Shown: in pieces, positions 1 to 64,000 of the stretch
Position numbering within the stretch: position 1 is the first letter of the stretch
Layout of the letters: each line of letters begins with the position of its first letter
NCBI GenBank assembly: GCA_019912665.1
Contig: JAIOIE010000021.1
Span: 135,679-199,678, forward strand
Length of the DNA stretch: 64,000 bases
Reading direction: 5' to 3'
DNA from: Deltaproteobacteria bacterium
GTDB taxonomy: Bacteria; Desulfobacterota; GWC2-55-46
Notes under the pieces: model-generated
The model's database searches: none
What the model was told of the DNA's origin: nothing
The model's input: the letters and a program-made list of their open reading frames with translations, nothing else
Translations under genes and position numbers: made by a program

Positions 1-652
1 GAGTCTCTGCCGTGTACGGGCTCATGGACTCGTCCACGAGCCTGAACTCGAGGACCGCGGTCTTCCCGATGAGCTGTATGGCCCTTTCAGGGTCCTTTAA
101 GCCCGGGAGCTGCACCACGACCTCGTTCACGCCCTGCTTCTGGATTATGGGCTCGGCCACCCCGAACTTGTCTATCCTGTTCCTTATGGTCTCAAGGGCC
201 TGGGAAAGCGACCACTCCCGTATGCGCTCGCTCTCGCCATTATCCAGGGTGAAAAGGAGCCTGCCGTTCTGGTCGGAAGGAGAGCCGAATACGCCCAGCT
301 CGTCCTTTACGGCCTTTGATATCTCCCCCTTTGATTTCTCGTCGGGGTATGCGACGGAGACGGAATCGAGCCCCTCCCGCGTGACGCTATAGAAGGCCAC
401 TCCCTTTCTCTTGAGCGCGTCCTCTACGGAGCCCGCAAGCCTCTGGGTATGGTTCTCCACGGCCTTGTCCTGGTCAACGTCAAGCACCAGGTGCATGCCG
501 CCCTGGAGGTCGAGGCCGAGGTTTATCTTGGGGATATTGTCAGCCCAGAACGAGGGAAGCCTCTTTGAGACCGGGGTAGAGGGCAGGAAAAGGACAAACG
601 CCAACGCCGTAAACCCGGCGACAAGGATGGTACGCCAAAAGATACTTCTCAT
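1..652 (-). CDS. secD: Protein translocase subunit SecD. Only the N-terminal part is in the window; the gene continues past the window start.
   Basis: The reverse complement starting at the ATG at 652-650 (GGAG about 8 nt upstream) reads MRSIFWRTILVAGFTALAFVLFLPS...INLGLDLQGGMHLVLDVD...GKTAVLEFRLVDE. This matches the SecD N-terminus, and the frame stays open to position 1. It lies downstream of yajC, as in yajC-secDF operons. The ORF track omits it because it has no in-window stop. Confidence 0.85.
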   Translation of the reverse strand, partial: MRSIFWRTILVAGFTALAFVLFLPSTPVSKRLPSFWADNIPKINLGLDLQGGMHLVLDVDQDKAVENHTQRLAGSVEDALKRKGVAFYSVTREGLDSVSVAYPDEKSKGEISKAVKDELGVFGSPSDQNGRLLFTLDNGESERIREWSLSQALETIRNRIDKFGVAEPIIQKQGVNEVVVQLPGLKDPERAIQLIGKTAVLEFRLVDESMSPYTAET

Positions 653-804
653 TACATCTCCGAATGAAGCCGCTTCAAGCGGCCCGGAATAGCCGCCGCA
701 CGCCCTTTTGGGGCCATTTGCAGCGGACTCTCTTCAAGAAAAACCGCCGCGCATCTCTTAGGGCCGGGGCGGCGGTCTCCGTTATTTTCTTTAAAATCCT
801 GGCA

Positions 805-880
805 GTCTCTAAAAATTAGAGATACTTCACGCTTTTCCGTAACTACCCGGAGTCCGGGGAAAAGATCGATTTTTGGAGGT
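805..880 (+). repeat. Copy 1 (short form) of a three-copy intergenic repeat. Core palindrome CTCTAAAAATTAGAG at 807-821.
   Basis: Near-identical segments occur at 12271-12400 and 44136-44270, sharing CTCT(A/G)AAAATTAGAGAT ... TTTTCCCG ... GTAACTAC(C/G)C(G/A)GAGTCCGGG(G)AAAAGATC(G/A)ATTT. This copy lies between yajC and secD. Confidence 0.8.
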
Positions 881-886
881 TGCCTA

Positions 887-1207
887 CTATGACTGGGGCT
901 TCCTGACAGTGACTGCCTCCTTCGAAACCTTTATTCTTACGCCCTCGGAGACCTCTACGGTCACGGTGTCCTCGTTCACGGCGGTTATCCTGCCGTGTAT
1001 GCCGCCGGAGGTGATTACGCTATCGCCCTTCTGGAGGGCCGATATCATCTGCTTGTGCTCCTTGGCCCTCTTCTGCTGCGGCCTTATGAGGAGGAAGTAG
1101 AAAATGACGAACAGGATTATGAGCGGGGCTATGCTCATGATGCCGGAAAGCGGCGAAGCCGCCGGCGCGTCCTGGGCATAAGCGGTTGCAACGGGGAAAA
1201 ACAGCAC
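887..1207 (-). CDS. yajC: Preprotein translocase subunit YajC.
   Basis: 106 aa with a hydrophobic segment followed by IRPQQKRAKEHKQM...GDSVITSGGIHGRITAV, the YajC signature. It sits between tgt and secD in the conserved order. Confidence 0.9.
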   Translation of the reverse strand: MLFFPVATAYAQDAPAASPLSGIMSIAPLIILFVIFYFLLIRPQQKRAKEHKQMISALQKGDSVITSGGIHGRITAVNEDTVTVEVSEGVRIKVSKEAVTVRKPQS

Positions 1208-1278
1208 TATAATATCCTCCTTTTTTTGGCCGCCTCCGGAATCCGGAGCAACAGCCTTTTAATGCTTCTTACATGCGG

Positions 1279-2424
<1,146 letters not shown>

Positions 2425-2487
2425 TCAGATGCTCACAATTCGTATATAGAACCAGAAAACCGATGCGGAATATTATAGCAGACTTTT

Positions 2488-3513
2488 CTAACTGAGAAAC
2501 ATGGCGTCGCCGTAGCTGAAGAACCTGTACTCGTTACGCACGGCCTCCGTGTACGACCTGAGTATTAATTCCTTCCCCGCGAAAGCCGACACCAGCATTA
2601 TCAATGTCGAGCCCGGCAGATGAAAATTCGTAAGGAGCGCGTCCACCACCCTGAACTCGTACCCGGGGTATATGAAAAGCCCGGTAGAGCCGGAAAGATC
2701 CGGGCTTTCCAGCCCGTTCCTTGCGCTCGACTCAAGCGCCCTCGTGGTGGTCGTGCCGACGGCGACGACTCTCCGGCCCTCCTTCTTAGCGCTTACGACC
2801 TCGTCGAAGACCTCCCCTTTGATAAAATACCGCTCCTTCATCATCCTGTGCTCTTCTATCCTCTCCGAGCGTACCGGCATGAAAGTCCCGGGGCCGGTAT
2901 GGAGCGTTATGCTCCTTACGAGCACACCCTTTTTTCGTATCTCGTCCAGAAGTCCTGTCGTAAAGTGGAGCCCGGCGGTCGGGGCGGCTATGGCACCGTC
3001 CTCTCCGGCGAATACGGTCTGGTACCTCGTCCTGTCAGATTCGTCGGCCTCCCTCCTTATATACGGGGGGAGCGGGACATTTCCAACCCTCTCAAGGTCG
3101 ACAGGACTATTGAACCTCACTTTAAAGAGCCCTTCCTCATCCCTGCCGGTTATCTCGCCCTCGGTCCCGTCAAGGATAACGGTAGAACCCGGCCTCAACC
3201 CCTTGCCGGGTCTCGCCATGCACATCCATTCCTCGCTTCCGGAAGAGGATATCCTTTCGACCAATAGCAGCTCAAGCTTCCCGCCCCCTGCCCTCTTTCC
3301 AAAGACCCTTGTGGGGATGACCCTTGTATCGTTAAGGATAAGAAGGTCGCCGGACCTGAGATACCCGGGGAAGTCCCTGAAAGACCTGTGCTCCATGCTC
3401 CCGGTCTTTCTCGAGACGGCCATGAGCCTTGAGGCGTCGCGATCGGGAAGCGGGCGCTGGGCGATGAGATGCTCGGGCAGATCGAACAGGAAATCCTTAA
3501 GCTCCATACACAA
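2488..3513 (-). CDS. queA: S-adenosylmethionine:tRNA ribosyltransferase-isomerase.
   Basis: 341 aa, DFLFDLPEHLIAQRPL...ILNDTRVIPTRVFG...HFHLPGSTL. QueA family, adjacent to tgt. Confidence 0.93.
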   Translation of the reverse strand: MCMELKDFLFDLPEHLIAQRPLPDRDASRLMAVSRKTGSMEHRSFRDFPGYLRSGDLLILNDTRVIPTRVFGKRAGGGKLELLLVERISSSGSEEWMCMARPGKGLRPGSTVILDGTEGEITGRDEEGLFKVRFNSPVDLERVGNVPLPPYIRREADESDRTRYQTVFAGEDGAIAAPTAGLHFTTGLLDEIRKKGVLVRSITLHTGPGTFMPVRSERIEEHRMMKERYFIKGEVFDEVVSAKKEGRRVVAVGTTTTRALESSARNGLESPDLSGSTGLFIYPGYEFRVVDALLTNFHLPGSTLIMLVSAFAGKELILRSYTEAVRNEYRFFSYGDAMFLS

Positions 3514-3568
3514 GCCGTCCCTTATATTCTAAACAAAAGGAGAGTAGGATAAAATCTTTATTTTACGG

Positions 3569-4720
3569 CTAGTTACGAAAAGAGAGGCCCCGTTGGAGAT
3601 CGGTGCCCGGATAGAAGTGCCGGAGTATGTCCCGGTAGGAATACCCGTTCTCGGCCATGCCCTTTGCCCCCCATTGCGAAAGGCCTACCCCATGGCCAGA
3701 CCCCCTCCCCCTGAATATGAAAACATCGCCTTCCTTCGCCACCTCGAAAATCGCTGACCTCAAGCTCGAATAGCCCAGGACCTTCCTCAATTCCTCCCCT
3801 GAAAGCCAGGCGTCCCTGCCTTCGCGGTCGCGGACGCTCAATGTCCGTATCCTCGCGGCAGAGGTGGTCTCGATGATCGTAAGCTCTTGGGGCGTGCCTA
3901 TCTGATGGCCTGCCCTGGAGAGCGCCTCGCCAAGCGACTCGGCCGGGACCGCGAATTCCCAGAGATACTTCGGGGCCGCCTCGTCGAAGGGGCTTTCAAC
4001 CGGCACGAGATACGGATAGCCCTTGAGCCAGACCTCGCTCGCCGCTTCGGTCATTCCTCCGGCGTTTGAATGGTATACCGTAAGGGCCGGCTCGCCGTCG
4101 AAGACGAGTATCTCTCCCCTGGTATCCATGACCGCCCGTATCGAGGCGCTGTCCTCGCTCGATGCCCCGCCGTAGACCTGCCCCATGACCGAGCTTTCGA
4201 CGTGGTACGGGAGGTTCGACCTCTTCCTCATATTGTATACGGCATAGGTCCGGGCAATGATCGCCTGGGCTTTAAGCACCTCTTCAGGCCACCTGGAGGA
4301 TATCTCGTTATTGATTATCCCGGCCACATAGGCTTCAAGTCCTATTTCGTTTATTACAAGCGCCTGCCCGTTACTGGCCGCGACATCGAGAACGCCTCTG
4401 TAAGGCTTCCCGTTTACGGAGATGAACCTGCCTTTGGGAAAAATCCTTACCGGGAGCGTAGCCCTGGAACCGTTTAAGAGTATTGTGCCGTTGTTACCGG
4501 CCCGCACAAGCAAGTCGCCCCTGTCCGTGCCCTTCAGCTCGATCTGGCCGCCTGATTTGAGTATAAGGACCCTTACCTTCTCATCGCCGCCCGCCTGCCC
4601 TGGCGCCGCATGGAGGCAGCCTCCGATAAAAAGCGCAAGGACCCATATGAGCCTGAGCGGGCTTATCTTGAGGAATTCAGTCATTTTCCGGGATTTGTAC
4701 CAGGGACGGCGATACGGCAA
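3569..4720 (-). CDS. SpoIID/LytB-domain protein, a putative amidase enhancer.
   Basis: 383 aa with a signal peptide. The central and C-terminal regions match the SpoIID/LytB domain. Confidence 0.75.
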   Translation of the reverse strand: MPYRRPWYKSRKMTEFLKISPLRLIWVLALFIGGCLHAAPGQAGGDEKVRVLILKSGGQIELKGTDRGDLLVRAGNNGTILLNGSRATLPVRIFPKGRFISVNGKPYRGVLDVAASNGQALVINEIGLEAYVAGIINNEISSRWPEEVLKAQAIIARTYAVYNMRKRSNLPYHVESSVMGQVYGGASSEDSASIRAVMDTRGEILVFDGEPALTVYHSNAGGMTEAASEVWLKGYPYLVPVESPFDEAAPKYLWEFAVPAESLGEALSRAGHQIGTPQELTIIETTSAARIRTLSVRDREGRDAWLSGEELRKVLGYSSLRSAIFEVAKEGDVFIFRGRGSGHGVGLSQWGAKGMAENGYSYRDILRHFYPGTDLQRGLSFRN

Positions 4721-4758
4721 AAGGTCTCACGGTATTCCGCATACTTACATCCGTGCGC

Positions 4759-4968
4759 TCAACGCCAGATGTCCTTGATGGCGAAAAGAAGGGTTATGCC
4801 TACCGCCATTATGATGAAGCCGAAGAGCCTCATCCTCTTCTCGGGGAGCCTGTGAAGGAACCCCGCCCATTCCTTTACCGCCCCGGGGAAACCGAAATAC
4901 GGGATGCCCTCTATTACGAGGACCGCCCCGAGTATCATGAGGATGAAGCCGAATTTTTCAGAAACCAT
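4759..4968 (-). CDS. Small two-TM membrane protein (DUF2065-like).
   Basis: 69 aa with two hydrophobic helices (FGFILMILGAVLVIEG...LFGFIIMAVGITLLFAI). Co-directional with the surrounding block, but short, so uncertain. Confidence 0.45.
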   Translation of the reverse strand: MVSEKFGFILMILGAVLVIEGIPYFGFPGAVKEWAGFLHRLPEKRMRLFGFIIMAVGITLLFAIKDIWR

Positions 4969-5025
4969 TTCCAGTCTCTTTGGTTCAAGGCAGCTATTGG
5001 AGCCGCCTAAGCTTACTTGAAGGGT

Positions 5026-5379
5026 TTACCTTGCCTTGCAGTTGCAGAGCTTCCTGAGATAGTCCTTTAATTCGAGTATCTCGTTCTTTGAAAACGTTTT
5101 TCCGTACGGCGGCATGAGACTAGACTTGCTTGTCGCCTGCCCGCCGTCTGTTATGGCGTTTACTATGTCCTCGTCCGTAAGCTTCCCCATCTCGAGCGCG
5201 CTCGTGTGGTCTCTCGGGCTTACGGGCATCTCCCTCGTTGCGTTTATGCCGTTCCCTTTTCCCTCAAGGCCGTGGCACTGGGCGCAGTGGAACCTGTAGT
5301 TCTCCTCCGCGGTGGCGGCGTAAGATAAAGAGGCGGCCCCGAATGCAAGGAAAAGAGGCAAAGCGTAGAATTTCTTCAT
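5026..5379 (-). CDS. Monohaem c-type cytochrome (class I) with signal peptide.
   Basis: 117 aa with an N-terminal signal peptide, a single CAQCHG haem-binding motif and a distal Met. Confidence 0.8.
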   Translation of the reverse strand: MKKFYALPLFLAFGAASLSYAATAEENYRFHCAQCHGLEGKGNGINATREMPVSPRDHTSALEMGKLTDEDIVNAITDGGQATSKSSLMPPYGKTFSKNEILELKDYLRKLCNCKAR

Positions 5380-6041
5380 CTAAGGCTCCCAACGTAAGAG
5401 GCAAGCCCCTTCATCTCCGCGTCGTTGATTATCCCGGCATAGACCGGCATCATCTTGACTGGCTTGAATACGGCGGGCTTTGAAAGATACGCATATATCC
5501 AGTCGGGGTTGAGCCTCTCGGAGGCCAGAGCGAGCGAAGGCCCCGAGAACCCGCCGACGATATTCCCCCTCGTCCTCACCTGGTGGCAGCCGTAGCAGGA
5601 ATATCTCCTTACGAAGGCGACCCTGCCTTTGGGGTTATCCACGGCGCGAATGCCGAGGGGCTTCGCATCGGCTGACTTGAGGCTCATGAGATAGGCCGCA
5701 ACGTCCGTTGCTTCCCGCCCGGAAAGCCGCGGGTGGTCGCCCCTGTTCCTCTCGGTAATGGAGTTATATGCCATGGGCCTTATGGGCTTCGGGTCAGCCA
5801 GCCACCTTTCGAGAAAACCGGCATTGAACTTGCTTCCTGAATACCACAATTCAGGGCCTTTTTTTGCGAGCTGGTCCTTTATTGTCTTTTCAGCGGCCGG
5901 GCCCGAGACCTGGTGGCATGTGGCGCATTTTCTGGCCTCGAACGCCTTTTTACCCTCAGGCACCCCGGCATGGGCGCCGGTCGATATGAACAGGGCTGCG
6001 GCAAGGACTGGAATGGCGGCTAAGTGAACGGCTCTACGCAT
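5376..6041 (-). CDS. Dihaem c-type cytochrome with signal peptide.
   Basis: 221 aa with a signal peptide and two CXXCH motifs (CATCHQ, CYGCHQ). Its start overlaps the stop of the downstream cytochrome by 4 nt. Confidence 0.8.
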   Translation of the reverse strand: MRRAVHLAAIPVLAAALFISTGAHAGVPEGKKAFEARKCATCHQVSGPAAEKTIKDQLAKKGPELWYSGSKFNAGFLERWLADPKPIRPMAYNSITERNRGDHPRLSGREATDVAAYLMSLKSADAKPLGIRAVDNPKGRVAFVRRYSCYGCHQVRTRGNIVGGFSGPSLALASERLNPDWIYAYLSKPAVFKPVKMMPVYAGIINDAEMKGLASYVGSLR

Positions 6042-6147
6042 CTTTACTCCGGATAATGATGTGCAGACTCATGGTAACGGGCCGGGGTTCTTTTGTCAAG
6101 GGTTTTGAGGCTGAAAAGCCCTTTCAAAACACGGGCTTCTGGATAGG

Positions 6148-7620
6148 TCAGATGATTTCGTACCTCTCCTGGTGAAACCTCTCGACCGGCTTTATCAGGA
6201 CCTTTTTCCCGAACTTACGCTCAAGGTCCTGCATGGGGGCAGGGTCCTCCTTTAGGCGCTCGGATATGGACGGGCTCACGTAGATGGTCGCCTTTTTCTT
6301 CCTCAAGGGAAGCTCCCTTGCAAGCTCCCTGTAAATGTCCATTATTATGGTGTCCTTGGCCTTTATCTGGGCGTTACCGTCGCAATACGGACAGGGCTCA
6401 CAGAGCGACTGCGAGAGGCTCTCCCTCACCCTTTTCCTCGTCATCTCGACTATACCAAGCTCGGAGATCTTCAATATGTTGGTGCGGGCCTTGTCGGCCT
6501 TCAAGGCCTCCTTCAAGGTGTTATATACCTTCTCCCTGTCGGATTGCCTTGCCATGTCTATGAAGTCTATTACAATAATGCCGCCTATGTTACGGAGCCG
6601 GAGCTGGTAGACTATCTCCTTTACGGCCTCGAGGTTCGTCTTGACGATAGTGTCCTCGGAGCTCCTTTTTCCGACGTACTTTCCTGTATTGACGTCAACG
6701 GCCGTAAGGGCCTCCATCTGGTCTATCACGATGTGCCCGCCCGAGCGGAGCCATACCTTCCTTTCGAGCGCGTCCGTAAGCTCTATCTCCACGCCGCGGG
6801 CGTCGAAGATGTCCTCCTTGCCCTCGTAGAGCTCCAGCCTTCCGGCGAGGTGCGGCATGAACTCCTCGAGGAACTTCTTCGCCCTCTCGTACTCGTCCCT
6901 GGAGTCTATGACGAGCCTTTCTATGTCCTCGGAAAAGAGGTCCCTGATGGTCCTTAAGGCAAGGTCGAGCTCGGCCCAGACCAGTCCCGGGGTCCTCACC
7001 TCTTCCTTCTTCTTCAAGATGGCCTTCCAGAGCTTTATGAGGAACTCCATGTCGGCCTGCACGTCTTCCTTCTTCATGCCCTCGCAGACGGTCCGTATGA
7101 TGAAGCCGTAGCCGGGCGGCCGTATGGAAGAGACTATCTCGCGGAGCCTCTTTCTCTCCTTCTCGCTCGATATCCTCCTGGAAATGGCGATCTTGTCGTA
7201 GGTGGGCATGAGGACAAGGTAGCGGCCCGGGAGAGAGGCATAGGAGGTCACGCGGGCGCCCTTTGTGCCGATGGGCTCCTTAGCGGCCTGCACCATTATC
7301 TCCTGGCCTTCCTTCACTATGTCCTGGATGCGGACGTTAGCGTGGCGCTTGTGCTCCTCCTCGTCCTCCTCGAAGCCCTCGGGCGGCTCCTTTATGTCCG
7401 AGACGTGGAGGAACGAGGTCCTCTGGATGCCTATCTCCACAAAGGCGGACTGCATGCCCGGAAGGACCCTGACAATACGGCCCTTGTAGATGTTCCCGGT
7501 TATGCCCCTGTCCTTGGCGCGCTCCACGTAAAACTCGGAGAGCCTGCCCTGTTCGATAAGCGCCACCCTCGTCTCAAAGGGGTTCGAGCTTATCACAAGT
7601 TCTGTTTTGGTTGTTTTCAT
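6148..7620 (-). CDS. rng: Ribonuclease G (Rne/Rng family endoribonuclease).
   Basis: 490 aa with an S1 domain (GNIYKGRIVRVLPGMQSAFVEIG) followed by the RNase E/G catalytic core (DFIDM...ITEALTAVDVNTG...GGIIVIDFIDM). Length fits RNase G rather than RNase E. Confidence 0.88.
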   Translation of the reverse strand: MKTTKTELVISSNPFETRVALIEQGRLSEFYVERAKDRGITGNIYKGRIVRVLPGMQSAFVEIGIQRTSFLHVSDIKEPPEGFEEDEEEHKRHANVRIQDIVKEGQEIMVQAAKEPIGTKGARVTSYASLPGRYLVLMPTYDKIAISRRISSEKERKRLREIVSSIRPPGYGFIIRTVCEGMKKEDVQADMEFLIKLWKAILKKKEEVRTPGLVWAELDLALRTIRDLFSEDIERLVIDSRDEYERAKKFLEEFMPHLAGRLELYEGKEDIFDARGVEIELTDALERKVWLRSGGHIVIDQMEALTAVDVNTGKYVGKRSSEDTIVKTNLEAVKEIVYQLRLRNIGGIIVIDFIDMARQSDREKVYNTLKEALKADKARTNILKISELGIVEMTRKRVRESLSQSLCEPCPYCDGNAQIKAKDTIIMDIYRELARELPLRKKKATIYVSPSISERLKEDPAPMQDLERKFGKKVLIKPVERFHQERYEII

Positions 7621-7659
7621 ACCCGCGATGGACGCTCTCCTAAGCGGGAAAGAGCGCCC

Positions 7660-10224
7660 TTACTGGACGGACCTGGTCTTCAAGATGGGGATTAAGGAGG
7701 CGGATTCCCTTGGCAGGCCGAGAAGGCACGCGAGCACGTCGTGAGGCCGGACAGACGCGCCCGAGGCCTTTTTGAGCGTAAGCCGGAGCGTCAGGCCGTC
7801 GATGCGGGAAAGCCCGTCAACGAGCGGCCTCAAGTCTATGTCCCTTGTCCTGCCTTCCTTTTCGATACTTACCGGAATGGAGTCCCTGCTAAGAAAATCC
7901 CTTAAAAACCCATCAATTCTTTCGGAATCTATATCCAAGCCCAAAGGGCCGTCCTTCAAAGTTATAATATACTCAGTCATGATACCAGAGGGGAGCGGAA
8001 GTTTCAAGGGCAAGGAAGAAGCTGAGAGGAATCTTATCCCCTCGGGCATCTCCCGGTTCAGACTCTCGACGAGCCCGGCCGGGTCGGTCTTTCCGGATAG
8101 CTCCATATCCATGTACTCGTCCATGGACTCGATTCCGACCGGCAGGGGCTGCCCGAACGAGAGCTTGGGCATGGGGTGGAAACCCTGCGAGTACCTTATG
8201 GGGAGGCCCGCCCTCCTTATGCCCCTTATGACCGCGGCCATGAGCTCAAGGTGGCCCAAGAGCCGGGCCCCGTCCGTTTTCGAATACCTGAGCCTCACAC
8301 GGAAGGCCTCTTCCGGCGGCAGAGGCCTCCGCTCATCAGCGCCATATTCCGCCCCGCCGGAGATAGACCTGGGCCTTATGGCCTTCCAGTCGCATAGGCC
8401 GCAGTCCGAGCATTTCCCTACCTTACAGTCCGGGGTCCCCGCAAGCTCAAGGGCCCTCTCGTACTCCTTTATAAGGAACTTCTTCGTTGCGCCCGTTTCC
8501 AGGTGCTCCCAGGGGAAGACCTCGTCAAAGGGCCTTCTCCTCCGGGTGTAGAACCCGGGGTCCAGGCCTGCCTCGGCAAGGGCCTCCTTCCATTTCGCGA
8601 AGTCGAAGAGCTCGCTCCAGCCGTCGAACCTGCAGCCTTTCCTGAAGGCGAGGAGGACCGCCTTAGAAAGCCTCCTGTCGCCCCTGGAGAATACCCCCTC
8701 CATGATGCTCATGTCCGCGTCGTGCCATTTGAAGCCGAGCTTTAGCTTCGTAAGCTCCCGGCGAAGGACCGCCTGCTTCTGAACCCCCTCCTCCATCGTG
8801 ATCTGCGGCTCCCACTGGAACGGAGTATGGGGCTTCGGGATGAATGAGGACGCGCTCACGTTTATCTGAGGCCATCTGCCGGACGCCTCCTTGCCGATAT
8901 TCTTGACGCACCCGGCAAGCCGGACTATCTGGAGGATGTCCTCTTCGGTCTCGGTCGGGAGGCCTATCATGAAATAGAGCTTTACCGAGCTCCAGCCGAG
9001 GGTGAATATGTCGCGGGCCGCGGCATGGAGGTCCTCCTCGGTTATGCCCTTGTTTATGAGCCGGCGCAGTCTTTCGCTTCCGGCCTCGGGCGCGAGCGTA
9101 AATCCTGTCTTCCTGACCTTTCTTATCTCTGAGGCTAGGGCCGAGCTCAAGGTGCCGACCCTGAGGGAAGGGAGCGATACCGCGATCTTCTCCTCGGAAA
9201 ACCTCCTCATGAGCCCTGAAAGGAGCGTTTCTATGTCCGTATAGTCGCCGGTACTGAGGGAAAGAAGCGAGACCTCGTCGTAGCCGGTATTGCTCAGGGT
9301 CTCGTCGATTATCCTCTTTATTAGCGCGGGCTCCCTTTCCCTTACCGGCCTGTATATCATCCCGGCCTGGCAGAACCTGCAGCCCCTTGTGCAGCCGCGC
9401 GCGATCTCGACGCTCACCCTGTCGTGGACGGTCTCCATGAAGGGCACTACGGGCCTCGTCGGGAGCGGAAGAGCGTTTATGTCCGGGACCGTCCTTTTAA
9501 TTACTCTCTCGTACCCTTCAAGGAGCGGGACTATCCTTCTTACCGTGCCGTCATCATGATATTCCGGCTCGAAGAAGGACGGCACATAGACGCCCGGTAT
9601 GCTGGCAAGCCTTTCAAGCGCCTCTTCCCTTCCCCCTCCCTTCTCCTTCCACTCGATTATCGCGTCCGCTATCTCGATTGCGGCCTCTTCGCCGTCTCCG
9701 AGAAGGAAAGCGTCGAAAAACTCGGCCACGGGCTCGGGGTTGAAGGCGACCGGCCCTCCCCCTATGACAAAGGGGTCTTCCTTCCCCCTCTCTTTCGCGA
9801 AGAGGGGGATGCGGCCCAGCTCCAGCATATTAAGTACGTTGGTATACGAGAGCTCGTACTGTAGCGAAAGGCCCAGTATGTCTAGTTCTTTCAATGGAAT
9901 GCCTGATTCAAGGGTGGATAGCGGCATGCCCCGCTCCCGGAGGAGCCTTTCCATATCGGCCCAGGGAGCGAACACCCTTTCGCACGAGATATCATCGCGG
10001 CCATTGAGGATCTGATATAGTATCTGTATCCCCAGATGGCTCATGCCTATCTCGTAGGCGTCCGGGAAGCCCAGGCCAAAGGCGAGCTTCACCTTCGAAA
10101 GGTCTTTCTTTACGGAATTGACCTCGCCGCCCATGTACCTTGACGGCCTTCTTACTAGTGGGAGGAGTTTTTTAATGTCAGTTGCCATTTCAAATATAAA
10201 TGCGTTTTTTATTCTGACGTGCAA
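7660..10224 (-). CDS. B12-binding-domain radical SAM protein (TIGR03960-like) fused to a C-terminal DUF2344-like domain.
   Basis: 854 aa with a conserved N-terminal block (FPDAYEIGMSHLGIQILYQILN), the radical-SAM motif CTRGCRFCQAG, then a ~250 aa C-terminal extension. The true start may be the internal MATDIKK. Confidence 0.8.
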   Translation of the reverse strand: MHVRIKNAFIFEMATDIKKLLPLVRRPSRYMGGEVNSVKKDLSKVKLAFGLGFPDAYEIGMSHLGIQILYQILNGRDDISCERVFAPWADMERLLRERGMPLSTLESGIPLKELDILGLSLQYELSYTNVLNMLELGRIPLFAKERGKEDPFVIGGGPVAFNPEPVAEFFDAFLLGDGEEAAIEIADAIIEWKEKGGGREEALERLASIPGVYVPSFFEPEYHDDGTVRRIVPLLEGYERVIKRTVPDINALPLPTRPVVPFMETVHDRVSVEIARGCTRGCRFCQAGMIYRPVREREPALIKRIIDETLSNTGYDEVSLLSLSTGDYTDIETLLSGLMRRFSEEKIAVSLPSLRVGTLSSALASEIRKVRKTGFTLAPEAGSERLRRLINKGITEEDLHAAARDIFTLGWSSVKLYFMIGLPTETEEDILQIVRLAGCVKNIGKEASGRWPQINVSASSFIPKPHTPFQWEPQITMEEGVQKQAVLRRELTKLKLGFKWHDADMSIMEGVFSRGDRRLSKAVLLAFRKGCRFDGWSELFDFAKWKEALAEAGLDPGFYTRRRRPFDEVFPWEHLETGATKKFLIKEYERALELAGTPDCKVGKCSDCGLCDWKAIRPRSISGGAEYGADERRPLPPEEAFRVRLRYSKTDGARLLGHLELMAAVIRGIRRAGLPIRYSQGFHPMPKLSFGQPLPVGIESMDEYMDMELSGKTDPAGLVESLNREMPEGIRFLSASSLPLKLPLPSGIMTEYIITLKDGPLGLDIDSERIDGFLRDFLSRDSIPVSIEKEGRTRDIDLRPLVDGLSRIDGLTLRLTLKKASGASVRPHDVLACLLGLPRESASLIPILKTRSVQ

Positions 10225-10376
10225 ACAAAAACCATTTTGTGCGTTGCCGCGCGCTTTGGTGTTGCAGGGCTCCGTTCGCTTTCACCCTCCAGCCCTATGC
10301 TCGCTCCGCCCTGCACCCGTGTATCTGGAAAACAAATAGATACGGATTCTCAGCTTAAGTTGTTTTTGATGCGGAA

Positions 10377-11957
10377 TCAACACACCCCGCACCGCGTGCA
10401 CTTTCCCACGATACACGGCGGAGTCGTCTTTCCGGCAAGCCCCTTCTGATACTCCTTCCAGAAATAGTCCTTATTGACCCCGTGGTCTATTATGTCCCAG
10501 GGTAATACTTCGTCCCTGCTTCTTGCATGGTATACCGACTCCATGATAAACCCCTCTTTCCCTTTTATCGCCCTCTTCCAGCCCTTTTGAGAAGCCGCCT
10601 CGATTATTTCTCCGGCCCTCCTGTCCGCCCTTGAAAGATAGGCCTGCACGAATGCCTCTTTTGCCGGCATGTCCCTCACGGTTATCCCAGCCTTCCCCAG
10701 GGCCTTATTCAAAGTCCGCTGTCTCCCCTCGATGACCTCAAGGGGGGCGAACGGGTGCCACTGGAAAGGGGTGCACGGCTTCGGGACAAAAGGATTGACG
10801 CTAAGGTTGACCTCCCCGCCCTTAAGCGCCTTTCTTATATTAATCGAAAGGTCGATTATGCCCTGGACGTCCTCGTCTGTCTCTCCGGGGAGGCCGAGCA
10901 TGAAATAGAGCCTTACCCTCCTGAACCCGGCCTCGCTTATGAGACGGACCGCCTCCATTATGTCCGCGTCCGTGATGCCTTTATTTATTATGTCCCTCAT
11001 CCGCTCGGTCCCGGCCTCGGGCGCAAGTGTCATGGTCCTGTAGCCGGCTTCCCTGAGTAGCGCAAGGAACTCTTCGTCAAGCTCATCCAGCCTGAGCGAT
11101 GAAAGTGTGACGGTCGTTTCCTTCCCAATGCCCTTTTTAAGGAGTTCCTTTATCTCCGGGTACTCGGAAACCGCCGCGCCGACAAGCCCCACCTTCCCGG
11201 CCCTTTCAATGCCTTCGTCCATAGCCTTTGCCACGGCCCCGCTTTCGCGCATCCGGGGCGGGAGGTACAGGAACCCTGCGGCGCAGAACCTGCACCCCTT
11301 GCCGCAGCCGCGCTCGACCTCCAGGCAATATGTCTCCTTGAACTCGGTATCGGGCGCATAGACGAAGCTACGCGGGACAGGGAGCCCGTTAACATCAACC
11401 GCCTTGGCCGCCTTTACAACGGGCTTTGCGCCCGGCCTGGGGCTTATCCCTGCTACGGCCGCCCCGTCATAGGTGAAATCATAAAAGGAGGGCACGTAGA
11501 CCCAGTCGAACGAGTCGAGTGCATCGAGCGTTTCTTCCCTGCCCCGGCCCAACTCAATTCCGTGCTTGAGCATACGAAGGACCGGCCCTAACACGCCCTC
11601 GGCCTCGCCTATCAGAAAGAAATCCACGAAGTCGGCAATCGGCTCAGGGTTTAGCGAAACCGCCACACCGCCCGCGGCTATAAGCGGCCCCTGCCCCTGC
11701 CTTTCAGCGGCCCTGGGGTTTATGCCGGCGAGCCTCAATATTCTTATGAAATTGGCGTAATCCTCTTCAAAGGGGATTGCGAAGGCTATTACGTCGAAAT
11801 CCGCTAACTGTTTCTGCGACTCGTAGGAGAGTAGCGTTGTAGCGGTCCTCTCATGTTCGAGGAGGGCGTCTTTATCGGGCAGGAAGGCCCTCTCGCATAC
11901 GCAGTCGTCTACATCGTTAGCTAGCATGTAGACCGACTGGAAGCCCAGGTTAGCCAT
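10377..11957 (-). CDS. B12-binding-domain radical SAM protein, a paralogue of the upstream gene lacking the DUF2344 part.
   Basis: 526 aa with the same motif set (YSVGMANLGFQSVYMLAN, CGKGCRFCAAG). The conserved N-terminal segment continues in frame upstream of the first ATG to about 12095 with no canonical start codon, so the start is uncertain. Confidence 0.75.
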   Translation of the reverse strand: MANLGFQSVYMLANDVDDCVCERAFLPDKDALLEHERTATTLLSYESQKQLADFDVIAFAIPFEEDYANFIRILRLAGINPRAAERQGQGPLIAAGGVAVSLNPEPIADFVDFFLIGEAEGVLGPVLRMLKHGIELGRGREETLDALDSFDWVYVPSFYDFTYDGAAVAGISPRPGAKPVVKAAKAVDVNGLPVPRSFVYAPDTEFKETYCLEVERGCGKGCRFCAAGFLYLPPRMRESGAVAKAMDEGIERAGKVGLVGAAVSEYPEIKELLKKGIGKETTVTLSSLRLDELDEEFLALLREAGYRTMTLAPEAGTERMRDIINKGITDADIMEAVRLISEAGFRRVRLYFMLGLPGETDEDVQGIIDLSINIRKALKGGEVNLSVNPFVPKPCTPFQWHPFAPLEVIEGRQRTLNKALGKAGITVRDMPAKEAFVQAYLSRADRRAGEIIEAASQKGWKRAIKGKEGFIMESVYHARSRDEVLPWDIIDHGVNKDYFWKEYQKGLAGKTTPPCIVGKCTRCGVC

Positions 11958-12270
11958 GCCGACGCTGTACGTGTTCGGATAGACGAGGGCAAGCCTCAGC
12001 TTTCCTCCGTGCTCCTTGTAGGCGGTCCCGCGCTCGATTGAGAGCGCCTCCCTTATCTTTTTTTTAATGGACCAGGATATTGTGCTGCCTCCGGGCGATA
12101 ATACAAAGCATCCTTGAAATTATCCCATAGCGGTGGCGGGTTTACAAGGCGGGAAGGAGGGCAGGCCGCGCCCTCTGGGAAAAGCAGGCGAGGGCGCGGC
12201 GAAAGAACCCGGAATCGATTCTGTCCTTTTCTTATTACGGCCACAGCCTCTTCCGGCGGGCAAACAGCAA

Positions 12271-12400
12271 CTCTGAAAATTAGAGATTTTTCCCGCAATC
12301 AAGGAAGGCCGGGAATAAAAAGCGGAGCATATATTAATAATATATGAGCATTTTTATTCCCGTAACTACGCAGAGTCCGGGAAAAAGATCAATTTTTAAG
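12271..12400 (+). repeat. Copy 2 (long form) of the three-copy intergenic repeat, immediately 3' of ftsZ.
   Basis: CTCTGAAAATTAGAGATTTTTCCCGCAATCAAGGAAGGCCGGGAATAAAAAGCGGAGCATATATTAATAATATATGAGCATTTTTATTCCCGTAACTACGCAGAGTCCGGGAAAAAGATCAATTTTT. Near-identical to 44136-44270. Confidence 0.8.
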
Positions 12401-12401
12401 G

Positions 12402-13568
12402 TCAGTCCGCCTGCTTCCGGAGGAACGTCGGCGTATCGTAAAGGTCCTCGTCGTCCACGTTGAAGCCGCCGAGCTTGCCGAGCCTCCTTATCTCCGTGCT
12501 CTTCAGCTCATAGCCGCCCCTGTCAAGGCCTTTCCTCAATACCGTCGGCACGTCGAGGTTGTCGTCGAGGACCATGGCAGGGGCGATCACCTCTTTTTGG
12601 CGGCCTTCCCTGCCGAAGCCGGTGGCGATAACCGTGACCCTGACCTCCTCGCCCATCGACTCGTCGATGACCGCGCCGAAAATGATGTTCGCGTCCTCGT
12701 GCGCCTCCTCGTGTATGAGGCTCGACGCCTCGTCAACGTCATGGATGGTCATGTCCGAGGAGCCGGTGATGTTTATGAGTATGCCCTTGGCGCCGCTGAT
12801 GGAGATGTCCTCGAGGAGAGGCGAGGAGATGGCCTTTCTTGCGGCCTCGGCGGCCCTGTTCTCGCCCCTTGCGGAGCCGCTTCCCATGAGGGCCTGCCCC
12901 ATCTCGGACATGATGGTGCGGACGTCGGCGAAATCCACGTTCACGAGCCCCGGGATGGTGATGACGTCGGATATTCCGCGTACGGCCTGCAGGAGCACCT
13001 CGTCGGCCCTCCTGAACGCGTCCTTGAGGGAGGTGTTCTTGTTCGCGACGGAAAGGAGCCTCTGGTTCGGGATGGTGATTACGGTATCGACGACTTCGCG
13101 GAGCCTTTTCAAGCCTTCCTCGGCCTGCCTCATCTTCTTCTGGCCCTCGAAGGCGAAGGGCTTGGTGACGACCGCGACCACTAGCGCGCCCGCTTCCCTC
13201 GCGGCCTCGGCGACTATGGGGCCCGCGCCGGTCCCTGTGCCCCCGCCCATTCCGGCGGTGACGAATACCATGTCCGCTCCCCGCACGGCCTCCATGAGAT
13301 GGTCCTTGCTCTCAAGGGCCGCGTTCCTGCCGACCTCGGGGTTTGCGCCCGCGCCGAGGCCCTTTGTGAGGCTTCCGCCGAGCTGCACCCTTATGCTTGC
13401 GAGTGATTTTTCGAGAGCCTGGCTGTCGGTATTGGCCGTCATAAACTCGACCCCGTCAAGACCGCTCTCTATCATGGTGTTCACGGCGTTCCCGCCGCAG
13501 CCCCCGACCCCGATGACCTTGAGTTTCGCGCCGCTGTTGAAGTTCTCGTCCATTTCAATCACCATCAA
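12402..13568 (-). CDS. ftsZ: Cell division GTPase FtsZ.
   Basis: 388 aa with the tubulin signature GGGTGTG, and N-terminal [18 protein letters not shown]. Confidence 0.96.
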
Positions 13569-13707
13569 CCACCTCCTTGAATATCCGCCGCCGAGAGTAT
13601 TTTATAAACCGTTCCGATCCGTCCGCGCCCTTAAGGATTACTGAAAAGCCTGTTGGGGGAAACTTTTTACAAAAAGGTTCCCTCAAGAGTCTTTTCAGTA
13701 AATCTCT

Positions 13708-14946
13708 TTAGAAGAACTCCTTCATCCAGCCTTTCATCCTCGTTGAGAGCTTGTTGAAGAGGGTGCTGTCGGAGCCCCTCATGAACTGGGTGCCGTTAAG
13801 GTGCCTGCCTCCGTAGAGGACGAGACCCACGCCCGTCGAGTACATGGGGCCCTTCACCACGTCCACGAGCCCGGTTATCCCGATGGGGAGCCCCCGCCTC
13901 ACCGGGAGGTTGAAGACCTGCTCCGCGAGCTCGGTTATGCCTTCCATCGCGGCCGTACCGCCCGTGAGGACGACCCCCGAGGAGACCAGGTTCTCGTACC
14001 CGGACTTCATTATCTCGCGCTTTACGAGCTGGAATATCTCCTCTATCCTCGGCTCGATTATCTCGCAAAGCATGTACCTGGAGACGGTCTTCGAGGTGTT
14101 CCCGCCGACGCTCTGGACCTCCATGACGTCGTCCCTCGATACCATGGCGGTCATGGCGCACCCGTGCTCGCGCTTGAGCTTCTCCGCCTCGTTCGCGGTA
14201 GTGCGCAATCCAACGGAGATGTCGCCCGTGACCTGATTTCCGCCGAGTGAAATTACCGTAGTATACTTTATTGTGCCGCCGTGGTAAAGGGCAATGTCGG
14301 TCGTTCCGCCGCCTATGTCGACCAGCACGACGCCTATCTCCCTCTCATCGGGATTGAGGACCGCCTCGCTCGACGCTATCTGCTGGAGCGCGATGTCCGC
14401 GACGTCGAGCCCGGCCTTGTTCGCGCATTTTACGATGTTCTGCGCGGAGGTGACCGCGGCCGTGACTATGTGCACCTTCACCTCGAGCCGTATCCCTATC
14501 ATGCCCAGCGGCTCCTGTATGCCCTCCTGGTCGTCCACTATGTATTCCTGGGGGATGACGTGTATCACCTCCCTGTCAGGGGGTATGACGACCGCCTGGG
14601 CCGCCTCTATCACGCGGTCTATGTCGGCCTGGTTTATCTCCCTGTTCTTTATCGCGATGACGCCGTGGCTGTTGAAGGCGCGTATGTGGCCGCCGGCTAT
14701 GCCGCAGTAGACCCTGTTTATCTCGCACCCGGCCATGAGCTCTGCCTCTTCAACCGCCTTCCGGATGGACTCGACCGTGCTCTCGATATTCACGACCACG
14801 CCCTTACGGAGCCCCTTGGAGGGGTGGGTGCCTATCCCGATTATCTCGACCCCCTCCCGGGTCTTCTCGCCCACTATGGCGCAGATCTTGGTCGTGCCTA
14901 TGTCGAGCCCGACGATTATGTTATCCCTTTTCGCCATTCGCCTCAC
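13708..14946 (-). CDS. ftsA: Cell division protein FtsA.
   Basis: 412 aa actin-fold ATPase (IIVGLDIGTTKICAIVGE...DIGGGTTDIALY). Immediately upstream of ftsZ. Confidence 0.95.
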   Translation of the reverse strand: MRRMAKRDNIIVGLDIGTTKICAIVGEKTREGVEIIGIGTHPSKGLRKGVVVNIESTVESIRKAVEEAELMAGCEINRVYCGIAGGHIRAFNSHGVIAIKNREINQADIDRVIEAAQAVVIPPDREVIHVIPQEYIVDDQEGIQEPLGMIGIRLEVKVHIVTAAVTSAQNIVKCANKAGLDVADIALQQIASSEAVLNPDEREIGVVLVDIGGGTTDIALYHGGTIKYTTVISLGGNQVTGDISVGLRTTANEAEKLKREHGCAMTAMVSRDDVMEVQSVGGNTSKTVSRYMLCEIIEPRIEEIFQLVKREIMKSGYENLVSSGVVLTGGTAAMEGITELAEQVFNLPVRRGLPIGITGLVDVVKGPMYSTGVGLVLYGGRHLNGTQFMRGSDSTLFNKLSTRMKGWMKEFF

Positions 14947-15760
14947 CGCCTCTCTTTACAACGTCGGTTGCGAACCTCACCACCACCTCGCGGTGGTTGT
15001 TGAGGTCGAAAGCCTCTATGCCCCGGAGCACCCCGTCTCTTGTCCCGAGTATCCTCTCGAAGGAGAGGAGCTTCTCCTCGAACCCGTCCAGGCCTACATC
15101 GAGCCTCACACCTTCGTCGAGCGTGAATATCGAAAGCCCGTGCGCCGGGTCGACGCTTATCTCCGATACGCCTGTTATATTGAAACCGCTCCGGTTATTC
15201 AACAAAGATATGAGCTCAAGGAGACTGCCTTCTATCTCGTCTTCTTTCTCTCCAAGCCTCTCGGGAAGGAAGCCGGTCACGACCGGGAGATCAAGCCCCT
15301 CGTCCTCCGCCGAGTACCTCTTGAATATTATCCCGCGCGCGTCCATAAGGTACAAACCGTCCGTCTTTACGAATACCGCGGGCCGCCTCTCGGTTATCTC
15401 TATAACGACCTTGTCCGGGAGCTTTCTGTCGATACTCGCGGACTCTATCCAGGCGTTGGCCTTCAGGCTCGATATGACCTGGTCCTTGGAGAAAGAGAAG
15501 AGGTTCTGCCCCTCCTTGAGGCCTGAAAGCCCTATTACCTCCTCTTCCGTGACCCTCTCCGCTCCTGTTACGCTTATGCCGCTTATGCTGAAATAGCCGG
15601 AGGTCATAAGCTTCCCATGCGCCCACCATGAGCCGAAGGCGAGAAGCGGGAGGGGGAGCGCGAAGGCAAGGACCCTCAAGGTCTTCCTTACAGCGCGGTC
15701 GGCCCGAAGCCTGAAGGGCTCCTTAAGCCTTCTGTTCCTTTTTTTGATTACCCTCTTCAT
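14921..15760 (-). CDS. ftsQ: Cell division protein FtsQ/DivIB.
   Basis: 279 aa with a basic N-terminus, one TM and a POTRA-like region. Position between ddl and ftsA. Confidence 0.8.
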   Translation of the reverse strand: MKRVIKKRNRRLKEPFRLRADRAVRKTLRVLAFALPLPLLAFGSWWAHGKLMTSGYFSISGISVTGAERVTEEEVIGLSGLKEGQNLFSFSKDQVISSLKANAWIESASIDRKLPDKVVIEITERRPAVFVKTDGLYLMDARGIIFKRYSAEDEGLDLPVVTGFLPERLGEKEDEIEGSLLELISLLNNRSGFNITGVSEISVDPAHGLSIFTLDEGVRLDVGLDGFEEKLLSFERILGTRDGVLRGIEAFDLNNHREVVVRFATDVVKRGGEANGEKG

Positions 15761-16677
15761 CAGTACTTATCCAGCCCCGCGCCCTTCAATATCTCCTCGA
15801 CCAGAGCGGGGTAATCCATGCCGGCCGCCTCGGCAGCCCTCGGAAGGAGGCTCAACTCGGTCATACCCGGGACCGTGTTAACCTCCAGCACATAAGGGGT
15901 ACCGTTTCCGCCGAGCATCAAATCCACCCTGGCAGCGCCCGAGCACCCGAGCGCCCGGTATGCGGCAAGCGCCTCTTTGGCCGCCCTTTTATCTACCGCC
16001 TTCGCAATCGGCGCAGGGACCAGGAAATCGGTCATACCCTTCGTGTACTTGGCCTTGTAATCGTAAAAGCCGCCCTTTCTGGGCCTTATCTCTATGGTCG
16101 GAAGGGCCGTGCCGTCCAGTATGCCTATCGTAAGCTCTCTTCCTTCTATGTACTTCTCGACGAGCACGCCGCCGCGGAAGCTTTCTGCAAGCTCCAGGGC
16201 CTTTTTAAGCCCGGACCTTCCCTTTACGATGCTTACGCCTATTGCCGAGCCCTGGCACGCGGGCTTTACGACGAGCGGAGGCCTTAGCGTAACCGCGCCC
16301 TTGCCGCTATAGACGAGAGACTTCGGGGTAGACACGCCGTGGCTCTCCATCACCTTCTTGGCGACTACCTTGTCCATCGCCATGGCAGAGGCCCTTACGC
16401 CCGAGCCGGTGTATGGTATGCCCATTACCTCGAGGAGGCCCTGCACGCAGCCGTCCTCCCCGTGGCGGCCGTGAAGCGCTATGAATGCCACATCTATCTT
16501 CCCGGCCCTGAGCTTCGCCGGGAGGTCTTTGCCCGCGTCGATTGCAACGGCCCTGTAACCCTTTTCAAGGAGCGCGCCCAGGACGGCACTGCCTGTTTTG
16601 AGGGAAATCTCCCTCTCCTCGGAGGTCCCGCCCATGAGGACGCCTATCTTCTTCTTTTTCAGTATCCCGGGCCTCAA
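15760..16677 (-). CDS. ddl: D-alanine--D-alanine ligase.
   Basis: 305 aa ATP-grasp fold (IGVLMGGTSEEREISL...HGRHGEDGCVQGLLE...LEVNTVPGMT). Confidence 0.93.
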   Translation of the reverse strand: MRPGILKKKKIGVLMGGTSEEREISLKTGSAVLGALLEKGYRAVAIDAGKDLPAKLRAGKIDVAFIALHGRHGEDGCVQGLLEVMGIPYTGSGVRASAMAMDKVVAKKVMESHGVSTPKSLVYSGKGAVTLRPPLVVKPACQGSAIGVSIVKGRSGLKKALELAESFRGGVLVEKYIEGRELTIGILDGTALPTIEIRPRKGGFYDYKAKYTKGMTDFLVPAPIAKAVDKRAAKEALAAYRALGCSGAARVDLMLGGNGTPYVLEVNTVPGMTELSLLPRAAEAAGMDYPALVEEILKGAGLDKY

Positions 16678-16680
16678 GGC

Positions 16681-17622
16681 CTAATCCTCCCCTATTACCT
16701 TTATCTCGGGCTCGAGCACGATGCCCTTCGAGCTAAAGACCCTGTCCCTTATGAGCGCCATGAGCGTGAGCACGTCCTTTGCCTTTGCCCCGCCGGTATT
16801 CACTATGTAGTTTGCGTGCGCCTCGGAGACCATGGCCCCGCCCGAGCGCTCGCCCTTCAAGCCCGCCTCCTCTATGAGCTTCCCGGCTATCTTGCCCTCG
16901 GGGTTCTTGAATATGGAGCCCGCGTTCGGGGAATGGATCGCGCTCGAGGCCTTTCTCCTCTCCCTGAACTCCGCCATCCTCCCCTTTATCTCCTCGGGGT
17001 CGCTCTTCCGGAAACGCATATGGGCCCTTGTGACTATCGCCCCCTTCGGGAGCTCGGCCCTCCTGTATGAAAAATTGAGCTCGCTTTTTGGAATGAAGCC
17101 CTTCTGCCCCTTCCTGCCTATCACCTCTATGCCTTCGACCACATCGGCCATCTCGCCGCCGTATGCGCCGGCGTTCATCATTACCGCGCCGCCCACTGTC
17201 CCGGGGATGTTGACCGCGAATTCGAGCCCGGAAAAGCCCCTGTCCCTGGCCTGCGTAACGAGCTCCGGAAGCTTCACCCCGGCTCCGACGATGGCCTTGC
17301 CGTCGTCGAGCCAGCTCGTGTCCTTGAAGCCCTCGCACATATTTACTACTATGCCCCGCACGCCGCCGTCCCTCACGAGGAGGTTCGTGCCCGCGCCAAG
17401 TACGTGGAACTGGAAGCCCTTGGACTCGGCAAAGGCAACGAGGTCCTTAAGGTCTCCCTCGTCCTGCGGGAAGGCCATGACGTCAGCCGGGCCGCCTATC
17501 CTGAACGAAGTGTGCTCGCTCATGGGCACGTTGAAAAGCACCTTGCCCTTGAAGCGCTGTATGAAGAATAACGAATACTGCATGGAATTCCTGTCTTCCC
17601 CCTTGCTCCTTCCGGCCTGCAC
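16681..17622 (-). CDS. murB: UDP-N-acetylenolpyruvoylglucosamine reductase.
   Basis: FAD-binding MurB fold (FRIGGPADV...GAGTNLLVRDGG...GLEFAVNIPGTVGGAVMMNAGAYG). The true start is probably the internal MQYSLFF. Confidence 0.9.
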   Translation of the reverse strand: MQAGRSKGEDRNSMQYSLFFIQRFKGKVLFNVPMSEHTSFRIGGPADVMAFPQDEGDLKDLVAFAESKGFQFHVLGAGTNLLVRDGGVRGIVVNMCEGFKDTSWLDDGKAIVGAGVKLPELVTQARDRGFSGLEFAVNIPGTVGGAVMMNAGAYGGEMADVVEGIEVIGRKGQKGFIPKSELNFSYRRAELPKGAIVTRAHMRFRKSDPEEIKGRMAEFRERRKASSAIHSPNAGSIFKNPEGKIAGKLIEEAGLKGERSGGAMVSEAHANYIVNTGGAKAKDVLTLMALIRDRVFSSKGIVLEPEIKVIGED

Positions 17623-17624
17623 GG

Positions 17625-19010
17625 CTACGCGCCCGCCCTGCTCTTAAGCGTATTTACGAATGCCACCCCGGCCTTCCAGACGTCGCCGGCCCCGAGCGTT
17701 ATGACCATGTCTCCGGGCTCGACTACGCCGGATAGATGCTCCGGGAGCTTCGCTATATCGGGGACGTATGATACGTCCTTGTGGCCGTAGGCCTTTACGC
17801 CCTTATAGAGCGCTTCGCCCGATGCGCCCTCGATCCTTTCCTCGCCAGCTGGATAGACCTCGGTGATAATTAGCTTCTCCGCGTCGTTGAAGGCGGAGAG
17901 GAACTCGTCAAAGAGGTCCCTGGTCCTCGTGAACCTGTGCGGCTGGAATACGGCCACGACCCTCCTCGTCCAGCCACTTCTCGCGGCCTTGAGGACCGCC
18001 TTAATCTCCTCGGGGTGGTGCCCGTAGTCGTCGACCACGGTTATACCGGCGGCCTCTCCCCTCAAGTGGAAACGCCTTTCAACGCCGGTAAATCCTTCGA
18101 GCCCGGCCTTTATCCTCTCGAAAGGTATCTCGAGCTCCCTTGCCACGGCGACCGCCGCAAGCGAGTTGTAGACGTTGTGCTCGCCCGGCATATTGAGAGT
18201 TATCTCTCCCAGGCGCGTGCCGCCGTTCCAGACCTCGAAAGAGGTCCTCATGCCGTCCGGCGTTATCTTCTTCGCGTGGAAGTCGGCCTGGGCCGTGAGC
18301 CCGTAGGACCTGAACCTCCTCGTTATCTTCGGTATGAGCCCCTGTATGACCGGATGGTCCAGGCATATGACCGCGCACCCGTAGAAGGGGACCTTGTTCA
18401 TGAAATTGAGGAACGCGCCCCTGACCTCCTCCATGTCGCGGTAGTGGTCCATGTGCTCCCTGTCGATGTTCGTGACGACGGCTATGGTGGGCGAAAGCTT
18501 AAGGAAGCTCCCGTCGCTCTCGTCAGCCTCGGCCACGAGGAAGTCCCCGCCCCCGAGCTTCGCGTTCGCGCCGAGACTATTGAGCTTCCCGCCCGTGACA
18601 ATGGTCGGGTCCATGTTCGCCGCCGCGAGTATCATCGATACCATCGAGGTCGTCGTGGTCTTCCCATGCGTGCCGGCTATGGCTATCCCATACTTCATCC
18701 GCATGAGCTCGGCGAGCATTTCGGCCCTGGGGATTATGGGTATCTGGCGGGATTCGGCCTCCCTTATCTCCGGGTTCTCCTTTTTCACGGCAGAGGAATA
18801 GACGACGCAGTCGGAGCCGACGACGTTTTCTTCCCTGTGGCCTATAAAAATGGTCACGCCCAGGCTTTTTAGCCTCCTCGTGGTCTCGCTCTCGGCGAGG
18901 TCCGAGCCGGTCACCTTGTACCCCATATTAACGAGGACCTCGGCGATGCCGTTCATGCCGCTCCCGCCGACCCCTATGAAATGTATCTTCTTTATCCTGC
19001 CCCTGTACAC
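17625..19010 (-). CDS. murC: UDP-N-acetylmuramate--L-alanine ligase.
   Basis: 461 aa ([18 protein letters not shown]...[12 protein letters not shown]). Mur ligase family, at the canonical position. Confidence 0.93.
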
Positions 19011-19033
19011 CGCTTCACCTCTGCTTGGCGCCT

Positions 19034-20152
19034 TTAAGCCGCCCCTTGTGGTAGTAGTCTCAAGAAGTTTTCCGCTATTTCCTGCGCGGCCCTGGGCCTG
19101 CCCATTGCCTTCGACCTTTCCCGCATGAGCCTCAATGCCTGGCGGTCGTAGTAGAGCCTTTTTATGGCCTCGGCGAGTGTGGCGCCCGTAAGCTTGTCCT
19201 GCCTTATCATCACCGCGGCCCCGGCCTTCTCAAGGCACCCGGCGTTAACGGCCTGATGGTCGTCCGACGCGAAGGGATATGGTATCAGTATGGCCGCGAG
19301 CCCCGATGCAGTTATCTCCGCAAGCGACGTCGCGCCGGCCCTGCATACCACGAGGTCAGCGGAGCTGTAGGCGGCCCCCATGTCCTCTATGAATACCGAG
19401 ACCTCGGCCTTGAGGTTCTTTCTCCTGTAAGCGGCGACTACCGCATCGTAGCCTTCCTTCCCGGTCTGGTGCGCTATCCTGAGGCCGCTCCATATGTCGG
19501 CCAGGAACTCTATGGCGTCCAGGAAGGCTGCGTTGATGGCCGTAGCGCCCTGGCTCCCGCCGAAAACGAGTATCGAGAACTTGTCCGCTACCCTCCTGTC
19601 CTCGAGCTTCCTTACGATATCCCTTCGCACCGGGTTGCCGCTCAATATCGTGCGCCCGCCCGGGAAGTACCTCCTCGATTCCTCGAATGAGATGTAGACC
19701 CTGTCAACGAACCTGCCGAGGACCCTGTTCGTGAGCCCAGGGAGCGCGTTCTGCTCCAATATGGCCGTCCTTATCCCCAAGAGCCTCGCCGCGGTCACGA
19801 CCGGCGCCGACGAATAGCTCCCGCTCCCTATCACCCCGTCCGGCCTCATTGAGCGGAAGTGCCGGAGCGCCTCCATCGTGGACCTCGCGGCCTTTACGAC
19901 CGCCCTTATCCGCCCGAACCCCTTCCTCCTCTTCAAGCCCTCGACGTTGAAGACCTTTAGCGGGTAGCCGTATTTCGGGACGACCTTCTCCTCCAGCCCG
20001 CCCCTGCCGCCCATAAAGGTTATGTCTATGCCGGGGTCCCTGCGCCTGAACTCCTCGGCGAGTGCGATGGCTGGAAAAAGGTGGCCGCCGGTCCCGCCGC
20101 CCGCGAAGACAAGCCTTAATCCCTTTTTTTCCCTTCCTTCCCGGCGCTCCAT
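19034..20152 (-). CDS. murG: Undecaprenyldiphospho-muramoylpentapeptide beta-N-acetylglucosaminyltransferase.
   Basis: 372 aa ([17 protein letters not shown]...), GT28 family. Confidence 0.93.
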
Positions 20153-20157
20153 CCCCC

Positions 20158-21204
20158 TCAGGCCTCGTTTTCCCTGATGTAGATATTGAGCAATATCCCG
20201 ACGGCTATGAGGTTCACCATGAGCGCCGTTCCGCCGTAGCTTATAAACGGGAGCGGCAGCCCCTTCGGGGGCAGAAGCCCCATGACGACCCCCATGTTCA
20301 TGGCGGCCTGGAAGACTATCATGAAAGTGAGGCCCAGGGCCAGGTACTGGCCATGGAGGTCCTTTGCCTTTAGCGCAACCTTTATCCCGCAGACGAGTAT
20401 CACGACAAAAAAGGCCGCGACGCCGGCAACGCCTATGAGGCCCAGCTCTTCCCCTATGACCGAGAGTATGAAATCCGTATGCGCCTCGGGCAGGAAAAAG
20501 AGCTTCTGCCTGCCTTCGCCGAGACCCACGCCGTACAGCCCGCCGGAGCCGAAGGCGAGGAACGACTGTATCATCTGGAAGCCCTTGCCCTCAGGGTCTT
20601 TCCAGGGGTCGACGAAGATCATTATCCGGTCCATCATGTACTTGAAATTGTGCACCACGAACCAGAGGCCGAGGCCCAGGAGAGCGAGAGAGCCGAGTAT
20701 GTACCTGAGCCTTACGCCCGCCGCGAATATCATAAGAAATACAATGGAAGCGAGCGCGAGCGAGGTGCCGAGGTCCGTCTCGAACATGATGAGCCCGATT
20801 ATCACGCCGGGTATGAGCACGTTCGGGAGGAAACCCGGGGAAAAGGTCTTTATGAGGTCCTTCTTGGCCGCGAGCGAATACGCGAGGAAGAATATGACCG
20901 CAAGCTTCGCCGGCTCCGAAGGCTGGAAGGCGAGAGGGCCGAGCCTTACCCACCTCCGGGCTCCTCCGGCAGAGAAGCCTATGCCCGGTATGTAAATGAA
21001 TACCAGGAATATGGCGGCCAGTATGAGTATGGGGTAGGCCATCTTTTTATAGACGACATAGGGCACCCTGGAGGCGGCTATCATCATGACGACCCCGGCC
21101 AGGGCGTACGTCAGATGCTTCTTCACGAAGAAGTACTCGTCGCCGAACCTCTTCATCGCCACCACGTAGCTCGTGGAATAGACCATCACCACCCCGAAGA
21201 CCAC
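20158..21204 (-). CDS. ftsW: Peptidoglycan glycosyltransferase FtsW (SEDS family).
   Basis: 348 aa polytopic membrane protein with SEDS motifs (PSEPAKLAVIFFLA...FLPEAHTDFIL). The start may lie further upstream. Confidence 0.9.
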   Translation of the reverse strand: MVFGVVMVYSTSYVVAMKRFGDEYFFVKKHLTYALAGVVMMIAASRVPYVVYKKMAYPILILAAIFLVFIYIPGIGFSAGGARRWVRLGPLAFQPSEPAKLAVIFFLAYSLAAKKDLIKTFSPGFLPNVLIPGVIIGLIMFETDLGTSLALASIVFLMIFAAGVRLRYILGSLALLGLGLWFVVHNFKYMMDRIMIFVDPWKDPEGKGFQMIQSFLAFGSGGLYGVGLGEGRQKLFFLPEAHTDFILSVIGEELGLIGVAGVAAFFVVILVCGIKVALKAKDLHGQYLALGLTFMIVFQAAMNMGVVMGLLPPKGLPLPFISYGGTALMVNLIAVGILLNIYIRENEA

Positions 21205-21254
21205 GAGGAGAAGGGTCGAGATTATGAGGACCCTGTCTATGTCCTTTATCTTTA

Positions 21255-22649
21255 TCAGAGGGCCTCCACGAGCGACCTGAACCGCTCGCCCCTTTCCTTG
21301 TAGTCCCTGAACATGTCGAAGCTCGAGCAGGCAGGGGAAAGGAGTATCGTATCGCCGGGAAGGGCGTTTTTATGCGCCGTCGCAACCGCCTCCTCGAAAG
21401 ACTCCGCGAGGACCGTCCGGCTGAATCCACCGAGGGCCTTCTCTATCTTGGGCCTGGCCTCTCCGATGAGGACCATGAGCTTCACCTTTTCCTTTATGAG
21501 ATCCGCGAGTACGCCGTAGTCTCCGCCCTTGTCAACACCGCCGGCTATTAGCACCACCGGGCCCTTTAACCCCTTAAGCGCCATCATGAGCGCGCCGACG
21601 TTAGTGCCCTTGGAGTCGTCTATGTAGGTGATCCCGCCGAGTTCCCTCACGACCTCCATCCTGTGGTGGAGGCCCGTAAACGAGGAGAGCGCGGCCAGAA
21701 CAGCCTCCCTATTGGCGCCGGAAAGCCGCGCAGACGCTATGACCGCCATGACGTTCTCGATGTTATGGAGCCCTTTGAGCCTGATGCCGCTTATCGGGTA
21801 CTCCTCCCTTGAGCCGTCATGCCGGAAGACTATATAGCCGCCGTCCAGAAAGAGCCCTTCATCCAAACTGCCTTCTATGGTGAACGGCACGGCCCTTCCG
21901 CACCCGAGGAGGCCCGCCCTTCCGGTTATTGCCGGGTCGTTCGCGTTATAGACCGCGAAGTCTCCCGCGGCCTGGTTCTCGAATAGCCTGAACTTGGTCT
22001 CCGCGTAATGGCCGAAGTCCCTGTACCTGTCGAGGTGGTCGTCGGTAATATTCAACAGCGCCCCCACGCGGGGCCTGAAATGCCTCGTCGTCTCGAGCTG
22101 GAAACTGGAGACCTCAAGCACGATAAAGTCCGCGCCTCCGCCGTTCTCGACGTACTCAATCGCGGGGGTCCCTATATTTCCGCCGACGAAAGCAGAGAAG
22201 CCCGCCTTTTTCATTACTTCCCCGAGGAGGGCGGTAGCGGTCGTCTTCCCGTTGGTCCCGGCTATGGCGAGGACAGGGGCGTCCATGAACCTCCACGCGA
22301 GCTCTATCTCGCTTATGACCTCGGCCCCGTTCTCTCTTGCCCGCTCAAGGAGCGGCAGGTCCGAAGGCACCCCCGGGCTTACGACCACGAGGTCTACCCC
22401 GTCGAGGCCTACACCGTCGTGGCCCCCTGCCCTTACATTGACCCCCATTGAAAGGAGGCTATTAACCCCCTCTATCTTTCCAGCCTCTTTCGAGTCGGTC
22501 GCGATCACGCTGGCGCCGGAGCTACGGAGAAACCTGGATACCGAAATGCCGGTTCTGCCGAGCCCGACCACGACCGCGCTTTTCCCTTCGAGGAACGCCT
22601 TCGCGGCGGCAATAGAGTCTCCTTTCATAACGGCGCTCCGTATCATCAT
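21255..22649 (-). CDS. murD: UDP-N-acetylmuramoylalanine--D-glutamate ligase.
   Basis: Mur ligase ([12 protein letters not shown]...[12 protein letters not shown]...). Start placed at the ATG at 22649-22647, which forms an ATGA overlap with the mraY stop (22648-22646). The longer 21255-22733 track ORF would overlap mraY by 88 nt. Confidence 0.92.
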
Positions 22650-23716
22650 CTTATCTTCAGGGTGCTTATCGCCACGAGGGCGAGTATTATGGAAATAATC
22701 CAGAACCGCACTATTATCTTGGGCTCGGCCCAACCTTTGAGCTCGAAGTGGTGGTGGATCGGCGCCATCGCGAATACCCTTTTTCCGGTGAGCTTGAAGG
22801 AAGCTACCTGGAAGATGACCGAGAGGGCCTCGACAACGAAGATGCCGCCGACGATCAAAAGCAGGAACTCGTTCTTGGTGATTATGGCTATGGTGCCGAG
22901 CGCGCCGCCGAGCGAAAGCGAGCCCACGTCCCCCATGAAGACCTGCGCCGGGTAAGAGTTGTACCAGAGGAACCCGAGCGAAGCGCCGACCATCGCCCCG
23001 GCAAAGACCGTAAGCTCTCCGGCCTTGGGCACGTACAAGACATGGAGGTAGTTTGCTATTTTCACGTGTCCCACGAGGTACGCGAAGAGCATGAAGGTGG
23101 CCGCTGATATTATCATGGGCCCTATGGCCAGGCCGTCGAGGCCGTCCGTCAGGTTCACCGCGTTCGAGGTGCCCACGATGACGAAGACCACGAACGGGAT
23201 ATAGAAGGCCTTCAGGTCAAAGGAGGCGTCCTTGAAAAAGGGTATGGACACGACCGTGTCAGCGCCGTTGTAATAGAGGAATAGCGCGGCGGCGAGCGCC
23301 ACTACGACCTGCAATGCGAACTTGGACCTCGCCCTGAGCCCGCCTTTCTTCCTCACGACCTTGTCATAGTCGTCCACGAACCCTATGGTCCCCATGCCTA
23401 GCGTTACGAAAAGGAGCAGCCATACGTATTCGTTCATCATGTTGCCCCAGAGGAGCACGGATATTATGACGACGAGCAGTATGAGGGCGCCGCCCATGGT
23501 CGGGGTGCCGGCCTTGCTCTGGTGGTTCGAGGGCCCGCAGTCCCGTATGACCTCGCCGACCTTCAGGGACTTAAGCTTCCTTATGACGTACGGGCCTATG
23601 ATGAAGCTCAGGACGAGCGCGGTTATGGCCGCGTAGATGGTCCTGAAGGTGATGTACTGGAATACGTTGAATATCGTATGGTACTTGGCCAGCGGGTATA
23701 GGAAATAATAGAGCAT
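22646..23716 (-). CDS. mraY: Phospho-N-acetylmuramoyl-pentapeptide transferase.
   Basis: 356 aa ([13 protein letters not shown]...[13 protein letters not shown]...[15 protein letters not shown]), GT4 MraY signature. Confidence 0.95.
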
Positions 23717-23827
23717 CTCTTCCTGTTTCTCTTTCTTTTATGATACTGAAAAAGTCCCTCCTTGGACTTTTTCAGCCACGACTTGCCCGAAGTGAATTCG
23801 CGCAAGCCTTTCGAAACCTGCAGGTCT

Positions 23828-25222
23828 TCAGCCGCAGGCCCTTCTGGTATCCATGCGCTTCAGGAATTCGACCACTTCCTCGAGCGCAACACCCCTTGAG
23901 CCCTTTACGAGGACCGTGTCGCCGTCCGATACGACGGCCCGGAGGGCTTTTAAGGCCTCTTCCTTTGAGGCGAACCCGAATGAGTTCTCGATCCCGGCTG
24001 CTCGCGCCGCCTCCGCCGTGCTCCTTGAGAACTCCCCTATGGCCACAAGTGAATCCACTCCTAGCCCGGCAGCGAGCGCGCCTATTGACGCGTGCTCTCT
24101 CTCGCTCGCGTTCCCGAGCTCGAGCATATCGCCGAGCACGGCGACTTTCCTGCCCCGCGCATCCGCGAGGGTCTTCAATGCCGCTGCCATCGATTCGGGG
24201 TTGGCATTGTAGGTGTCATCAAGCACGATTACATCTCCGGCCCTCACTACCACCATCCTCCCTTTTACGGCAAGGGGGGCCGAGAGCCCGGCTGCCATGT
24301 CTTCGAAAGGCGCCCCGAGCGCAAGAGCCGCGGCAACGGCGGCAGCGCCGTTCATGACGTTCGTAAAGCCGGGTGAGGCGAACCTGGCTTCCAACTTTTT
24401 CCCGCGGACTTCATAGACGGCAGAGGGCCCGGAGAACGGGCCTTCGGAATCCCAGCTTTCGACCTTTACGTCGGCCTTGCCCGACATTGAATAGGTGACG
24501 GTCTCGCCGGGGCCTTTTGAGGCCTTGACAACCCTCGGGTCGTCGATGTTCACAATTTTCACACCGTGCTGCGGAAGGAGCTCGAAAAGCCGTCCCTTCT
24601 CCCTTGCAACGCCTTCGATCGAGCCGAGGCTCTGGAGATGGCTCCTTCCGATATTCGTTATGAGCGCGACGTCGGGCCTGCAAATATTCGCGAGGCGCTC
24701 CATCTCGCCCTCTTCGCTTATGCCAAGCTCGAGGACAGCCGCCTCATGCGAGGGGTCGAGCCCCAGGAGCGTAAGCGGAAGGCCGATGAGGTTATTCCTG
24801 TTCCCCTCGGTCTTCAGTACCTTCCTCGATACCGAAAGTATCGATGCTATCATCTCCTTGGTAGTCGTCTTCCCGGCGCTCCCGGTGACTGCCACGACCG
24901 GGATGCGGTAGATGCTCCTCAAGTGGGCCGCAAGGGAACCTAGCGCCTTTAGCGTGTCGTCTGTTTTTATAACCGCGGCCTCAGCGGGAAGCTCCCTGAG
25001 CCCGTCGTCTTTTTCGACCACTGCAATGGACGCGCCTTTGGCAAAGATCTCCTTAAGGAAGGCGTGCCCGTCGAACCTCGGCCCCTTCAGCGCGAAGAAG
25101 GCCTCGCCCGGCCTGATATTTCGCGAATCGGTCGATACTCCGCCTGCAAGTGTTTCAAGGCTTCCCTTTATGACAGCCCCTTTGATAACAGAGGCCAGCT
25201 CCTTTGCCCTTAAAGGCCTCAT
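23828..25222 (-). CDS. murF: UDP-N-acetylmuramoyl-tripeptide--D-alanyl-D-alanine ligase.
   Basis: 464 aa Mur ligase (VVAVTGSAGKTTTKEM). 4-nt overlap with murE. Confidence 0.9.
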   Translation of the reverse strand: MRPLRAKELASVIKGAVIKGSLETLAGGVSTDSRNIRPGEAFFALKGPRFDGHAFLKEIFAKGASIAVVEKDDGLRELPAEAAVIKTDDTLKALGSLAAHLRSIYRIPVVAVTGSAGKTTTKEMIASILSVSRKVLKTEGNRNNLIGLPLTLLGLDPSHEAAVLELGISEEGEMERLANICRPDVALITNIGRSHLQSLGSIEGVAREKGRLFELLPQHGVKIVNIDDPRVVKASKGPGETVTYSMSGKADVKVESWDSEGPFSGPSAVYEVRGKKLEARFASPGFTNVMNGAAAVAAALALGAPFEDMAAGLSAPLAVKGRMVVVRAGDVIVLDDTYNANPESMAAALKTLADARGRKVAVLGDMLELGNASEREHASIGALAAGLGVDSLVAIGEFSRSTAEAARAAGIENSFGFASKEEALKALRAVVSDGDTVLVKGSRGVALEEVVEFLKRMDTRRACG

Positions 25223-26748
25223 AGGGCCTGCCTCGCAGCCATGCCGCCGGGGTGGATAAGGGAGCGAAGCTCCTCGTAGTCGTCAAAATGGTGCTTTACG
25301 CCCTTTATTATCTGGTAGTCCTCGTGCCCCTTGCCCGCGGCGAGTATGGTATCGCCCTTGCCCGCGATGCTCACCGCCTTCCGGAGCGCCTCCCTCCTCT
25401 CGGGGATCACCATATAGCCCTTTCCGGAGGGCCTCTCCCCTGGGGCGAACTTCCTTGTGCCCCTCATGCCCGCTTCTATCTCGCTGATTATCTCCAGCGG
25501 GTCCTCGTCCCTCGGGTTGTCGGACGTGACTATGACTATGTCCGAATGCCTGGCCGCGGCTTCGCCCATCCTGGACCTCTTTTTTCTATCGCGGTTTCCG
25601 CCGCAGCCGAATACGGTTATGAGCCTGCCGCTCGTTACGGGCCTCAATGCAAGAAGCGCCCGCTCGAGCGCGTCCTCGGTATGCGCGTAATCGACGTAGG
25701 CCCTGAATGCGTCCTCGCCGCCTGATACGAGCTTCTCAAGCCGTCCGGGCACGCGTTCGAGCCTGCCTATGCCCCTGGCCGCGATCCTAGGCTCTATGCC
25801 CATCGATACGGCAACCGCCATTGCGGAGAGTATGTTCTGCAGGTTGTATTCACCGACCAGGTGCGCATCTATCGCGGCCTCGCCCGCGGGGGTCGATATG
25901 ACCGCCTCGGTCCGACCTTCGAGGAGGGAGTAGCTCTTTGGGTGGACCGATGCGCCACCGTCCCTCAGGCTAAAGGTGATTGCGCCCGGGTTGGCCTCCT
26001 TGAGTCTTCTCCCCCAGGGGTCGTCGATGTTTATGACTTGTATTCCGCCGGATGAGCGGAGCATGTCGAAGAGGATGGACTTGCACCTGAAGTACTCGTC
26101 CATCGTCTTGTGGTAGTCAAGGTGGTCGTGCGTGAGATTTGTGAAGGCCCCGGCCCTGAACCTCAGGTGCGCGGCCCGCTTCTGCTCGAGCGCGTGGGAA
26201 GAGACCTCCATGACGCAGTGCGTAACATTCGCGTCCGCCATCTCCCGGAGCATCCTATGGAGGTCCGGGGCCTGCGGGGTGGTGTGGGGGGCGCTGAAGA
26301 CCTCCCCGTTATAGCGGTAGTTTACGGTGCCTATGACGCCGGGTCTCATCCCGGCCTCAAGGAGTATCGATTCGATCAGATAAGTGGTGGTCGTCTTCCC
26401 GTTCGTGCCAGTAACCCCTATTACGGCTACTTCCCTTGACGGCTCGCCGTAGAAGATGTCAGAGGCCCTTGAGATGGCCTCCCTTACGTCCGGCACTATG
26501 AGCTGGGTCGCGGATATGGAAGGGGTCTCCCTCTCGGCAAGGACGGCGAGAGCGCCGGATGAAACGGCCTGGGGTATGAAGGAGTGGCCGTCAACGTGCT
26601 CGCCGGGAATGGCGGCGAAGAGGACCCCTTCGCCCGGACGGCTGCTTCTTACGATATTTCGCGAATCAGAGGAGATGCCGGTAATCTCTATATCGACCCT
26701 TCCAAGGACCTTGCAGCCCAGGGACGGCGTTATCTGGCCAAGTTTCAT
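25219..26748 (-). CDS. murE: UDP-N-acetylmuramoyl-L-alanyl-D-glutamate--2,6-diaminopimelate ligase.
   Basis: 509 aa Mur ligase (VIGVTGTNGKTTTTYL...DNPRDEDP). Confidence 0.93.
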   Translation of the reverse strand: MKLGQITPSLGCKVLGRVDIEITGISSDSRNIVRSSRPGEGVLFAAIPGEHVDGHSFIPQAVSSGALAVLAERETPSISATQLIVPDVREAISRASDIFYGEPSREVAVIGVTGTNGKTTTTYLIESILLEAGMRPGVIGTVNYRYNGEVFSAPHTTPQAPDLHRMLREMADANVTHCVMEVSSHALEQKRAAHLRFRAGAFTNLTHDHLDYHKTMDEYFRCKSILFDMLRSSGGIQVINIDDPWGRRLKEANPGAITFSLRDGGASVHPKSYSLLEGRTEAVISTPAGEAAIDAHLVGEYNLQNILSAMAVAVSMGIEPRIAARGIGRLERVPGRLEKLVSGGEDAFRAYVDYAHTEDALERALLALRPVTSGRLITVFGCGGNRDRKKRSRMGEAAARHSDIVIVTSDNPRDEDPLEIISEIEAGMRGTRKFAPGERPSGKGYMVIPERREALRKAVSIAGKGDTILAAGKGHEDYQIIKGVKHHFDDYEELRSLIHPGGMAARQAL

Positions 26749-26865
26749 GCTGCCTCTTAAAGCTTAAGGAAACCGGCGACTTACGTTCCCGAAAGCCGGG
26801 ACCCGGGCGCCTGCTTCAACTCGGTATTGTCTCACAAGAGGGGCTTTCTTTTCAAACCCTTCTTT

Positions 26866-28830
26866 TTACCTGAAATCCACTATCACCGGCCCTTTGGACG
26901 GTATGGACGAGCCGGGCGGAGGCATCTGGCTTACGGCCCTGCCGCTACCCCTGACCTCGACATCAAAGGACCTCTCCCTTGACATCCTCATCACCATTCT
27001 CACGGACTTCCCCTTGAAGTCCGGGACGGCCATGGGCCGTATCTCGGAAGGCTCCTCGGCGGTTTCGTCAACTGGCGCCGCGTCCTCATGCATGAGGGCC
27101 CTTTCGACCCTCATCGCGCCAGGCTCTTCCCTGAAAACCCCAAGGTACGCCAATGACTCCTCGGCTATTTCCCTGAATACAGGGCCGGCCACCAGCCCGC
27201 CGTAATACTCGCCCTGAGGCTCGTCTACGGTCACAAGTATCGCAAGCCTCGGATCGTCCGCCGGCACAAAGCCCATGAAAGAGGCTATGTATGCCCCTCT
27301 CGCATAACCGCCCTTTTTGAAGTCGGGCTTCTGCGCTGTCCCGGTCTTCCCGGCAACATCAAAATCCGGAAGCGCCGCAAGCGCTCCCGTGCTTTTTTCC
27401 TTGGTGGCCTCCACCATCATCTTCGTAAGCTTTCTGGCCGTATCCTCCGAGATGATCCTTTTTACGACAACCGGATGGGTCTCGGCGACCGGCCTGCCGC
27501 CGGGCTCCTTGACGGATTTCACCACGTAAGGCTGCATGAGGAAGCCGCCGTTCGCTATGGAAGAAAGCGCCGTGATCATCTGTAGCCCCGTTACCGACAC
27601 CCCCTGGCCGAAGGATATGGTATGGAGAGAGACCTTCGACCAGTTCTTCGGGTGCCTGAGGACCCCTGCGGCCTCGCCCGGCAGGTCTATGCCGTTCCTT
27701 GAGCCGAAGCCGAACGCCTTAAGATACCTGTAAATCTGCTCCCTGCCGAGCTCCTCTCCTATCTTGGCCGTCCCTATGTTGCTCGAAAACTTGAGTATCT
27801 CGGTGACGGTAAGCCAGCCGTGCTCTTTAGTATCGTGGAAGACCCTGTCTGCCACCTTGTACTTGCCGTTCTCGCAGTAGAAACGGCTTTCCGGCTTTAC
27901 AATGTTCTCCTCAAGGGCGGCGGCAATGAGAAAGAGCTTGAATGTGGAACCCGGCTCGAAAGCGTCGGCTATGGCCCTGTTCCTCCAGCTTCCCGAGCCG
28001 TAGCGCCGTATGTCGTTCGGGTCAAAGGAGGGCTGGGTAGCCATCGCGAGTATCTCGCCCGTCATGGGGTCCATGACCACGGCCGTCCCGCCCTTTGCGT
28101 TATACGAGTCAACGGCCTTCTTGAGCGACTTCTCGGCTATGTACTGGATCGACTTGTCGATCGTAAGCTCGACTTCCATGCCCTGGAGCGGCACGGTCTT
28201 GTCGAGGTCCTCGTAAAGGAGGCCCCTGCCCATCGCGTCCCTCTCCCCGGTGAGCCTTGCCGAGGAGCCTTTGAGCATCGCGTCATAGTACTTCTCGACG
28301 CCTTCAAGGCCGCTTGCGTCCAGGCCGGTGAAGCCTATGAGGTTGGAGGCGAGCTGCCTGTTCGGGTAAAACCTCCTGCCCTCCTTTATAATCCCTATGC
28401 CTTCGAGGCCGCGTATCATGTCGCGGTCCTTGCCCTTCAAGTCAACCTGGCGCTTGAGCCACACGAACCTCCCCTCCCCCGAGAGCTTTTTTTCGAGCTC
28501 GAAGGAGGATACCCCGATTACCGGAGCGAGCGCCCTGGCCGTCGCCCTGGGGGATTCTATCTTGTCGGGCTGGGCGAATATCGAGTCCACCTCTATGCTC
28601 ACGGCCAGCTCTTTAAGGTTCCTGTCGTATATGTCCCCCCTCTTGGACTGGAGGTTCAGGGTCTTCCTGTGCTGCCTGTCGGCCATCTTCTTAAGCTCCG
28701 GCCCCTTCACGATCTGGAGCTGGACGGCCCTGAAGATTATCATGCCGAAGGCCGCGAGGAAGAGGCCCAGGATGACAGTCAGCCTGAGCTTGAGATACGC
28801 ATCTGCTTTGGCCTGCTTCTTCCTCCTCAT
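26866..28830 (-). CDS. ftsI: Peptidoglycan D,D-transpeptidase FtsI (class B PBP).
   Basis: 654 aa with an N-terminal TM, a dimerisation domain and a transpeptidase domain carrying STFK (GSTFKLF), SxN and KTG(T) motifs. Confidence 0.9.
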   Translation of the reverse strand: MRRKKQAKADAYLKLRLTVILGLFLAAFGMIIFRAVQLQIVKGPELKKMADRQHRKTLNLQSKRGDIYDRNLKELAVSIEVDSIFAQPDKIESPRATARALAPVIGVSSFELEKKLSGEGRFVWLKRQVDLKGKDRDMIRGLEGIGIIKEGRRFYPNRQLASNLIGFTGLDASGLEGVEKYYDAMLKGSSARLTGERDAMGRGLLYEDLDKTVPLQGMEVELTIDKSIQYIAEKSLKKAVDSYNAKGGTAVVMDPMTGEILAMATQPSFDPNDIRRYGSGSWRNRAIADAFEPGSTFKLFLIAAALEENIVKPESRFYCENGKYKVADRVFHDTKEHGWLTVTEILKFSSNIGTAKIGEELGREQIYRYLKAFGFGSRNGIDLPGEAAGVLRHPKNWSKVSLHTISFGQGVSVTGLQMITALSSIANGGFLMQPYVVKSVKEPGGRPVAETHPVVVKRIISEDTARKLTKMMVEATKEKSTGALAALPDFDVAGKTGTAQKPDFKKGGYARGAYIASFMGFVPADDPRLAILVTVDEPQGEYYGGLVAGPVFREIAEESLAYLGVFREEPGAMRVERALMHEDAAPVDETAEEPSEIRPMAVPDFKGKSVRMVMRMSRERSFDVEVRGSGRAVSQMPPPGSSIPSKGPVIVDFR

Positions 28831-29171
28831 CTGAGGACGATTATCTGCCCGCTCTTGGGATTTTCGAAGCCCATCTCCGCCGCGATGCCCTCTATCCTCT
28901 CCGGAGACTTAAGGCGCACGTATTCGAGCTTGAGCCTCTTATTCTGCTCTATGAGGGCCGCCCTGGTGCTGTTTGCCTTCGATATCCCGTAGCCGGCGTT
29001 CACCACCATGAGCCTGCTCCAGACGAAGCCGAATATGATAAGCATGGCGGCGAGCGAGGCGGCCACGGCGAAGTATATGAAGTTCAAATCCCTCGGGTCC
29101 CTTTTGGCCTTTACGTCCTGCCCGAGGAGCACCCCGGGGAACTCGAGCTTTTTGCTTACCACCTCAGCCAT
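28827..29171 (-). CDS. ftsL: Cell division protein FtsL.
   Basis: 114 aa with a single TM followed by a coiled-coil (LIEQNKRLKLEYVRL). Located between rsmH and ftsI with a 4-nt overlap. Confidence 0.75.
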   Translation of the reverse strand: MAEVVSKKLEFPGVLLGQDVKAKRDPRDLNFIYFAVAASLAAMLIIFGFVWSRLMVVNAGYGISKANSTRAALIEQNKRLKLEYVRLKSPERIEGIAAEMGFENPKSGQIIVLR

Positions 29172-29249
29172 GATTGCCTCCTTCTGCCTTTTGCGCCTTG
29201 TATCCTGTCATCATCCGGCCCCCGGCCGGAGGTCGGATTAAAAACAATA

Positions 29250-30185
29250 TCAGAGCTTCTCGATTGCACGGAGCTTTGCGCTCCTTGCCCTCGGGTTCCT
29301 CCCGACCTCTTCCTCCGAGGGCGCGACCGCCTTTTTCGATACGAGCCTTGCCTGCGGCGTCTTTTTACATACGCAGACCGGGAACTTCGGGGGACATATG
29401 CAGCCGGTCGCGGCCTTTCTGAACGCGTCCTTAACGATCCTGTCCTCGAGCGAGTGGAAGGATATGACGACCATCCTGCCGCCGGGCTTAAGCGACTCTA
29501 TACCGGCCGCGAGGCCCTCGCCTAAACTTCCGAGCTCGTCGTTCACTGCTATCCTCAGGGCCTGGAAAACGCGCGTGGCCGGGTGTATTCTCCCGCCCCT
29601 CAACTTCGCCGGGACCGCCTCGACGACTATGCGCTGGAGCTCGCCGGTCGTCTCTATCGGCCTCGCGGCCCTCGCCTTCACGATGGCCCTGGCTATCCTC
29701 CTTGAGTGCGCCTCTTCGCCATATTCCCTGAAGATGCGGAAAAGCTCGCTTTCGTCGAGCGTATTGACAAGGTCGCGGGCCGTAAGCCCGGAGGACCTGT
29801 CCATCCTCATATCGAGCCTCGAGTCGAAGCGGAAGCTAAAGCCCCGCTCCGGACTTTCGAGCTGGTATGACGAGACCCCCAAGTCCAGGAGCATGCCGTC
29901 AACCGGACCCTCGTCGAGACGGTCGAGGACCGCGCTTACGTTCCTGAAGTTTTCCTTTACGAGGACGAACCTTCCGGCAAAGGGCGCGAGCGCCTTCCGG
30001 GCCGCTGCCAGCGCATCCGAATCCCTGTCCAGGCCTATCAGCCTGTTCTCCGGGTTCGCCCTGAGTATCTCGGAGGCGTGCCCGCCGCCGCCAACCGTAC
30101 CGTCCACATAGGCCCCCGCCCGGACGCAGCCGAGAAAATCCACGACCTCGGCCGGCATCACTGGAAGGTGCGCGAACTCCGCCAT
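29250..30185 (-). CDS. rsmH: 16S rRNA (cytosine1402-N4)-methyltransferase.
   Basis: 311 aa (HLPVMPAEVVDFL...YVDGTVGGGGHA...LLDLGVSSYQLE), MraW/RsmH family. Confidence 0.93.
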   Translation of the reverse strand: MAEFAHLPVMPAEVVDFLGCVRAGAYVDGTVGGGGHASEILRANPENRLIGLDRDSDALAAARKALAPFAGRFVLVKENFRNVSAVLDRLDEGPVDGMLLDLGVSSYQLESPERGFSFRFDSRLDMRMDRSSGLTARDLVNTLDESELFRIFREYGEEAHSRRIARAIVKARAARPIETTGELQRIVVEAVPAKLRGGRIHPATRVFQALRIAVNDELGSLGEGLAAGIESLKPGGRMVVISFHSLEDRIVKDAFRKAATGCICPPKFPVCVCKKTPQARLVSKKAVAPSEEEVGRNPRARSAKLRAIEKL

Positions 30186-30188
30186 TTC

Positions 30189-30623
30189 CTAGAGCCCCAG
30201 CCGCTCGAGGGTGTTCACAATCTCATCATCCGAAGCGGCTGCCGCAGCCTGCTCCCACAGGGGCTTGCTCCATATCTCCATATGCCTGAACGCGCCGATA
30301 AGGACGACCTCTTTTTCGAGCTTCGCATAGTCCCTGAGCGTCTGCGGGATGAGGATCCTCCCGAGCTTGTCTATCGCGCAGTCAGCCGCGCTGGAATAGA
30401 AAAAACGGAGGAACGCCTTCGTGTCCTTCTTGAACTCCGGAAGGGCGGATATCTTCTCTTCGAGTTTCTGCCATTCGGCAAGGGGGTAGGCTATGAGGCA
30501 GCCGTCGTAATTGGTCACGACGAGGCGGGAATCGTATCTCTCGTTCAGCGTCTCCCTGAACCTCGAGGGTATGCTGATCCTGCCCTTGGAATCGATTAGG
30601 TGCTCGTACCTGCCCTTGAACAT
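30189..30623 (-). CDS. mraZ: Transcriptional regulator MraZ.
   Basis: 144 aa, MFKGRYEHLIDSKGRISIPSRFR, with duplicated SpoVT/AbrB-like halves. First gene of the dcw cluster. Confidence 0.93.
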   Translation of the reverse strand: MFKGRYEHLIDSKGRISIPSRFRETLNERYDSRLVVTNYDGCLIAYPLAEWQKLEEKISALPEFKKDTKAFLRFFYSSAADCAIDKLGRILIPQTLRDYAKLEKEVVLIGAFRHMEIWSKPLWEQAAAAASDDEIVNTLERLGL

Positions 30624-30694
30624 CGCTTATCTTCCCCGGTCTGCATGGAATCAGCAGGTTTAGGAATGCATTTCATTCCACTTGGGGGCCTCTT

Positions 30695-30721
30695 ATACCA
30701 CTTAATACCACTTTATACCAC
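30695..30721 (-). promoter_or_regulatory. Putative MraZ operator: three direct GTGGT repeats at 10-bp phasing upstream of mraZ.
   Basis: On the minus strand the sequence is GTGGTATAAA GTGGTATTAA GTGGTATAAG (plus strand ATACCAC x3 at 30695, 30705, 30715), 70-100 bp upstream of the mraZ ATG. MraZ is known to bind three phased GTGG[G/T] repeats in Pmra. Confidence 0.6.
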
Positions 30722-31089
30722 ACGCTGGTCAACTATATTCCTGATGAAATTCTTTGTCAAGGGAAATCTAAGAAGGTAAGGCTTCAGAAATTCTCGGGAA
30801 ATCAGCCGCATTCAACTTATAGTAGAAGGGATCTCAAGGGATACTATTAGTGGGGTCTCAACTCGGGTGAGCGGCAAAAATCCTTCGAAAATTCAATCCA
30901 AAGGAGGTGTTGAGGCCGTAAGTGGGATTACCGTGCGGTTTCTATTATTTTCGAGTTTGTTCAGGGGGAGCGCAATCAGGAACTGACAGGCGCATTGTTT
31001 TTGAAAAGTCTCTATTTTTAGCTCATCTCTTTTCGAGATGCATTCTGCCGAGCGCCCGAAATAGGGAAGGCGAACCGGCTCATATCGGC

Positions 31090-31935
31090 TTAGCCCTCGC
31101 GCTGGTTCCCCCGTATTCTCTCGAACCTCTCAAGTATGACCTCGGCCCTGTACTTGTAATCGGCGGCCACCCTGTTCGAGGGATCGAGCTCCAGGACCGT
31201 ATCCCATTCCTTTATGGCGAGCTCCATCTCCTCGCTCTGGAAATACGCGATGCCGTTTCTCAAGTGCTTTTCAACCGCCTTGTCCCGCTCGGAGGCGGCC
31301 TTCTCAAGGAGCTCCTTCGCGTTCATGTATGAGGGGATTATCCTCAAAGCGGCCGTAAACTCCTCGATGGCCCTGTGGTATGCGCTCGACTCGAGATAGA
31401 CCTTGCCCTTAAGGTAATGGAGGTTGGCCAGGTCCTCGGGCGCGTCGTCCTTGGCGATGATCTTTTTCACCGCCGTGGCCGGGGCCGCGGCGGCTTTTTT
31501 CCCGGCCTGGAAAGCGGCGCCGGAGGATACCGCCGTCCTGGGCGGCGCCTGACCGGACCTCATCGCCTCGGTTACGAGATCGAGCTTGCGCCTGGCGAGC
31601 AGGTTATCGGGGTTGTACCGGAGAGAGTCCCTGTACTCAGCCGCTGCCTTCGACAGTATCCCGGCCCTTTCGTAATCCTCGGCCATATCCATGTGCCTCC
31701 TCGAGAGCTGCATGGATATGGAGTTTATGTCCTGGAGGAGTTTCCTCGAGGCCCTGTAGTTCGGGTCGCTTCTGGGTATCCTGCTCGCCTTCTCCCGGGC
31801 CTCGGACAGCCTGCCGTTCTCGTACAGCAGGACGGCCCTGTCGTATTCGGTGCCCTGCGCGTACCGCGTGGACATCTGCACGCATCCGGCCATGAGGGCG
31901 AAGAGCGCTATCGTCATAGACAGCCTAAATAACAA
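31090..31935 (-). CDS. TPR-repeat lipoprotein.
   Basis: 281 aa with a signal peptide and lipobox (LMAGC), then several tetratricopeptide-like repeats (AAEYRDSLRYNPDN..., KGKVYLESSAYHRAIEEFTAALRIIPS...). Confidence 0.7.
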   Translation of the reverse strand: MLFRLSMTIALFALMAGCVQMSTRYAQGTEYDRAVLLYENGRLSEAREKASRIPRSDPNYRASRKLLQDINSISMQLSRRHMDMAEDYERAGILSKAAAEYRDSLRYNPDNLLARRKLDLVTEAMRSGQAPPRTAVSSGAAFQAGKKAAAAPATAVKKIIAKDDAPEDLANLHYLKGKVYLESSAYHRAIEEFTAALRIIPSYMNAKELLEKAASERDKAVEKHLRNGIAYFQSEEMELAIKEWDTVLELDPSNRVAADYKYRAEVILERFERIRGNQREG

Positions 31936-33367
31936 AGCCTTCCTCCCTGAGCTCCCTGCACGCGAGGCTTACGACCCCTTCCACCTCGCCTGCCCAGCGC
32001 GGCCCGAGCTCCTTTATGTTATAGAGCGTAACGGGTTTATCGAAGCCCTTCAAGTATACGCCCCGCATCTCCTCGGCGACCACGTCCGCGGCCACCCTGC
32101 TGTAGATGAACTCGCTTACGAGTATCTCCCCGCCCCTCGCCAGGTCGGTGAGCCTCGAGGCCGTGTTGACCGGGTCTCCCACCGCGGTATACTCCATCCT
32201 GACGCTTGAGCCCATGTTCCCGACGATGACCTCGCCCGCGTCGAGACCGATGCCCATCTCAAGGGCCGTCTCTCCGCGCTCCGCCCTGAGCGAGTTCATC
32301 CTCTCGACCGCGAGCTTCACGGCCATTGCCGCCTTCACGCCCTGTTCGAGGTGCGAAAGGCTCCTTATGGGCGAGCCGAAAACGCTCATGACCGCGTCGC
32401 CTATGAACTTGTCTATCGTGCCCTCGAACCTGAAAACCATGTCGGTTACGACCGTGAAATACCTGTTGAGGAGTTCGACTATCTCCTCCGGCTCCATCTT
32501 CCTCGACATGGAGGTGAAGCCCCGGATATCCGCGAAAAAGACCGTTACCTCCCTCCTGTGGCCCCCGAGCCTTACTCGCTCCGGGTCCCTGAATATCTCG
32601 TCGGCCACGTGCCGGCTGACATAGCGGTTAAGGACCCCCCTCAGTATCTCCTTTTTCTTCAGGTCCGAGGCCATCCTGTTGAACGAGGCCACCAGGTCGC
32701 CTATCTCGTCCTTTCTCACCTCCGGGATGCGGTAGTCGAAGTTCCCCAGGGCTATTTCCCTGGTGCCCTGGAAGAGCCTGAGGACCGGCCTCAAGAGCCC
32801 CGAGGCGAGCGGGATTGAAAAAAGCGTGACTGCCCCGGCCACCATGAAACCGATTATGGTCACCCTCGTTACCGCGCGCCTTACCTGCTCCCTGATAAAG
32901 CCCTTAGAGAAGGACACTACCGTGTAGCCGACGGTCGTATCCCTGAATACTATGGGGGAGGCGAATGTAATTGACTTCTCGTCACCGTGGTCTATGGTCC
33001 ACGGTGCCTCCTCGCCGTGCCGGGCCATTATGAGACCGGTGTCGAATAACGCGAAATCGCCGCCAGCCTCGAGCACGTCCTTGTGCGCCTCGACCTCGAA
33101 CCTGTGGTTAAGGATGTAGGCGTCCAGTATTCCGGGATACTTGAGTATGTTCTGGACGGCGAGCGTCATGCCCAGCGTGTCCTTTTGCATGAATGGCATC
33201 TTGGAGCCGTTCGCGAACTCGTGGGTTATGGTCCCGGCCATTGAGCGGAGCTGCTCCTCGAGGTCGGACTTGTGCTGCAATATGAGGATCGCGCCTATGG
33301 AAACGGTGGCCGCGAAAAGGAGGGTCGAGAGTATGACCGCCAGCTTTATCTTGATGCCTATCTTCAA
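31925..33367 (-). CDS. Membrane-anchored class III adenylate/guanylate cyclase with a HAMP domain.
   Basis: 480 aa with two TM segments, a HAMP region, then a cyclase homology domain (VTVFFADIRGFTSMS...FEGTIDKFIGDAVMSVFGSP...). Confidence 0.85.
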   Translation of the reverse strand: MKIGIKIKLAVILSTLLFAATVSIGAILILQHKSDLEEQLRSMAGTITHEFANGSKMPFMQKDTLGMTLAVQNILKYPGILDAYILNHRFEVEAHKDVLEAGGDFALFDTGLIMARHGEEAPWTIDHGDEKSITFASPIVFRDTTVGYTVVSFSKGFIREQVRRAVTRVTIIGFMVAGAVTLFSIPLASGLLRPVLRLFQGTREIALGNFDYRIPEVRKDEIGDLVASFNRMASDLKKKEILRGVLNRYVSRHVADEIFRDPERVRLGGHRREVTVFFADIRGFTSMSRKMEPEEIVELLNRYFTVVTDMVFRFEGTIDKFIGDAVMSVFGSPIRSLSHLEQGVKAAMAVKLAVERMNSLRAERGETALEMGIGLDAGEVIVGNMGSSVRMEYTAVGDPVNTASRLTDLARGGEILVSEFIYSRVAADVVAEEMRGVYLKGFDKPVTLYNIKELGPRWAGEVEGVVSLACRELREEGFVI

Positions 33368-33659
33368 GTCCGACCGTCACCGATGGAAGGAAAAGCGCCA
33401 TTATGCCGGCGAGCCGCATAGCTAGACTCACCCCCGGCGCGCTAAAAAAACACAAATCGCATGTAATGCCCGTGACCGCGGTCACGGAAAAGCATTTAGG
33501 GGAAATGGGAGACTCTCGGAGAGATTAAGGCCGGTTTATTAAACCACGGGGGCGCGGCGGATTAAATCCCTTTAAGAACGGGGAAAAAGGAACTGCCGAA
33601 CGGAGCTGACGCGTGCCGTACCTCTCCAGTGCGATTACATTCCGAACACCTGATTAAAA

Positions 33660-34037
33660 AAAGCCGGAGGCTGCCGTAAGCCGGATTCTGTTCCCGGTAA
33701 AAACCGGGCGGCGGCCATTCGTCTAGGCCTGCCGTTGCCGGCAGGCTCGAGCGGCCAACCCGTTCCGCCCTCCCGAAGGAAAAGGACGGGCAGTCCTTGA
33801 TGCGGAACCTATTTGGCCTTGCACCGGGAGGGGGTTGCCAAGCCCTGCCGGTCACCCGGCAGGCTGGTGGGCTCTTACCCCGCCTTTTCACCCTTACCGC
33901 CCTTTCGGGCGGCGGTATCTTTTCTGTGGCCCTGTCCCTGGGGTCGCCCCCGGTCGCCGTTAGCGACCTCCCTGCCCTGTGGTGTCCGGACTTTCCTCCG
34001 GCCCGAAGGCCGGTGGCCGCCCGGCAGCCTCCGGCGT
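33660..34037 (-). ncRNA. rnpB: RNase P RNA (bacterial type A).
   Basis: The reverse complement contains GGAGGAAAGUCCGGAC..CACAGGGCAGGG (P4 5' strand), ACAGAAAAGAUACCGCC, GGUAAGGGUGAAAAGGCGGGGUAAGAGCCCACC, GGUGCAAGGCCAAAUAGG, GGCCUAGACGAAUGGCCGCC and ACAGAAUCCGGCUUA (P4 3' strand). The P1 helix (CCGGAGGCUGCCGG / CGGCAGCCUCCGG) closes the ends, followed by a U-run. Aligns along its length with E. coli M1 RNA. The 33562-33891 track ORF is spurious. Confidence 0.92.
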
Positions 34038-34076
34038 GTATAATATTACACTATTCGGATGAAAACTTAAAGCCCA
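34038..34076 (-). promoter_or_regulatory. Putative sigma-70 type promoter of rnpB.
   Basis: The minus strand reads TTTAAG-17nt-TAATAT-7nt to the first P1 nucleotide. Inferred from sequence only. Confidence 0.45.
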
Positions 34077-34104
34077 TACCAGAGCTGCTGCGAAGTACTC
34101 CGGG

Positions 34105-34683
34105 TCACTGCCCCCGCCGCTCTATAGCCTCGTTGGCCAGCTTGTCAGCGAGGCTGTTCTCTTCCCTGTAGACGTGGACTATCTTGGAGGTCCTGAAGCC
34201 CTTCATGAGCCGCGCCGCCTCCTCGAAAAGGGGCTTAAGCTCCTCGCTCTTGACCCTGTATGCTCCAGTCATCTGCTTTACGACAAGTTCGGAGTCGGCG
34301 AATACCTCTATGTCCCTTATGCCCATTGACCTGGCTTCTGCAAGGGCCATTACGAGGGCCTTGTACTCCGCCATGTTATTGGTAGTTACGCCGAGATACT
34401 TCCTGAGCTCCCTTACGACCTTCCCCTGCGGGTCCTTTATGACGGCGCCGGCGCCGGCCTCGCCGGGGTTGCCGCGCGACGCGCCGTCCACACGCAACTC
34501 GTAAGGCCCGGAAAGCGGGGGCGCAAAAAGGGGCTCCTGGACCGGCTCTCCGGCGAGGCCCTTCAATATGGCCCTCGCCTCGTCCTCGGTAATTCCGAGC
34601 CTTTTGATCGCGGCCCGGACGTCAAGTGTGCTGGAAAGTTCTTTAAGGAATCTCGTTACGAGGCCGCTGTCCCTTCGGGACAT
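34105..34683 (-). CDS. Ribonuclease HI-family protein (RNase H domain with an N-terminal extension).
   Basis: 192 aa; the C-terminal 130 aa carry RNase H catalytic residues in the right order (YELRVDGASRGNPG...NNMAEYKALVMAL...FADSELVV...ENSLADKLAN). Confidence 0.85.
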   Translation of the reverse strand: MSRRDSGLVTRFLKELSSTLDVRAAIKRLGITEDEARAILKGLAGEPVQEPLFAPPLSGPYELRVDGASRGNPGEAGAGAVIKDPQGKVVRELRKYLGVTTNNMAEYKALVMALAEARSMGIRDIEVFADSELVVKQMTGAYRVKSEELKPLFEEAARLMKGFRTSKIVHVYREENSLADKLANEAIERRGQ

Positions 34684-35454
34684 CTATACGGCCTCTAATT
34701 CGGCCTGGGGCAGCTCGGCGTACAGGAGCCGGTGGCAGTGGGGGCAGGAATGGATCTCTTCGGTGCCTTTCTTAAGCATTATGAAGATCTGCGGGGGGAT
34801 GTGAGTGAAGCAGCCCTGGCATATCTCTTCCTTTACAAGCACAAGCCCAAGGCCGCCCCTCCGGGACCGAATCATCTCGTATTTCCTCATTATATCCGGC
34901 CTGATGGGCGCCTTCTTCTCGTCTCTTGACTTAAGCTTTTCTTCCTGGGCCGACCTCCAGCCGTCCTTTTTGGCCTCGAGCTCGCCTGAGAGCCTGTCGA
35001 ATTCTTCCTGCCGGACCCGGAGCTCCTCTTTTTTAGCGGCAAGCGCCGCCTCTTTATCCTGGACCTTTGTCATAAGGGCGGCCTTCTCCTGCTCGCCCTG
35101 CTTTCTGGACTTGTTGGCGCCGTTTATCTCTTTTGTAAGCGCGTTGAGCTCCCTGTCGTTCTTGACGGAGTTGAGCCTGCCTTCGTCCTTCGATATCCTC
35201 TCGGCGCTCTCCCGTATCCTGTCCTCGATGCCCTTGAGCTGCTCCTTGAGGCCGGCTAGCTCCTCTTCGAGGACGGCTGCCGATTTTCCGATCCCTTCGA
35301 GCTCGGCCCCGAGCCCCTCCATCCTGCCCAGGTATTCCTTTTCCTCTTCATCCAGGGACTTTATCTCAAGGTCTATCCGCTGTATCTCTTCGAGGACTCT
35401 CAACGTCTCTATCAATAAAATGCCTCCAAGGCTGGAATTTTTTGGTGGGCCCAC
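34684..35454 (-). CDS. Coiled-coil protein with a C-terminal C4 zinc ribbon (DUF164-like).
   Basis: 256 aa with a long heptad-rich coiled coil, ending CQGCFTHIPPQ...CPHCHRLL. This architecture commonly neighbours RNase H and Nif3. Confidence 0.75.
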   Translation of the reverse strand: MGPPKNSSLGGILLIETLRVLEEIQRIDLEIKSLDEEEKEYLGRMEGLGAELEGIGKSAAVLEEELAGLKEQLKGIEDRIRESAERISKDEGRLNSVKNDRELNALTKEINGANKSRKQGEQEKAALMTKVQDKEAALAAKKEELRVRQEEFDRLSGELEAKKDGWRSAQEEKLKSRDEKKAPIRPDIMRKYEMIRSRRGGLGLVLVKEEICQGCFTHIPPQIFIMLKKGTEEIHSCPHCHRLLYAELPQAELEAV

Positions 35455-35518
35455 CTGGACTCGAACCAGGGACCGACCGGTTATGAGCCGGTGGCTCTTC
35501 CAACTGAGCTATGGGCCC
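35443..35518 (-). tRNA. tRNA with anticodon CAU. The acceptor stem fits lysidine-type tRNA-Ile2; elongator tRNA-Met is not excluded.
   Basis: Reverse complement GGGCCCAUAGCUCAGUUGGAAGAGCCACCGGCUCAUAACCGGUCGGUCCCUGGUUCGAGUCCAGGUGGGCCCACCA. A 76-nt cloverleaf with 7-bp acceptor stem, D-arm, anticodon loop CUCAUAA, T-loop UUCGAGU and encoded CCA. The G1-C72 pair and A73 discriminator exclude an initiator. C4:G69 and C5:G68 resemble E. coli ileX. Confidence 0.85.
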
Positions 35519-35840
35519 TTATGGGTTAAACTTGCGGCAAAGCAGGGGGCCCCGGAACGGAACGGATGCGGGCTGGTGAATCGCACCCCCGTGAGTCAAT
35601 ATGTTATTTTAAGAAATAAAAGCTTTCCTTGTCAAGGCGTTTCTTGGGAATTTAAGCTCCGAAAGGCGTTTTCAGCGCCTTGACAGCGAGGATTAAAAGA
35701 TTAAGGTTTAATTAGGGACCAATAAAAGGGCCCAAGTCCCGGCAAAAGGGAACCCCGCACGCGCCCTTCCTTCGCCAGCCTTCCTCAAGCTCAAACCGCT
35801 AAACGCGAAAGCCGGGGCCTTCCCAATCGAGGCAAAATCT

Positions 35841-36611
35841 ATGGATGACGGGCAGGAGAGAAAGAAAATCCTTTTTGTGGACGATGACGAGAAGCTCCGG
35901 AGTTTCTGCTCCGAGGTCCTCATGGGGGCCGGCTACAATGTGGAGGTCGCATCCAGCGGCACGGAGGCGTACGGGAAGCTCAGGGAATCGAAATTCGACC
36001 TTGTCATAACGGGCATGAGGATACCAGGGCTCGACGGCATGGGCCTTTACCTGAGCACCCTCAAGGTCTATTCAAATATGAAAGAGCGGTTCCTTTTCAT
36101 GACCGAGGACACCTGCGCCGATTTCGAAAGCCAGGAGGTCATAACAAGACAGAACGAGAAATACATAATCAAACCGTTCGACATAAAGGAGCTCCTTAAG
36201 AAGGTCGAAAGCCTGACCGGGGCCAACCTCTCGGCCTTTTTCGCGAAATACAGGGACATGAGCGAGAACAGGCGCGAGGAGAGACGGCTTTGCTGGGCCG
36301 AGGACTGCAAAGTCTTCGAAGACGGCTCGTCAACTCCCAGGCCCTTTACCCAGACGACCGACATATCGAGGCACGGAATGAGAATAAGGTACATGGGGAG
36401 CCCAGTAAAGACGGACTCGACCGTGCGTGTGATCCTCAAGCATCTCGACGTGAGGAGCACCGGCCGAATAGTCTGGTCAAACGCGATTAACGGCATTGAG
36501 GCCGCGTCAGGCCTCTCGCTTTTCGAGCCCATACCGGCAACCGCCCTCTCCATAGTCCTCCGGGGCCGGAAGACCTTCATACCGCCGCTCGTGTCGAGGG
36601 AGACGGAATAA
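35841..36611 (+). CDS. Response regulator: receiver (REC) domain fused to a C-terminal PilZ-like domain.
   Basis: 256 aa. REC hallmarks ILFVDDDEKL...DLVITGMRIPGLDG...IIKPF. The C-terminal region has PilZ-type RxxxR (RREERR) and DxSxxG (DISRHG) motifs. Confidence 0.75.
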   Translation: MDDGQERKKILFVDDDEKLRSFCSEVLMGAGYNVEVASSGTEAYGKLRESKFDLVITGMRIPGLDGMGLYLSTLKVYSNMKERFLFMTEDTCADFESQEVITRQNEKYIIKPFDIKELLKKVESLTGANLSAFFAKYRDMSENRREERRLCWAEDCKVFEDGSSTPRPFTQTTDISRHGMRIRYMGSPVKTDSTVRVILKHLDVRSTGRIVWSNAINGIEAASGLSLFEPIPATALSIVLRGRKTFIPPLVSRETE

Positions 36612-36642
36612 GCACCATGACAACGGAATAAGCACCATGACA
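36603..36642. repeat. Perfect 20-bp tandem duplication (ACGGAATAAGCACCATGACA x2) at the stop codon of the REC-PilZ gene.
   Basis: Two identical adjacent units read directly from the sequence. The first unit contains the gene's TAA stop. Confidence 0.8.
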
Positions 36643-37207
36643 GAAGTCCAGTGTGGTCATTCCTTCTTGCAAAAAGCCGATTAACGCGCTGCCGCGCGGT
36701 TTTCGAGGGGCTCGCGCTAGCCCCTCCCATCCTGTAAACGGGCCCCTGGTCGCGGAGTTTACCCTGAGTGAAGCGAAGGGCCTCGTTCTCTTCCCCGGCC
36801 CGTTCATGCTCTTCCGCCGAGCTCGACTTACCCTCATGTGTGTGTTTCAAGACACAAGTAATCTCTCATCACTTTGTTTTTGCATTTCAAACTACCAGAG
36901 GGCATAAGGTGAAGCGAACATAAAGATGGAGGAAGGGCGGGCGAGGCGAGGCAGCAGGAGCGAGGCCAAGGCCGAGCGACATAAGGCCGAGCCCGGAGGA
37001 TGGAGGCGGAACGAGAGCGGAGCCTTATGCCCAAAAAGAGCGCGGCAGCGCGCAAAAGGCCTTTTCAGAAACCGGACTTCATAAATGTCGTTTGCTTTTT
37101 CTAAAAAAAAGAAGGACTCCCACCTCTTTTTCTGACTCGTTAAAATAGGTTGAAAATAACCGTGGCTTTGGTAAATTTGTCTGCAACTCCTATTGAACAG
37201 AGGGAAA

Positions 37208-39394
37208 ATGGCGAAAGACCTGCTTTTCGAGTTAGGAACAGAAGAACTCCCGGCCGGGGTGGCGCCCAGGGCGCTTTCCGCGCTCGAAGGCTTTCTGAGG
37301 AAGGGGCTCGAATCAAGCAAGCTCAAGTTCGGCGCTATTCGGGCGCTCGGCACCCCGAGGCGGTTGACCCTCATGGTCGAGGGGCTCGACGAAAGGCAGC
37401 CCGATTCGCTCCTTGAGATCAAGGGCCCGAACACGAAGGCGGCTTATGACGCGGAAGGGAAGCCCACAGGCGCGCTCCTGGGCTTTGCGCGGTCCCAAGG
37501 CGTCCATGTATCTGAGCTAAAGAGCGTAAAGACGGACAAGGGCGAATACGTAATGGCGATAAAGGAGGTCAAGGGCGAGGCCACCTCAAGGATACTCCCT
37601 GACGTCGTCGCCGACATGCTCTCAAGGGACTTCCTCCCCAAGTCCATGAGGTGGGGTTCCCACGATATCTCGTTCTCCCGCCCCATCCACTGGATTCTCC
37701 TCCTCTTCGGGGGGGAACCGGTCGATTTCAGCCACGGACACATAAAGAGCTCCAGGGTCACATACGGCCACAGATTTCTTTCGGAGCGCGAGGATTCGAA
37801 GCTCAGGCCCGTAAAGGTCGCCTCCATTGAGTCGTACCTCGAAGGGCTCAAAAAAAGCTTTGTGATAGCAGACCAGGCCGAGAGGAAACGCATCATATCC
37901 GAAGGCATCGAAAAGGCCGCCAGGGAAGCGGGCGGGAGCGTAATGCCAGACGAGGCGCTCCTTGAGGAGGTTTCGTGGCTTGTAGAATACCCTGTCGTCG
38001 TTCGGGGCTCATTTGACCGCGAGTTCCTGGACCTCCCCAGGGACATAGTCGTTAACGCCATGAGGGAGCATCAGAGGTACTTCTCCATCCTTAATGATAA
38101 AGGCGGGCTCCTCCCCTATTTCATAACGGTCGCCAACACGCTTGCCAAGGACATGGATATCGTAAGGAAAGGCAACGAGCGGGTCTTGAGGGCCAGGCTC
38201 AACGACGCCAAATTCTACTACGAGCAGGACGTAAGAAAGCCACTTGCGGAAATGGCCGAAAAGCTCAAGGGCGTCGTATTCCAGGCCAAGCTCGGCACAT
38301 CTTACGAGAAGGCCGAAAGGTTTACGGCCCTCGCCCTTGCGATAGGCGGAAAGGCCGGCTTTTCAAGGCCGATGGACGAGGGCGAGAAGCCCTCCGATTA
38401 CCTGACGGAGAGCTTCAACCCCGCGCGGTTCGACCGTAGCGCGATTGACCCAGGCCTCTTTCAGAAGCTCGTCATAGGCAGGGCCGCCATGCTATCGAAA
38501 GCCGACCTCACATCCGGGGTAGTCGGGGAGTTTCCCAAGCTCCAGGGCGTAATGGGCTCGGTCTACGCAGGGAAGGGACGCGAGGCGCCGGAGGTGTGCG
38601 CGGCCATTTACGAACATTACATGCCGGTCTCGTCGGGTGGAGAGCTCCCCGCCTCGATTGCGGGCTCAATCGTAAGCATAGCGGACAAGACCGACACCAT
38701 AGCGGGCTGCTTCGGGGTAGGCCTCATCCCGACCGGCGCTCAGGACCCTTATGCGCTACGGAGACAAGCCCTCGGCATAATAGCCATCATCCTTGAGAAG
38801 GACCTCCGCCTCCCCATTGACGGGCTCGTGGATGAGGCGCTCAAGCTCCTCGCGCCGAAGCTCAAGAGGCCCGCCAATGAAGTCCGCTCCGAGGTGCTCG
38901 ATTTCTTCAAGGAGCGGCTCCGTAACCAGCTCCTCTCCCAGGGGCTTTCGCACGACTCGATAGATGCCGTGCTCTCCGCCCCCTGGCTCGACCTCCCGGA
39001 CGCGGTAAGGAGGATAAAAGCGCTTGAGGGATTCAAGACGCACCCGGACGCGGGAAGGCTCGTGACTGCGTTCAAGAGGGTCTCGAACATACTTAAGAGT
39101 GTCGAGCCGGGCGAGGGCGGACCTGATCCGGCGCTACTGACCGAGCCGGCAGAAGCCGCCTTGGAAAAGGCCAGGGCGGAGATAGCCCCGGTAATGGAGG
39201 AGCGCCGGAAACTTGGCGAATACGCAGGAGCCTTCGAGGCGCTGGCCTCGATAAAGGACAGGATAGACTCCTTCTTTGACGAGGTCATGGTCATGGTCGA
39301 GGACGAGAAAATAAAGAGGAACCGCCTTAAGCTCCTCGCCTCGGTAAGGGATCTCTATTCCGGCATTGCCGATCTTTCTAAATTGACGGTATAG
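37208..39394 (+). CDS. glyS: Glycine--tRNA ligase beta subunit.
   Basis: MAKDLLFELGTEELPAG... is the canonical GlyS N-terminus, giving about 729 aa. Start placed at the ATG at 37208 (GAGGGA SD), since the track ORF begins 15 nt earlier. No glyQ is adjacent. Confidence 0.93.
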   Translation: MAKDLLFELGTEELPAGVAPRALSALEGFLRKGLESSKLKFGAIRALGTPRRLTLMVEGLDERQPDSLLEIKGPNTKAAYDAEGKPTGALLGFARSQGVHVSELKSVKTDKGEYVMAIKEVKGEATSRILPDVVADMLSRDFLPKSMRWGSHDISFSRPIHWILLLFGGEPVDFSHGHIKSSRVTYGHRFLSEREDSKLRPVKVASIESYLEGLKKSFVIADQAERKRIISEGIEKAAREAGGSVMPDEALLEEVSWLVEYPVVVRGSFDREFLDLPRDIVVNAMREHQRYFSILNDKGGLLPYFITVANTLAKDMDIVRKGNERVLRARLNDAKFYYEQDVRKPLAEMAEKLKGVVFQAKLGTSYEKAERFTALALAIGGKAGFSRPMDEGEKPSDYLTESFNPARFDRSAIDPGLFQKLVIGRAAMLSKADLTSGVVGEFPKLQGVMGSVYAGKGREAPEVCAAIYEHYMPVSSGGELPASIAGSIVSIADKTDTIAGCFGVGLIPTGAQDPYALRRQALGIIAIILEKDLRLPIDGLVDEALKLLAPKLKRPANEVRSEVLDFFKERLRNQLLSQGLSHDSIDAVLSAPWLDLPDAVRRIKALEGFKTHPDAGRLVTAFKRVSNILKSVEPGEGGPDPALLTEPAEAALEKARAEIAPVMEERRKLGEYAGAFEALASIKDRIDSFFDEVMVMVEDEKIKRNRLKLLASVRDLYSGIADLSKLTV

Positions 39395-39498
39395 CGATCC
39401 TCCAGGCGGCTTGAGGCTTCACGGACGGATTTCCTGACATATGTCTTAAACATCCATTCCAGTTCATGGTATCTTAAAAGTACCCTGCAGGAGGGAAG

Positions 39499-40056
39499 AT
39501 GGATTTCAAGCTGGTTGCCGCAGCATTCATATTGGCCGCAACACCGGCTTTCGCCGAAACAGGTCAAATGGAAGAGGCCTCCAATGCCGCGGCCGAAATA
39601 ATAGATATGCGCTCAAGCCTTGCAAAGGCCTTCATAGAGCCTGGCATGGAAATAACGCCGGAAACTTTCAAGAACATTTGCGGCAGGGTGGGGGCCCGCG
39701 TAAAGGAACTCTCCGAAACCGGGGGGATGAAGATACGCCACGCTACTGAAAAGTACAGAAACCCGGCTAACAAGGCGGCCTCTGAAGAGGCCGCGCTTAT
39801 AAAAAGGTTCGCGGACGAGAAAGACCTGAACGAGGTCCGGGACGAGCTGATAATCGACGGAAAATCCTACTTCCGCGCAACCAGGCCCATATTCGTCGAG
39901 GAGGCTTGCCTCGCCTGCCACGGCGACAGGGACGCGAGGCCCGCTTTCATAAAGGAGAAATATCCGGACGACAAGGCATTCGGATACAGGCCCGGCGACC
40001 TACGCGGCGTCATCTCCGTAATGGCGCCTGAAAACCCCGAAGGAGAAAAGAGATGA
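39499..40056 (+). CDS. Secreted DUF3365-family protein with a single CXXCH haem motif.
   Basis: 185 aa with a signal peptide and a CLACHG motif. Translationally coupled (ATGA overlap at 40053-40056) to the downstream cytochrome c'. Confidence 0.65.
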   Translation: MDFKLVAAAFILAATPAFAETGQMEEASNAAAEIIDMRSSLAKAFIEPGMEITPETFKNICGRVGARVKELSETGGMKIRHATEKYRNPANKAASEEAALIKRFADEKDLNEVRDELIIDGKSYFRATRPIFVEEACLACHGDRDARPAFIKEKYPDDKAFGYRPGDLRGVISVMAPENPEGEKR

Positions 40057-40526
40057 AAAGAGCTTTAGCGTTCATATTGTCCGCCGGCCTTCTGGCGGCT
40101 GCAGGAACATCCTATGCCGCCGACCACAATGCCATCCACGAGAAGATGATGAAGATGGGCGGGCCCAAACCCGATGACAGGGTGGAGCTTAAGCTCCCTG
40201 AGCCCATGAAGGCGATGCAGAAGAGGATGATGCGCCAGCACCTCGACACTGTGAGCGAGATAGCAGCCGCGCTCGGCGCAAACGATATGAATAAGGCCGC
40301 CTCAATTGCGCGTGGGCTCGGCTGGACGCCTGAAGAGGAGGAGCGGTGTGAAGCAGTAGGTGAAATGACCGGCGAGACAGACTTCCTTTCGCTCGGAAAG
40401 GCGGTGCACGTTACCGCAGACGAGCTCGCGGAAGCAGCTCAGGCTGGCAACAGGGACAAGGCCCTCATGGACCTTTCAAGGCTCATAAAAAACTGCAATT
40501 CGTGCCACGAGAAGTTCAGGCACTGA
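40053..40526 (+). CDS. Cytochrome c' / class II c-type cytochrome (four-helix bundle, C-terminal haem site).
   Basis: 157 aa with a signal peptide, predicted helical, and a single CNSCHEKFRH motif at the extreme C-terminus, typical of cytochrome c'/c-556. AAGGAG SD. Confidence 0.7.
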   Translation: MKRALAFILSAGLLAAAGTSYAADHNAIHEKMMKMGGPKPDDRVELKLPEPMKAMQKRMMRQHLDTVSEIAAALGANDMNKAASIARGLGWTPEEEERCEAVGEMTGETDFLSLGKAVHVTADELAEAAQAGNRDKALMDLSRLIKNCNSCHEKFRH

Positions 40527-40543
40527 GAACCATGATCAAAGCC

Positions 40544-40583
40544 AAAATAATGAAGGGGCGGGAGACCGCCCCTTCATTATTTT
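40544..40583. terminator. Bidirectional intrinsic terminator between cytochrome c' (+) and the PfkB kinase (-).
   Basis: A perfect 18-bp stem (AAAATAATGAAGGGGCGG GAGA CCGCCCCTTCATTATTTT) with an A-run on the left and a T-run on the right. Confidence 0.8.
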
Positions 40584-41467
40584 GATTCCTTGATAAACTT
40601 CAGCGCCTCGTTCAACGCCGGTATTCCGGCCCTGCCGCCGAGCTCCCTGCACTTCATGGCAGCAACGGCAGAGGCGAACTCAACGGTCTTCTTGATGTCC
40701 CAGCCCTGAATAACCCCGTACGCGTAAGCGCCGTGGAAGACGTCGCCAGCCCCGGTAGTATCCACTGCCTTCACCTTGAAAGCCTTCTGGAGGTATACCT
40801 TGCCATCGGAGAAGGTGAAGCTCCCCTTGTCGCCCACGGTTACGGTTATCGCCCTGGTCCTGCCGGTCCTGAGCTTCTTGAAGGCCTCCTTTATGCTGAG
40901 CTTCAGGTCCGAGACGAACCGGTCCGAAGAGACCACGTAATCGCACATGGACGCGAGCCTGAGCATTCCCGGCCTCATGCTCCCGGCATCGAGCATGACG
41001 GGGATGCGGAGCCGGATTGCGTGCTCCGCTGCCTTGTAGGAGGCCTCGGTCATGAGGCCGTCGAGGAGGAGAAAGCCAGCGCCCTTAAAGAAAGCAGGGT
41101 CGACCTCGCGCTCCGAAAGGGGCTCAACCGTGGGCCTCTGCCAGCAGATGGTCCTTGAGCCTGTCTTTTTGTTCACCATTACGACGGCCTGCTGCGACCT
41201 GCCGCCGGGCTTGGCAAGAAGGCCCTTTACGTCCACCCCATCGGCCTTGAGCCCCCGTCTTATCTCGTCTCCCGCAGGGTCGTCCGATACCCTGCCTATT
41301 ATAGCGGTCTTTACTCCGAGGCGGCTCAGGGTCACGAGGGCCGTGGCTACCGGCCCGCCTCCCTGGACAGTGAAGTCGAGGACCTCTTTTTTCTCATCCT
41401 CCGGCGGAAAACCGTCGAGTAGCGTTATGTAGTCGAGTGAGCACTGCCCGAGGCCTACTACCTTCAT
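40577..41467 (-). CDS. PfkB-family carbohydrate kinase (ribokinase-like).
   Basis: 296 aa (VVGLGQCSLDYI...GGGPVATA...DTTGAGDVFHGAY), with the GG and DTxGAGD motifs of the ribokinase superfamily. Confidence 0.85.
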   Translation of the reverse strand: MKVVGLGQCSLDYITLLDGFPPEDEKKEVLDFTVQGGGPVATALVTLSRLGVKTAIIGRVSDDPAGDEIRRGLKADGVDVKGLLAKPGGRSQQAVVMVNKKTGSRTICWQRPTVEPLSEREVDPAFFKGAGFLLLDGLMTEASYKAAEHAIRLRIPVMLDAGSMRPGMLRLASMCDYVVSSDRFVSDLKLSIKEAFKKLRTGRTRAITVTVGDKGSFTFSDGKVYLQKAFKVKAVDTTGAGDVFHGAYAYGVIQGWDIKKTVEFASAVAAMKCRELGGRAGIPALNEALKFIKESK

Positions 41468-41883
41468 CTCTCTCCCACCGCCTGCACGGCCACCCTGCGT
41501 TTCCTCGGCCTGTTGTCAAAATCTATGAGCACTACCTGCTGCCAGGTCCCGAGGGCCATTGAGCCTCCGATGACCGGTATGGTTATTCCCGGCTTAAGAA
41601 GTGACGCGCGCACGTGGGCGAAACCGTTGCCGTCGCCCCATTGGCTGTCGTGCTTGTAAGGGATGCCCCTAGGCGCCATGCGCTCTATGGCGTCCTTCAA
41701 GTCCTCGATTACGCCTTTCTCGTATTCTATCGTTGTGATGGAAGCAGTCGAGCCGACGACGAAGACGGAGATAAGCCCATCCCTCATGCCAGACTCATTA
41801 AGCGCCGCCTCGACTTTTGAAGTGATGTCGATTATGTCGGAAAAGCCCTTTGAGCTTATGTCGATATAAGAGGAGAAGGTCAT
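41464..41883 (-). CDS. yjbQ: YjbQ/UPF0047 family protein (secondary thiamine-phosphate synthase fold).
   Basis: 139 aa (IDITSKV...GLISVFVVGSTASITTIEYE...HVRASLLKPGITIPV). 4-nt overlap with the upstream kinase. Confidence 0.8.
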   Translation of the reverse strand: MTFSSYIDISSKGFSDIIDITSKVEAALNESGMRDGLISVFVVGSTASITTIEYEKGVIEDLKDAIERMAPRGIPYKHDSQWGDGNGFAHVRASLLKPGITIPVIGGSMALGTWQQVVLIDFDNRPRKRRVAVQAVGER

Positions 41884-42296
41884 TGGGGAAAGATAGCACC
41901 TTAAGACAGTGCTGTCAAACCGGGGCTACTATGCCGATTTCAAACCGCCGCAAAGGGCTTTTGCTGGTTTTGCAAATTCCCTATTGCACTTTATTATTGT
42001 ATAATCTATGTCATAGGGCATTGCAGGCGCTTAAGGAAACGGCAGCCGGGCTTAAGAAGCGAATCAAGCTTTATAGGCTCGTTATCGGCCATCCCCGGAC
42101 CCCTCTGGCTCCGAAGCTCCTCCTCTGGCTTGCGGTCGGATATACTCTCCTCCCATTCGACCTGATCCCGGACTTTATCCCGGTCCTGGGCCAGCTTGAC
42201 GACCTTATAATCGTGCCGCTCCTTGCAATAGCGGCGCTCAGGCTTATCCCGCGGGAAATAATCGAAGAATGCGAAAGGCCGGTCCGAGAAGGGTAA
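41850..42296 (+). CDS. DUF1232 (YkvA-like) membrane protein; start uncertain.
   Basis: The C-terminal 90 aa carry the DUF1232 signature (LLLWLAVGYTLLPFDLIPDFIPVLGQLDDLIIVPLLAIAAL). An extended -10 (TTGTATAAT at 41994) lies inside the annotated ORF, so the real start is probably a downstream TTG near 42020. Confidence 0.55.
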   Translation: MSLCRYKRRRSLGKDSTLRQCCQTGATMPISNRRKGLLLVLQIPYCTLLLYNLCHRALQALKETAAGLKKRIKLYRLVIGHPRTPLAPKLLLWLAVGYTLLPFDLIPDFIPVLGQLDDLIIVPLLAIAALRLIPREIIEECERPVREG

Positions 42297-42743
42297 TCAA
42301 AAGACCTTCCTGCTGTCGAGCATTAGCGTGACCGGTCCGTCGTTTATCGATTCCACCTCCATGTGCGCCTGGAACTCGCCAGTCTCCACCCTGACCGACT
42401 CGCCGAGCCTCTTGACGAGCGCCTCGTAAATTTTCCTTGCACTTTGGGGCTCCTCGGCCCTGTCAAAGGAGGGCCTCCTGCCCTTGCGGCAGTCCCCGAG
42501 TAGCGTAAACTGCGAGATGACGAGAAGCGACCCGCCCGCCTCTTTTACGTCCAGGTTCATCTTGCCCTGGCGGTCCTCGAATACCCTCAGGCCGGTTATC
42601 TTGGAAGCCATGTAATCCAGATCCTCCGGGCCGTCCCCCTTCTCGACACCCACGAATACGAGGAGCCCTTTTTCTATAACCCCTGTCATCCGGCCGGAAA
42701 CGGAAACCGAGGCGGACGCAACCCTCTGGACCACGGCCCTCAT
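42297..42743 (-). CDS. dtd: D-aminoacyl-tRNA deacylase.
   Basis: 148 aa, MRAVVQRVASASVSV...GLLVFVGVEKGD...SGPVTL. Canonical Dtd. Confidence 0.93.
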   Translation of the reverse strand: MRAVVQRVASASVSVSGRMTGVIEKGLLVFVGVEKGDGPEDLDYMASKITGLRVFEDRQGKMNLDVKEAGGSLLVISQFTLLGDCRKGRRPSFDRAEEPQSARKIYEALVKRLGESVRVETGEFQAHMEVESINDGPVTLMLDSRKVF

Positions 42744-43532
42744 CTACTTCACAGCCCTCACCGCTACAGTATCGCCCACGCGGGCCCCAAGGGCCTCTGC
42801 GGCGTTTCCGCGATTGACCGCGACCTCGAGATACCCGGTGCTTCCGATGAGGGCCGTGGCGGCGCCCTTCTCGACCATGGCGTATGTCTTTTTGAGGCCG
42901 GTGAGCGCGGCATTCTTGACGGTCACCTCTACCGCCGTCCCATCCAGGGCTGAGAGGTCCTCGCGCCGGATGTTCGTTATGAGGTTTCCGAAAGAATCTA
43001 TATAGACGACCTCGCCTCTCAGGCCGCCCTTTTCGGGAACTGTCTTCGGGAGGTCAAGCGCCAGTATCTTATCGAGCGCCTGCCCCGTCTCCTCGGGCTT
43101 TGCGCCGAGGCTTAAGTGAGCCGCGACCGGGCCGAAAATATCCCTTCCATGGAAGGTGCTCATGACCTCGTCCCTGAAGAGCTCCCTATTTGTAAGCTCG
43201 ACTGCCCTTAAAATGCCGTCTTCGCGGACCGAGGGACTTAATAGACCGTTATCCGGGCCGATATAGAAAAACCTTCTGGTCTCGACCAGTATCGGTTTCC
43301 TGTCCCCCCCGACACCGGGGTCCACGACCGCCACATGGATCGTCTTTTCAGGGAAATAGCGGGAAGCGCCCAGGAGCACGAACGCTCCTTCGAGTATGTT
43401 TCCGGGCTGGACAAGGTGGGTTATGTCAACGATCCGGACCCCCGGGTTGATCGACAAGATGGCGCCTTTCATGGCGCCCTGGTAGGGGTCCTTCAGCCCG
43501 AAATCGGTCGTCAACGTGATTATCCGTTCCAT
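42744..43532 (-). CDS. SAM hydrolase / SAM-dependent halogenase family protein (DUF62; SAM hydroxide adenosyltransferase-like).
   Basis: 262 aa (ITLTTDFGLKDPYQGAMKGAILSINPGVRIVDITH...DSFGNLITN). Family-diagnostic N-terminal motif. Confidence 0.85.
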   Translation of the reverse strand: MERIITLTTDFGLKDPYQGAMKGAILSINPGVRIVDITHLVQPGNILEGAFVLLGASRYFPEKTIHVAVVDPGVGGDRKPILVETRRFFYIGPDNGLLSPSVREDGILRAVELTNRELFRDEVMSTFHGRDIFGPVAAHLSLGAKPEETGQALDKILALDLPKTVPEKGGLRGEVVYIDSFGNLITNIRREDLSALDGTAVEVTVKNAALTGLKKTYAMVEKGAATALIGSTGYLEVAVNRGNAAEALGARVGDTVAVRAVK

Positions 43533-43703
43533 TGCGGGAATAGTCTATTACACAGGGGCCGGTTTTTCAATCCCGCAGACGCGGGCTTCGCCATCCAATA
43601 TCCGGGTTAGAAAAGCATGAAAGGAGAGTGAACGTGACAGAAGGGCCGGGCAAGCAGCGGCTGAAGGGCAGGGTTACCCTCCAGCCCTTAAGTCTGTGCC
43701 GGC

Positions 43704-43994
43704 TCAGCCTCTGGGCGAGAATGTCTTGCAGTCCGCGTGCTCGCTGTGGTGGGAGACGTTTATGCCGGGGGCGGTACACTCGTAGGACTTGTTATAATTG
43801 CATTCGTAGGCCCTGCATGCCCCTACGCCGCCGACGATGTCCGCCCCGCCCTTTGTCGGGGCCCTGTAGAAGGTATCGCATGTGGCATGCCCGCCGTCGC
43901 CGACCGTGATAGCCATCGTGTGGCATTCGCTGTTTGTGTTGTACGCGCATTCAAGCACCGTACAGCTCATTATCTTCGGCATTGTAATGGCCAT
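43704..43994 (-). CDS. DUF1540-family small Cys-repeat protein.
   Basis: Start placed at MAITMPK (ATG at 43994-43992, SD AAGGGGGG 6 nt upstream); the track ORF's first 28 aa lack a good SD. 96 aa with two tandem repeats of the DUF1540 module: C-x(3,4)-C-x-YN-x(4)-C-x(10,16)-C-x-TF. Confidence 0.7.
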   Translation of the reverse strand: MAITMPKIMSCTVLECAYNTNSECHTMAITVGDGGHATCDTFYRAPTKGGADIVGGVGACRAYECNYNKSYECTAPGINVSHHSEHADCKTFSPRG

Positions 43995-44135
43995 TTGTAC
44001 CCCCCTTTTTAATTCTTGGAATCCGGGCCGCCCTATCCCCTGTAAATCTGAGTATAACCCCGTTCCGGGCCGTGTCAATCCGCATTAAACCCTAAAGATT
44101 TCCTGCCCGTTTCCGATAAATCTGAGTGGAGGCAA

Positions 44136-44270
44136 CCTCTAAAAATTAGAGATTTTTCCCGCAATCAAGGAAGGCCGGGAATAAAAAGCGGAGCATATAT
44201 GACAATATGTGAGCATTTTTATTACCGGCCTGACGCAGAGTCCGGGGAAAAGATCAATTTCTGGAGGTTG
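44136..44270 (+). repeat. Copy 3 (long form) of the three-copy intergenic repeat, in the divergent DUF1540/HD-GYP intergenic region.
   Basis: CCTCTAAAAATTAGAGATTTTTCCCGCAATCAAGGAAGGCCGGGAATAAAAAGCGGAGCATATATGACAATATGTGAGCATTTTTATTACCGGCCTGACGCAGAGTCCGGGGAAAAGATCAATTTCTGGAGGTTG. Same orientation as copies 1 and 2. Confidence 0.8.
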
Positions 44271-44305
44271 TCTGGATAAAATCGCCCTCCGGACGGCTTA
44301 AATAT

Positions 44306-45553
44306 ATGATGAAAAAAATAAGACTTTCTGAGCTGGAAAAAGGCATGTATGTCTGCGGCGTCGAGAAGCGCGGCATGAGCCCGGTTTTCCTCGTGAATGA
44401 CATCCTCGTGCGCTCGGATGACGACCTGACGAGGATGTCCGCCAGGGGATACGCCCATGTATACATTTCACTGAATGAAAAGGAAGCGGCCCAGCACGCG
44501 GCAAATGACGGGGACGGGGCCGCAGGAGCGCCTTTTTACCCCGGAACAGAAACGCTCACGGCTGCAGATGAAGGGGCCCAAGGGGCAGAAAGCGGCAAAG
44601 ACAACCCGTCCGACCCGTATCGCGAGTTCAAGAAAGAGCTTGCGGAAGCCGAGGACATCCGGCATGACGCCGAGCAGGTGGTTAGGGACTTCCTCCAGAA
44701 CGCCAGGTCCGGGCAGAGTATAGACTCGGACAGGGTCCTCGAAACCGTCGGCCGCATGGTCGACTCGGTAATAAGGAACCAGGACGCGCTCACTAGCCTT
44801 GCAAGGCTCAAGAGCTTCGACGATTACACCTTCGCTCATTCCGTGAACGTGTGCATACTCTCGCTCGCGGTCGGCAGGCACCTCGGGCTCGAGAAAGACG
44901 ACCTCGACCAGCTCGGCCTGGGGGCCATACTCCACGACATAGGGAAGATGCTCGTGCCAGGAGACCTCCTTAACAAGCCCGGCCGCCTTAGCGAAGGCGA
45001 GTTCACGGTCATGAAAAAGCACACGGAGCTCGGCAAGGACGTGCTCGCAGGTATGAAATGCGTGAAGGAGCCCGCTTTGAGGGTGGTGCTCGAGCACCAC
45101 GAGCGCTTCGACGGGAGCGGCTACCACATGCGGCTTTCAGGAAGCGGCATACACCTCTACGCGCGCATAACTGGAATAGCCGACGTGTACGATGCGATGA
45201 CCAGCAACAGGGTCTACCAGAAAGGCATGCGCCCGGAGGACGCGCTCAAGAGGCTATACCATTCAAGAGGCTCCCTCTTCGACCCGGAACTTGTAGAGAG
45301 GCTCATAAAATGCCTGGGGGTCTACCCCATCGGGACCTGCGTAGAGCTCAATACAGGCGAGGCGGCCATCGTCAATATGATAAACCACTCGCACCCGCTT
45401 AAGCCCCGCGTGCTCCTTATAGCGGACAGGGAGGGCCTGCCTTTCCCCGTGCCCCTGGAAACCGACCTCAAGGAGGACGCCGGGAGGTGGATCGTCGGGT
45501 CTAAAAAGCCCGAGGAATTCGCCTTCCATATCCCTGCCCTCTGCGCCAACTGA
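44306..45553 (+). CDS. HD-GYP-type metal-dependent phosphohydrolase (likely c-di-GMP phosphodiesterase) with a variant GYH motif.
   Basis: 415 aa. HD domain (AHSVNVCILS...LGLGAILHDIGKMLVP) followed by LEHHERFDGSGYH, which is HHExxDGxGYP with P replaced by H. Confidence 0.85.
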   Translation: MMKKIRLSELEKGMYVCGVEKRGMSPVFLVNDILVRSDDDLTRMSARGYAHVYISLNEKEAAQHAANDGDGAAGAPFYPGTETLTAADEGAQGAESGKDNPSDPYREFKKELAEAEDIRHDAEQVVRDFLQNARSGQSIDSDRVLETVGRMVDSVIRNQDALTSLARLKSFDDYTFAHSVNVCILSLAVGRHLGLEKDDLDQLGLGAILHDIGKMLVPGDLLNKPGRLSEGEFTVMKKHTELGKDVLAGMKCVKEPALRVVLEHHERFDGSGYHMRLSGSGIHLYARITGIADVYDAMTSNRVYQKGMRPEDALKRLYHSRGSLFDPELVERLIKCLGVYPIGTCVELNTGEAAIVNMINHSHPLKPRVLLIADREGLPFPVPLETDLKEDAGRWIVGSKKPEEFAFHIPALCAN

Positions 45554-45600
45554 CCGGGTGTGTGCTGAAAAACCGCCAGTTTTCAATCCATTCTTTAAAC

Positions 45601-45639
45601 GGAGGCAAAAGCGCTCGCGACCAAGCGCCTTTTGCCTCC
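45601..45639. terminator. Strong GC-rich hairpin downstream of the HD-GYP gene; possible terminator without a canonical U-tract.
   Basis: GGAGGCAAAAGCGC TCGCGACCAA GCGC(C)TTTTGCCTCC, a 14-bp stem with a single bulge. No T-run follows on either strand. Confidence 0.4.
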
Positions 45640-45710
45640 TCTGCATGCCTGCCCGTCCGCCATTTATCAGTGACCGCTCCGCCGAAATATTGTATATTGT
45701 AGGCTAAGAA

Positions 45711-46199
45711 ATGGAGGAAGCCATGAATGAGCTGGTGAGGCTTGACCTGAGGGGCGCGCCGGTGCACGAGCGCCACCCGATGGTATTCGACGGATGGGAA
45801 GGGCTTGCGGCCGGCAAGGTCCTGCAGATAGTAAACGACTACGACCCGAGGGCGATCCGGTACATGCTCGAATCCGAATACGCCGGAAAGTTCGAATGGG
45901 AGTGCGTGTCCAGCGGCCCCGAATGGGTGGTGAACATAACGAAGACCAGGCTTCCCGAGGCGAGCGGCGAGGAACTCAGGAAAAAGGTCATCGCCGGGCT
46001 CGATAATGTGCGGCCGCATCTCCAGGCAGACGGCGGCGACGTCGAGCTTGTGGATATAGACGAGGCCGAAAAGGTCGTCAAGGTGCGCCTTACCGGGGCG
46101 TGCGGGGGCTGCCCCTCGGCGGCCATGACCCTCAAGTCAGGGGTCGAGGTGCAGGTGAGGAAGTTCGCCCCGGAGATACTGAGGGTCGAGCCGGTTTAA
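45711..46199 (+). CDS. DUF2249 - NifU C-terminal (Nfu-type Fe-S scaffold) fusion protein.
   Basis: 162 aa. The N-terminal 80 aa match the DUF2249 pattern (LDLRGAPVHERHPMVFDGWEGLAAGKVLQIVNDYDPRAIRYML). The C-terminal 75 aa form an Nfu domain with a CxxC site (VRPHLQADGGDVELVDI...LTGACGGCPSA). Confidence 0.8.
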   Translation: MEEAMNELVRLDLRGAPVHERHPMVFDGWEGLAAGKVLQIVNDYDPRAIRYMLESEYAGKFEWECVSSGPEWVVNITKTRLPEASGEELRKKVIAGLDNVRPHLQADGGDVELVDIDEAEKVVKVRLTGACGGCPSAAMTLKSGVEVQVRKFAPEILRVEPV

Positions 46200-46245
46200 C
46201 CGGCTGGCCTATGCTGTAAAAAAACGCGATTTCCTCGCGTCTGAC

Positions 46246-46398
46246 TCACGCCGTCTTTTTTACGAAACGCTCGGGAGCGTGCTCGAACGCCTCCTTGCAG
46301 GCCTCGCTGCAGAAGTAGTACGTCTTCCCCTTGTACTCTGTCGTGGCCTCGGCGTTTTCTTCGCTAAGCTCCATCTTGCATACGGGGTCGGCAGGCAT
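46246..46398 (-). CDS. YHS-domain (TRASH-like) small metal-binding protein.
   Basis: Start placed at the internal ATG at 46398 with a perfect SD (TAAGGAGGTG). 50 aa MPADPVCKMELSEENAEATTEYKGKTYYFCSEACKEAFEHAPERF, the YHS consensus. Third gene of the putative radical-SAM operon. Confidence 0.7.
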   Translation of the reverse strand: MPADPVCKMELSEENAEATTEYKGKTYYFCSEACKEAFEHAPERFVKKTA

Positions 46399-46460
46399 GG
46401 CGCACCTCCTTATATGGTCACCCGTTGAGCCATTCGAAACGGCCGCGCTCAGTGGGCCGG

Positions 46461-46652
46461 TTATTCTGAATTCTTTGGAAGGCAGTCTTCCTTCCAGCAG
46501 CATTGAAGCTGGTCGCATAAATCCACGGCAGTCCCGAAGCACGGGAAGTTACCCTCCGTGACTTGTATCTCCCTTATGAGGTCCCTTTTCCCTTTCCTCG
46601 ATGTCTTAAGCCCGAGCTTCTTCGCCTTTTCCCTTACCTTTTCCATCTGCAT
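46461..46652 (-). CDS. Small Cys-rich peptide: N-terminal HeH/Rho_N-like helix-hairpin followed by a 5-Cys C-terminal region. Candidate radical-SAM substrate.
   Basis: Strong SD (GAAGGAGGAAAG, 6 nt, then ATG). 63 aa: MQMEKVREKAKKLGLKTSRKGKRDLIREIQVTEG | NFPCFGTAVDLCDQLQCCWKEDCLPKNSE. Overlaps the 3' end of the radical-SAM gene by 47 nt. Same strand as the radical-SAM and YHS genes. Confidence 0.6.
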   Translation of the reverse strand: MQMEKVREKAKKLGLKTSRKGKRDLIREIQVTEGNFPCFGTAVDLCDQLQCCWKEDCLPKNSE

Positions 46653-47820
46653 CCGCGGCTTTCCTCCTTCCGTCTTCTTCCCCTGAGAATCCCCTGTGTA
46701 TGTGCTTCAAGACCCATTCAAGCCCCCTCGAATAGGTGTTGTAGTAATGATAGACCTGGTAATTGCATGTCGAGAGGCACTTGGGGTTGCACTCCTTTTT
46801 CGTCTCGCGGAGCGCGGCCGGGTCGAATGCCGGCTCCCAGACCCTGCCCCAGTCTTTCTCCGTCGAGTAGAGCTCGAAGCAGGGGGCGAGCGTGCCGTCG
46901 AGCCTTATTACAAGCGAATTAAGCCCGGCCCTGCAGTCCCAGGGCCCGCCCTTGCCCCTCACGAACGACTTCATGGCCCGGAGGTGCTCGGCCGAGTTGA
47001 CCATTGGCCAGCCTTCGAGGTTCTTCTCAACGAGCCAGTCAATGAGCTCGTCGGTTTTCCTGAAGTGCTCCTCTGAAATCCAGAAGCCCTGTTCGAGATG
47101 CTTGTAGTGCTTCTGCTCGATGACGGGGTGCTCGTTCATGTGATAGTCGGTGCCGATGTCGTGCTCCCGGGCTATCCGGGTAAGCTCCTTTACGTCCTCG
47201 ATATTTTCCGAGGTGATATTTATGTTGAAGAAAATGATGTAGCCGTACTTCTCCCTGAGCCTCACGAGGTGCTTGAAATTAGTCTTTACCCTATCGAAGC
47301 TCTTCGGAAGCCCCGGCGCTTCCTTAATCTTATCTACCGCGAGGTTTACGGCCGCCACACCCGCATCCCCTGCCCTCTCGATAAAATCCCTGTCCATGAG
47401 GATGCCGTTCGTGGGGAGGTACATGAAGAAGTCCCGGTCGCTCCCGTATTTAATGACATCGAGTATGAACTTCTTCCGTAAGAGCGGCTCCCCTCCCATC
47501 AAGGCCACCACCCTGCAGCCCACGGTCCGGAGCCAGTCGATGGACTTTCTCGCGGTCTCCGGGGGCATGCCCTTCACCTTGTTATTCCAGGTGAAGCAGT
47601 ACCAGCAGTTTACGTTGCATTTCCAGTCTGTGAAGAGATAGGAAAGGAGCGGCCTGAACCTGTCCGAGTAATATCTCGACTTCAGATACGGTATGTACCA
47701 GCAGCGGAGACCCCTTACGAGGTTCTTAGCCGTGTTACGCGTCTTTTTTGAGAGAAGCCTCCCCGTTTTCCCGTCCTCAAGGCCAATTTCCGCACCCGCT
47801 CTGCCCGGCTTTGAAAGCAT
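46606..47820 (-). CDS. Radical SAM/SPASM-domain protein (peptide/protein-modifying maturase-like).
   Basis: CxxxCxxC cluster site (CNVNCWYC), a GGEPLL motif, and a C-terminal SPASM/twitch Cys pattern (CRAGLNS...DGTLAPCF...CNPKCLSTCNY). Start placed at the internal ATG at 47820 with SD GGAGGAGGGAG; the track ORF starts 54 nt earlier without an SD. Confidence 0.85.
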   Translation of the reverse strand: MLSKPGRAGAEIGLEDGKTGRLLSKKTRNTAKNLVRGLRCWYIPYLKSRYYSDRFRPLLSYLFTDWKCNVNCWYCFTWNNKVKGMPPETARKSIDWLRTVGCRVVALMGGEPLLRKKFILDVIKYGSDRDFFMYLPTNGILMDRDFIERAGDAGVAAVNLAVDKIKEAPGLPKSFDRVKTNFKHLVRLREKYGYIIFFNINITSENIEDVKELTRIAREHDIGTDYHMNEHPVIEQKHYKHLEQGFWISEEHFRKTDELIDWLVEKNLEGWPMVNSAEHLRAMKSFVRGKGGPWDCRAGLNSLVIRLDGTLAPCFELYSTEKDWGRVWEPAFDPAALRETKKECNPKCLSTCNYQVYHYYNTYSRGLEWVLKHIHRGFSGEEDGRRKAADADGKGKGKGEEARA

Positions 47821-48019
47821 AGCTCCCTCCTCCGGAAAAAACGTGCTCTTCCCCGTTGCGGGGCCGCTCACCATTATAAATTAGGACAGCTTTTGTCGTT
47901 TCAGTCAACTACCCGGTGGCCGAACCCGGAAAGGCACGTTATTGCTCTGCTTTTCTCGACCCGCTTCCAAAAACCCTCATTTAAATGGTATGCTGTTGCC
48001 CTCTACTGGAGGGTAAAAG

Positions 48020-49402
48020 ATGAAGCTTACTTTCGTCGGCGGAGCGAGCACCGTAACAGGCTCCTGCTACCATATCGAGGTCGGAAAATTCAAATTCCTC
48101 GTCGAGTGCGGCCTTCACCAGGGCATAGGCTCCGATGAACTAAACAGGCACCCCTTCCCCTTCGACCCGGCATCGCTCGATTTCATATTCGTAACGCACG
48201 CCCACATAGACCATTCCGGGATGCTCCCGAGGGCAGTGAGGGACGGCTTTAAAGGGACGATAATCTCGACGGCGGCGACAAGGGACCTCCTTGAGCCCAT
48301 GCTCTATGACGCGGCGAGCATTCAGGAGAGCGACAGCGAATGGGCGACGAGAAAGGCGCTCCGCTCAGGCAAGCCCCCGCAAGAGCCCCTTTACACGAGC
48401 GAGGACGTCGAGCGGGTACTCCCCCTTTTCGAGATAAAGGAATACGACAAGGTCTATCACCTCGGCCCGGGCGTGAAATACCGTTTCCTGGACGCCGGGC
48501 ACATATTGGGCTCGGCCTCGCTTGAGATATGGTATCAGGACAGCGCCGAAGAGAAAAAGATAGTCTTCTCAGGCGACATCGGCAAGAAGGGCAACCCCAT
48601 AATAAAAGACCCATCGGCGCCTGACCTCGCGAATTACGTGGTGATGGAGTCCACTTACGGCAACAGGTCGCACAAGCCCCTCAATGAATCCATAAACGAG
48701 CTCGTTAGCGCCATCAAGACGACATTCAGGAAGGGCGGGAACGTCTATATTCCCTCCTTCGCGGTCGGCAGGGCCCAGGACTTACTCTATATTCTCAATA
48801 ACCTGGTGCGTGAGGGCCGTCTTTACAGGATAGACGTCTACCTCGACAGTCCCCTTGCCGAGGCTGTTACCAAGATCTATGTAGCCCATCCCGAATGCTT
48901 TGACGAGGAGGCGCGCCATCTCTTCACCACCAAGCAGTCTGATTCGTCGATAAGGCTCCATTTCGTCCGGACGGCCGAGGAGTCGATGAAGCTAAACAGG
49001 CTCCGCTCCGGGAACATCATCATAGCCGGAAGCGGCATGTGCGAGGGCGGCAGGATAAAGCACCATCTCAAGCACAACCTCTGGCGCTCGGAGTGCAGCG
49101 TCATCTTCGTCGGCTACCAGGCAAAGGGCACTCTCGGAAGGAAGATCGTGGACGGCGCGAAGTCCGTGACCGTTTTGGGAGAGGAAGTGCTCGTCCGCGC
49201 CTCCATCCACACCATAAACGGCTTTTCCGCCCACGCGGGCAGGGAGGGCCTGCTTGATTGGCTCTCGGACTTCGACGACTCGCCGGAGATATTCATCGTG
49301 CACGGCGAGGACGAGGCCGGGGAATCGTTCGCGGGGCTTATAAAGGAGAAGTACGGGTTTGCTACCAGGAGACCGCAGAACGGGGAGACGGTGGAGATAT
49401 AG
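48020..49402 (+). CDS. MBL-fold beta-CASP family RNA-metabolising hydrolase.
   Basis: 460 aa. HxHxDH motif (THAHIDHSG), beta-CASP motifs, and a C-terminal RNA-specificity-like region (GFSAHAGREGLLDW). GGAGGG SD. Confidence 0.85.
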   Translation: MKLTFVGGASTVTGSCYHIEVGKFKFLVECGLHQGIGSDELNRHPFPFDPASLDFIFVTHAHIDHSGMLPRAVRDGFKGTIISTAATRDLLEPMLYDAASIQESDSEWATRKALRSGKPPQEPLYTSEDVERVLPLFEIKEYDKVYHLGPGVKYRFLDAGHILGSASLEIWYQDSAEEKKIVFSGDIGKKGNPIIKDPSAPDLANYVVMESTYGNRSHKPLNESINELVSAIKTTFRKGGNVYIPSFAVGRAQDLLYILNNLVREGRLYRIDVYLDSPLAEAVTKIYVAHPECFDEEARHLFTTKQSDSSIRLHFVRTAEESMKLNRLRSGNIIIAGSGMCEGGRIKHHLKHNLWRSECSVIFVGYQAKGTLGRKIVDGAKSVTVLGEEVLVRASIHTINGFSAHAGREGLLDWLSDFDDSPEIFIVHGEDEAGESFAGLIKEKYGFATRRPQNGETVEI

Positions 49403-49409
49403 TTTTTTT

Positions 49410-49480
49410 GTAGGTGGGTTGAGCGAAGGGAAAACCCGACGATGTTCTTTGTAGGTTGGGTTAGCGCAGCGTAACCCAAC
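49410..49480 (+). repeat. Two REP-like hairpin elements beginning with GTAGG, upstream of the RAYT pseudogene.
   Basis: GTAGGTGGGTTGAGCGAAGGGAAAACCCGAC (imperfect) and GTAGGTTGGGTTAGCGCAGCGTAACCCAAC (a perfect 9-bp stem GTTGGGTTA/TAACCCAAC). Both carry a 5' GTAG as in REP sequences. Confidence 0.7.
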
Positions 49481-49491
49481 AAGAATACAAG

Positions 49492-49986
49492 ATGCAATAT
49501 CGGAGAACACAAACAAAAAGCGGCTCGTTCTTTTTTACCGTCGTGACTCATGAGAGGCAGCGGATATTATGCCTTGATGAAAACATCCTTCTTTTAAAGG
49601 ATGCATTCAGCCATGTCATGGCAAAGCACCCGTTCACCATCGACGCATTCGTTTGCCTTCCGGACCACATCCATTGCGTCTGGACCATGCCGGAAAACGA
49701 CGGGGATTTTTTCTACTCGCTGGCGTCTTATCAAGAGCCACTTCAGCGCACTGGTAGCGGGCAGACAATGAAGCAACCCGGACGGCTTCCCGCATAAAAA
49801 AGGCGAGCAGGGCATTTGGCAGCGGCGTTTCTGGGAACACAGCATACGGGACCAGAGTGATTTTAACCGGCATATCGAATATATCCATTACAATCCTGTC
49901 AGGCACGGGATTGTAAAGTCGCCCAGGGATTGGCCGTATACAAGCTTTCACGAATATGTAAATGACGGGACCTTAACCATCATTGG
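49492..49986 (+). pseudogene. REP-associated tyrosine transposase (RAYT, IS200/IS605-like Y1 HuH transposase) disrupted by a frameshift and an in-frame stop.
   Basis: Frame 1 (49492-49797) encodes MQYRR...FVCLPDHIHCVWTMPENDGD, containing the HuH motif. A T6 run at 49707-49712 shifts into frame 2, which continues FSTRWRLIKSHFSALVAGRQ, then an in-frame TGA at 49769-49771, then SNPDGFPHKKGEQGIWQRRFWEHSIRDQSDFNRHIEYIHYNPVRHGIVKSPRDWPYTSFHEYV (catalytic-Tyr region), ending at 49986. Confidence 0.8.
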
Positions 49987-50023
49987 GGAGCAGGCGAAAA
50001 TATAGAATTCGACGACTATGTCG

Positions 50024-50055
50024 GGAATGAATGATTGTTTTGGGTTACGCTTCGC
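50024..50055 (-). repeat. REP-like hairpin in inverted orientation downstream of the RAYT pseudogene.
   Basis: TTGGGTTACGCTTCGCTAACCCAACCTAC is the reverse complement of GTAGGTTGGGTTAGCGAAGCGTAACCCAA, giving the REP-RAYT-inverted-REP layout. Confidence 0.7.
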
Positions 50056-50241
50056 TAACCCAACCTACGAGACCATCATAAATCACAAAATATCCCCTGT
50101 AATTTAAAAAAGCTTGCGAAACTCAATAATTACACTCGACACACACCAGAGATGTATTGTTTTTAATTCGTTTAAATTAACGTTTGACAAAAAAAGTTTA
50201 AAATTATAGATTAAAACTTAATTAAATACTGGAGGGGCTAT

Positions 50242-51126
50242 GTGAAAAGATATTTCTTAATTGTTTGTGGGGTCTTTTTCTTGAATTGCAAAAATACAGC
50301 ATACGCTAATAATGCCCCTGAGCAAGCGACTTCTCCGACTGAAAGGACTCATCTTGAAGAAGTATTCACGCCATGCAAGAAAAAAAATGGTTCCGTTAAA
50401 GAAAATTGCAAAAAAACAGAAAAGCCTTATTATATTGATTTGATGATGGGGGTAGATTATGCATTAGAGGCTAAAGACGAGAATGGAAACAATACTCAAA
50501 ATAATTTTTCAGACGGTAAATTCAATATAGGGCTTACTGCGCATCAAAAATTTAATGCTTATGAAAGTGCAGATCTTTCCCTCTCATCATACCGTGGCTT
50601 TTTGACAGTGAAATTGGCTAGCGCTTCTGTTGAAATCCCAGAAAATGGAGATTCCCAGGTTTTGACTGAGCAAAGATCCTTAGGTATACAAGGAGGATTA
50701 TTTTGGGGATGTCGTTTAAATAAAGATAACCAGAGTTTAAATTTTCAAAGCTATGAAATAGGACCCATAATAAAATTCGGAGGACAAACTTCCGAAATTA
50801 AGGATCAATTAATTACAAGCGGATCTTTGCAGGTTAGGATTTTGCAGACAGGTAAATGGGTAAATGGGGCATATCTCGATGTAGGCTACGGTTTTAATGG
50901 AGCACTCGAGAACGAAGGCAGATGGAAACTAGATGCATTTTTGCCAATTGAAGGGTTACAGCTGAATGGTTCCTATCTAAATTTATTTTTAGCAACCAGC
51001 GTAGAAAGTGATTTGGGAAATAAAAAAGATTTAGTTACATTTAGCGTCGGAACGTTTATAGATTTTATAAGTCTGGGAAAAGCTCTAGGCAATATTTTCA
51101 GTGCAGCTGGAATAAATTTAAATTGA
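50242..51126 (+). CDS. Low-GC (foreign) lipoprotein, predicted beta-rich outer-membrane/surface protein of unknown function.
   Basis: GTG start preceded by a GGAGGGG SD. Signal peptide with lipobox (FFLNC). 294 aa rich in N/S/G/K with alternating hydrophobic patterns (GYGFNGALENEGRWKLDAFL..., LVTFSVGTFIDF). Local GC is visibly far below the flanking DNA. Confidence 0.7.
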   Translation: MKRYFLIVCGVFFLNCKNTAYANNAPEQATSPTERTHLEEVFTPCKKKNGSVKENCKKTEKPYYIDLMMGVDYALEAKDENGNNTQNNFSDGKFNIGLTAHQKFNAYESADLSLSSYRGFLTVKLASASVEIPENGDSQVLTEQRSLGIQGGLFWGCRLNKDNQSLNFQSYEIGPIIKFGGQTSEIKDQLITSGSLQVRILQTGKWVNGAYLDVGYGFNGALENEGRWKLDAFLPIEGLQLNGSYLNLFLATSVESDLGNKKDLVTFSVGTFIDFISLGKALGNIFSAAGINLN

Positions 51127-51367
51127 GTTGTTGAAAATTAAGAGTAACGATATGTAATCATGCTGCGAGTGCTGCGCGACACTGTTCTCATTTAAGCCGC
51201 TTTCTTGCTCTCCCTCACCTCCCTCTTTTTGAGTTTAGTCTTGCGCTGTGCGCGCCATTCCCAATGTACAGCCGATTAAACCTCTTGACTCCCCTCTCCA
51301 CCCCCTTACACTCTAAGTAAAGCCCCTTGTATCCGAAAATTGATTTAATCCGGCTTTTTCTCGAATC

Positions 51368-52312
51368 ATGCAAAAGATAAAGCTCGGCATAAGCTCGTGC
51401 CTTCTGGGAGAAAAGGTGCGCTATGACGGCACGCACCAGAGGGACAGGTACATAACCGACACCCTCGGGAAATACTTCGATTGGCTGCCGGTCTGCCCGG
51501 AGGTGGAGTACGGCCTTCCGGTGCCGAGGGAGGCCATGCGCCTGAAGGCAGGCCCCGAGGGCCAGCGCCTCGTGACCCGAAAGAGCGGCATGGACCACAC
51601 TGAGGGCATGCGCGCATGGGTGAAGGAAAGGCTCGACGAGCTTGAGAAGGAGAATCTGTCGGGCTTCATCTTCAAGGCCAAATCTCCAAGCTCCGGCCTT
51701 TACGGAGTGAAGCTCTATGGCCCTTCGGGGCCGCCTTCGAAAAAGGGGGTTGGGCTTTTCGGAGGCGCGTTCGCCGAGCGCTTCCCCCTTGTGCCTGCCG
51801 AGGACGACGGCAGGCTCCACGACCCGGCCCTCCGCGAAAACTTCATAGAGCGCGTCTTCGTGTACCGGAGGTGGCAGGAGCTGATGCGAAAGCCGGGTGC
51901 AGCCCGCCTCGTGGACTTCCATACCCGGCACAAGCTCCTCATCCTCGCGCACAGCCCGAAGCATTATGCGCTCCTTGGAAAGATCACAGCCAGGGCCGGA
52001 AAATCCAGGGCAGAAAAGCTATACTATGAATACGCCGGAAGCCTCATGGAAGGGCTCCGCATAGTCGCCACGACCAGGAAAAACACCAACGTCCTTTACC
52101 ATATCATGGGGTATTTCAAGGAAAGGCTCTCAGCCCCTGAAAAGAAGGAGTTGCTTGAGGTCATTGGCAACTACCACAACGGGCTTATTCCCCTTATCGT
52201 GCCGATAGTGCTCGTTAACCACTATGTCCTCCTGTTCAAAGAGCCGTACCTCGGGAGGCAATATTACCTTAACCCGCACCCGATAGAGATGATGCTAAGA
52301 AACCACGTGTAG
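51368..52312 (+). CDS. ybgA: DUF523/DUF1722 (YbgA-like; TudS-family Fe-S) protein commonly encoded upstream of photolyase.
   Basis: 314 aa. N-terminal DUF523 (MQKIKLGISSCLLGEKVRYDGTHQRD...CPEVEYGLPVPRE), then a C-terminal DUF1722-like region. Immediately followed by phr, as in ybgA-phr operons. Confidence 0.8.
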   Translation: MQKIKLGISSCLLGEKVRYDGTHQRDRYITDTLGKYFDWLPVCPEVEYGLPVPREAMRLKAGPEGQRLVTRKSGMDHTEGMRAWVKERLDELEKENLSGFIFKAKSPSSGLYGVKLYGPSGPPSKKGVGLFGGAFAERFPLVPAEDDGRLHDPALRENFIERVFVYRRWQELMRKPGAARLVDFHTRHKLLILAHSPKHYALLGKITARAGKSRAEKLYYEYAGSLMEGLRIVATTRKNTNVLYHIMGYFKERLSAPEKKELLEVIGNYHNGLIPLIVPIVLVNHYVLLFKEPYLGRQYYLNPHPIEMMLRNHV

Positions 52313-52318
52313 GAGCGC

Positions 52319-53659
52319 ATGTTCGAAGGAAGGTACGAGACCCTGAGGGAGGGAACTTCGCGGAAAGGCCCGGTCGCCTACTGGATGAGCCGCGACCAGA
52401 GAGCGCGTGACAACTGGGCGCTCCTCTTTGCCCAAGCGCTCGCAATCGAACGGAAGGCCCCGCTTATCGTGCTCTTCTCTCTAGCCCCGGCCTTTCTGGG
52501 GGCCGCGCTCAGGCAGTACGGGTTCATGCTCCGGGGGCTGAAGGAAGTCGAGGAAAGCCTTGCCGAGAAGTCCATCCCGTTTGTCCTCATAAAGGGCGAA
52601 CCGCCGGAAGCGGTGCCGAGCTTCATCAAGCGATATAAAATATCCGAGCTTGTTACCGACTTCGACCCCTTGAAGATAAAAAGGGGCTGGCAAGACGCCG
52701 TAGCCTCAAGGATAGACATACCCCTTCACATGGTAGACGCGCATAATATCGTGCCTTGCAGGATAGCCTCGTCAAAGCAGGAGTTCGCGGCGCGCACCTT
52801 CAGGCCCAGGATACAGGCAAGGCTCGGAGACTATCTCACCGATTTTCCCCGGTTAAGAAAGCACCAGCACCATATTGGGATCAAGGCCGGTTTCGACCTT
52901 GAAAAGACCATTTCCGGACTCGCCGTCGACAGCACGGTCAAAGAGGTGGACTGGCTGAAACCCGGAGAGACCGAAGCGGCTAAAGCGCTCGAAGACTTTA
53001 TGGAAAAGAAGCTCGACAGGTATGCCGAAGACAGGAACGACCCGACGAAGGACGGGCAATCAAACCTCTCGCCGTATCTCCACTTCGGGTATATAGCGGC
53101 ACAGCGCGTCGCGCTTCAAGTAATGCGAAAGGGCGCGGATGGTGAGGGCAAGAGGGCCTTCCTTGAAGAGCTTATCGTCAGGAAGGAGCTTTCGGACAAC
53201 TTCTGCCTTTATAACCGCGACTACGACAGCATAACGGGTTTTCCAGCCTGGGCAAAGAAGACATTGAATGCGCACGCGGGAGACAGGCGCGAGTTTATCT
53301 TCTCCCTCGACGAGCTTGAGAACGCACGCACCTACGACCCGCTCTGGAACGCCTCCCAGATGCAGATGGTGAAGACCGGGAAGATGCACGGCTACATGCG
53401 CATGTACTGGGCCAAGAAGATACTCGAATGGAGCGAATCGCCGGAGGCCGCGCTCAGGAATGCCATCTACTTGAACGACAAATACGAGCTCGACGGCAGG
53501 GACCCGAACGGGTATGCCGGGATTGCATGGGCCATAGGCGGGGTGCACGACCGCGCGTGGGCTGAAAGGAAAGTAACGGGGAAGATACGGTACATGAGCT
53601 ACAGGGGCAGCAGGTCGAAATTCGATGTTGACGCATATATCCGGAGGTGGGCCGGATGA
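52319..53659 (+). CDS. phr: Deoxyribodipyrimidine photolyase, class II CPD photolyase.
   Basis: 446 aa. The N-terminal GPVAYWMSRDQRARDNWALLFAQ is the class II photolyase signature. The C-terminal FAD-binding helical domain carries WAKKILEW and GYMRMYW motifs. Confidence 0.9.
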   Translation: MFEGRYETLREGTSRKGPVAYWMSRDQRARDNWALLFAQALAIERKAPLIVLFSLAPAFLGAALRQYGFMLRGLKEVEESLAEKSIPFVLIKGEPPEAVPSFIKRYKISELVTDFDPLKIKRGWQDAVASRIDIPLHMVDAHNIVPCRIASSKQEFAARTFRPRIQARLGDYLTDFPRLRKHQHHIGIKAGFDLEKTISGLAVDSTVKEVDWLKPGETEAAKALEDFMEKKLDRYAEDRNDPTKDGQSNLSPYLHFGYIAAQRVALQVMRKGADGEGKRAFLEELIVRKELSDNFCLYNRDYDSITGFPAWAKKTLNAHAGDRREFIFSLDELENARTYDPLWNASQMQMVKTGKMHGYMRMYWAKKILEWSESPEAALRNAIYLNDKYELDGRDPNGYAGIAWAIGGVHDRAWAERKVTGKIRYMSYRGSRSKFDVDAYIRRWAG

Positions 53660-53745
53660 AGGCCGCCACTTGACTACCACCTCCTTTGCTCTAAACTCTA
53701 AATAAGGCCCCTTCCCGCCCTCCCTCTCCAATTGCGAGGTTTTTC

Positions 53746-54582
53746 ATGGCCCGTCCCATCTGGAAAGGCTCCATAAGCTTCGGCCTGGTAAATATCCCTG
53801 TCGGTCTCTTTACAGCCGAAGGCAAGGAGAAAAAGCTCGACTTCCACCTCCTCGATAAGAACGACCTCTCGCCCGTGGGCTACAAAAAAATAAACAAGCG
53901 GACCGGGAAGGAGGTCGGCACCGGCGAGATGGTGAAAGGCTACGAGTTCGAACGGGGGCAGTATGTCGTCCTCTCCGAAGAAGACTTGAAGCGCGCCAAC
54001 GCCAAGGCCACCCAGACTGTCGAGATAATCGACTTCGTGGACTCGAAAGACATACACCCCATATTCTTCGAGAAGCCCTATTTCCTCGCGCCCGTGGGCA
54101 GGGGCGAGAAGGGTTACGCGCTCCTACGTGAGGCGCTTAAAAAGACCGGAAAGGCCGGGGTAGCAAAAGTCGTCATACACTCGAAGGAATACATCGGGGC
54201 CGTGGTCCCCTACGGAAAGGTGCTCGTCCTTGACCTAATAAGATACGCCGACGAGCTCAAAAAACCGGAAACTGTCGAGGTGCCTGAAGAGGACCTTAAA
54301 AAACTCGGCGTGACGGAAAAAGAGCTTGAGATGGCGGAAAGGCTTGTCGAGTCCATGATATCCGACTGGCAGCCTGACAAATACCACGACACCTACAGGG
54401 ACGAGCTCCTCTCATACATAAAAAACAAGATCGCCGCAGGCGAGACTGCCAGGGTCGAGGAGGCAGCAGCCCCGCCGCCCCCGCCCGCCGCGGAGGTCAT
54501 CGACCTCATGTCGCTCCTTAAGAAAAGCGTCGAGGAGACCGAGGCCGCGAAGGTCAAGGCCCGGAAGGCCTCGGGCGGGTAG
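53746..54582 (+). CDS. ku: Non-homologous end-joining protein Ku.
   Basis: 278 aa, MARPIWKGSISFGLVNIPVGLFTA..., Ku core beta-barrel with a C-terminal basic tail. Followed directly by ligD. Confidence 0.93.
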   Translation: MARPIWKGSISFGLVNIPVGLFTAEGKEKKLDFHLLDKNDLSPVGYKKINKRTGKEVGTGEMVKGYEFERGQYVVLSEEDLKRANAKATQTVEIIDFVDSKDIHPIFFEKPYFLAPVGRGEKGYALLREALKKTGKAGVAKVVIHSKEYIGAVVPYGKVLVLDLIRYADELKKPETVEVPEEDLKKLGVTEKELEMAERLVESMISDWQPDKYHDTYRDELLSYIKNKIAAGETARVEEAAAPPPPPAAEVIDLMSLLKKSVEETEAAKVKARKASGG

Positions 54583-54591
54583 CCCCGGCAG

Positions 54592-57162
54592 ATGGGGAGC
54601 GAAGCGCGAAACGACGGCCTCGGCGAATACCGCCGGAAGCGCGATTTCAGCCGCACCCCCGAGCCCGAAGGCCAAGTCGCCGAAGGCCCGGCGGGCGTAT
54701 TCGTCATCCAGAAGCATTCCGCACGAGCCCTCCATTACGATTTCCGTCTCGAACTCCACGGCACACTTAAAAGCTGGGCTATCCCCAAAGGCCCTTCCCT
54801 CAATCCCGAAGACAAGCGACTTGCGGTGCATGTTGAAGACCACCCGCTTGAGTACGCCGGTTTCGAGGGAGTCATCCCGAGAGGAGAGTACGGCGGCGGG
54901 ACTGTAATCGTTTGGGACAGGGGCTTTTGGCTGCCCGAAGAAGACCCGAACAAGGGACTTCAAAAAGGAGCGATGAAATTCATCCTTTCCGGCAAAAAGC
55001 TCCGGGGCAGGTGGGCGCTCGTGAGGCTTAAACCACGCGCGGACCAGACGGAGGAAAAGGACGAATGGCTCCTTATCAAGGAAGCGGACGGAGAGGCCAA
55101 CGTCACGGGCGATATAACGGCTGAAAGGCCGGAGAGCGCCGTAAGCGGGAGGACTATCGAAGAGGTCGCGGCGCTTCCCGAGGGCATATGGGGCGGCAAG
55201 GAGAATGCAGCCAGGGTTCTACCGTCCGAAGCGCAATACCGGAAAAAGCCCATGCCCGGAATGATGCGGCCCGCGCTCGCCACCCTGGTCGATGCGCCGC
55301 CAGCCGGTGAAGGATGGCTCCACGAGCTCAAATACGACGGCTACAGGATACTCGCGAAGATACGGGAAGGCAGCGTCCGGCTCATCACCCGTAACGGGAA
55401 CGACTGGACGGATAAGTTCCCGTCCATAGCCGGGGCGCTCTCCCGGCTTCCATTTGATGGGGCATGGCTCGACGGCGAGGTCGTATCCATGGGCGAGGAC
55501 GGACGAACGAGCTTCGAAGGCCTCCAGCACGCGCTCGCCATGAAGAGCGACGAGGGACTCACATACATGCTCTTCGACGTACTCTATTACAACGGCTATT
55601 CCCTTGAAGCCGCGCCCCTTTATGAAAGGAAGCTCCTCGTGGAGTCTATACTCAAATCCGAGAGGGCCGACAAGAGGCTCCTCCGTTTCAGCGGCCATGT
55701 GGAGGGCAAGGGCCCTGAGTTCTTCGAGCACGCCTGCGCCTACAGGATAGAGGGAATAATCTCTAAAAAGAGGGACGCGCCCTATGTGGAAGGGCGGTCC
55801 ATGTCGTGGCTCAAGGTGAAGTGCCTCTTAAGGGACGAGTTCATCATAGGCGGATACACGGAGGCCGGAGACGGGAGGAGGACAGGTTTCGGCGCGCTCC
55901 TCATAGGCGCATACGCCCCTGATGGAAAGCTCATCTACTACGGAAGGGTCGGGACGGGCTTCAGCGAACGGTCCATATCCGAGGTCTGGGAGCGCCTTAA
56001 GCCGCTTGAGACGCCGGAGCCTCCGTTCCATCACCCGCCGTCAGGTGCAGAGGCAAAAGGCGTGCACTGGGTAAGGCCGGAACTCGTTGCGGAAGTGGAA
56101 TACAGGCAGCGGACTGCGGAAGGCGTATTGAGGCACGCATCTTTCCAGGGCCTCCGGGAGGACAAGCCCGCAAGCGAGGTGGTCTCCGCGGACCCGCTCC
56201 GGGCAAAAGAGGCCGTGGGGCCGACTGAAGAAACGCTCGCCCCGCCGCCATCCATCGAGCCGGGGCCTGCCAGGATAATAAGGAGCGTCCGCGTAACAAA
56301 CCCCGGCCGGGTCTTTTACCCGGAGGAAGGGTACACGAAAGCCGACCTCATAAACTACTATGAAGCGGCCGCTCCTCTTATGCTCCCGCATCTTGCAGGG
56401 AGGCCCCTTACGCTCGTTCGCTGCCCCGACGGCATCGGAAAGGAATGCTTCTTCCAGAAGCACTCGGTCAATACCATTCCTTCGGAACTGAAGCGGATCG
56501 CCCTTGCCGAGAACGACGGCACGCAAGCCGAGTACCTGATGGTGGATACGCCAGAAGGCCTCGTGGCGCTCGCCCAGATAGGCGTGCTTGAAATTCACAC
56601 ATGGAACAGCCGCCATGTGAAAGTCGAGTACCCGGACAGGCTCGTCTTCGACATAGACCCTGACGAGGGGGTCGGATGGGACCGGCTTGTTGAGGCCGTC
56701 TTCCTCATGCGGGCGCTCCTTGAGGAGCTTGGATTAAAGAGTTTTGTCAGGGCTACCGGGGGCAAGGGGCTCCATGTCGTGGTCCCGGTCCTTCCGGTAA
56801 GGGACTGGGATGAGATAAGGGATTTTACCAGGGCTGTTGCGGAGTTCGTGGCCCGTGGCCTTCCGGACAGATTCACCTCCATGATGACGAAATCCAGAAG
56901 GGCCGGGAGGATATTCATCGACTACATGAGAAACATAAGGGGCGCAACCGCCATAGAGGCCTATTCGACCAGGGCCAAGCCGGGCGCTACAATCGCCGCG
57001 CCCCTCGGCTGGGACGAGCTCATGCTCTACGGGCCGGGCTCCTTTACGCTTGCCAATATGAAAGAGCGCATAAGGGAAGCCGGGAACCCCTGGGAAGGAT
57101 ACATGAACGTTAAGCAGCCTGTGACGATCGAGATGGAAGAGAAGATAGGGCTCCGGCGCTAA
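54592..57162 (+). CDS. ligD: Multidomain ATP-dependent DNA ligase D: phosphoesterase, ligase and polymerase/primase domains.
   Basis: 856 aa. N-terminal PE domain (FVIQKHSARALHYDFRLE...HVEDHPLEY), central ligase with motif I (ELKYDGYRIL), C-terminal LigD polymerase domain (VRVTNPGRVFYPEEGYTKADL...). Confidence 0.93.
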   Translation: MGSEARNDGLGEYRRKRDFSRTPEPEGQVAEGPAGVFVIQKHSARALHYDFRLELHGTLKSWAIPKGPSLNPEDKRLAVHVEDHPLEYAGFEGVIPRGEYGGGTVIVWDRGFWLPEEDPNKGLQKGAMKFILSGKKLRGRWALVRLKPRADQTEEKDEWLLIKEADGEANVTGDITAERPESAVSGRTIEEVAALPEGIWGGKENAARVLPSEAQYRKKPMPGMMRPALATLVDAPPAGEGWLHELKYDGYRILAKIREGSVRLITRNGNDWTDKFPSIAGALSRLPFDGAWLDGEVVSMGEDGRTSFEGLQHALAMKSDEGLTYMLFDVLYYNGYSLEAAPLYERKLLVESILKSERADKRLLRFSGHVEGKGPEFFEHACAYRIEGIISKKRDAPYVEGRSMSWLKVKCLLRDEFIIGGYTEAGDGRRTGFGALLIGAYAPDGKLIYYGRVGTGFSERSISEVWERLKPLETPEPPFHHPPSGAEAKGVHWVRPELVAEVEYRQRTAEGVLRHASFQGLREDKPASEVVSADPLRAKEAVGPTEETLAPPPSIEPGPARIIRSVRVTNPGRVFYPEEGYTKADLINYYEAAAPLMLPHLAGRPLTLVRCPDGIGKECFFQKHSVNTIPSELKRIALAENDGTQAEYLMVDTPEGLVALAQIGVLEIHTWNSRHVKVEYPDRLVFDIDPDEGVGWDRLVEAVFLMRALLEELGLKSFVRATGGKGLHVVVPVLPVRDWDEIRDFTRAVAEFVARGLPDRFTSMMTKSRRAGRIFIDYMRNIRGATAIEAYSTRAKPGATIAAPLGWDELMLYGPGSFTLANMKERIREAGNPWEGYMNVKQPVTIEMEEKIGLRR

Positions 57163-57171
57163 GCTGAAATG

Positions 57172-57200
57172 GAAAAAGGCCGGAGGTCATCCGGCCTTTC
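57172..57200. terminator. Bidirectional intrinsic terminator between ligD (+) and the FKBP gene (-).
   Basis: AAAGGCCGG AGGTCAT CCGGCCTTT, a 9-bp GC-rich stem flanked by an A-run and a T-run. Confidence 0.65.
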
Positions 57201-57234
57201 AAGCCCTGAAGAGTTTTCGAAACCAAAATCAAGG

Positions 57235-57669
57235 TCAGTGGCGGACTATGTCGACCAGCTTGACCTCGAAGTTCAGGTCCTTTCCGGCAAGAGGATGGTT
57301 CGCGTCAAGGTATATTTTCTCGTTCGTGAGCTTCACGACCTTCACGATGGTCGAGCTGCCGTCGTCCTGGGTTATCTGGAGCTGCATGCCCTCCTCAGGG
57401 TCGATATACGGGGGTATCTGGTTCCTGTCGACTTCGAGAATGAGCTCGTCCATGTACGGCCCGTAGGCCTCATGCGACTGTATGTGCAGCTGCTTGGTAT
57501 CTCCGGGGTTCATGCCCACGATGGCCTGCTCGAAAGCGGGTATGAGCATGCCCTCCCCGATCACGAACTGAAGCGGGTCCCTGCCATCGGACGAATCAAA
57601 CCTTGTGCCGTCCTCGAGAGTGCCGGTGTAGTGGACCTTTACGATGTCGCCTTGCTTTGCCTGTGCCAT
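57235..57669 (-). CDS. slyD: FKBP-type peptidyl-prolyl cis-trans isomerase (SlyD-like, with an IF insert).
   Basis: Start placed at MAQAKQGDIVKVHYTGTLEDGTRFDSS... (ATG at 57669, SD GGGAGGGG). 144 aa with the FKBP fold and an inserted flap. Confidence 0.85.
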   Translation of the reverse strand: MAQAKQGDIVKVHYTGTLEDGTRFDSSDGRDPLQFVIGEGMLIPAFEQAIVGMNPGDTKQLHIQSHEAYGPYMDELILEVDRNQIPPYIDPEEGMQLQITQDDGSSTIVKVVKLTNEKIYLDANHPLAGKDLNFEVKLVDIVRH

Positions 57670-57923
57670 CTTCCCCTCCCGAAGCTTCTTTTTTATATAC
57701 AAGGAGCGCGCAATAACCCTGCCTGGCACGGCCGTTCAGGCTATAAGCGTATCCTTCCATGCTCCTCGGCCTTTACGCTTCCATACTTGACTCTAACCAC
57801 CGGCCTAAGCACTGTCAAGGGCCTTTGGTCCGGTTTCAGCGTAAATTCAAGGCCATAGGGTCACAAGCCTACCAGATGAAAGACCGTGATTCAACCAAAA
57901 ACAGAAAAAAAACGGCAGCGACT

Positions 57924-59435
57924 CTAAAAGCCCCGGCTTACCCTCGTCCAGAGGACCCCGTTACCGCAGTTATCCTTCTCAAGCCCCGCTCCGATTGAAA
58001 AAATGAGGTCTTCGCCCAAAATCGTCAGGTCCGCCCCGTACCATTCACGCATATTCCGGTCCCCGTGTATATTCAGGCGCTCGAAATCGGCCTCAAGGCC
58101 GACGATGCCGCCTGCCATGTGATAACGCGCCCGGAAGAAAAGGTCTTTCGAGTCCCCTCCCATATGATGGCCTATTACCCTGCCCCGGTAAGTGTAGCCG
58201 CTCGTGTAAACGCCGTGCGAATACCAGAGCGGCCCGTATCTTTCGCTGAGGCCGGTATTCGCGTACTCGGCCCTCAGGTCAAGCCCATCGATACGGAGCG
58301 GCCCGTCAAGAAGGAGCCCGTACATGAGCGCCCGGCCGGACGGGGTCCTGCTTCCCGACGAGTCCTCCGCGCCCAGCTCTCCGTAAAGCCTCACGCCTGA
58401 GAAAGGGATGAACTGGTTACCTTCGTTCACATATACGAAAGACGCGTCGATAGAGACGATCTGGTTTCCGTTTACGGGCGAATCCGAGTGCTCGGCGCTG
58501 TCTTTCGCGGTCAATACGTCCAGCCAGTCCCCGCCTGAAAGGGACTGCCTCCCCTTACCCCCGAACATGAAAACACGGCTTAGGCCTACCTGGAATGATG
58601 AGGAGGGCTTTATATCGAGCCTCATGCCGAGGAACTTCGCGTTTGGATAGTCCCTCTCCTTCTCAAGCCGGGCCAGAAAGAGAGTCGGCCTTAAAAGCCC
58701 GAGCCTCTTGAATTTCCAGGGTAGAAGAAAGGGGTGCGTCGAAGTCGCCTTGACCATGTCAAAGGCCCTTGCGTTGTTCGTCATGAGGAGGCTTCCGTGG
58801 AAGCCCGGGCCCCACCACATGTGGTCGCGCCCCGCGAGCATCTCGACCCCATGAAATCTCAACATCAGATAGCCCTCTTCGAGCTTCGTATCAGAGCTAT
58901 CCCTGCTGTATTCAGGGTTAAGGTGGAGAAGAAGATCTTCCCGGACGGCTGCGCTCGCCCTTATTCCGGCCATCATGTTCAGGCCGCCATTCAAATCCCT
59001 TCCGCTCCCGTTTACTGAAGGAAAAACCGGCTCCTTGTCCGAATAAAGCGCGTGGAAATAGGCCTCTTCCAGAGGCCTTATCTCGGCTCCTGCATGACTG
59101 CCCTGCAAATCGAACCGGAACTCTCTTTCAAGCCGTCTTACTGTCAACAGGGCGCTTCGGCCCAATCCGGGCCGCCTCTTAAGTTCCTCCGTAGCTTCCT
59201 CCAAAAGGCGCGCCGCTTCAAGCCTGCCGAAAGGGCGCGTAGAGAGTAACGCCGACCGGATAAGTCCTTTAACTTCAAGGAGTTCGAAATCCTCGTACAA
59301 CCGGCTCTCGACCGGTATATTGACCGGCGGCGCGGCAATGCACTCAGCCGCTGCAAGGGCCGCGATAGCCGCCATGATCAAAATGACTGTGGGTTTTAAA
59401 CCCCGGTTCCGGGGCTTTGGGAATGCATTTTTCAA
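57924..59435 (-). CDS. wzi: Wzi-family outer-membrane capsule/polysaccharide assembly protein.
   Basis: 503 aa with a signal peptide. The N-terminal helical motif (RLYEDFELLEVKGLIRSALLSTRPF) is typical of Wzi; the remainder is predicted beta-barrel. Confidence 0.65.
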   Translation of the reverse strand: MKNAFPKPRNRGLKPTVILIMAAIAALAAAECIAAPPVNIPVESRLYEDFELLEVKGLIRSALLSTRPFGRLEAARLLEEATEELKRRPGLGRSALLTVRRLEREFRFDLQGSHAGAEIRPLEEAYFHALYSDKEPVFPSVNGSGRDLNGGLNMMAGIRASAAVREDLLLHLNPEYSRDSSDTKLEEGYLMLRFHGVEMLAGRDHMWWGPGFHGSLLMTNNARAFDMVKATSTHPFLLPWKFKRLGLLRPTLFLARLEKERDYPNAKFLGMRLDIKPSSSFQVGLSRVFMFGGKGRQSLSGGDWLDVLTAKDSAEHSDSPVNGNQIVSIDASFVYVNEGNQFIPFSGVRLYGELGAEDSSGSRTPSGRALMYGLLLDGPLRIDGLDLRAEYANTGLSERYGPLWYSHGVYTSGYTYRGRVIGHHMGGDSKDLFFRARYHMAGGIVGLEADFERLNIHGDRNMREWYGADLTILGEDLIFSIGAGLEKDNCGNGVLWTRVSRGF

Positions 59436-60364
59436 GATTTGTCCGCGGCAGGCTTTCCGGAAGCGCGCTTGGACCTGAATTCGAGTAAGAAAGCGGCGGC
59501 GACCCCGGCCGCAAGGGAGAGCAGGAACCCTGTCTGCACTATCCTCCGCCTGTCTGGCGAGCTCTTCATGTCAGGCACCCTGGGCGGATCCACAACCTTA
59601 AAAGCGAAGCTCTCCTTCATCTCGGACATCATGGCCGTCTCCATCTGCTGGGCGATGAGGTTATATATCTTCTGCCTGATTATGGGGTCCTGGCTATTGC
59701 CGAGCTTCGCTTCAAGGTATGCCTTGTTCGCCAGGGCGACCCTCTTTGCCTCGGCGCTCATGTGGTCGGTCAGGGCTCCGACAAGGTGCTCTGCAATGTC
59801 CGCAGCAATACGCGGGTCGGTGTGCGTAGCAGAGAGGGTGATGGTATTGTCCTTGAGATCGCTCTTCACTTCGAGCATGGAATCGAGCGCCCTCAGCCCG
59901 TCCCAGGTTGTCGGCCCGCCATCGACGCCCTTCCCGCCCCGATCCCCGGTGAAAAGCCTTTGAAGGAGCCCGCGCTCCTCCAGGACGCGGGCGCGAAGGA
60001 GGTTCGACTTCAAGAGGCTCGTTATCTCGGCTGACGAGGCCGAGGCAGGGAGCGTTATGCCGGGTATGGAGCCGAACCGCTGAGTTATGGCGGAAACGCC
60101 AGCGCCCTGCTCGGCGCTCCTGCCGGCCGGCATTATGACGGCCCTCGACTCGTACATGTCGGGGATAGTGAAGGAGTAGACGAGAACCCCTATGGTCATG
60201 CCCGCCGACACCAGCAGGACGGCAAGCCTTCTTTTCCAGACGACCGCCCAATAATCGGCAAGGTCCAGCTCCCTTTCGCGCGCGTATCTCCCGGCCCGCA
60301 TCCTAAACCACCCTCCCCTGCAATGTAAGCTCCTCAAGGCCCGCATCGGCCGTATGCTCGACAT
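59432..60364 (-). CDS. Wzz/PCP-type polysaccharide chain-length determinant protein.
   Basis: 310 aa. N-terminal Wzz-like segment with a TM (DLADYWAVVWKRRLAVLLVSAGMTIGVLVY), a periplasmic helical region and a C-terminal TM (FLLSLAAGVAAAFLLEF). Confidence 0.65.
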   Translation of the reverse strand: MSSIRPMRALRSLHCRGGWFRMRAGRYARERELDLADYWAVVWKRRLAVLLVSAGMTIGVLVYSFTIPDMYESRAVIMPAGRSAEQGAGVSAITQRFGSIPGITLPASASSAEITSLLKSNLLRARVLEERGLLQRLFTGDRGGKGVDGGPTTWDGLRALDSMLEVKSDLKDNTITLSATHTDPRIAADIAEHLVGALTDHMSAEAKRVALANKAYLEAKLGNSQDPIIRQKIYNLIAQQMETAMMSEMKESFAFKVVDPPRVPDMKSSPDRRRIVQTGFLLSLAAGVAAAFLLEFRSKRASGKPAADKS

Positions 60365-62243
60365 ATTTTCTGAGTAGGCCTTTAAGCTCCTTGCCGCGGC
60401 CCGCCCCGCTCAAATGCGGCTCGAACTCCCCAAGTATCAGCTCTATCTCATGGAGGGAGTAGGAACCCGTGTTCCTCGATATGAGTATCTTTCTGTGGGC
60501 GCTCACCTTGAGGACCTCCTCATCCGTGAAGACCTCCTCATAGAGCTTCTCGCCCGCCCTGAGTCCCGTAAATTCTATGCCTATGTCCTTGTACGGCTCG
60601 AACCCGTTTATCCTTATGAGCTCTTCGGCGAGGTCCGCTATCCTTACAGGCTCACCCATGTCCAGAACCAGCACCTCGCCTCCCTTGCCGATGACCGCGG
60701 CCTGGAGGACGAGAGAGACCGCCTCGGATATGGTCATGAAATACCTTTTTATCTCCCTGTGGGTGACTGTAAGAGGGCCGCCGGATTTGAGCTGCTCCAT
60801 GAATATGGGCAGCACGCTACCCCGGCTCCCGAGCACGTTCCCGAACCTCACGGATATGAATGCGGTCCTCCCGGCGCCGAACGCGGCGCATATGTTCTCT
60901 GCCATCCTTTTGGTCGCGCCCATCACGCTTGAGGGCATCACCGCCTTGTCGCTCGATATCATTATGAACTTCCTGACCCCGCTCCTTGCGGCGGAAGCGG
61001 CCAGGACATGGGTGCCGAACATATTTACCCTTACCGCCTCCTCGGGGTTGTGCTCCATCATCGGGACGTGCTTGTAGGCGGCCGCGTGGAAGACTATCTC
61101 GGGCGCATAATTGCTGAAAACGCCCCTGACCCTCTCGGAGTTCCCGATGTCGCCCACGACGAAGACGAACCTGCCGCCCGCGCCGCCCTTCCCGCTAAAG
61201 TGCTGCGGGTAGGCCTTCTTGAGCCTGAGCTCCATCCTGTGTAGCTCGGTTTCGTCTATGTCGAAGAGCACTAGCCTCTCGGGCTGGAACGCGGCAACCT
61301 GCATGACGATTTCGGAGCCTATCGAGCCCCCGGCCCCTGTTACGAGCACTACCTTTTTTTTCAGGAACGCGCCGATGCTGTCGTTATCCACTTCGACCGC
61401 CTGCCTTCCAAGGAGGTCCTCTATTTTTATCTCCTCCAGGCCCTTGAGGCCCGGCCTCTCCTGGCGGAAGTCGTGTATCCGGGGTGCTAGCTTTATGGAC
61501 TCGACGAGGTCCTTGGCCGTCTCGTATATGGTTTTGAGCTCTTTTCCGCTCATGGAGGGGACCGCCACTATCACCTGCTCTATCTTTTTAGCCGTAATGA
61601 CTTCCTCAAGGTCTTCCGGCGCGCCGATGACCCTCACTCCGTGTATGGAGCTCCCGAGCTTGCTCCTGTCCCTGTCGATAAAGCCCACGGGAGCCCACCC
61701 CATTGTTTTCTGCCTGATTATGTCCCGGAGGATCATCTCGCCGGTGTCGCCCGCGCCGACGATAAGGGTCCTTTTTCCGTTTTTTCTGTTCCTTTTCCTC
61801 CGGAGCGCGTCGATGGTTATCCTCTTCGAGACCCTGAGGCATGAAAGGAACAATATGGAAAGCGCGGCGTCGATAGGAAAAACGCCCCTGGGCAAAGCTA
61901 CTTGAAAACCGCTGAAAGCTGGGGTGAAGAAGTGGATAATCCAGAAAAGCAAAGCCTCCGAGAGTACGGCCGCGCCAATAATCCTCATGAAATCCTCTAT
62001 GCCCGCGTACCTCCATGTCATACTGTAAATCCTGAAGAAACCGAGGAGAAGTAACTTCAAAAATATGAAGAGCGGTAGTGTACGCATGAATGCCGCATTG
62101 TGCTCAGGCCCCATCGCAAGATCCATCCGGAGCTGGAAGGCGAGCAGCAGCGCCGCGGAAAGCGCGAGGGCGTCCGTAATTAGAAAAAAAGCCACCCGTT
62201 TGGCCGGGGTCGGCTTGATTAGTTTTTTAATGGTTCTATTCAC
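60303..62243 (-). CDS. Membrane-anchored polysaccharide biosynthesis protein of the CapD/WbpM/PglF family (UDP-sugar 4,6-dehydratase).
   Basis: N-terminal polytopic membrane domain, then a Rossmann fold (VLVTGAGGSIGSEI) and an SDR-extended dehydratase core. Start placed at the GTG at 62243, which overlaps the stop of the upstream GT4 gene; the track ORF's first 66 aa look non-coding. Confidence 0.8.
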   Translation of the reverse strand: MNRTIKKLIKPTPAKRVAFFLITDALALSAALLLAFQLRMDLAMGPEHNAAFMRTLPLFIFLKLLLLGFFRIYSMTWRYAGIEDFMRIIGAAVLSEALLFWIIHFFTPAFSGFQVALPRGVFPIDAALSILFLSCLRVSKRITIDALRRKRNRKNGKRTLIVGAGDTGEMILRDIIRQKTMGWAPVGFIDRDRSKLGSSIHGVRVIGAPEDLEEVITAKKIEQVIVAVPSMSGKELKTIYETAKDLVESIKLAPRIHDFRQERPGLKGLEEIKIEDLLGRQAVEVDNDSIGAFLKKKVVLVTGAGGSIGSEIVMQVAAFQPERLVLFDIDETELHRMELRLKKAYPQHFSGKGGAGGRFVFVVGDIGNSERVRGVFSNYAPEIVFHAAAYKHVPMMEHNPEEAVRVNMFGTHVLAASAARSGVRKFIMISSDKAVMPSSVMGATKRMAENICAAFGAGRTAFISVRFGNVLGSRGSVLPIFMEQLKSGGPLTVTHREIKRYFMTISEAVSLVLQAAVIGKGGEVLVLDMGEPVRIADLAEELIRINGFEPYKDIGIEFTGLRAGEKLYEEVFTDEEVLKVSAHRKILISRNTGSYSLHEIELILGEFEPHLSGAGRGKELKGLLRKYVEHTADAGLEELTLQGRVV

Positions 62244-63238
62244 ATTCCGCCTTCGGTCTGGCCCAGGACTCCGCCCCTCGGAGCGGCGGATTTTATCAAC
62301 CGGTACGCCGCCGCGAAAATAAATGAAAACACGATGAGCGCGCCCGGGAGGAGAAATCGGCCCGCGCTCATTGTAAAGGCGAGCAGGGCCAGGGCGCCGA
62401 TCAGGAACTGTACTGATGCGTAACCAAAAGAGACCTTCCAATGGGGGATGCCGAGCTCGTTCGCAAGGTACTGATAAAGATGACCCCTGTGCGCCCTGAA
62501 GATGTCCTCGCCCCTGGCCGCCCGCATGGCAACGGTCGTCAAGGCATCCGCGTAGAAGGTTACTAGGAATGCGGCAATACAGATAAAGGCCAGGGGCCCT
62601 GAAGCCATCTTGAGCGCGAGAGAGGCGAAAAGAAACCCCAGAAAGACGCTCCCGACGTCTCCCATGAAGACCCTGGCCCGGGGCGCGTTGAACGGAAGAA
62701 ATCCCATGCAGGCGAGCGCCGCTACAAGGCTAAGCGACAGGAACTCCGGGCTGAACAAAAAGGCGAAGGCCGAGAGGAGGCCGAAGGCGACGAGCCCGGA
62801 AGACCCGGCCATCCCATTTACCCCATCCATGAAGTTGTAGAAGTTGGCGGTGCCCGCTATGAAGACGGTCCACAAAAGGATTATCGAGACGTCTTTCACT
62901 GAACCGGACAAGCCCAGGGTGGACGCAGCCAGAAGGAAGGCGAGCCCAAGCTGCGCTACGAGCCTGAACTTTGCCGGTATTCCGAAGAGGTCTTCGAGGA
63001 ATCCTAAAAGGCCGATGGATACGAGGATCAGCGCAAAGGCGTAATCTCCTGAAAGAAAGGCCATTGCGCTCGCTGCCGCCACTATGCCCAGCCCCCCTCC
63101 CCTCGGAGTCGGCACGGAATGGGAGCTCCGTTCGTTGGGCCTGTCCGTGAGGCCGAGGCCGTTTCCAAACCTCTGTATCGCGATGGGCCCGGCTGCCCCG
63201 GCGATCAGGCCGGTTATCGCCATGAGAATTGTATTCAA
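62240..63238 (-). CDS. Glycosyltransferase family 4 polyprenol-phosphate HexNAc-1-phosphate transferase (WecA/WbpL-like).
   Basis: 332 aa MraY-like polytopic protein (FNFMDGVNGMAGS..., FMGDVGSVFLGFLF). Confidence 0.85.
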   Translation of the reverse strand: MNTILMAITGLIAGAAGPIAIQRFGNGLGLTDRPNERSSHSVPTPRGGGLGIVAAASAMAFLSGDYAFALILVSIGLLGFLEDLFGIPAKFRLVAQLGLAFLLAASTLGLSGSVKDVSIILLWTVFIAGTANFYNFMDGVNGMAGSSGLVAFGLLSAFAFLFSPEFLSLSLVAALACMGFLPFNAPRARVFMGDVGSVFLGFLFASLALKMASGPLAFICIAAFLVTFYADALTTVAMRAARGEDIFRAHRGHLYQYLANELGIPHWKVSFGYASVQFLIGALALLAFTMSAGRFLLPGALIVFSFIFAAAYRLIKSAAPRGGVLGQTEGGM

Positions 63239-63242
63239 CCGT

Positions 63243-64000
63243 TTAGGCTCTCCCCGCCCTCTCCCATGTCATTTTTTGCCTGCCTGAGACGGCCTTTACG
63301 AACCCGATAAACAGCGCGAGGTTCAGGTTGCAGAAATAAAATGGCGCGTGGAATAGAAAGGGGAGCTTCCCCTGCCCCCTGCCCAGAAATCCCAGAAGTG
63401 CCGCCGCGTAGAATACGGACTGCGCCGCGAAGGCGAGCCTGTAGACCTCTTTTTCAAGGAGCATCGCGTTAAGAACGAAAACGGCGGGCAATATGAACGG
63501 CGCGCCCCACCTGAAGACCCGGTGCGACCAGAATATAAAGGCGTGGAGCCCCAGGAAAGGGTTAAGAAGGCGCGAGAGATGCCATACCGCGATATAATGG
63601 CCTGCCCCGTCCCTCACATGCCGCCTGAACTCGCCCCGCACGCTCGCTGCCACGTCCTCGTAGACAAGGGCCCTCTCCTCGTAGACGCTTCTTCTACCCC
63701 GGGCCGCCACCATTGTCGGGATTACGAAGTCGTCGTTTACCGTGCCTTCCGGGGGCGTCTCGAATAATTCCTTTCTTATCGCGTAGGCGGCTCCGTTAGC
63801 GCCTGAGACGCACCCTAACCTGCTCTCGAACTTTTTAAGCCACGTCTCATAGCGCCAGTAGAAGCTCTCCCCTTTTCCGCTCACTATGCCTCCGGGATTC
63901 CTGTAGACGAGCCTCCCGGAGACGCACCCGACGCGCCTGTCTCCAAACGCCCCGGCAATGAGCCGGAGCGCGCTTTTTTCACATTCGGTATTCGCGTCCG
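63243..64000 (-). CDS. Family-2 glycosyltransferase, C-terminal part; the 5' end is beyond the window.
   Basis: The frame is open to the window edge (…DANTECEKSALRLIAGAFGDRRVGCVSGRLVYRNPGG…). The C-terminal half carries GT2-like motifs followed by TM helices. Confidence 0.55.
   Translation of the reverse strand, partial: DANTECEKSALRLIAGAFGDRRVGCVSGRLVYRNPGGIVSGKGESFYWRYETWLKKFESRLGCVSGANGAAYAIRKELFETPPEGTVNDDFVIPTMVAARGRRSVYEERALVYEDVAASVRGEFRRHVRDGAGHYIAVWHLSRLLNPFLGLHAFIFWSHRVFRWGAPFILPAVFVLNAMLLEKEVYRLAFAAQSVFYAAALLGFLGRGQGKLPFLFHAPFYFCNLNLALFIGFVKAVSGRQKMTWERAGRA

What the first reader, a model, noticed from the sequence alone, without database searches (positions are those of the whole stretch)
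12271..12400. Three-copy intergenic repeat family with a perfect 15-bp palindrome (CTCTAAAAATTAGAG)
Near-identical elements sit at 805-880, 12271-12400 and 44136-44270, all in the same orientation.

- **Shared core.** Each carries the palindrome CTCT(A/G)AAAATTAGAG, then TTTTCCCG, then GTAACTAC(C/G)C(G/A)GAGTCCGGG(G)AAAAGATC(G/A)ATTT; copies 1 and 3 end in TGGAGGTTG.
- **Long forms.** Copies 2 and 3 carry an extra ~55-bp internal module (CAATCAAGGAAGGCCGGGAATAAAAAGCGGAGCATATAT...GAGCATTTTTATT) containing an AT-rich near-palindrome.
- **Location.** All three lie in 5' regions of minus-strand genes (secD; the second B12-radical-SAM gene; the DUF1540 gene). Copy 3 is also upstream of the plus-strand HD-GYP gene.

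This degree of sequence identity between unrelated intergenic regions is not expected by chance. Possible roles are a shared operator/promoter module for a dimeric regulator (the palindrome), a small structured RNA, or a MITE-like mobile repeat.
Basis: seen in the sequence. Interest (0 to 1): 0.6.

Follow-up and report, generated by a model that had tools for sequence, protein, structure and literature searches.

The report
Small IS5-type mobile repeat (MITE)
The three look-alike intergenic segments are copies, in different states of decay, of a 142-bp non-coding "jumping" DNA element that carries the end sequences of IS5-family insertion sequences; this is an ordinary kind of selfish repeat, though this family has not been described before.

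Summary
The repeat is real. The three window copies (801-884, ~12265-12401, 44131-44272) belong to a dispersed family, with at least 84 copies in four related groundwater "Deltaproteobacteria/Desulfobacterota UBA5799" MAGs plus this window.

A full copy has these features:
- 142 bp long.
- 17-bp terminal inverted repeats, GGCAACCTCTAAAAATT.
- Folds end to end into a hairpin.
- Flanked by a 4-bp target-site duplication, mostly T-W-A-A. Window copy 3 has TGGA on both sides.

Mobility is shown by filled versus empty orthologous sites in both directions. Internally deleted forms (84, 63, 46 bp) exist. Window copy 1 is one of them. A close relative carries a short form at the exact ftsZ site of window copy 2.

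The same 17-bp ends bound ~1.27-kb insertion sequences in metagenomes. These encode IS5-family transposases and also make 4-bp TTAA duplications.

Verdict: this is a MITE of the IS5 family, presumably moved in trans. It is formed by the inner part of the left terminal repeat plus AGAG, and it is not an operator.

One point is unexplained. Where a copy abuts a stop codon, it is the right end 24 times and the left end 5 times.

The parts
44131..44272 (+). Copy 3: full-length 142-bp element. It lies between the DUF1540 gene (43704..44078, minus strand) and the HD-GYP gene (44306..45553, plus strand).
   Evidence: nhmmer matches model positions 1-141 at 157 bits. The left terminal repeat is 17/17 and the right is 14/17. 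Flanking genes identified.
44127..44130 (.). Left copy of the 4-bp target-site duplication (TGGA) of copy 3.
   Evidence: Sequence read directly; flank comparison.
44273..44276 (.). Right copy of the 4-bp target-site duplication (TGGA) of copy 3.
   Evidence: Sequence read directly; flank comparison.
44131..44147 (+). Left terminal inverted repeat GGCAACCTCTAAAAATT.
   Evidence: The identical 17-mer bounds IS5-family insertion sequences.
44256..44272 (-). Right terminal inverted repeat. Here it reads AATTTCTGGAGGTTGTC; the consensus is AATTTTTAGAGGTTGCC.
   Evidence: 3 mismatches.
44173..44230 (+). Central AT-rich hairpin module, GGCCGGGAATAAAAAGCGGAGCATATATGACAATATGTGAGCATTTTTATTACCGGCC. This part is lost in the short forms.
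   Evidence: Fold; alignment. The apical loop is variable. In a subfamily the basal stem shows a C:G to G:C double change.
801..884 (+). Copy 1: 84-bp internally deleted (short) form with both terminal repeats (2 mismatches each) and a degenerate duplication, TCCT (797-800) versus TACT (885-888). It lies 2 nt downstream of the yajC stop codon (887-889) and ~140 nt upstream of the secD start (~661).
   Evidence: Other short forms are L032, L064 and L009 2917-2962.
12265..12401 (+). Copy 2: long form with a degenerate left terminal repeat and a right terminal repeat lacking its last ~6 nt. It abuts the ftsZ stop codon (12402-12404). This looks like an immobilised fossil.
   Evidence: model positions 6-135, 129.5 bits. 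The orthologous site in L066 holds a short form; L067-L075 are empty.
5376..5379 (-). Empty target site, ATGA (stop/start overlap of two cytochrome c genes, 5376..6041 and 5026..5379). In MAG H5_GWC this site is occupied by a full copy flanked by ATGA...ATGA.
   Evidence: L036 is 84-88% identical to window 4217-11918 and has an extra 146 bp at this point. Genes identified.

Best explanation

Shown:
- A full copy is 142 bp and non-coding.
- It is bounded by 17-bp terminal inverted repeats, GGCAACCTCTAAAAATT.
- It is self-complementary over almost its whole length.
- It is flanked by a 4-bp duplication of the target, preferentially T-(A/T)-A-A.

Inferred mechanism: an IS5-family DDE transposase, supplied in trans by a full-length insertion sequence with the same ends, binds the two terminal repeats. 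It excises the element and inserts it at a staggered 4-bp cut in AT-rich tetramers. In this 57% G+C genome such tetramers are found mostly at stop codons and just upstream of ribosome-binding sites, where insertions are tolerated.

After insertion, copies decay by point mutation, erosion of the ends, and deletion of the central hairpin.

In this window:
- Copy 3 is an intact-looking insertion.
- Copy 1 is a hairpin-deleted short form.
- Copy 2 is an end-eroded fossil.
- Copies 1 and 2 lie between genes on the same strand, so they are probably co-transcribed with yajC-secD and ftsZ. They would put a long hairpin in those transcripts. No regulatory role is shown.
For: **Multicopy and dispersed.** An exact 23-mer occurs in 65 loci of 4 related MAGs. 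A profile search finds 84 copies in those loci plus the window.

**Terminal repeats and consensus.** Derived from 35 full copies.

**Whole-element hairpin.** -76.8 kcal/mol, z = -13.2.

**Target-site duplication.** A perfect 4-bp direct repeat flanks 13 of 42 non-redundant full copies. Permutation predicts 2.0 (maximum 8 in 2000), and there is no such excess at 2, 3 or 6 bp. Many are non-palindromic (TAAA, TACA, TCAT, TTCA, TGGA), so they are not extensions of the inverted repeat.

**Mobility.**
- The orthologous site is filled in L036 (ATGA|element|ATGA) and empty in the window (single ATGA at 5376-5379).
- The site after ftsZ is filled in the window and in L066, and empty in nine loci from more distant relatives, L067-L075.

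**In-situ decay.**
- L066 has a short form at the same junction as window copy 2.
- A deletion series runs 142/84/63/46 bp, and there is a solo terminal repeat.

**Autonomous relatives.**
- Insertion sequences of 1.23-1.29 kb are bounded by the same 17-mer (L182 has both ends 17/17).
- Each encodes a 339-353 aa transposase with DUF772 and DDE_Tnp_1 domains. They score 252-292 bits against NCBIfam NF033581 'IS5 family transposase', whose cutoff is 140.
- They have 4-bp duplications: TTAA in three of them (L083 and L161 look like the same insertion), ATTA in one.
- One insertion-sequence end matches the MITE left end over 27 nt at 93%.

**Assembly behaviour.** A short-read contig (L077) breaks exactly at window copies 2 and 1, as expected for a repeat.
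Against: - No IS5-like transposase was found in the ~0.6 Mb of host-lineage DNA that could be examined. A resident mobilising insertion sequence is therefore inferred, not shown. The insertion sequences with identical ends come from other, lower-G+C organisms.
- Only about a third of copies keep a perfect duplication. The rest differ at 1-4 positions, which fits ageing but weakens the statistic.
- A purely selfish, symmetric-ended element does not predict the strong orientation bias at stop codons (right end 24, left end 5). Either selection or an unknown mechanistic asymmetry is also acting.
Confidence: 0.93

Rival explanations
1. A domesticated MITE. The family began as a transposon, but copies at gene 3' ends are kept in one orientation because they act in cis. 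Possible roles are an orientation-dependent mRNA 3' hairpin (stability or RNase III processing), an attenuator between genes of an operon, or a source of outward transcription toward the downstream gene.
For: - Where an end lies within 16 nt of the stop codon of a gene reading toward it, it is the right end 24 times and the left end 5 times (p = 5e-4), although both ends are identical for 17 nt.
- Between genes on the same strand, the element is antisense 25 times and sense 10 times.
- The two strands fold with different stability, -76.8 versus -66.6 kcal/mol.
- A subfamily has a compensatory double change in the central stem.
Against: - No promoter-like or terminator-like site was found in the element on either strand.
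- Copies decay freely: short forms, eroded ends, and absence in close relatives.
- The compensatory change may be a single inherited event.
- Orientation coherence along contigs largely follows gene-strand coherence, so some of the bias may be indirect.
- There are no transcript data.
Confidence: 0.15
2. A shared operator or promoter module: the CTCTAAAAATTAGAG inverted repeat binds a dimeric regulator that co-regulates secD, the radical SAM gene and the DUF1540/HD-GYP genes.
For: An inverted repeat is present in all three window copies, and all three lie upstream of some gene.
Against: - The repeat is the inner part of the transposon's terminal repeat plus four bases. The same terminal repeat bounds unrelated elements in many metagenomes.
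- It is intact in only about two thirds of copies.
- Copies sit at variable distances (30-400+ nt) from downstream starts, and mostly right after stop codons.
- The neighbouring genes are functionally unrelated.
- Insertion sites are polymorphic between close relatives.
Confidence: 0.03
3. A family of small structured RNA genes or a cis-regulatory RNA (for example a riboswitch-like leader).
For: - Very stable predicted fold, z = -13.
- High sequence conservation between copies.
Against: - No Rfam family matches, either at gathering score in the window or at E<=1 in three consensus copies.
- The fold is a near-perfect end-to-end hairpin of the two halves of an inverted repeat, present on both strands.
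- There are target-site duplications and empty sites.
- Copies occur in both orientations relative to genes.
- No promoter or terminator was found.
Confidence: 0.03
4. A REP/BIME-like palindromic element moved by a RAYT (HUH) transposase, or an IS200/IS605-derived palindrome-associated element.
For: - The location just downstream of stop codons and the orientation bias are reminiscent of such single-strand-transposing elements. This is a comparison from general knowledge; PMC5027513 was listed.
Against: - The copies have long terminal inverted repeats and variable 4-bp direct duplications. Single-strand HUH transposition does not produce either.
- The ends are identical to those of DDE (IS5-family) insertion sequences.
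Confidence: 0.01

Closest known systems
IS5-family insertion sequences (IS5 group; NCBIfam NF033581 'transpos_IS5_4' type) and MITEs derived from them
   Same: - Identical 17-bp terminal inverted repeats, GGCAACCTCTAAAAATT.
- 4-bp target duplication with TTAA-like preference.
- Similarity to one insertion-sequence end extends to 27 nt.
- A plasmid-borne relative in Cereibacter has a related terminal repeat, GGGCACCTCGAAAAATTG, and a 4-bp duplication.
   Different: - No transposase gene; only 142 bp.
- The interior is a hairpin unrelated to the insertion-sequence interior.
- The cognate full-length insertion sequence in the host lineage was not found.
Correia elements (CREE/NEMIS) of Neisseria (from general knowledge)
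   Same: - Roughly 100-160-bp non-coding elements with terminal inverted repeats.
- Many copies close to genes.
- Long and internally deleted short forms coexist.
- Co-transcribed as hairpins.
   Different: - Correia elements duplicate TA and have ~26-bp terminal repeats of unrelated sequence.
- Their promoter, terminator and RNase III effects are experimentally shown. None of these is shown here.
Other bacterial MITEs: MITEAba12 of Acinetobacter (PMC6382973), Coxiella MITEs (PMC5896051), the Porphyromonas gingivalis MITE (PMC4596501). All three were only listed and were not read here.
   Same: Small non-autonomous elements with terminal inverted repeats, thought to be mobilised in trans by insertion-sequence transposases.
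   Different: Different sequences, hosts and parent insertion sequences. No sequence relationship was tested.
ERIC/IRU-type enterobacterial repeats (from general knowledge)
   Same: Imperfect palindromes of about 120-130 bp in transcribed intergenic regions. Orientation-dependent effects on flanking mRNA have been reported for them.
   Different: Unrelated sequence. Orientation-dependent effects are only a hypothesis here.

Membership tests
MITE (miniature inverted-repeat transposable element) | Small size (tens to a few hundred bp) and no coding capacity | tested here: met
   The consensus is 142 bp. From my own reading of the consensus, two of the three reading frames entering from either end hit a stop within 19 nt. 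ORF lists show no called gene inside any window copy.
MITE (miniature inverted-repeat transposable element) | Terminal inverted repeats | tested here: met
   17-bp GGCAACCTCTAAAAATT at both ends, with 35 pairs at <=3 mismatches. Imperfect complementarity continues inward.
MITE (miniature inverted-repeat transposable element) | Target-site duplication of fixed length | tested here: met
   A 4-bp direct repeat is perfect in 13/42 copies versus 2.0 expected. The excess is specific to 4 bp. Window copy 3 has TGGA/TGGA.
MITE (miniature inverted-repeat transposable element) | Multiple dispersed copies | tested here: met
   84 copies in 65 loci of four MAGs plus the window.
MITE (miniature inverted-repeat transposable element) | Insertion polymorphism: precise filled versus empty orthologous sites | tested here: met
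   L036 is filled and window 5376-5379 is empty. The window and L066 are filled after ftsZ, and L067-L075 are empty.
MITE (miniature inverted-repeat transposable element) | Ends shared with an autonomous element that encodes the transposase | tested here: met
   Insertion sequences of 1.23-1.29 kb with the same 17-bp ends encode IS5-family transposases. These insertion sequences are from other organisms.
MITE (miniature inverted-repeat transposable element) | A cognate transposase source in the same genome, and demonstrated mobilisation | not testable with these tools
   tblastn found none in the ~0.6 Mb of host-lineage DNA held. Whole genomes could not be fetched and no experiment is possible.
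IS5 family (IS5 group) derivative | 4-bp target duplication at AT-rich, TTAA/YTAR-like targets (family table recalled from ISfinder) | tested here: met
   MITE flank frequencies are T(67-80%)-W-A-A(59-76%). The insertion sequences with the same ends have TTAA in three cases and ATTA in one.
IS5 family (IS5 group) derivative | Transposase with DDE_Tnp_1 catalytic domain of IS5 type, associated with these ends | tested here: met
   Pfam DUF772 and DDE_Tnp_1. NF033581 scores 252-292 bits against a cutoff of 140.
Rfam RNA families (sRNA, riboswitch, other) | Match to a curated covariance model | tested here: not met
   No match at gathering score in the window, nor at E<=1 in L022, L049 or L061.
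REP/BIME or IS200/IS605-derived palindromic elements | No terminal inverted repeats and no target duplication; insertion next to a fixed tetra/pentanucleotide | tested here: not met
   Terminal repeats and variable 4-bp duplications are present.
Correia element (Neisseria) | TA duplication and ~26-bp Correia terminal repeats (recalled) | tested here: not met
   The duplication is 4 bp and the terminal repeat sequence is different.

The most novel reading that the evidence does not exclude
The MITE is not neutral at gene ends. Its 5:1 preference for placing one particular end against stop codons, despite identical terminal repeats, may reflect one of two things. It could be an orientation-dependent cis function that hosts retain, such as an mRNA 3'-end hairpin, a processing site or outward transcription. 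Alternatively, IS5-type transposition may itself be directional with respect to transcription or replication of the target.
Probability: 0.15. Interest if true: 0.5.

Novelty: new member of a known kind. Interest (0 to 1): 0.25.

Why it matters
- **Annotation.** These segments should be labelled as mobile-element copies, not as regulatory sites or RNA genes.
- **Assembly.** They explain contig breaks and possible mis-joins in MAGs of this lineage. A short-read contig ends exactly at two of the window copies.
- **Evolution.** They give a set of insertion polymorphisms usable as strain and lineage markers in an uncultured groundwater Desulfobacterota group.
- **Link to IS5.** They connect this lineage to a very widespread IS5-type end sequence that also bounds many other miniature elements in rumen, gut, marine, sludge and sediment metagenomes.
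- **Open question.** The orientation bias at stop codons is modest but real. It could be tested with complete genomes and transcript data.

Tried and rejected
1. **Rfam.** Searches of the window (gathering) and of three consensus copies (E<=1) found nothing at the element.
2. **Promoter/terminator scans.** Scans around copies 2 and 3 found no site inside the element.
3. **Plasmid blastn.** Copy 3 against the plasmid collection gave no match.
4. **RNAalifold.** On 54 copies it gave no useful consensus (-0.65 kcal/mol) because of indels, so no covariation claim is built on it.
5. **Replication-strand explanation of the orientation bias.**
   - Orientation is coherent along H5_GWC contigs, but so is gene strand.
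   - GC skew follows the coding strand.
   - On contig 8 the copies flip together with the genes, at a convergent gene pair separated by an ordinary two-way terminator with no obvious dif-like site.
   - I could not separate the two factors.
6. **Intrinsic asymmetric target.** The left flank is AT-richer than the right. The difference vanishes for 14 copies far from genes, so it looks like a by-product of sitting at gene boundaries.
7. **Resident IS5 transposase.** tblastn over all host-lineage loci held found none.
8. **IS110-family insertion sequence near two copies (L030, L054).** I considered it as the mobiliser and rejected it. From general knowledge that family makes neither long terminal repeats nor such duplications; the flank alignments were uninformative.
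9. **Literature.** Nothing was found on UBA5799.

Full report
**Observation**

The three segments are real and far beyond chance.
- The block GAGTCCGGGRAAAAGATCRATTT occurs exactly three times in the window (850, 12373, 44238), where shuffles predict 0.01.
- The block CTCTRAAAATTAGAGAT occurs three times (807, 12271, 44137), where shuffles predict 0.30. All copies are on the + strand.
- Repeat finding and alignment confirm that copies 2 and 3 are co-linear over ~130 bp. Copy 1 lacks a ~58-bp internal module.

Two details of the finding need correction.
- The '15-bp perfect palindrome' is a 6-bp inverted repeat (CTCTAA/TTAGAG) around three A's. Its reverse complement, CTCTAATTTTTAGAG, is a different sequence.
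- The element is longer than reported on both sides.

**Gene context**

- On the minus strand the order is tgt (1279..2406), yajC (887..1207), copy 1 (801-884), secD (start ~661).
- Further along it is ftsZ (12402..13568), copy 2 (~12265-12401), then a radical SAM gene (10377..11957).
- Copy 1 lies 2 nt after the yajC stop codon. Copy 2 begins directly after the ftsZ stop codon.
- Copy 3 (44131-44272) lies between the divergent DUF1540 (43704..44078, minus strand) and HD-GYP (44306..45553, plus strand) genes.

**A multicopy family**

- One scan of species-representative genomes with the 23-mer returned 65 loci. All came from four MAGs labelled Deltaproteobacteria bacterium or bacterium: H5_GWC, UBA5799, NC_groundwater_1638 and DP16D_bin.2.
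- The window itself comes from an ENA contig named Desulfobacterota_UBA5799_NODE_73.
- Printing all copies in register showed what the window alone could not: the element has defined ends.
- Thirty-five copies with both ends gave this 142-bp consensus: GGCAACCTCTAAAAATT-AGAGATTTTTCCCGCAATCAAGGAAGGCCGGGAATAAAAAGCGGAGCATATATGACAATATGTGAGCATTTTTATTCCCGGCCTGACACAGAGTCCGGGGAAAAGATC-AATTTTTAGAGGTTGCC. It has perfect 17-bp terminal inverted repeats.
- A profile search finds 84 copies in the loci plus the window. Each also scores on the opposite strand, because the whole element is an imperfect palindrome.
- It folds end to end at -76.8 kcal/mol (z = -13.2). The other strand folds at -66.6 kcal/mol.

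**Evidence that it transposes**

1. *Target-site duplication.* A perfect 4-bp direct repeat flanks 13 of 42 non-redundant full copies. Permutation of flanks predicts 2.0 (maximum 8 in 2000 permutations), with no excess at 2, 3 or 6 bp.
   - The duplicated tetramers (TAAA, TTAA, TTTA, TACA, TCAT, TTCA, AAAA, TGGA) are mostly T-W-A-A.
   - Many are non-palindromic, so they are duplications and not a longer inverted repeat.
   - Window copy 3 has TGGA on both sides.
2. *Site filled elsewhere, empty here.* L036 (H5_GWC) is 84-88% identical to window 4217-11918.
   - It carries a full copy flanked by ATGA...ATGA.
   - The window has a single ATGA there, the stop/start overlap of two cytochrome c genes at 5376-5379.
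3. *Site filled here, empty elsewhere.* Nine loci with FtsZ 91% identical to the window's have no element after ftsZ. These include a 2.59-Mb contig. They have a GC-rich hairpin with a T run instead.
4. *Decay in place.* L066 (FtsZ 98% identical) has, at exactly the same junction with the ftsZ stop codon, a ~66-bp form lacking the central hairpin.
   - Short forms therefore arise by deletion in place.
   - A deletion series of 142, 84 (window copy 1, L032), 63 (L064) and 46 bp (L009), plus a solo terminal repeat (L031), is seen.
5. *Assembly behaviour.* A short-read contig (L077) starts and ends at window copies 2 and 1, as repeats make assemblies do.

**What moves it**

I scanned metagenomes for the terminal repeat followed by bases that the MITE does not have, using the pattern GGCAACCTCTAAAAATTYH.
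- It returned 120 loci from very different habitats. The 17-mer was usually preceded by TTAA-like tetramers and followed by many unrelated interiors.
- Among them are pairs of inverted terminal repeats 1.23-1.29 kb apart: L182, L113/L140/L189, L181/L083/L161, L116 and L192.
- Each pair encloses one 339-353-aa ORF. These ORFs have DUF772 and DDE_Tnp_1 domains.
- They score 252-292 bits against NCBIfam NF033581 'IS5 family transposase', whose cutoff is 140.
- These insertion sequences have 4-bp duplications: TTAA in L181, L083 and L161, and ATTA in L116. L083 and L161 look like the same insertion.
- One end of the L113 insertion sequence matches the MITE's left end over 27 nt at 93%.
- A plasmid relative in Cereibacter (56% identical transposase) has a related terminal repeat and a 4-bp duplication.

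The element is therefore a MITE of the IS5 family.

The step 'a resident IS5-type transposase acts in trans' is inferred. No such gene is present in the ~0.6 Mb of host-lineage DNA I could read, and whole genomes were out of reach.

**Where it lands, and an unexplained bias**

- Using a simple codon-usage gene finder trained on these loci, no strongly scoring copy lies inside a predicted gene.
- Among non-redundant copies, an end lies within 16 nt of the stop codon of a long, well-scoring gene reading toward it 29 times. It is the right end 24 times and the left end 5 times (p = 5e-4). Window copy 1, which scored too low to be counted, is a further right-end case.
- Several genes end in the terminal repeat's own TAA, or in a TAG formed at the junction.
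- Insertion at stop codons fits the T-W-A-A target in a 57% G+C genome, together with selection against insertions inside genes.
- The orientation bias does not follow from that, because both ends are identical for 17 nt.

I tested three explanations and none held.
- *Replication strand.* Orientation is coherent along contigs, but gene strand is too. On H5_GWC contig 8 the copies flip together with the genes.
- *Asymmetric target.* The AT-richer left flank disappears for copies far from genes.
- *Promoter or terminator in the element.* None was detected.

Family-specific orientation biases of insertion sequences relative to replication are documented (PMC3971601), so a mechanistic cause is conceivable. 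Selection on transcripts is the other candidate. I leave this open.

**Rivals**

- *Operator or promoter.* This is contradicted by the variable distance to gene starts, the partial conservation of the palindrome, the insertion polymorphism, and the fact that the motif is a transposon end found in unrelated organisms.
- *RNA gene family.* This is contradicted by the absence of Rfam matches, the duplications and empty sites, and the occurrence of copies in both orientations relative to genes.
- *REP/RAYT or IS200/IS605-type elements.* These are excluded by the terminal repeats and duplications.
- *Assembly artefact.* This is excluded because the copies occur in independent assemblies from ENA, NCBI, JGI and Logan.

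**Comparison with known systems, and novelty**

- This works like, and qualifies as, a bacterial MITE. Every defining feature that could be tested was met.
- Its closest relatives by sequence are IS5-family insertion sequences with the same ends.
- In anatomy and genomic behaviour it resembles Correia elements of Neisseria: long and short forms, gene-proximal location, hairpins in transcripts. It is not a member of that family, since the duplication and terminal repeats differ.
- No paper in the library mentions this lineage, so the family is undescribed. The kind is well known, however: a new member of a known kind.
- Interest is low to moderate. The value lies in correct annotation, in explaining MAG fragmentation, and in the modest puzzle of the orientation bias.

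Noticed in passing
L060 4244-4471; also L007 ~5280-5570, L014 5506-5801, L020 4114-4400, L054 233-546: A second small repeat sits inside the loop of the MITE's left inverted repeat in several copies. Its ends are about GGAAGCTCTGATTAATTC and its interior reads GTCATTGCGAGCGAAGCGAAGCAATC...CTCGCAATGAC. This is either a nested second MITE or a composite variant that spreads as a unit. In sediment metagenomes a 140-bp element has the first MITE's terminal repeats around a similar interior (L138 1769-1908, L173, L191).
   Followed up: partly
L030 3776-4958 (ORF 3808..4758, minus strand) and L054 980-2135: A 1.2-kb repeat is 95.8% identical between two H5_GWC contigs. By the look of its sequence (not run against a family library) it encodes an IS110-family-like transposase. 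Both copies lie 150-450 bp from MITE copies, among related small repeats.
   Followed up: partly
L021 1687-1828 versus L044 4547-4687; L002/L008/L057: Synteny between the UBA5799 and H5_GWC MAGs stops exactly at the right end of a shared MITE copy. Three H5_GWC contigs share one flank of a copy but not the other. This indicates rearrangement or mis-assembly at MITE copies.
   Followed up: no
L077 (Logan SRR15661999, 11,451 bp), corresponding to window ~880-12300: A short-read contig identical to the window over this stretch begins and ends at window copies 2 and 1. The repeat fragments short-read assemblies of this organism.
   Followed up: yes
window 12147-12119 (minus strand): A sigma-70-like promoter, TTGTAA-17 nt-GATAAT with a TG extension, lies upstream of the radical SAM gene. 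The surrounding sequence (CCTTGTAAACCCG...CTATGGGATAATTT) is conserved in all relatives examined (L066-L075), with or without the MITE.
   Followed up: partly
L112 1210-1242, L125 1879-1911, L136 602-634, L162 5089-5121; L085 975-1030; L165 1131-1219: In unrelated metagenomes the same terminal repeat forms minimal 33-bp elements consisting of two terminal repeats only (GGCAACCTCTAAAAATTCTTTTTAGAGGTTGCC). It also forms several other mini-elements of 43-190 bp. Many independent MITE families seem to share this IS5-type end.
   Followed up: partly
window 33662-34032 (minus strand) and 35446-35518 (minus strand): Bacterial RNase P RNA class A (303 bits) and a tRNA gene. These are ordinary and unrelated to the finding.
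   Followed up: no
window 48001-52000: G+C drops to 0.50 against ~0.58 elsewhere. Two ORFs there (50242..51126 plus strand, 51215..51964 minus strand) have no Pfam match. No transposase was found among the ORFs tested in this part of the window.
   Followed up: partly

Follow-up and report, generated by a model that had tools for sequence, protein, structure and literature searches.

How did an AT-rich stretch of about 1.1 kb, holding a single open reading frame, come to lie in a Desulfobacterota chromosome of much higher GC content, and what does that frame encode? The initial annotation had taken it for a foreign island with a lipoprotein gene and had regarded the REP/RAYT element on its left boundary as consistent with horizontal acquisition. 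The evidence from the window (the whole 64-kb stretch of DNA that was analysed) is very probably best explained as a whole by recent acquisition of one gene, which encodes an outer-membrane barrel of a rare family. The features concerned are collected in Table 1.

Table 1. Positions, in window coordinates, of the low-GC island, the parts of its gene and the neighbouring elements
Feature	Position	Strand	Basis
Host beta-CASP/RMMBL RNase gene, left flank	48020..49402	+	Pfam; HD-NifU-(rSAM) upstream, also in relatives L004-L007
Left REPs: degenerate copy (49410-49436) and intact GTAG-headed palindromic REP (49451-49479)	49410..49479	+	Repeat scan
RAYT (Y1/HUH transposase) pseudogene	49492..50005	+	Three-frame translations; Y1_Tnp match of the reconstructed protein
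Right REP	50040..50068	-	29 nt, inverted relative to 49451-49479 and 97% complementary; island starts directly after it
Low-GC island, apparently foreign, ~1.1 kb	50069..51160	.	Right REP edge to ~35 nt past the stop; 100-nt GC and maximum-likelihood segment
Putative sigma-70-like promoter, TTGACA-17 nt-TAGATT	50184..50212	+	10/12 consensus matches, best site in the region; function assigned by consensus
Shine-Dalgarno sequence GGAGG	50231..50235	+	Read directly in the sequence; 6 nt before the GTG start
CDS, 294 aa, predicted secreted 10-stranded outer-membrane beta-barrel of a rare unnamed family	50242..51126	+	ORF, 13 homologues, AlphaFold2 (AF2), PDB fold matches
Sec signal peptide, residues 1-22	50242..50307	+	n-region MKR, h-region YFLIVCGVFFL, cleavage AYA↓NNA, signal peptidase I type
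N-terminal segment, residues 23-62, with Cys C45 and C55	50308..50427	+	Family alignment; slot of TIG/FN3/HhH in other members
Beta-barrel module, residues 63-273, ten strands	50428..51060	+	DSSP of the AF2 model, strand sequences, invariant columns
C-terminal amphipathic helix, residues 275-288, FISLGKALGNIFSA	51064..51105	+	AF2 helix 219-232 in trimmed numbering; follows the last strand, …VTFSVGTFIDF
ybgA-like gene (2-thiour_desulf + DUF1722), right flank	51368..52312	+	Pfam; host-like GC; own promoter-like site at 51285-51312

The earlier description of a strikingly AT-rich stretch of some 1.1 kb was upheld by every compositional measure applied. The GC content of the frame at 50242-51126 is 36.2% against 57.4% across the window, corresponding to a z of about -5.7 when all 885-nt sub-windows serve as the reference (mean 57.4%, sd 3.7%). 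Measured over 100 nt, GC lies at 23-44% inside the island and 55-65% in the flanks, and sliding GC showed no second sustained low-GC stretch anywhere in the 64 kb. Maximum-likelihood two-state segmentation delimited the low-GC segment at 49936-51160 (35.5% vs 56%). Codon usage falls likewise far outside the host range, with a GC3 of 28.5% vs 76.1 ± 4.0% in 38 host ORFs (z -11.9) and a CAI-like index of 0.31 vs 0.68 ± 0.05 (z -7.1).

In principle, a native gene could reach such values through the amino acids it encodes, its level of expression or a mutational bias acting locally, with no foreign origin involved. The protein is indeed rich in N, K, I and L; the N/S/G/K-rich body ascribed to it is roughly right, with leucine (11%) heading the list before G (10%), N (9%), S (8%) and K (7%). 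Nevertheless, GC2, which depends most closely on the amino acids encoded, is lowered by just 1.5 sd while GC3 lies 48 points under that of the host, and by this codon-position analysis the low GC of the gene is not an effect of amino-acid composition. The non-coding leader (50069-50241) is still more AT-rich, with 28% GC. Moreover, family members elsewhere take on the GC of their hosts, up to 72%; homologues match host GC at values from about 33% to 74%, the mismatch being found only in the window copy.

The gene order around the island points in the same direction. A backbone of HD-NifU-(rSAM)-bCASP and, further on, FKBP is conserved among relatives, and the interval between bCASP and FKBP is variable. 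In the window this interval holds the RAYT, the island, the ybgA-like gene, a photolyase gene and Ku-LigD; in L004 and L007 it is empty, and in L005 and L006 it contains Ku-LigD together with an ORF of 574-577 aa, which we take to be a cytochrome cd1 nitrite reductase. The ybgA-like gene is missing at the beta-CASP to FKBP locus in the relatives. When presence and absence were compared, as the initial annotation had proposed, the barrel gene proved not to be syntenically conserved: it is absent at the corresponding site in the four closest genomes found (L004-L007), which keep the backbone, and no homologue of it was found in any of L004-L013. Three contigs that do carry the gene (L001-L003) are 100% identical to the window. 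The beta-CASP proteins of L004-L007 are only 73-78% identical to that of the window, so that absence in these relatives dates the gain only loosely; in an interval as plastic as this one, absence in distant relatives is also weak evidence by itself against a native gene. Set beside the third codon positions, the leader and the composition of the homologues, a native origin is nonetheless extremely unlikely. The four closest homologues (P0002, P0006, P0013 and P0004) lie in DNA of 33-39% GC. Signatures of mobility speak against an import, in that no integrase ORF was seen nearby and no tRNA or convincing flanking direct repeats were found at the island; nor was any Rfam family. Recent horizontal acquisition of a single-gene island, as the initial annotation had supposed, is nevertheless well supported by the sequence data, namely by composition and codon usage, absence from the four nearest genomes and homologues that match their low-GC hosts.

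The REP/RAYT element next to the island is real. As in known REP/RAYT systems, GTAG-headed inverted palindromes flank a Y1_Tnp gene that carries the motifs HUH and YxHxNP. Three REP matches occur in the window, a number reached in 0 of 100 shuffles, and no REP copies were found elsewhere in the 64 kb beyond these three flanking the RAYT. Unlike the known systems, the RAYT is a pseudogene here, the element adjoins the island without being part of it, and the REPs in 64 kb number only three. Its frame is broken twice, by a +1 frameshift in a run of T near 49707 and by a TGA in frame near 49769, and the HUH (HIH) and YIHYNP motifs are kept. The reconstructed protein matched Pfam Y1_Tnp with 24.5 bits (cut-off 23; E 3.2e-5) over profile positions 10-120 of 121.

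It may be asked whether the island is cargo mobilised by this element, or whether both form one foreign block at 49404-51160. The island starts precisely where the right REP ends on its outer side; the RAYT too is absent from this place in relatives, and its GC of 49% is below the host mean. On the other side, the GC3 of the RAYT (59%) resembles neither that of the island (28.5%) nor that of the host (76%), and the island adjoins the REP-RAYT-REP unit from outside instead of being enclosed by its two ends. A REP-like copy is present in the nearest relative, L004, and two independent assemblies break inside REP/RAYT, suggesting that the REP is repeated elsewhere in the genome. The RAYT is also inactivated, and RAYTs are single-copy genes, mostly vertically inherited and without known carriage of cargo (PMC5581495). 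Cargo or a joint block is therefore unlikely. Of the earlier account, the existence of the element and its contact with the island stand, and its part in the acquisition is unsupported: it is a decayed, lineage-type element that marks the same plastic interval and was probably not the vehicle of the transfer.

Both the leader quoted in the initial annotation (at 50172-50228) and the 294-aa ORF on the forward strand were recovered. Imported AT-rich DNA might carry a spurious or decaying frame with no functional product, and this would fit with a codon usage extremely mismatched to the host and with the fact that no terminator was detected at the island. By contrast, the chance of 294 open codons at the composition of the island is 3.5e-11, and the product, which begins MKRYFLIVCGVFFLNC, has an intact signal peptide and keeps every residue that is invariant in the family. 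A strong Shine-Dalgarno sequence and a promoter-like site precede it. A spurious frame is accordingly very unlikely, and the barrel gene, judged by its open frame, its Shine-Dalgarno sequence with GTG start, the promoter-like site, its homologues and the conserved motifs, is real and not a chance ORF. Gene callers behind the databases place the start at a TTG, which yields 281 aa and loses the signal peptide; the GTG at 50242 is preferred because of the GGAGG in front of it.

The signal peptide bears on the question of lipidation. After the h-region it continues as NCKNTAYA↓NNA, and a rule-based reading found a single -3/-1 site, at 22/23. Neither PROSITE PS51257 nor a looser rule detected a lipobox in the barrel protein; the criterion was [LVI][ASTVI][GAS]C ending the signal peptide, with the Cys at positions 15-35 (PS51257). 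Two Cys do occur within the first 16 residues, so that the product might be pictured as a foreign lipoprotein, lipid-anchored at Cys9 or Cys16 after signal peptidase II and Lol-sorted to the outer membrane. Some phyla have non-canonical lipoboxes, which would leave room for such a protein. Yet Cys9 lies too early (before position 15) and has Val at -1, Cys16 has Asn at -1, and the signal peptides of the other members contain neither a Cys nor a lipobox. The modelled body is in addition a full transmembrane barrel, for which a lipid anchor is unneeded. The lipoprotein reading (a substrate of Lgt and LspA) was consequently rejected as very improbable, the lipobox claimed earlier being absent and a canonical signal peptidase I site being present in its stead. 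For annotation, this turns a lipoprotein into a barrel protein processed by signal peptidase I, whose signal peptide is stripped by the TTG start of the gene callers.

The beta-strand-rich outer-membrane protein that the initial annotation had envisaged was borne out by structure prediction. With a 12-sequence family alignment, AlphaFold2 predicted ten beta-strands followed by a C-terminal amphipathic helix (pLDDT 82.5, pTM 0.80); from the single sequence the prediction failed (pLDDT 33). In a Foldseek search of the PDB every match was an outer-membrane barrel, including the BrkA beta-domain (E 1e-4), OpcA (TM 0.52) and a designed 10-strand barrel (TMt 0.56). The strands of the barrel module show dyad hydrophobic alternation when even and odd residues are listed strand by strand. 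The last strand, …LVTFSVGTFIDF, resembles a beta-signal and ends …FIDF, but 21 further residues follow with the amphipathic helix, and the usual aromatic beta-signal residue is lacking at the C-terminus of the protein. In the alignment, a short helix-like C-terminal tail is conserved across the family. The contig also encodes Wzi and Wzz, consistent with a diderm envelope. The product of 50242-51126 is hence predicted, with high model confidence, to fold as a 10-stranded outer-membrane beta-barrel. The matches are generic (TM <=0.52), and for this reason function cannot be transferred from them.

Comparison with known barrels illustrates this. OpcA, an adhesin of Neisseria meningitidis (PDB 1k24, 2vdf), is likewise a monomeric 10-stranded barrel of similar size and gave the best TM (0.52/0.50). 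However, identity is about 9%, no Pfam or profile match connects the two, and OpcA has neither the C-terminal helix nor the family motifs; nothing in the comparison indicates a shared ancestry or an adhesin function. Among type Va autotransporters (BrkA 3qq2, NalP 1uyo, AIDA-I 4mee, EspP), BrkA gave the best Foldseek E (1e-4), and in the present family, too, variable modules (TIG, FN3, HhH) at the N-terminus precede a barrel at the C-terminus. The barrel here has 10 strands instead of 12, with a TM of only 0.36; in place of a long alpha-helical linker there is only a 3-residue helix before strand 1, and the window protein has no passenger. An autotransporter identity was rejected on the strand number, the missing linker and the lack of any Pfam match at E <= 10.

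Omptins, the outer-membrane proteases represented by OmpT and Pla, share the ten strands, a strand class that a 2026 preprint (bioRxiv 10.64898/2026.03.07.710327) describes as the rarest and as "often proteases". The match to Pla is weak (E 0.036, TM 0.37), and a Pfam match to omptins is lacking. The invariant columns of the family are F, R, G, N, K and P only; since none is His or Asp, no conserved residues of catalytic type are evident. The catalytic set of omptins, as in OmpT, consists of a conserved Asp/Asp and Asp/His pair. An omptin identity was also rejected, the invariant columns lacking this set and Pfam giving no match.

The family itself is rare, with 14 clusters among 1.84 billion representative proteins; at 90% identity, all 10 of the 14 clusters that were checked are singletons. 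A word-indexed homology search returned only the protein itself, and its profile versions two members and then none; the family was exposed by exhaustive phmmer, which found 13 distant homologues with 30-45% identity (E 1e-28 to 1e-4). Its motifs are GGQTSE(T), NGAYLDxGYG, (E)GFLP and E(T/S)DxGxKxD. The barrel module has no Pfam match even at E <= 10 and none in NCBIfam, PADLOC or PHROGs, in agreement with the earlier statement that no homology to a named family could be seen. Sequence and profile searches of the PDB returned nothing relevant, the sole match being a TIG-like one to cyclodextrin glycosyltransferase that came from the N-termini of other members. In those members, Pfam recognised TIG in 3, fn3 in 1 and HHH_3 in 1 ahead of the barrel, and coiled-coil modules precede it as well. 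Isolated matches to fn3/tail fibre J, LmuB and PspA probably stem from such N-terminal add-ons.

The initial annotation had thought of phage receptors and exclusion or defence factors, roles for which the analysis gave evidence neither for nor against. In its classic anatomy a moron comprises one gene under a promoter of its own, with a deviating GC content, and the island resembles this: it is a single-gene islet with aberrant GC and its own promoter-like site, placed where gene content varies and missing in relatives. It would then be a moron-like or defence/exclusion gene from a phage or mobile element, with a surface protein that blocks or alters phage adsorption. Phage genomes do encode outer-membrane barrels, and matches in BFVD reached E 1e-3 and a TM of up to 0.43, although these viral fold matches are generic; one homologue has RHS, patatin and caspase-like neighbours. 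In contrast to known islets and morons, the island is bordered by neither a prophage nor an integrase, tRNA or direct repeats, and no phage gene lies in its neighbourhood, which consists of housekeeping and repair genes. PADLOC gave no match for the window protein or its barrel module, and the module matched nothing in PHROGs. No barrel homologue was found by tblastn in plasmid or phage records (50,697 phage records, 72,556 plasmids) or by a scan of IMG/VR contigs. A moron or defence origin is therefore improbable.

Under the favoured explanation, that of a recently acquired barrel gene, the segment of ~50069-51160 would be a single gene taken up very recently, probably from a donor of low GC, and its landing site a stretch of variable content in the chromosome of a Desulfobacterota (UBA5799) bacterium. 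The imported gene would have brought its own AT-rich promoter-like site and ribosome-binding site. Its pre-protein would carry a signal for Sec and signal peptidase I, and the mature protein of ~272 aa may be inserted into the outer membrane by BAM, as general outer-membrane-protein biology suggests. In that membrane the protein would close, as a monomer, into a 10-stranded beta-barrel with a short amphipathic helix behind it at the C-terminus. The window protein represents a "barrel-only" form; in other members TIG, FN3, HhH or coiled-coil modules come before the barrel. From this form and the varied N-terminal modules of other members, a generic outer-membrane anchor or small-pore module follows as the most likely role; the surface exposure of the protein and its physiological role we infer.

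The neighbours of the homologues give further hints. A lipase-type hydrolase (alpha/beta-hydrolase or patatin) follows the family gene in four of five informative contexts, the five on which the association rests; two of these hydrolase matches fall short of the Pfam cut-offs, and no orthology links the hydrolases of different loci. All-against-all BLAST of the neighbours revealed no orthologous neighbour shared across the family loci. The hydrolases hint at an outer-membrane role that has to do with lipids or with hydrophobic compounds, and the barrel gene appears to have arrived in the window alone, without a hydrolase partner. A bolder proposal would see a new outer-membrane module, in which a 10-stranded C-terminal barrel with its trailing amphipathic helix carries N-terminal TIG, FN3, HhH or coiled-coil parts and is paired with secreted lipases or patatins. 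Such a module might serve as a new type-V-like display or docking system or as a conduit for products of lipolysis, the window holding a passenger-less copy just after transfer between phyla; we consider this unlikely.

As a feature of the genome, one imported gene in a plastic interval is an ordinary event, and the modest value of the locus lies in its protein. The nearly un-ameliorated GC3 (28.5% vs 76%) nevertheless makes it a clean natural example of DNA that appears to have passed very recently from a low-GC donor to a Desulfobacterota genome of 57% GC. For the family, a new domain of unknown function could be registered, and its structure and localisation are reasonable targets for further work.

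Two minor observations concern the occurrence of family members. One homologue adjoins RHS, patatin and caspase-like genes of the kind typical of conflict islands. Furthermore, a hand-built two-motif DNA pattern, run against metagenome data, returned one locus (L088).

The AT-rich island proposed in the initial annotation was confirmed by base composition. At about 50070-51160 the GC content drops to 23-44% (100-nt windows) in a window of 57.4% GC, and the single ORF, at 36.2% GC, lies 5.7 sd under the mean of all 885-nt windows. No second sustained low-GC stretch was found in the 64-kb window by 885-nt sliding GC. Codon usage, suggested at the outset as a check on foreign origin, was also outside the host range: GC1, GC2 and GC3 of the ORF are 43, 36 and 28.5%, versus 58, 42 and 76% (sd 3-4) in 38 long host ORFs. 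The deficit is thus 11.9 sd for GC3 but only 1.5 sd for GC2, indicating that amino-acid content is not the cause of the low GC. A CAI-like index derived from host codons gave 0.31 for this ORF versus 0.68 ± 0.05 for the host. Two short dips to about 43% GC, far weaker than the island, occur near ORF boundaries elsewhere in the window.

The island ORF is a real gene. The chance of 294 stop-free codons at island composition is 3.5e-11, GGAGG is located 6 nt ahead of the GTG start (50242), and the AT-rich leader holds the region's best sigma-70-like site. This leader, the 294-aa product and the neighbouring beta-CASP RNase and ybgA-like genes are as originally described. No rival ORF of at least 60 aa was found at the gene on either strand; the island yielded neither an Rfam match nor a tRNA, and no terminator there was convincing. 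The public gene call (P0001, 281 aa) begins at an internal TTG (50281), 13 codons downstream, and drops the signal peptide; the GTG start gives a 294-aa pre-protein with a canonical one, like the other family members. This N-terminus (MKR-YFLIVCGVFFL-NCKNTAYA/NNA) forms a Sec signal that ends in a signal-peptidase-I site. The earlier assignment of a lipobox, and with it of a lipoprotein, was not supported, since neither the PROSITE rule nor a loose version of it found a lipobox in this protein or any family member, the signal-peptidase-I site AYA/NNA is present instead, and no other family member has a Cys in the signal region.

Features of the window, of the corresponding interval in related genomes and of loci with barrel-family genes
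Feature	Location	Remarks
Low-GC block	window 49936-51160	two-state likelihood segmentation
Island ORF	window 50242-51126 (+)	294 aa
Sigma-70-like site	window 50184-50212	TTGACA-17-TAGATT
GTAG-headed palindromic REPs	window 49451-49479 and 50040-50068	inverted orientation, 97% complementary
Degenerate REP copy	window 49410-49436	
Y1/HUH transposase gene (RAYT)	window 49492-50005	flanked by inverted REPs
Short GC dips	window 30651-31000 and 44051-44350	
Repeat of about 130 nt	window 12267-12395 and 44132-44260	about 91% identity
Beta-CASP to FKBP	window 48020-57729	REP/RAYT, island, ybgA, photolyase gene, Ku-LigD
Beta-CASP to FKBP	L004, L007	empty
Beta-CASP to FKBP	L005, L006	one 574-577 aa ORF, then Ku-LigD
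Downstream of barrel gene	L088, 9519-10493	Abhydrolase_1/Lipase_3 gene, convergent with barrel gene
Downstream of barrel gene	L092, 5640-10145	alpha/beta-hydrolase, then ADC-family gene, second hydrolase, patatin gene
Downstream of barrel gene	L093, 3050-4903	617-aa alpha/beta-hydrolase-like gene
Downstream of barrel gene	JGI 3300056388 contig with P0007	patatin-AbfB gene

Sequence searches of Pfam, NCBIfam, PADLOC and the PDB with the island protein returned no match, in agreement with the first impression that it resembles no named family. When 1.84 billion cluster representatives were searched exhaustively with phmmer, 13 relatives were recovered (E 1e-28 to 1e-4, 30-45% identity), and the 90%-identity clusters looked up for 10 of them were all singletons; the family is undescribed and very rare. 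Common to its members is a C-terminal module, about 230 aa long, in which the motifs GGQTSET, NGAYLDxGYG, R.K.EGFLP and ETDFG.KPD.VTF.VG.F recur. The N-termini vary, comprising IPT/TIG domains in three members, FN3 in one and ComEA-like HhH in one (Pfam), a long region in another that reads as coiled-coil-like, and almost no addition in several, the window protein included.

Given a 12-sequence alignment of the module, AlphaFold2 predicted, with high confidence, ten long antiparallel strands with dyad hydrophobic alternation, followed by a 14-residue amphipathic helix (pLDDT 82.5, pTM 0.80). Every Foldseek match in the PDB was an outer-membrane barrel, among them the BrkA autotransporter beta-domain (E 1e-4), OpcA (TM 0.52), a designed 10-strand barrel, OmpG, OMPLA, Pla, OmpA and OmpX. 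No specific structural relative stands out among these matches, and the viral structure library yielded generic phage-encoded barrels only. From the modelled fold, the island protein is very probably an outer-membrane beta-barrel protein. Ten-stranded barrels form the rarest class, with 8,874 proteins among 571,760 predicted barrels (bioRxiv 10.64898/2026.03.07.710327). The last strand (…VTFSVGTFIDF) resembles a beta-signal and, unusually, does not form the C-terminus: a conserved helical tail comes after it. Membership of the autotransporter, omptin and OpcA families was rejected on the tests run.

Following general outer-membrane-protein biology, the protein would be exported by Sec, cleaved after Ala22, chaperoned in transit and inserted by BAM as a monomeric narrow barrel. 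Most likely this barrel would be a membrane anchor of a generic kind or a small conduit, because the same barrel bears diverse N-terminal modules elsewhere. A lipase-type hydrolase lies directly downstream of the barrel gene in four of the five members with usable flanks. The hydrolases at the different loci are not orthologues of one another, and two of the matches fall under Pfam thresholds; a lipid-related role of the family may be regarded only as a lead. The window gene is solitary; for its host it may provide a surface structure or an adhesin, change the surface in a way relevant to phages, or as yet have no role. It seems quite improbable that the barrel represents a new display or docking class linked to lipases, caught just after transfer. 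No evidence for a defence role was found (no PADLOC match). Metallophosphoesterase genes recur near barrel-family genes (L088, L093), and the contig carrying the family member P0007 also holds a 1776-aa RHS-repeat protein and two Peptidase_C14 genes.

The window matches a MAG contig of Desulfobacterota UBA5799, and two further assemblies hold the identical sequence. Related genomes were fetched with the beta-CASP protein as query, and the four closest (L004-L007, 73-78% identity in this protein) keep the backbone of HD-domain gene, NifU/DUF2249, (radical SAM) and beta-CASP, with the FKBP isomerase beyond. Because its content varies among these genomes and the window, the beta-CASP to FKBP interval is a hotspot at which genes are gained and lost. 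The 574-577 aa ORF of L005 and L006 reads as a putative cytochrome cd1 nitrite reductase. Presence of the Ku-LigD NHEJ pair varies in the lineage, the pair being absent from the interval in L004 and L007. The island gene is missing from the syntenic site in L004-L007, and none of the related genomes L004-L013 encodes a relative of its product; it is therefore lineage-specific.

Among family members, gene GC is 34% in P0002, P0006 and P0013 (in 33-39% GC DNA), 38% in P0004, 43-48% in P0010 and a P0003-like gene in L088, 54-62% in P0005 and P0008 (in 65% GC DNA) and 72% in P0014 (in 74% GC DNA). Only the window copy mismatches its host, the others matching theirs. This mismatch, and a GC3 that has hardly ameliorated, speak for a very recent import, the donor having been of low GC. 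Composition, codon usage and absence in relatives thus support the horizontal acquisition originally put forward. Neither an integrase nor a tRNA was found at the island, direct repeats do not bound it, and its protein has no homologue in plasmid, phage or IMG/VR collections. In genomic terms the horizontal acquisition is an ordinary one, of a single gene.

The REP/RAYT element noted at the left boundary of the island is real, as the repaired RAYT protein scores above the Pfam cut-off for Y1_Tnp across the full profile and retains the HIH and YIHYNP motifs; the part in acquisition that its position seemed to imply was not supported. The RAYT is a pseudogene: near 49707 a +1 shift in a run of T disrupts the frame, and near 49769 a TGA interrupts it in frame. 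Its GC3 of 59% falls between host (76%) and island (28.5%) and fits neither, the island sits outside the REP-RAYT-REP unit, the nearest relative has a REP-like copy, and RAYTs are reported to be single-copy genes with predominantly vertical inheritance (PMC5581495), all of which makes the element a very unlikely vehicle of the island. The two are therefore regarded as neighbours that share a plastic interval, and their adjacency is not taken for an acquisition mechanism. The 64-kb window holds three REP copies only, and two assemblies made independently from this organism (L002, L003) end inside REP/RAYT, at window 49453 and 49511, which suggests further copies elsewhere in the genome.

Another sequence, of about 130 nt, occurs twice in the window, one copy (44132) lying just upstream of the HD-domain gene. 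Scanning of this copy gave no Rfam match. The repeat includes an imperfect palindrome (…AATAAAAAGCGGAGCATATAT / ATATGTGAGCATTTTTATT…) and may represent either a regulatory site common to both places or a small repeat element.
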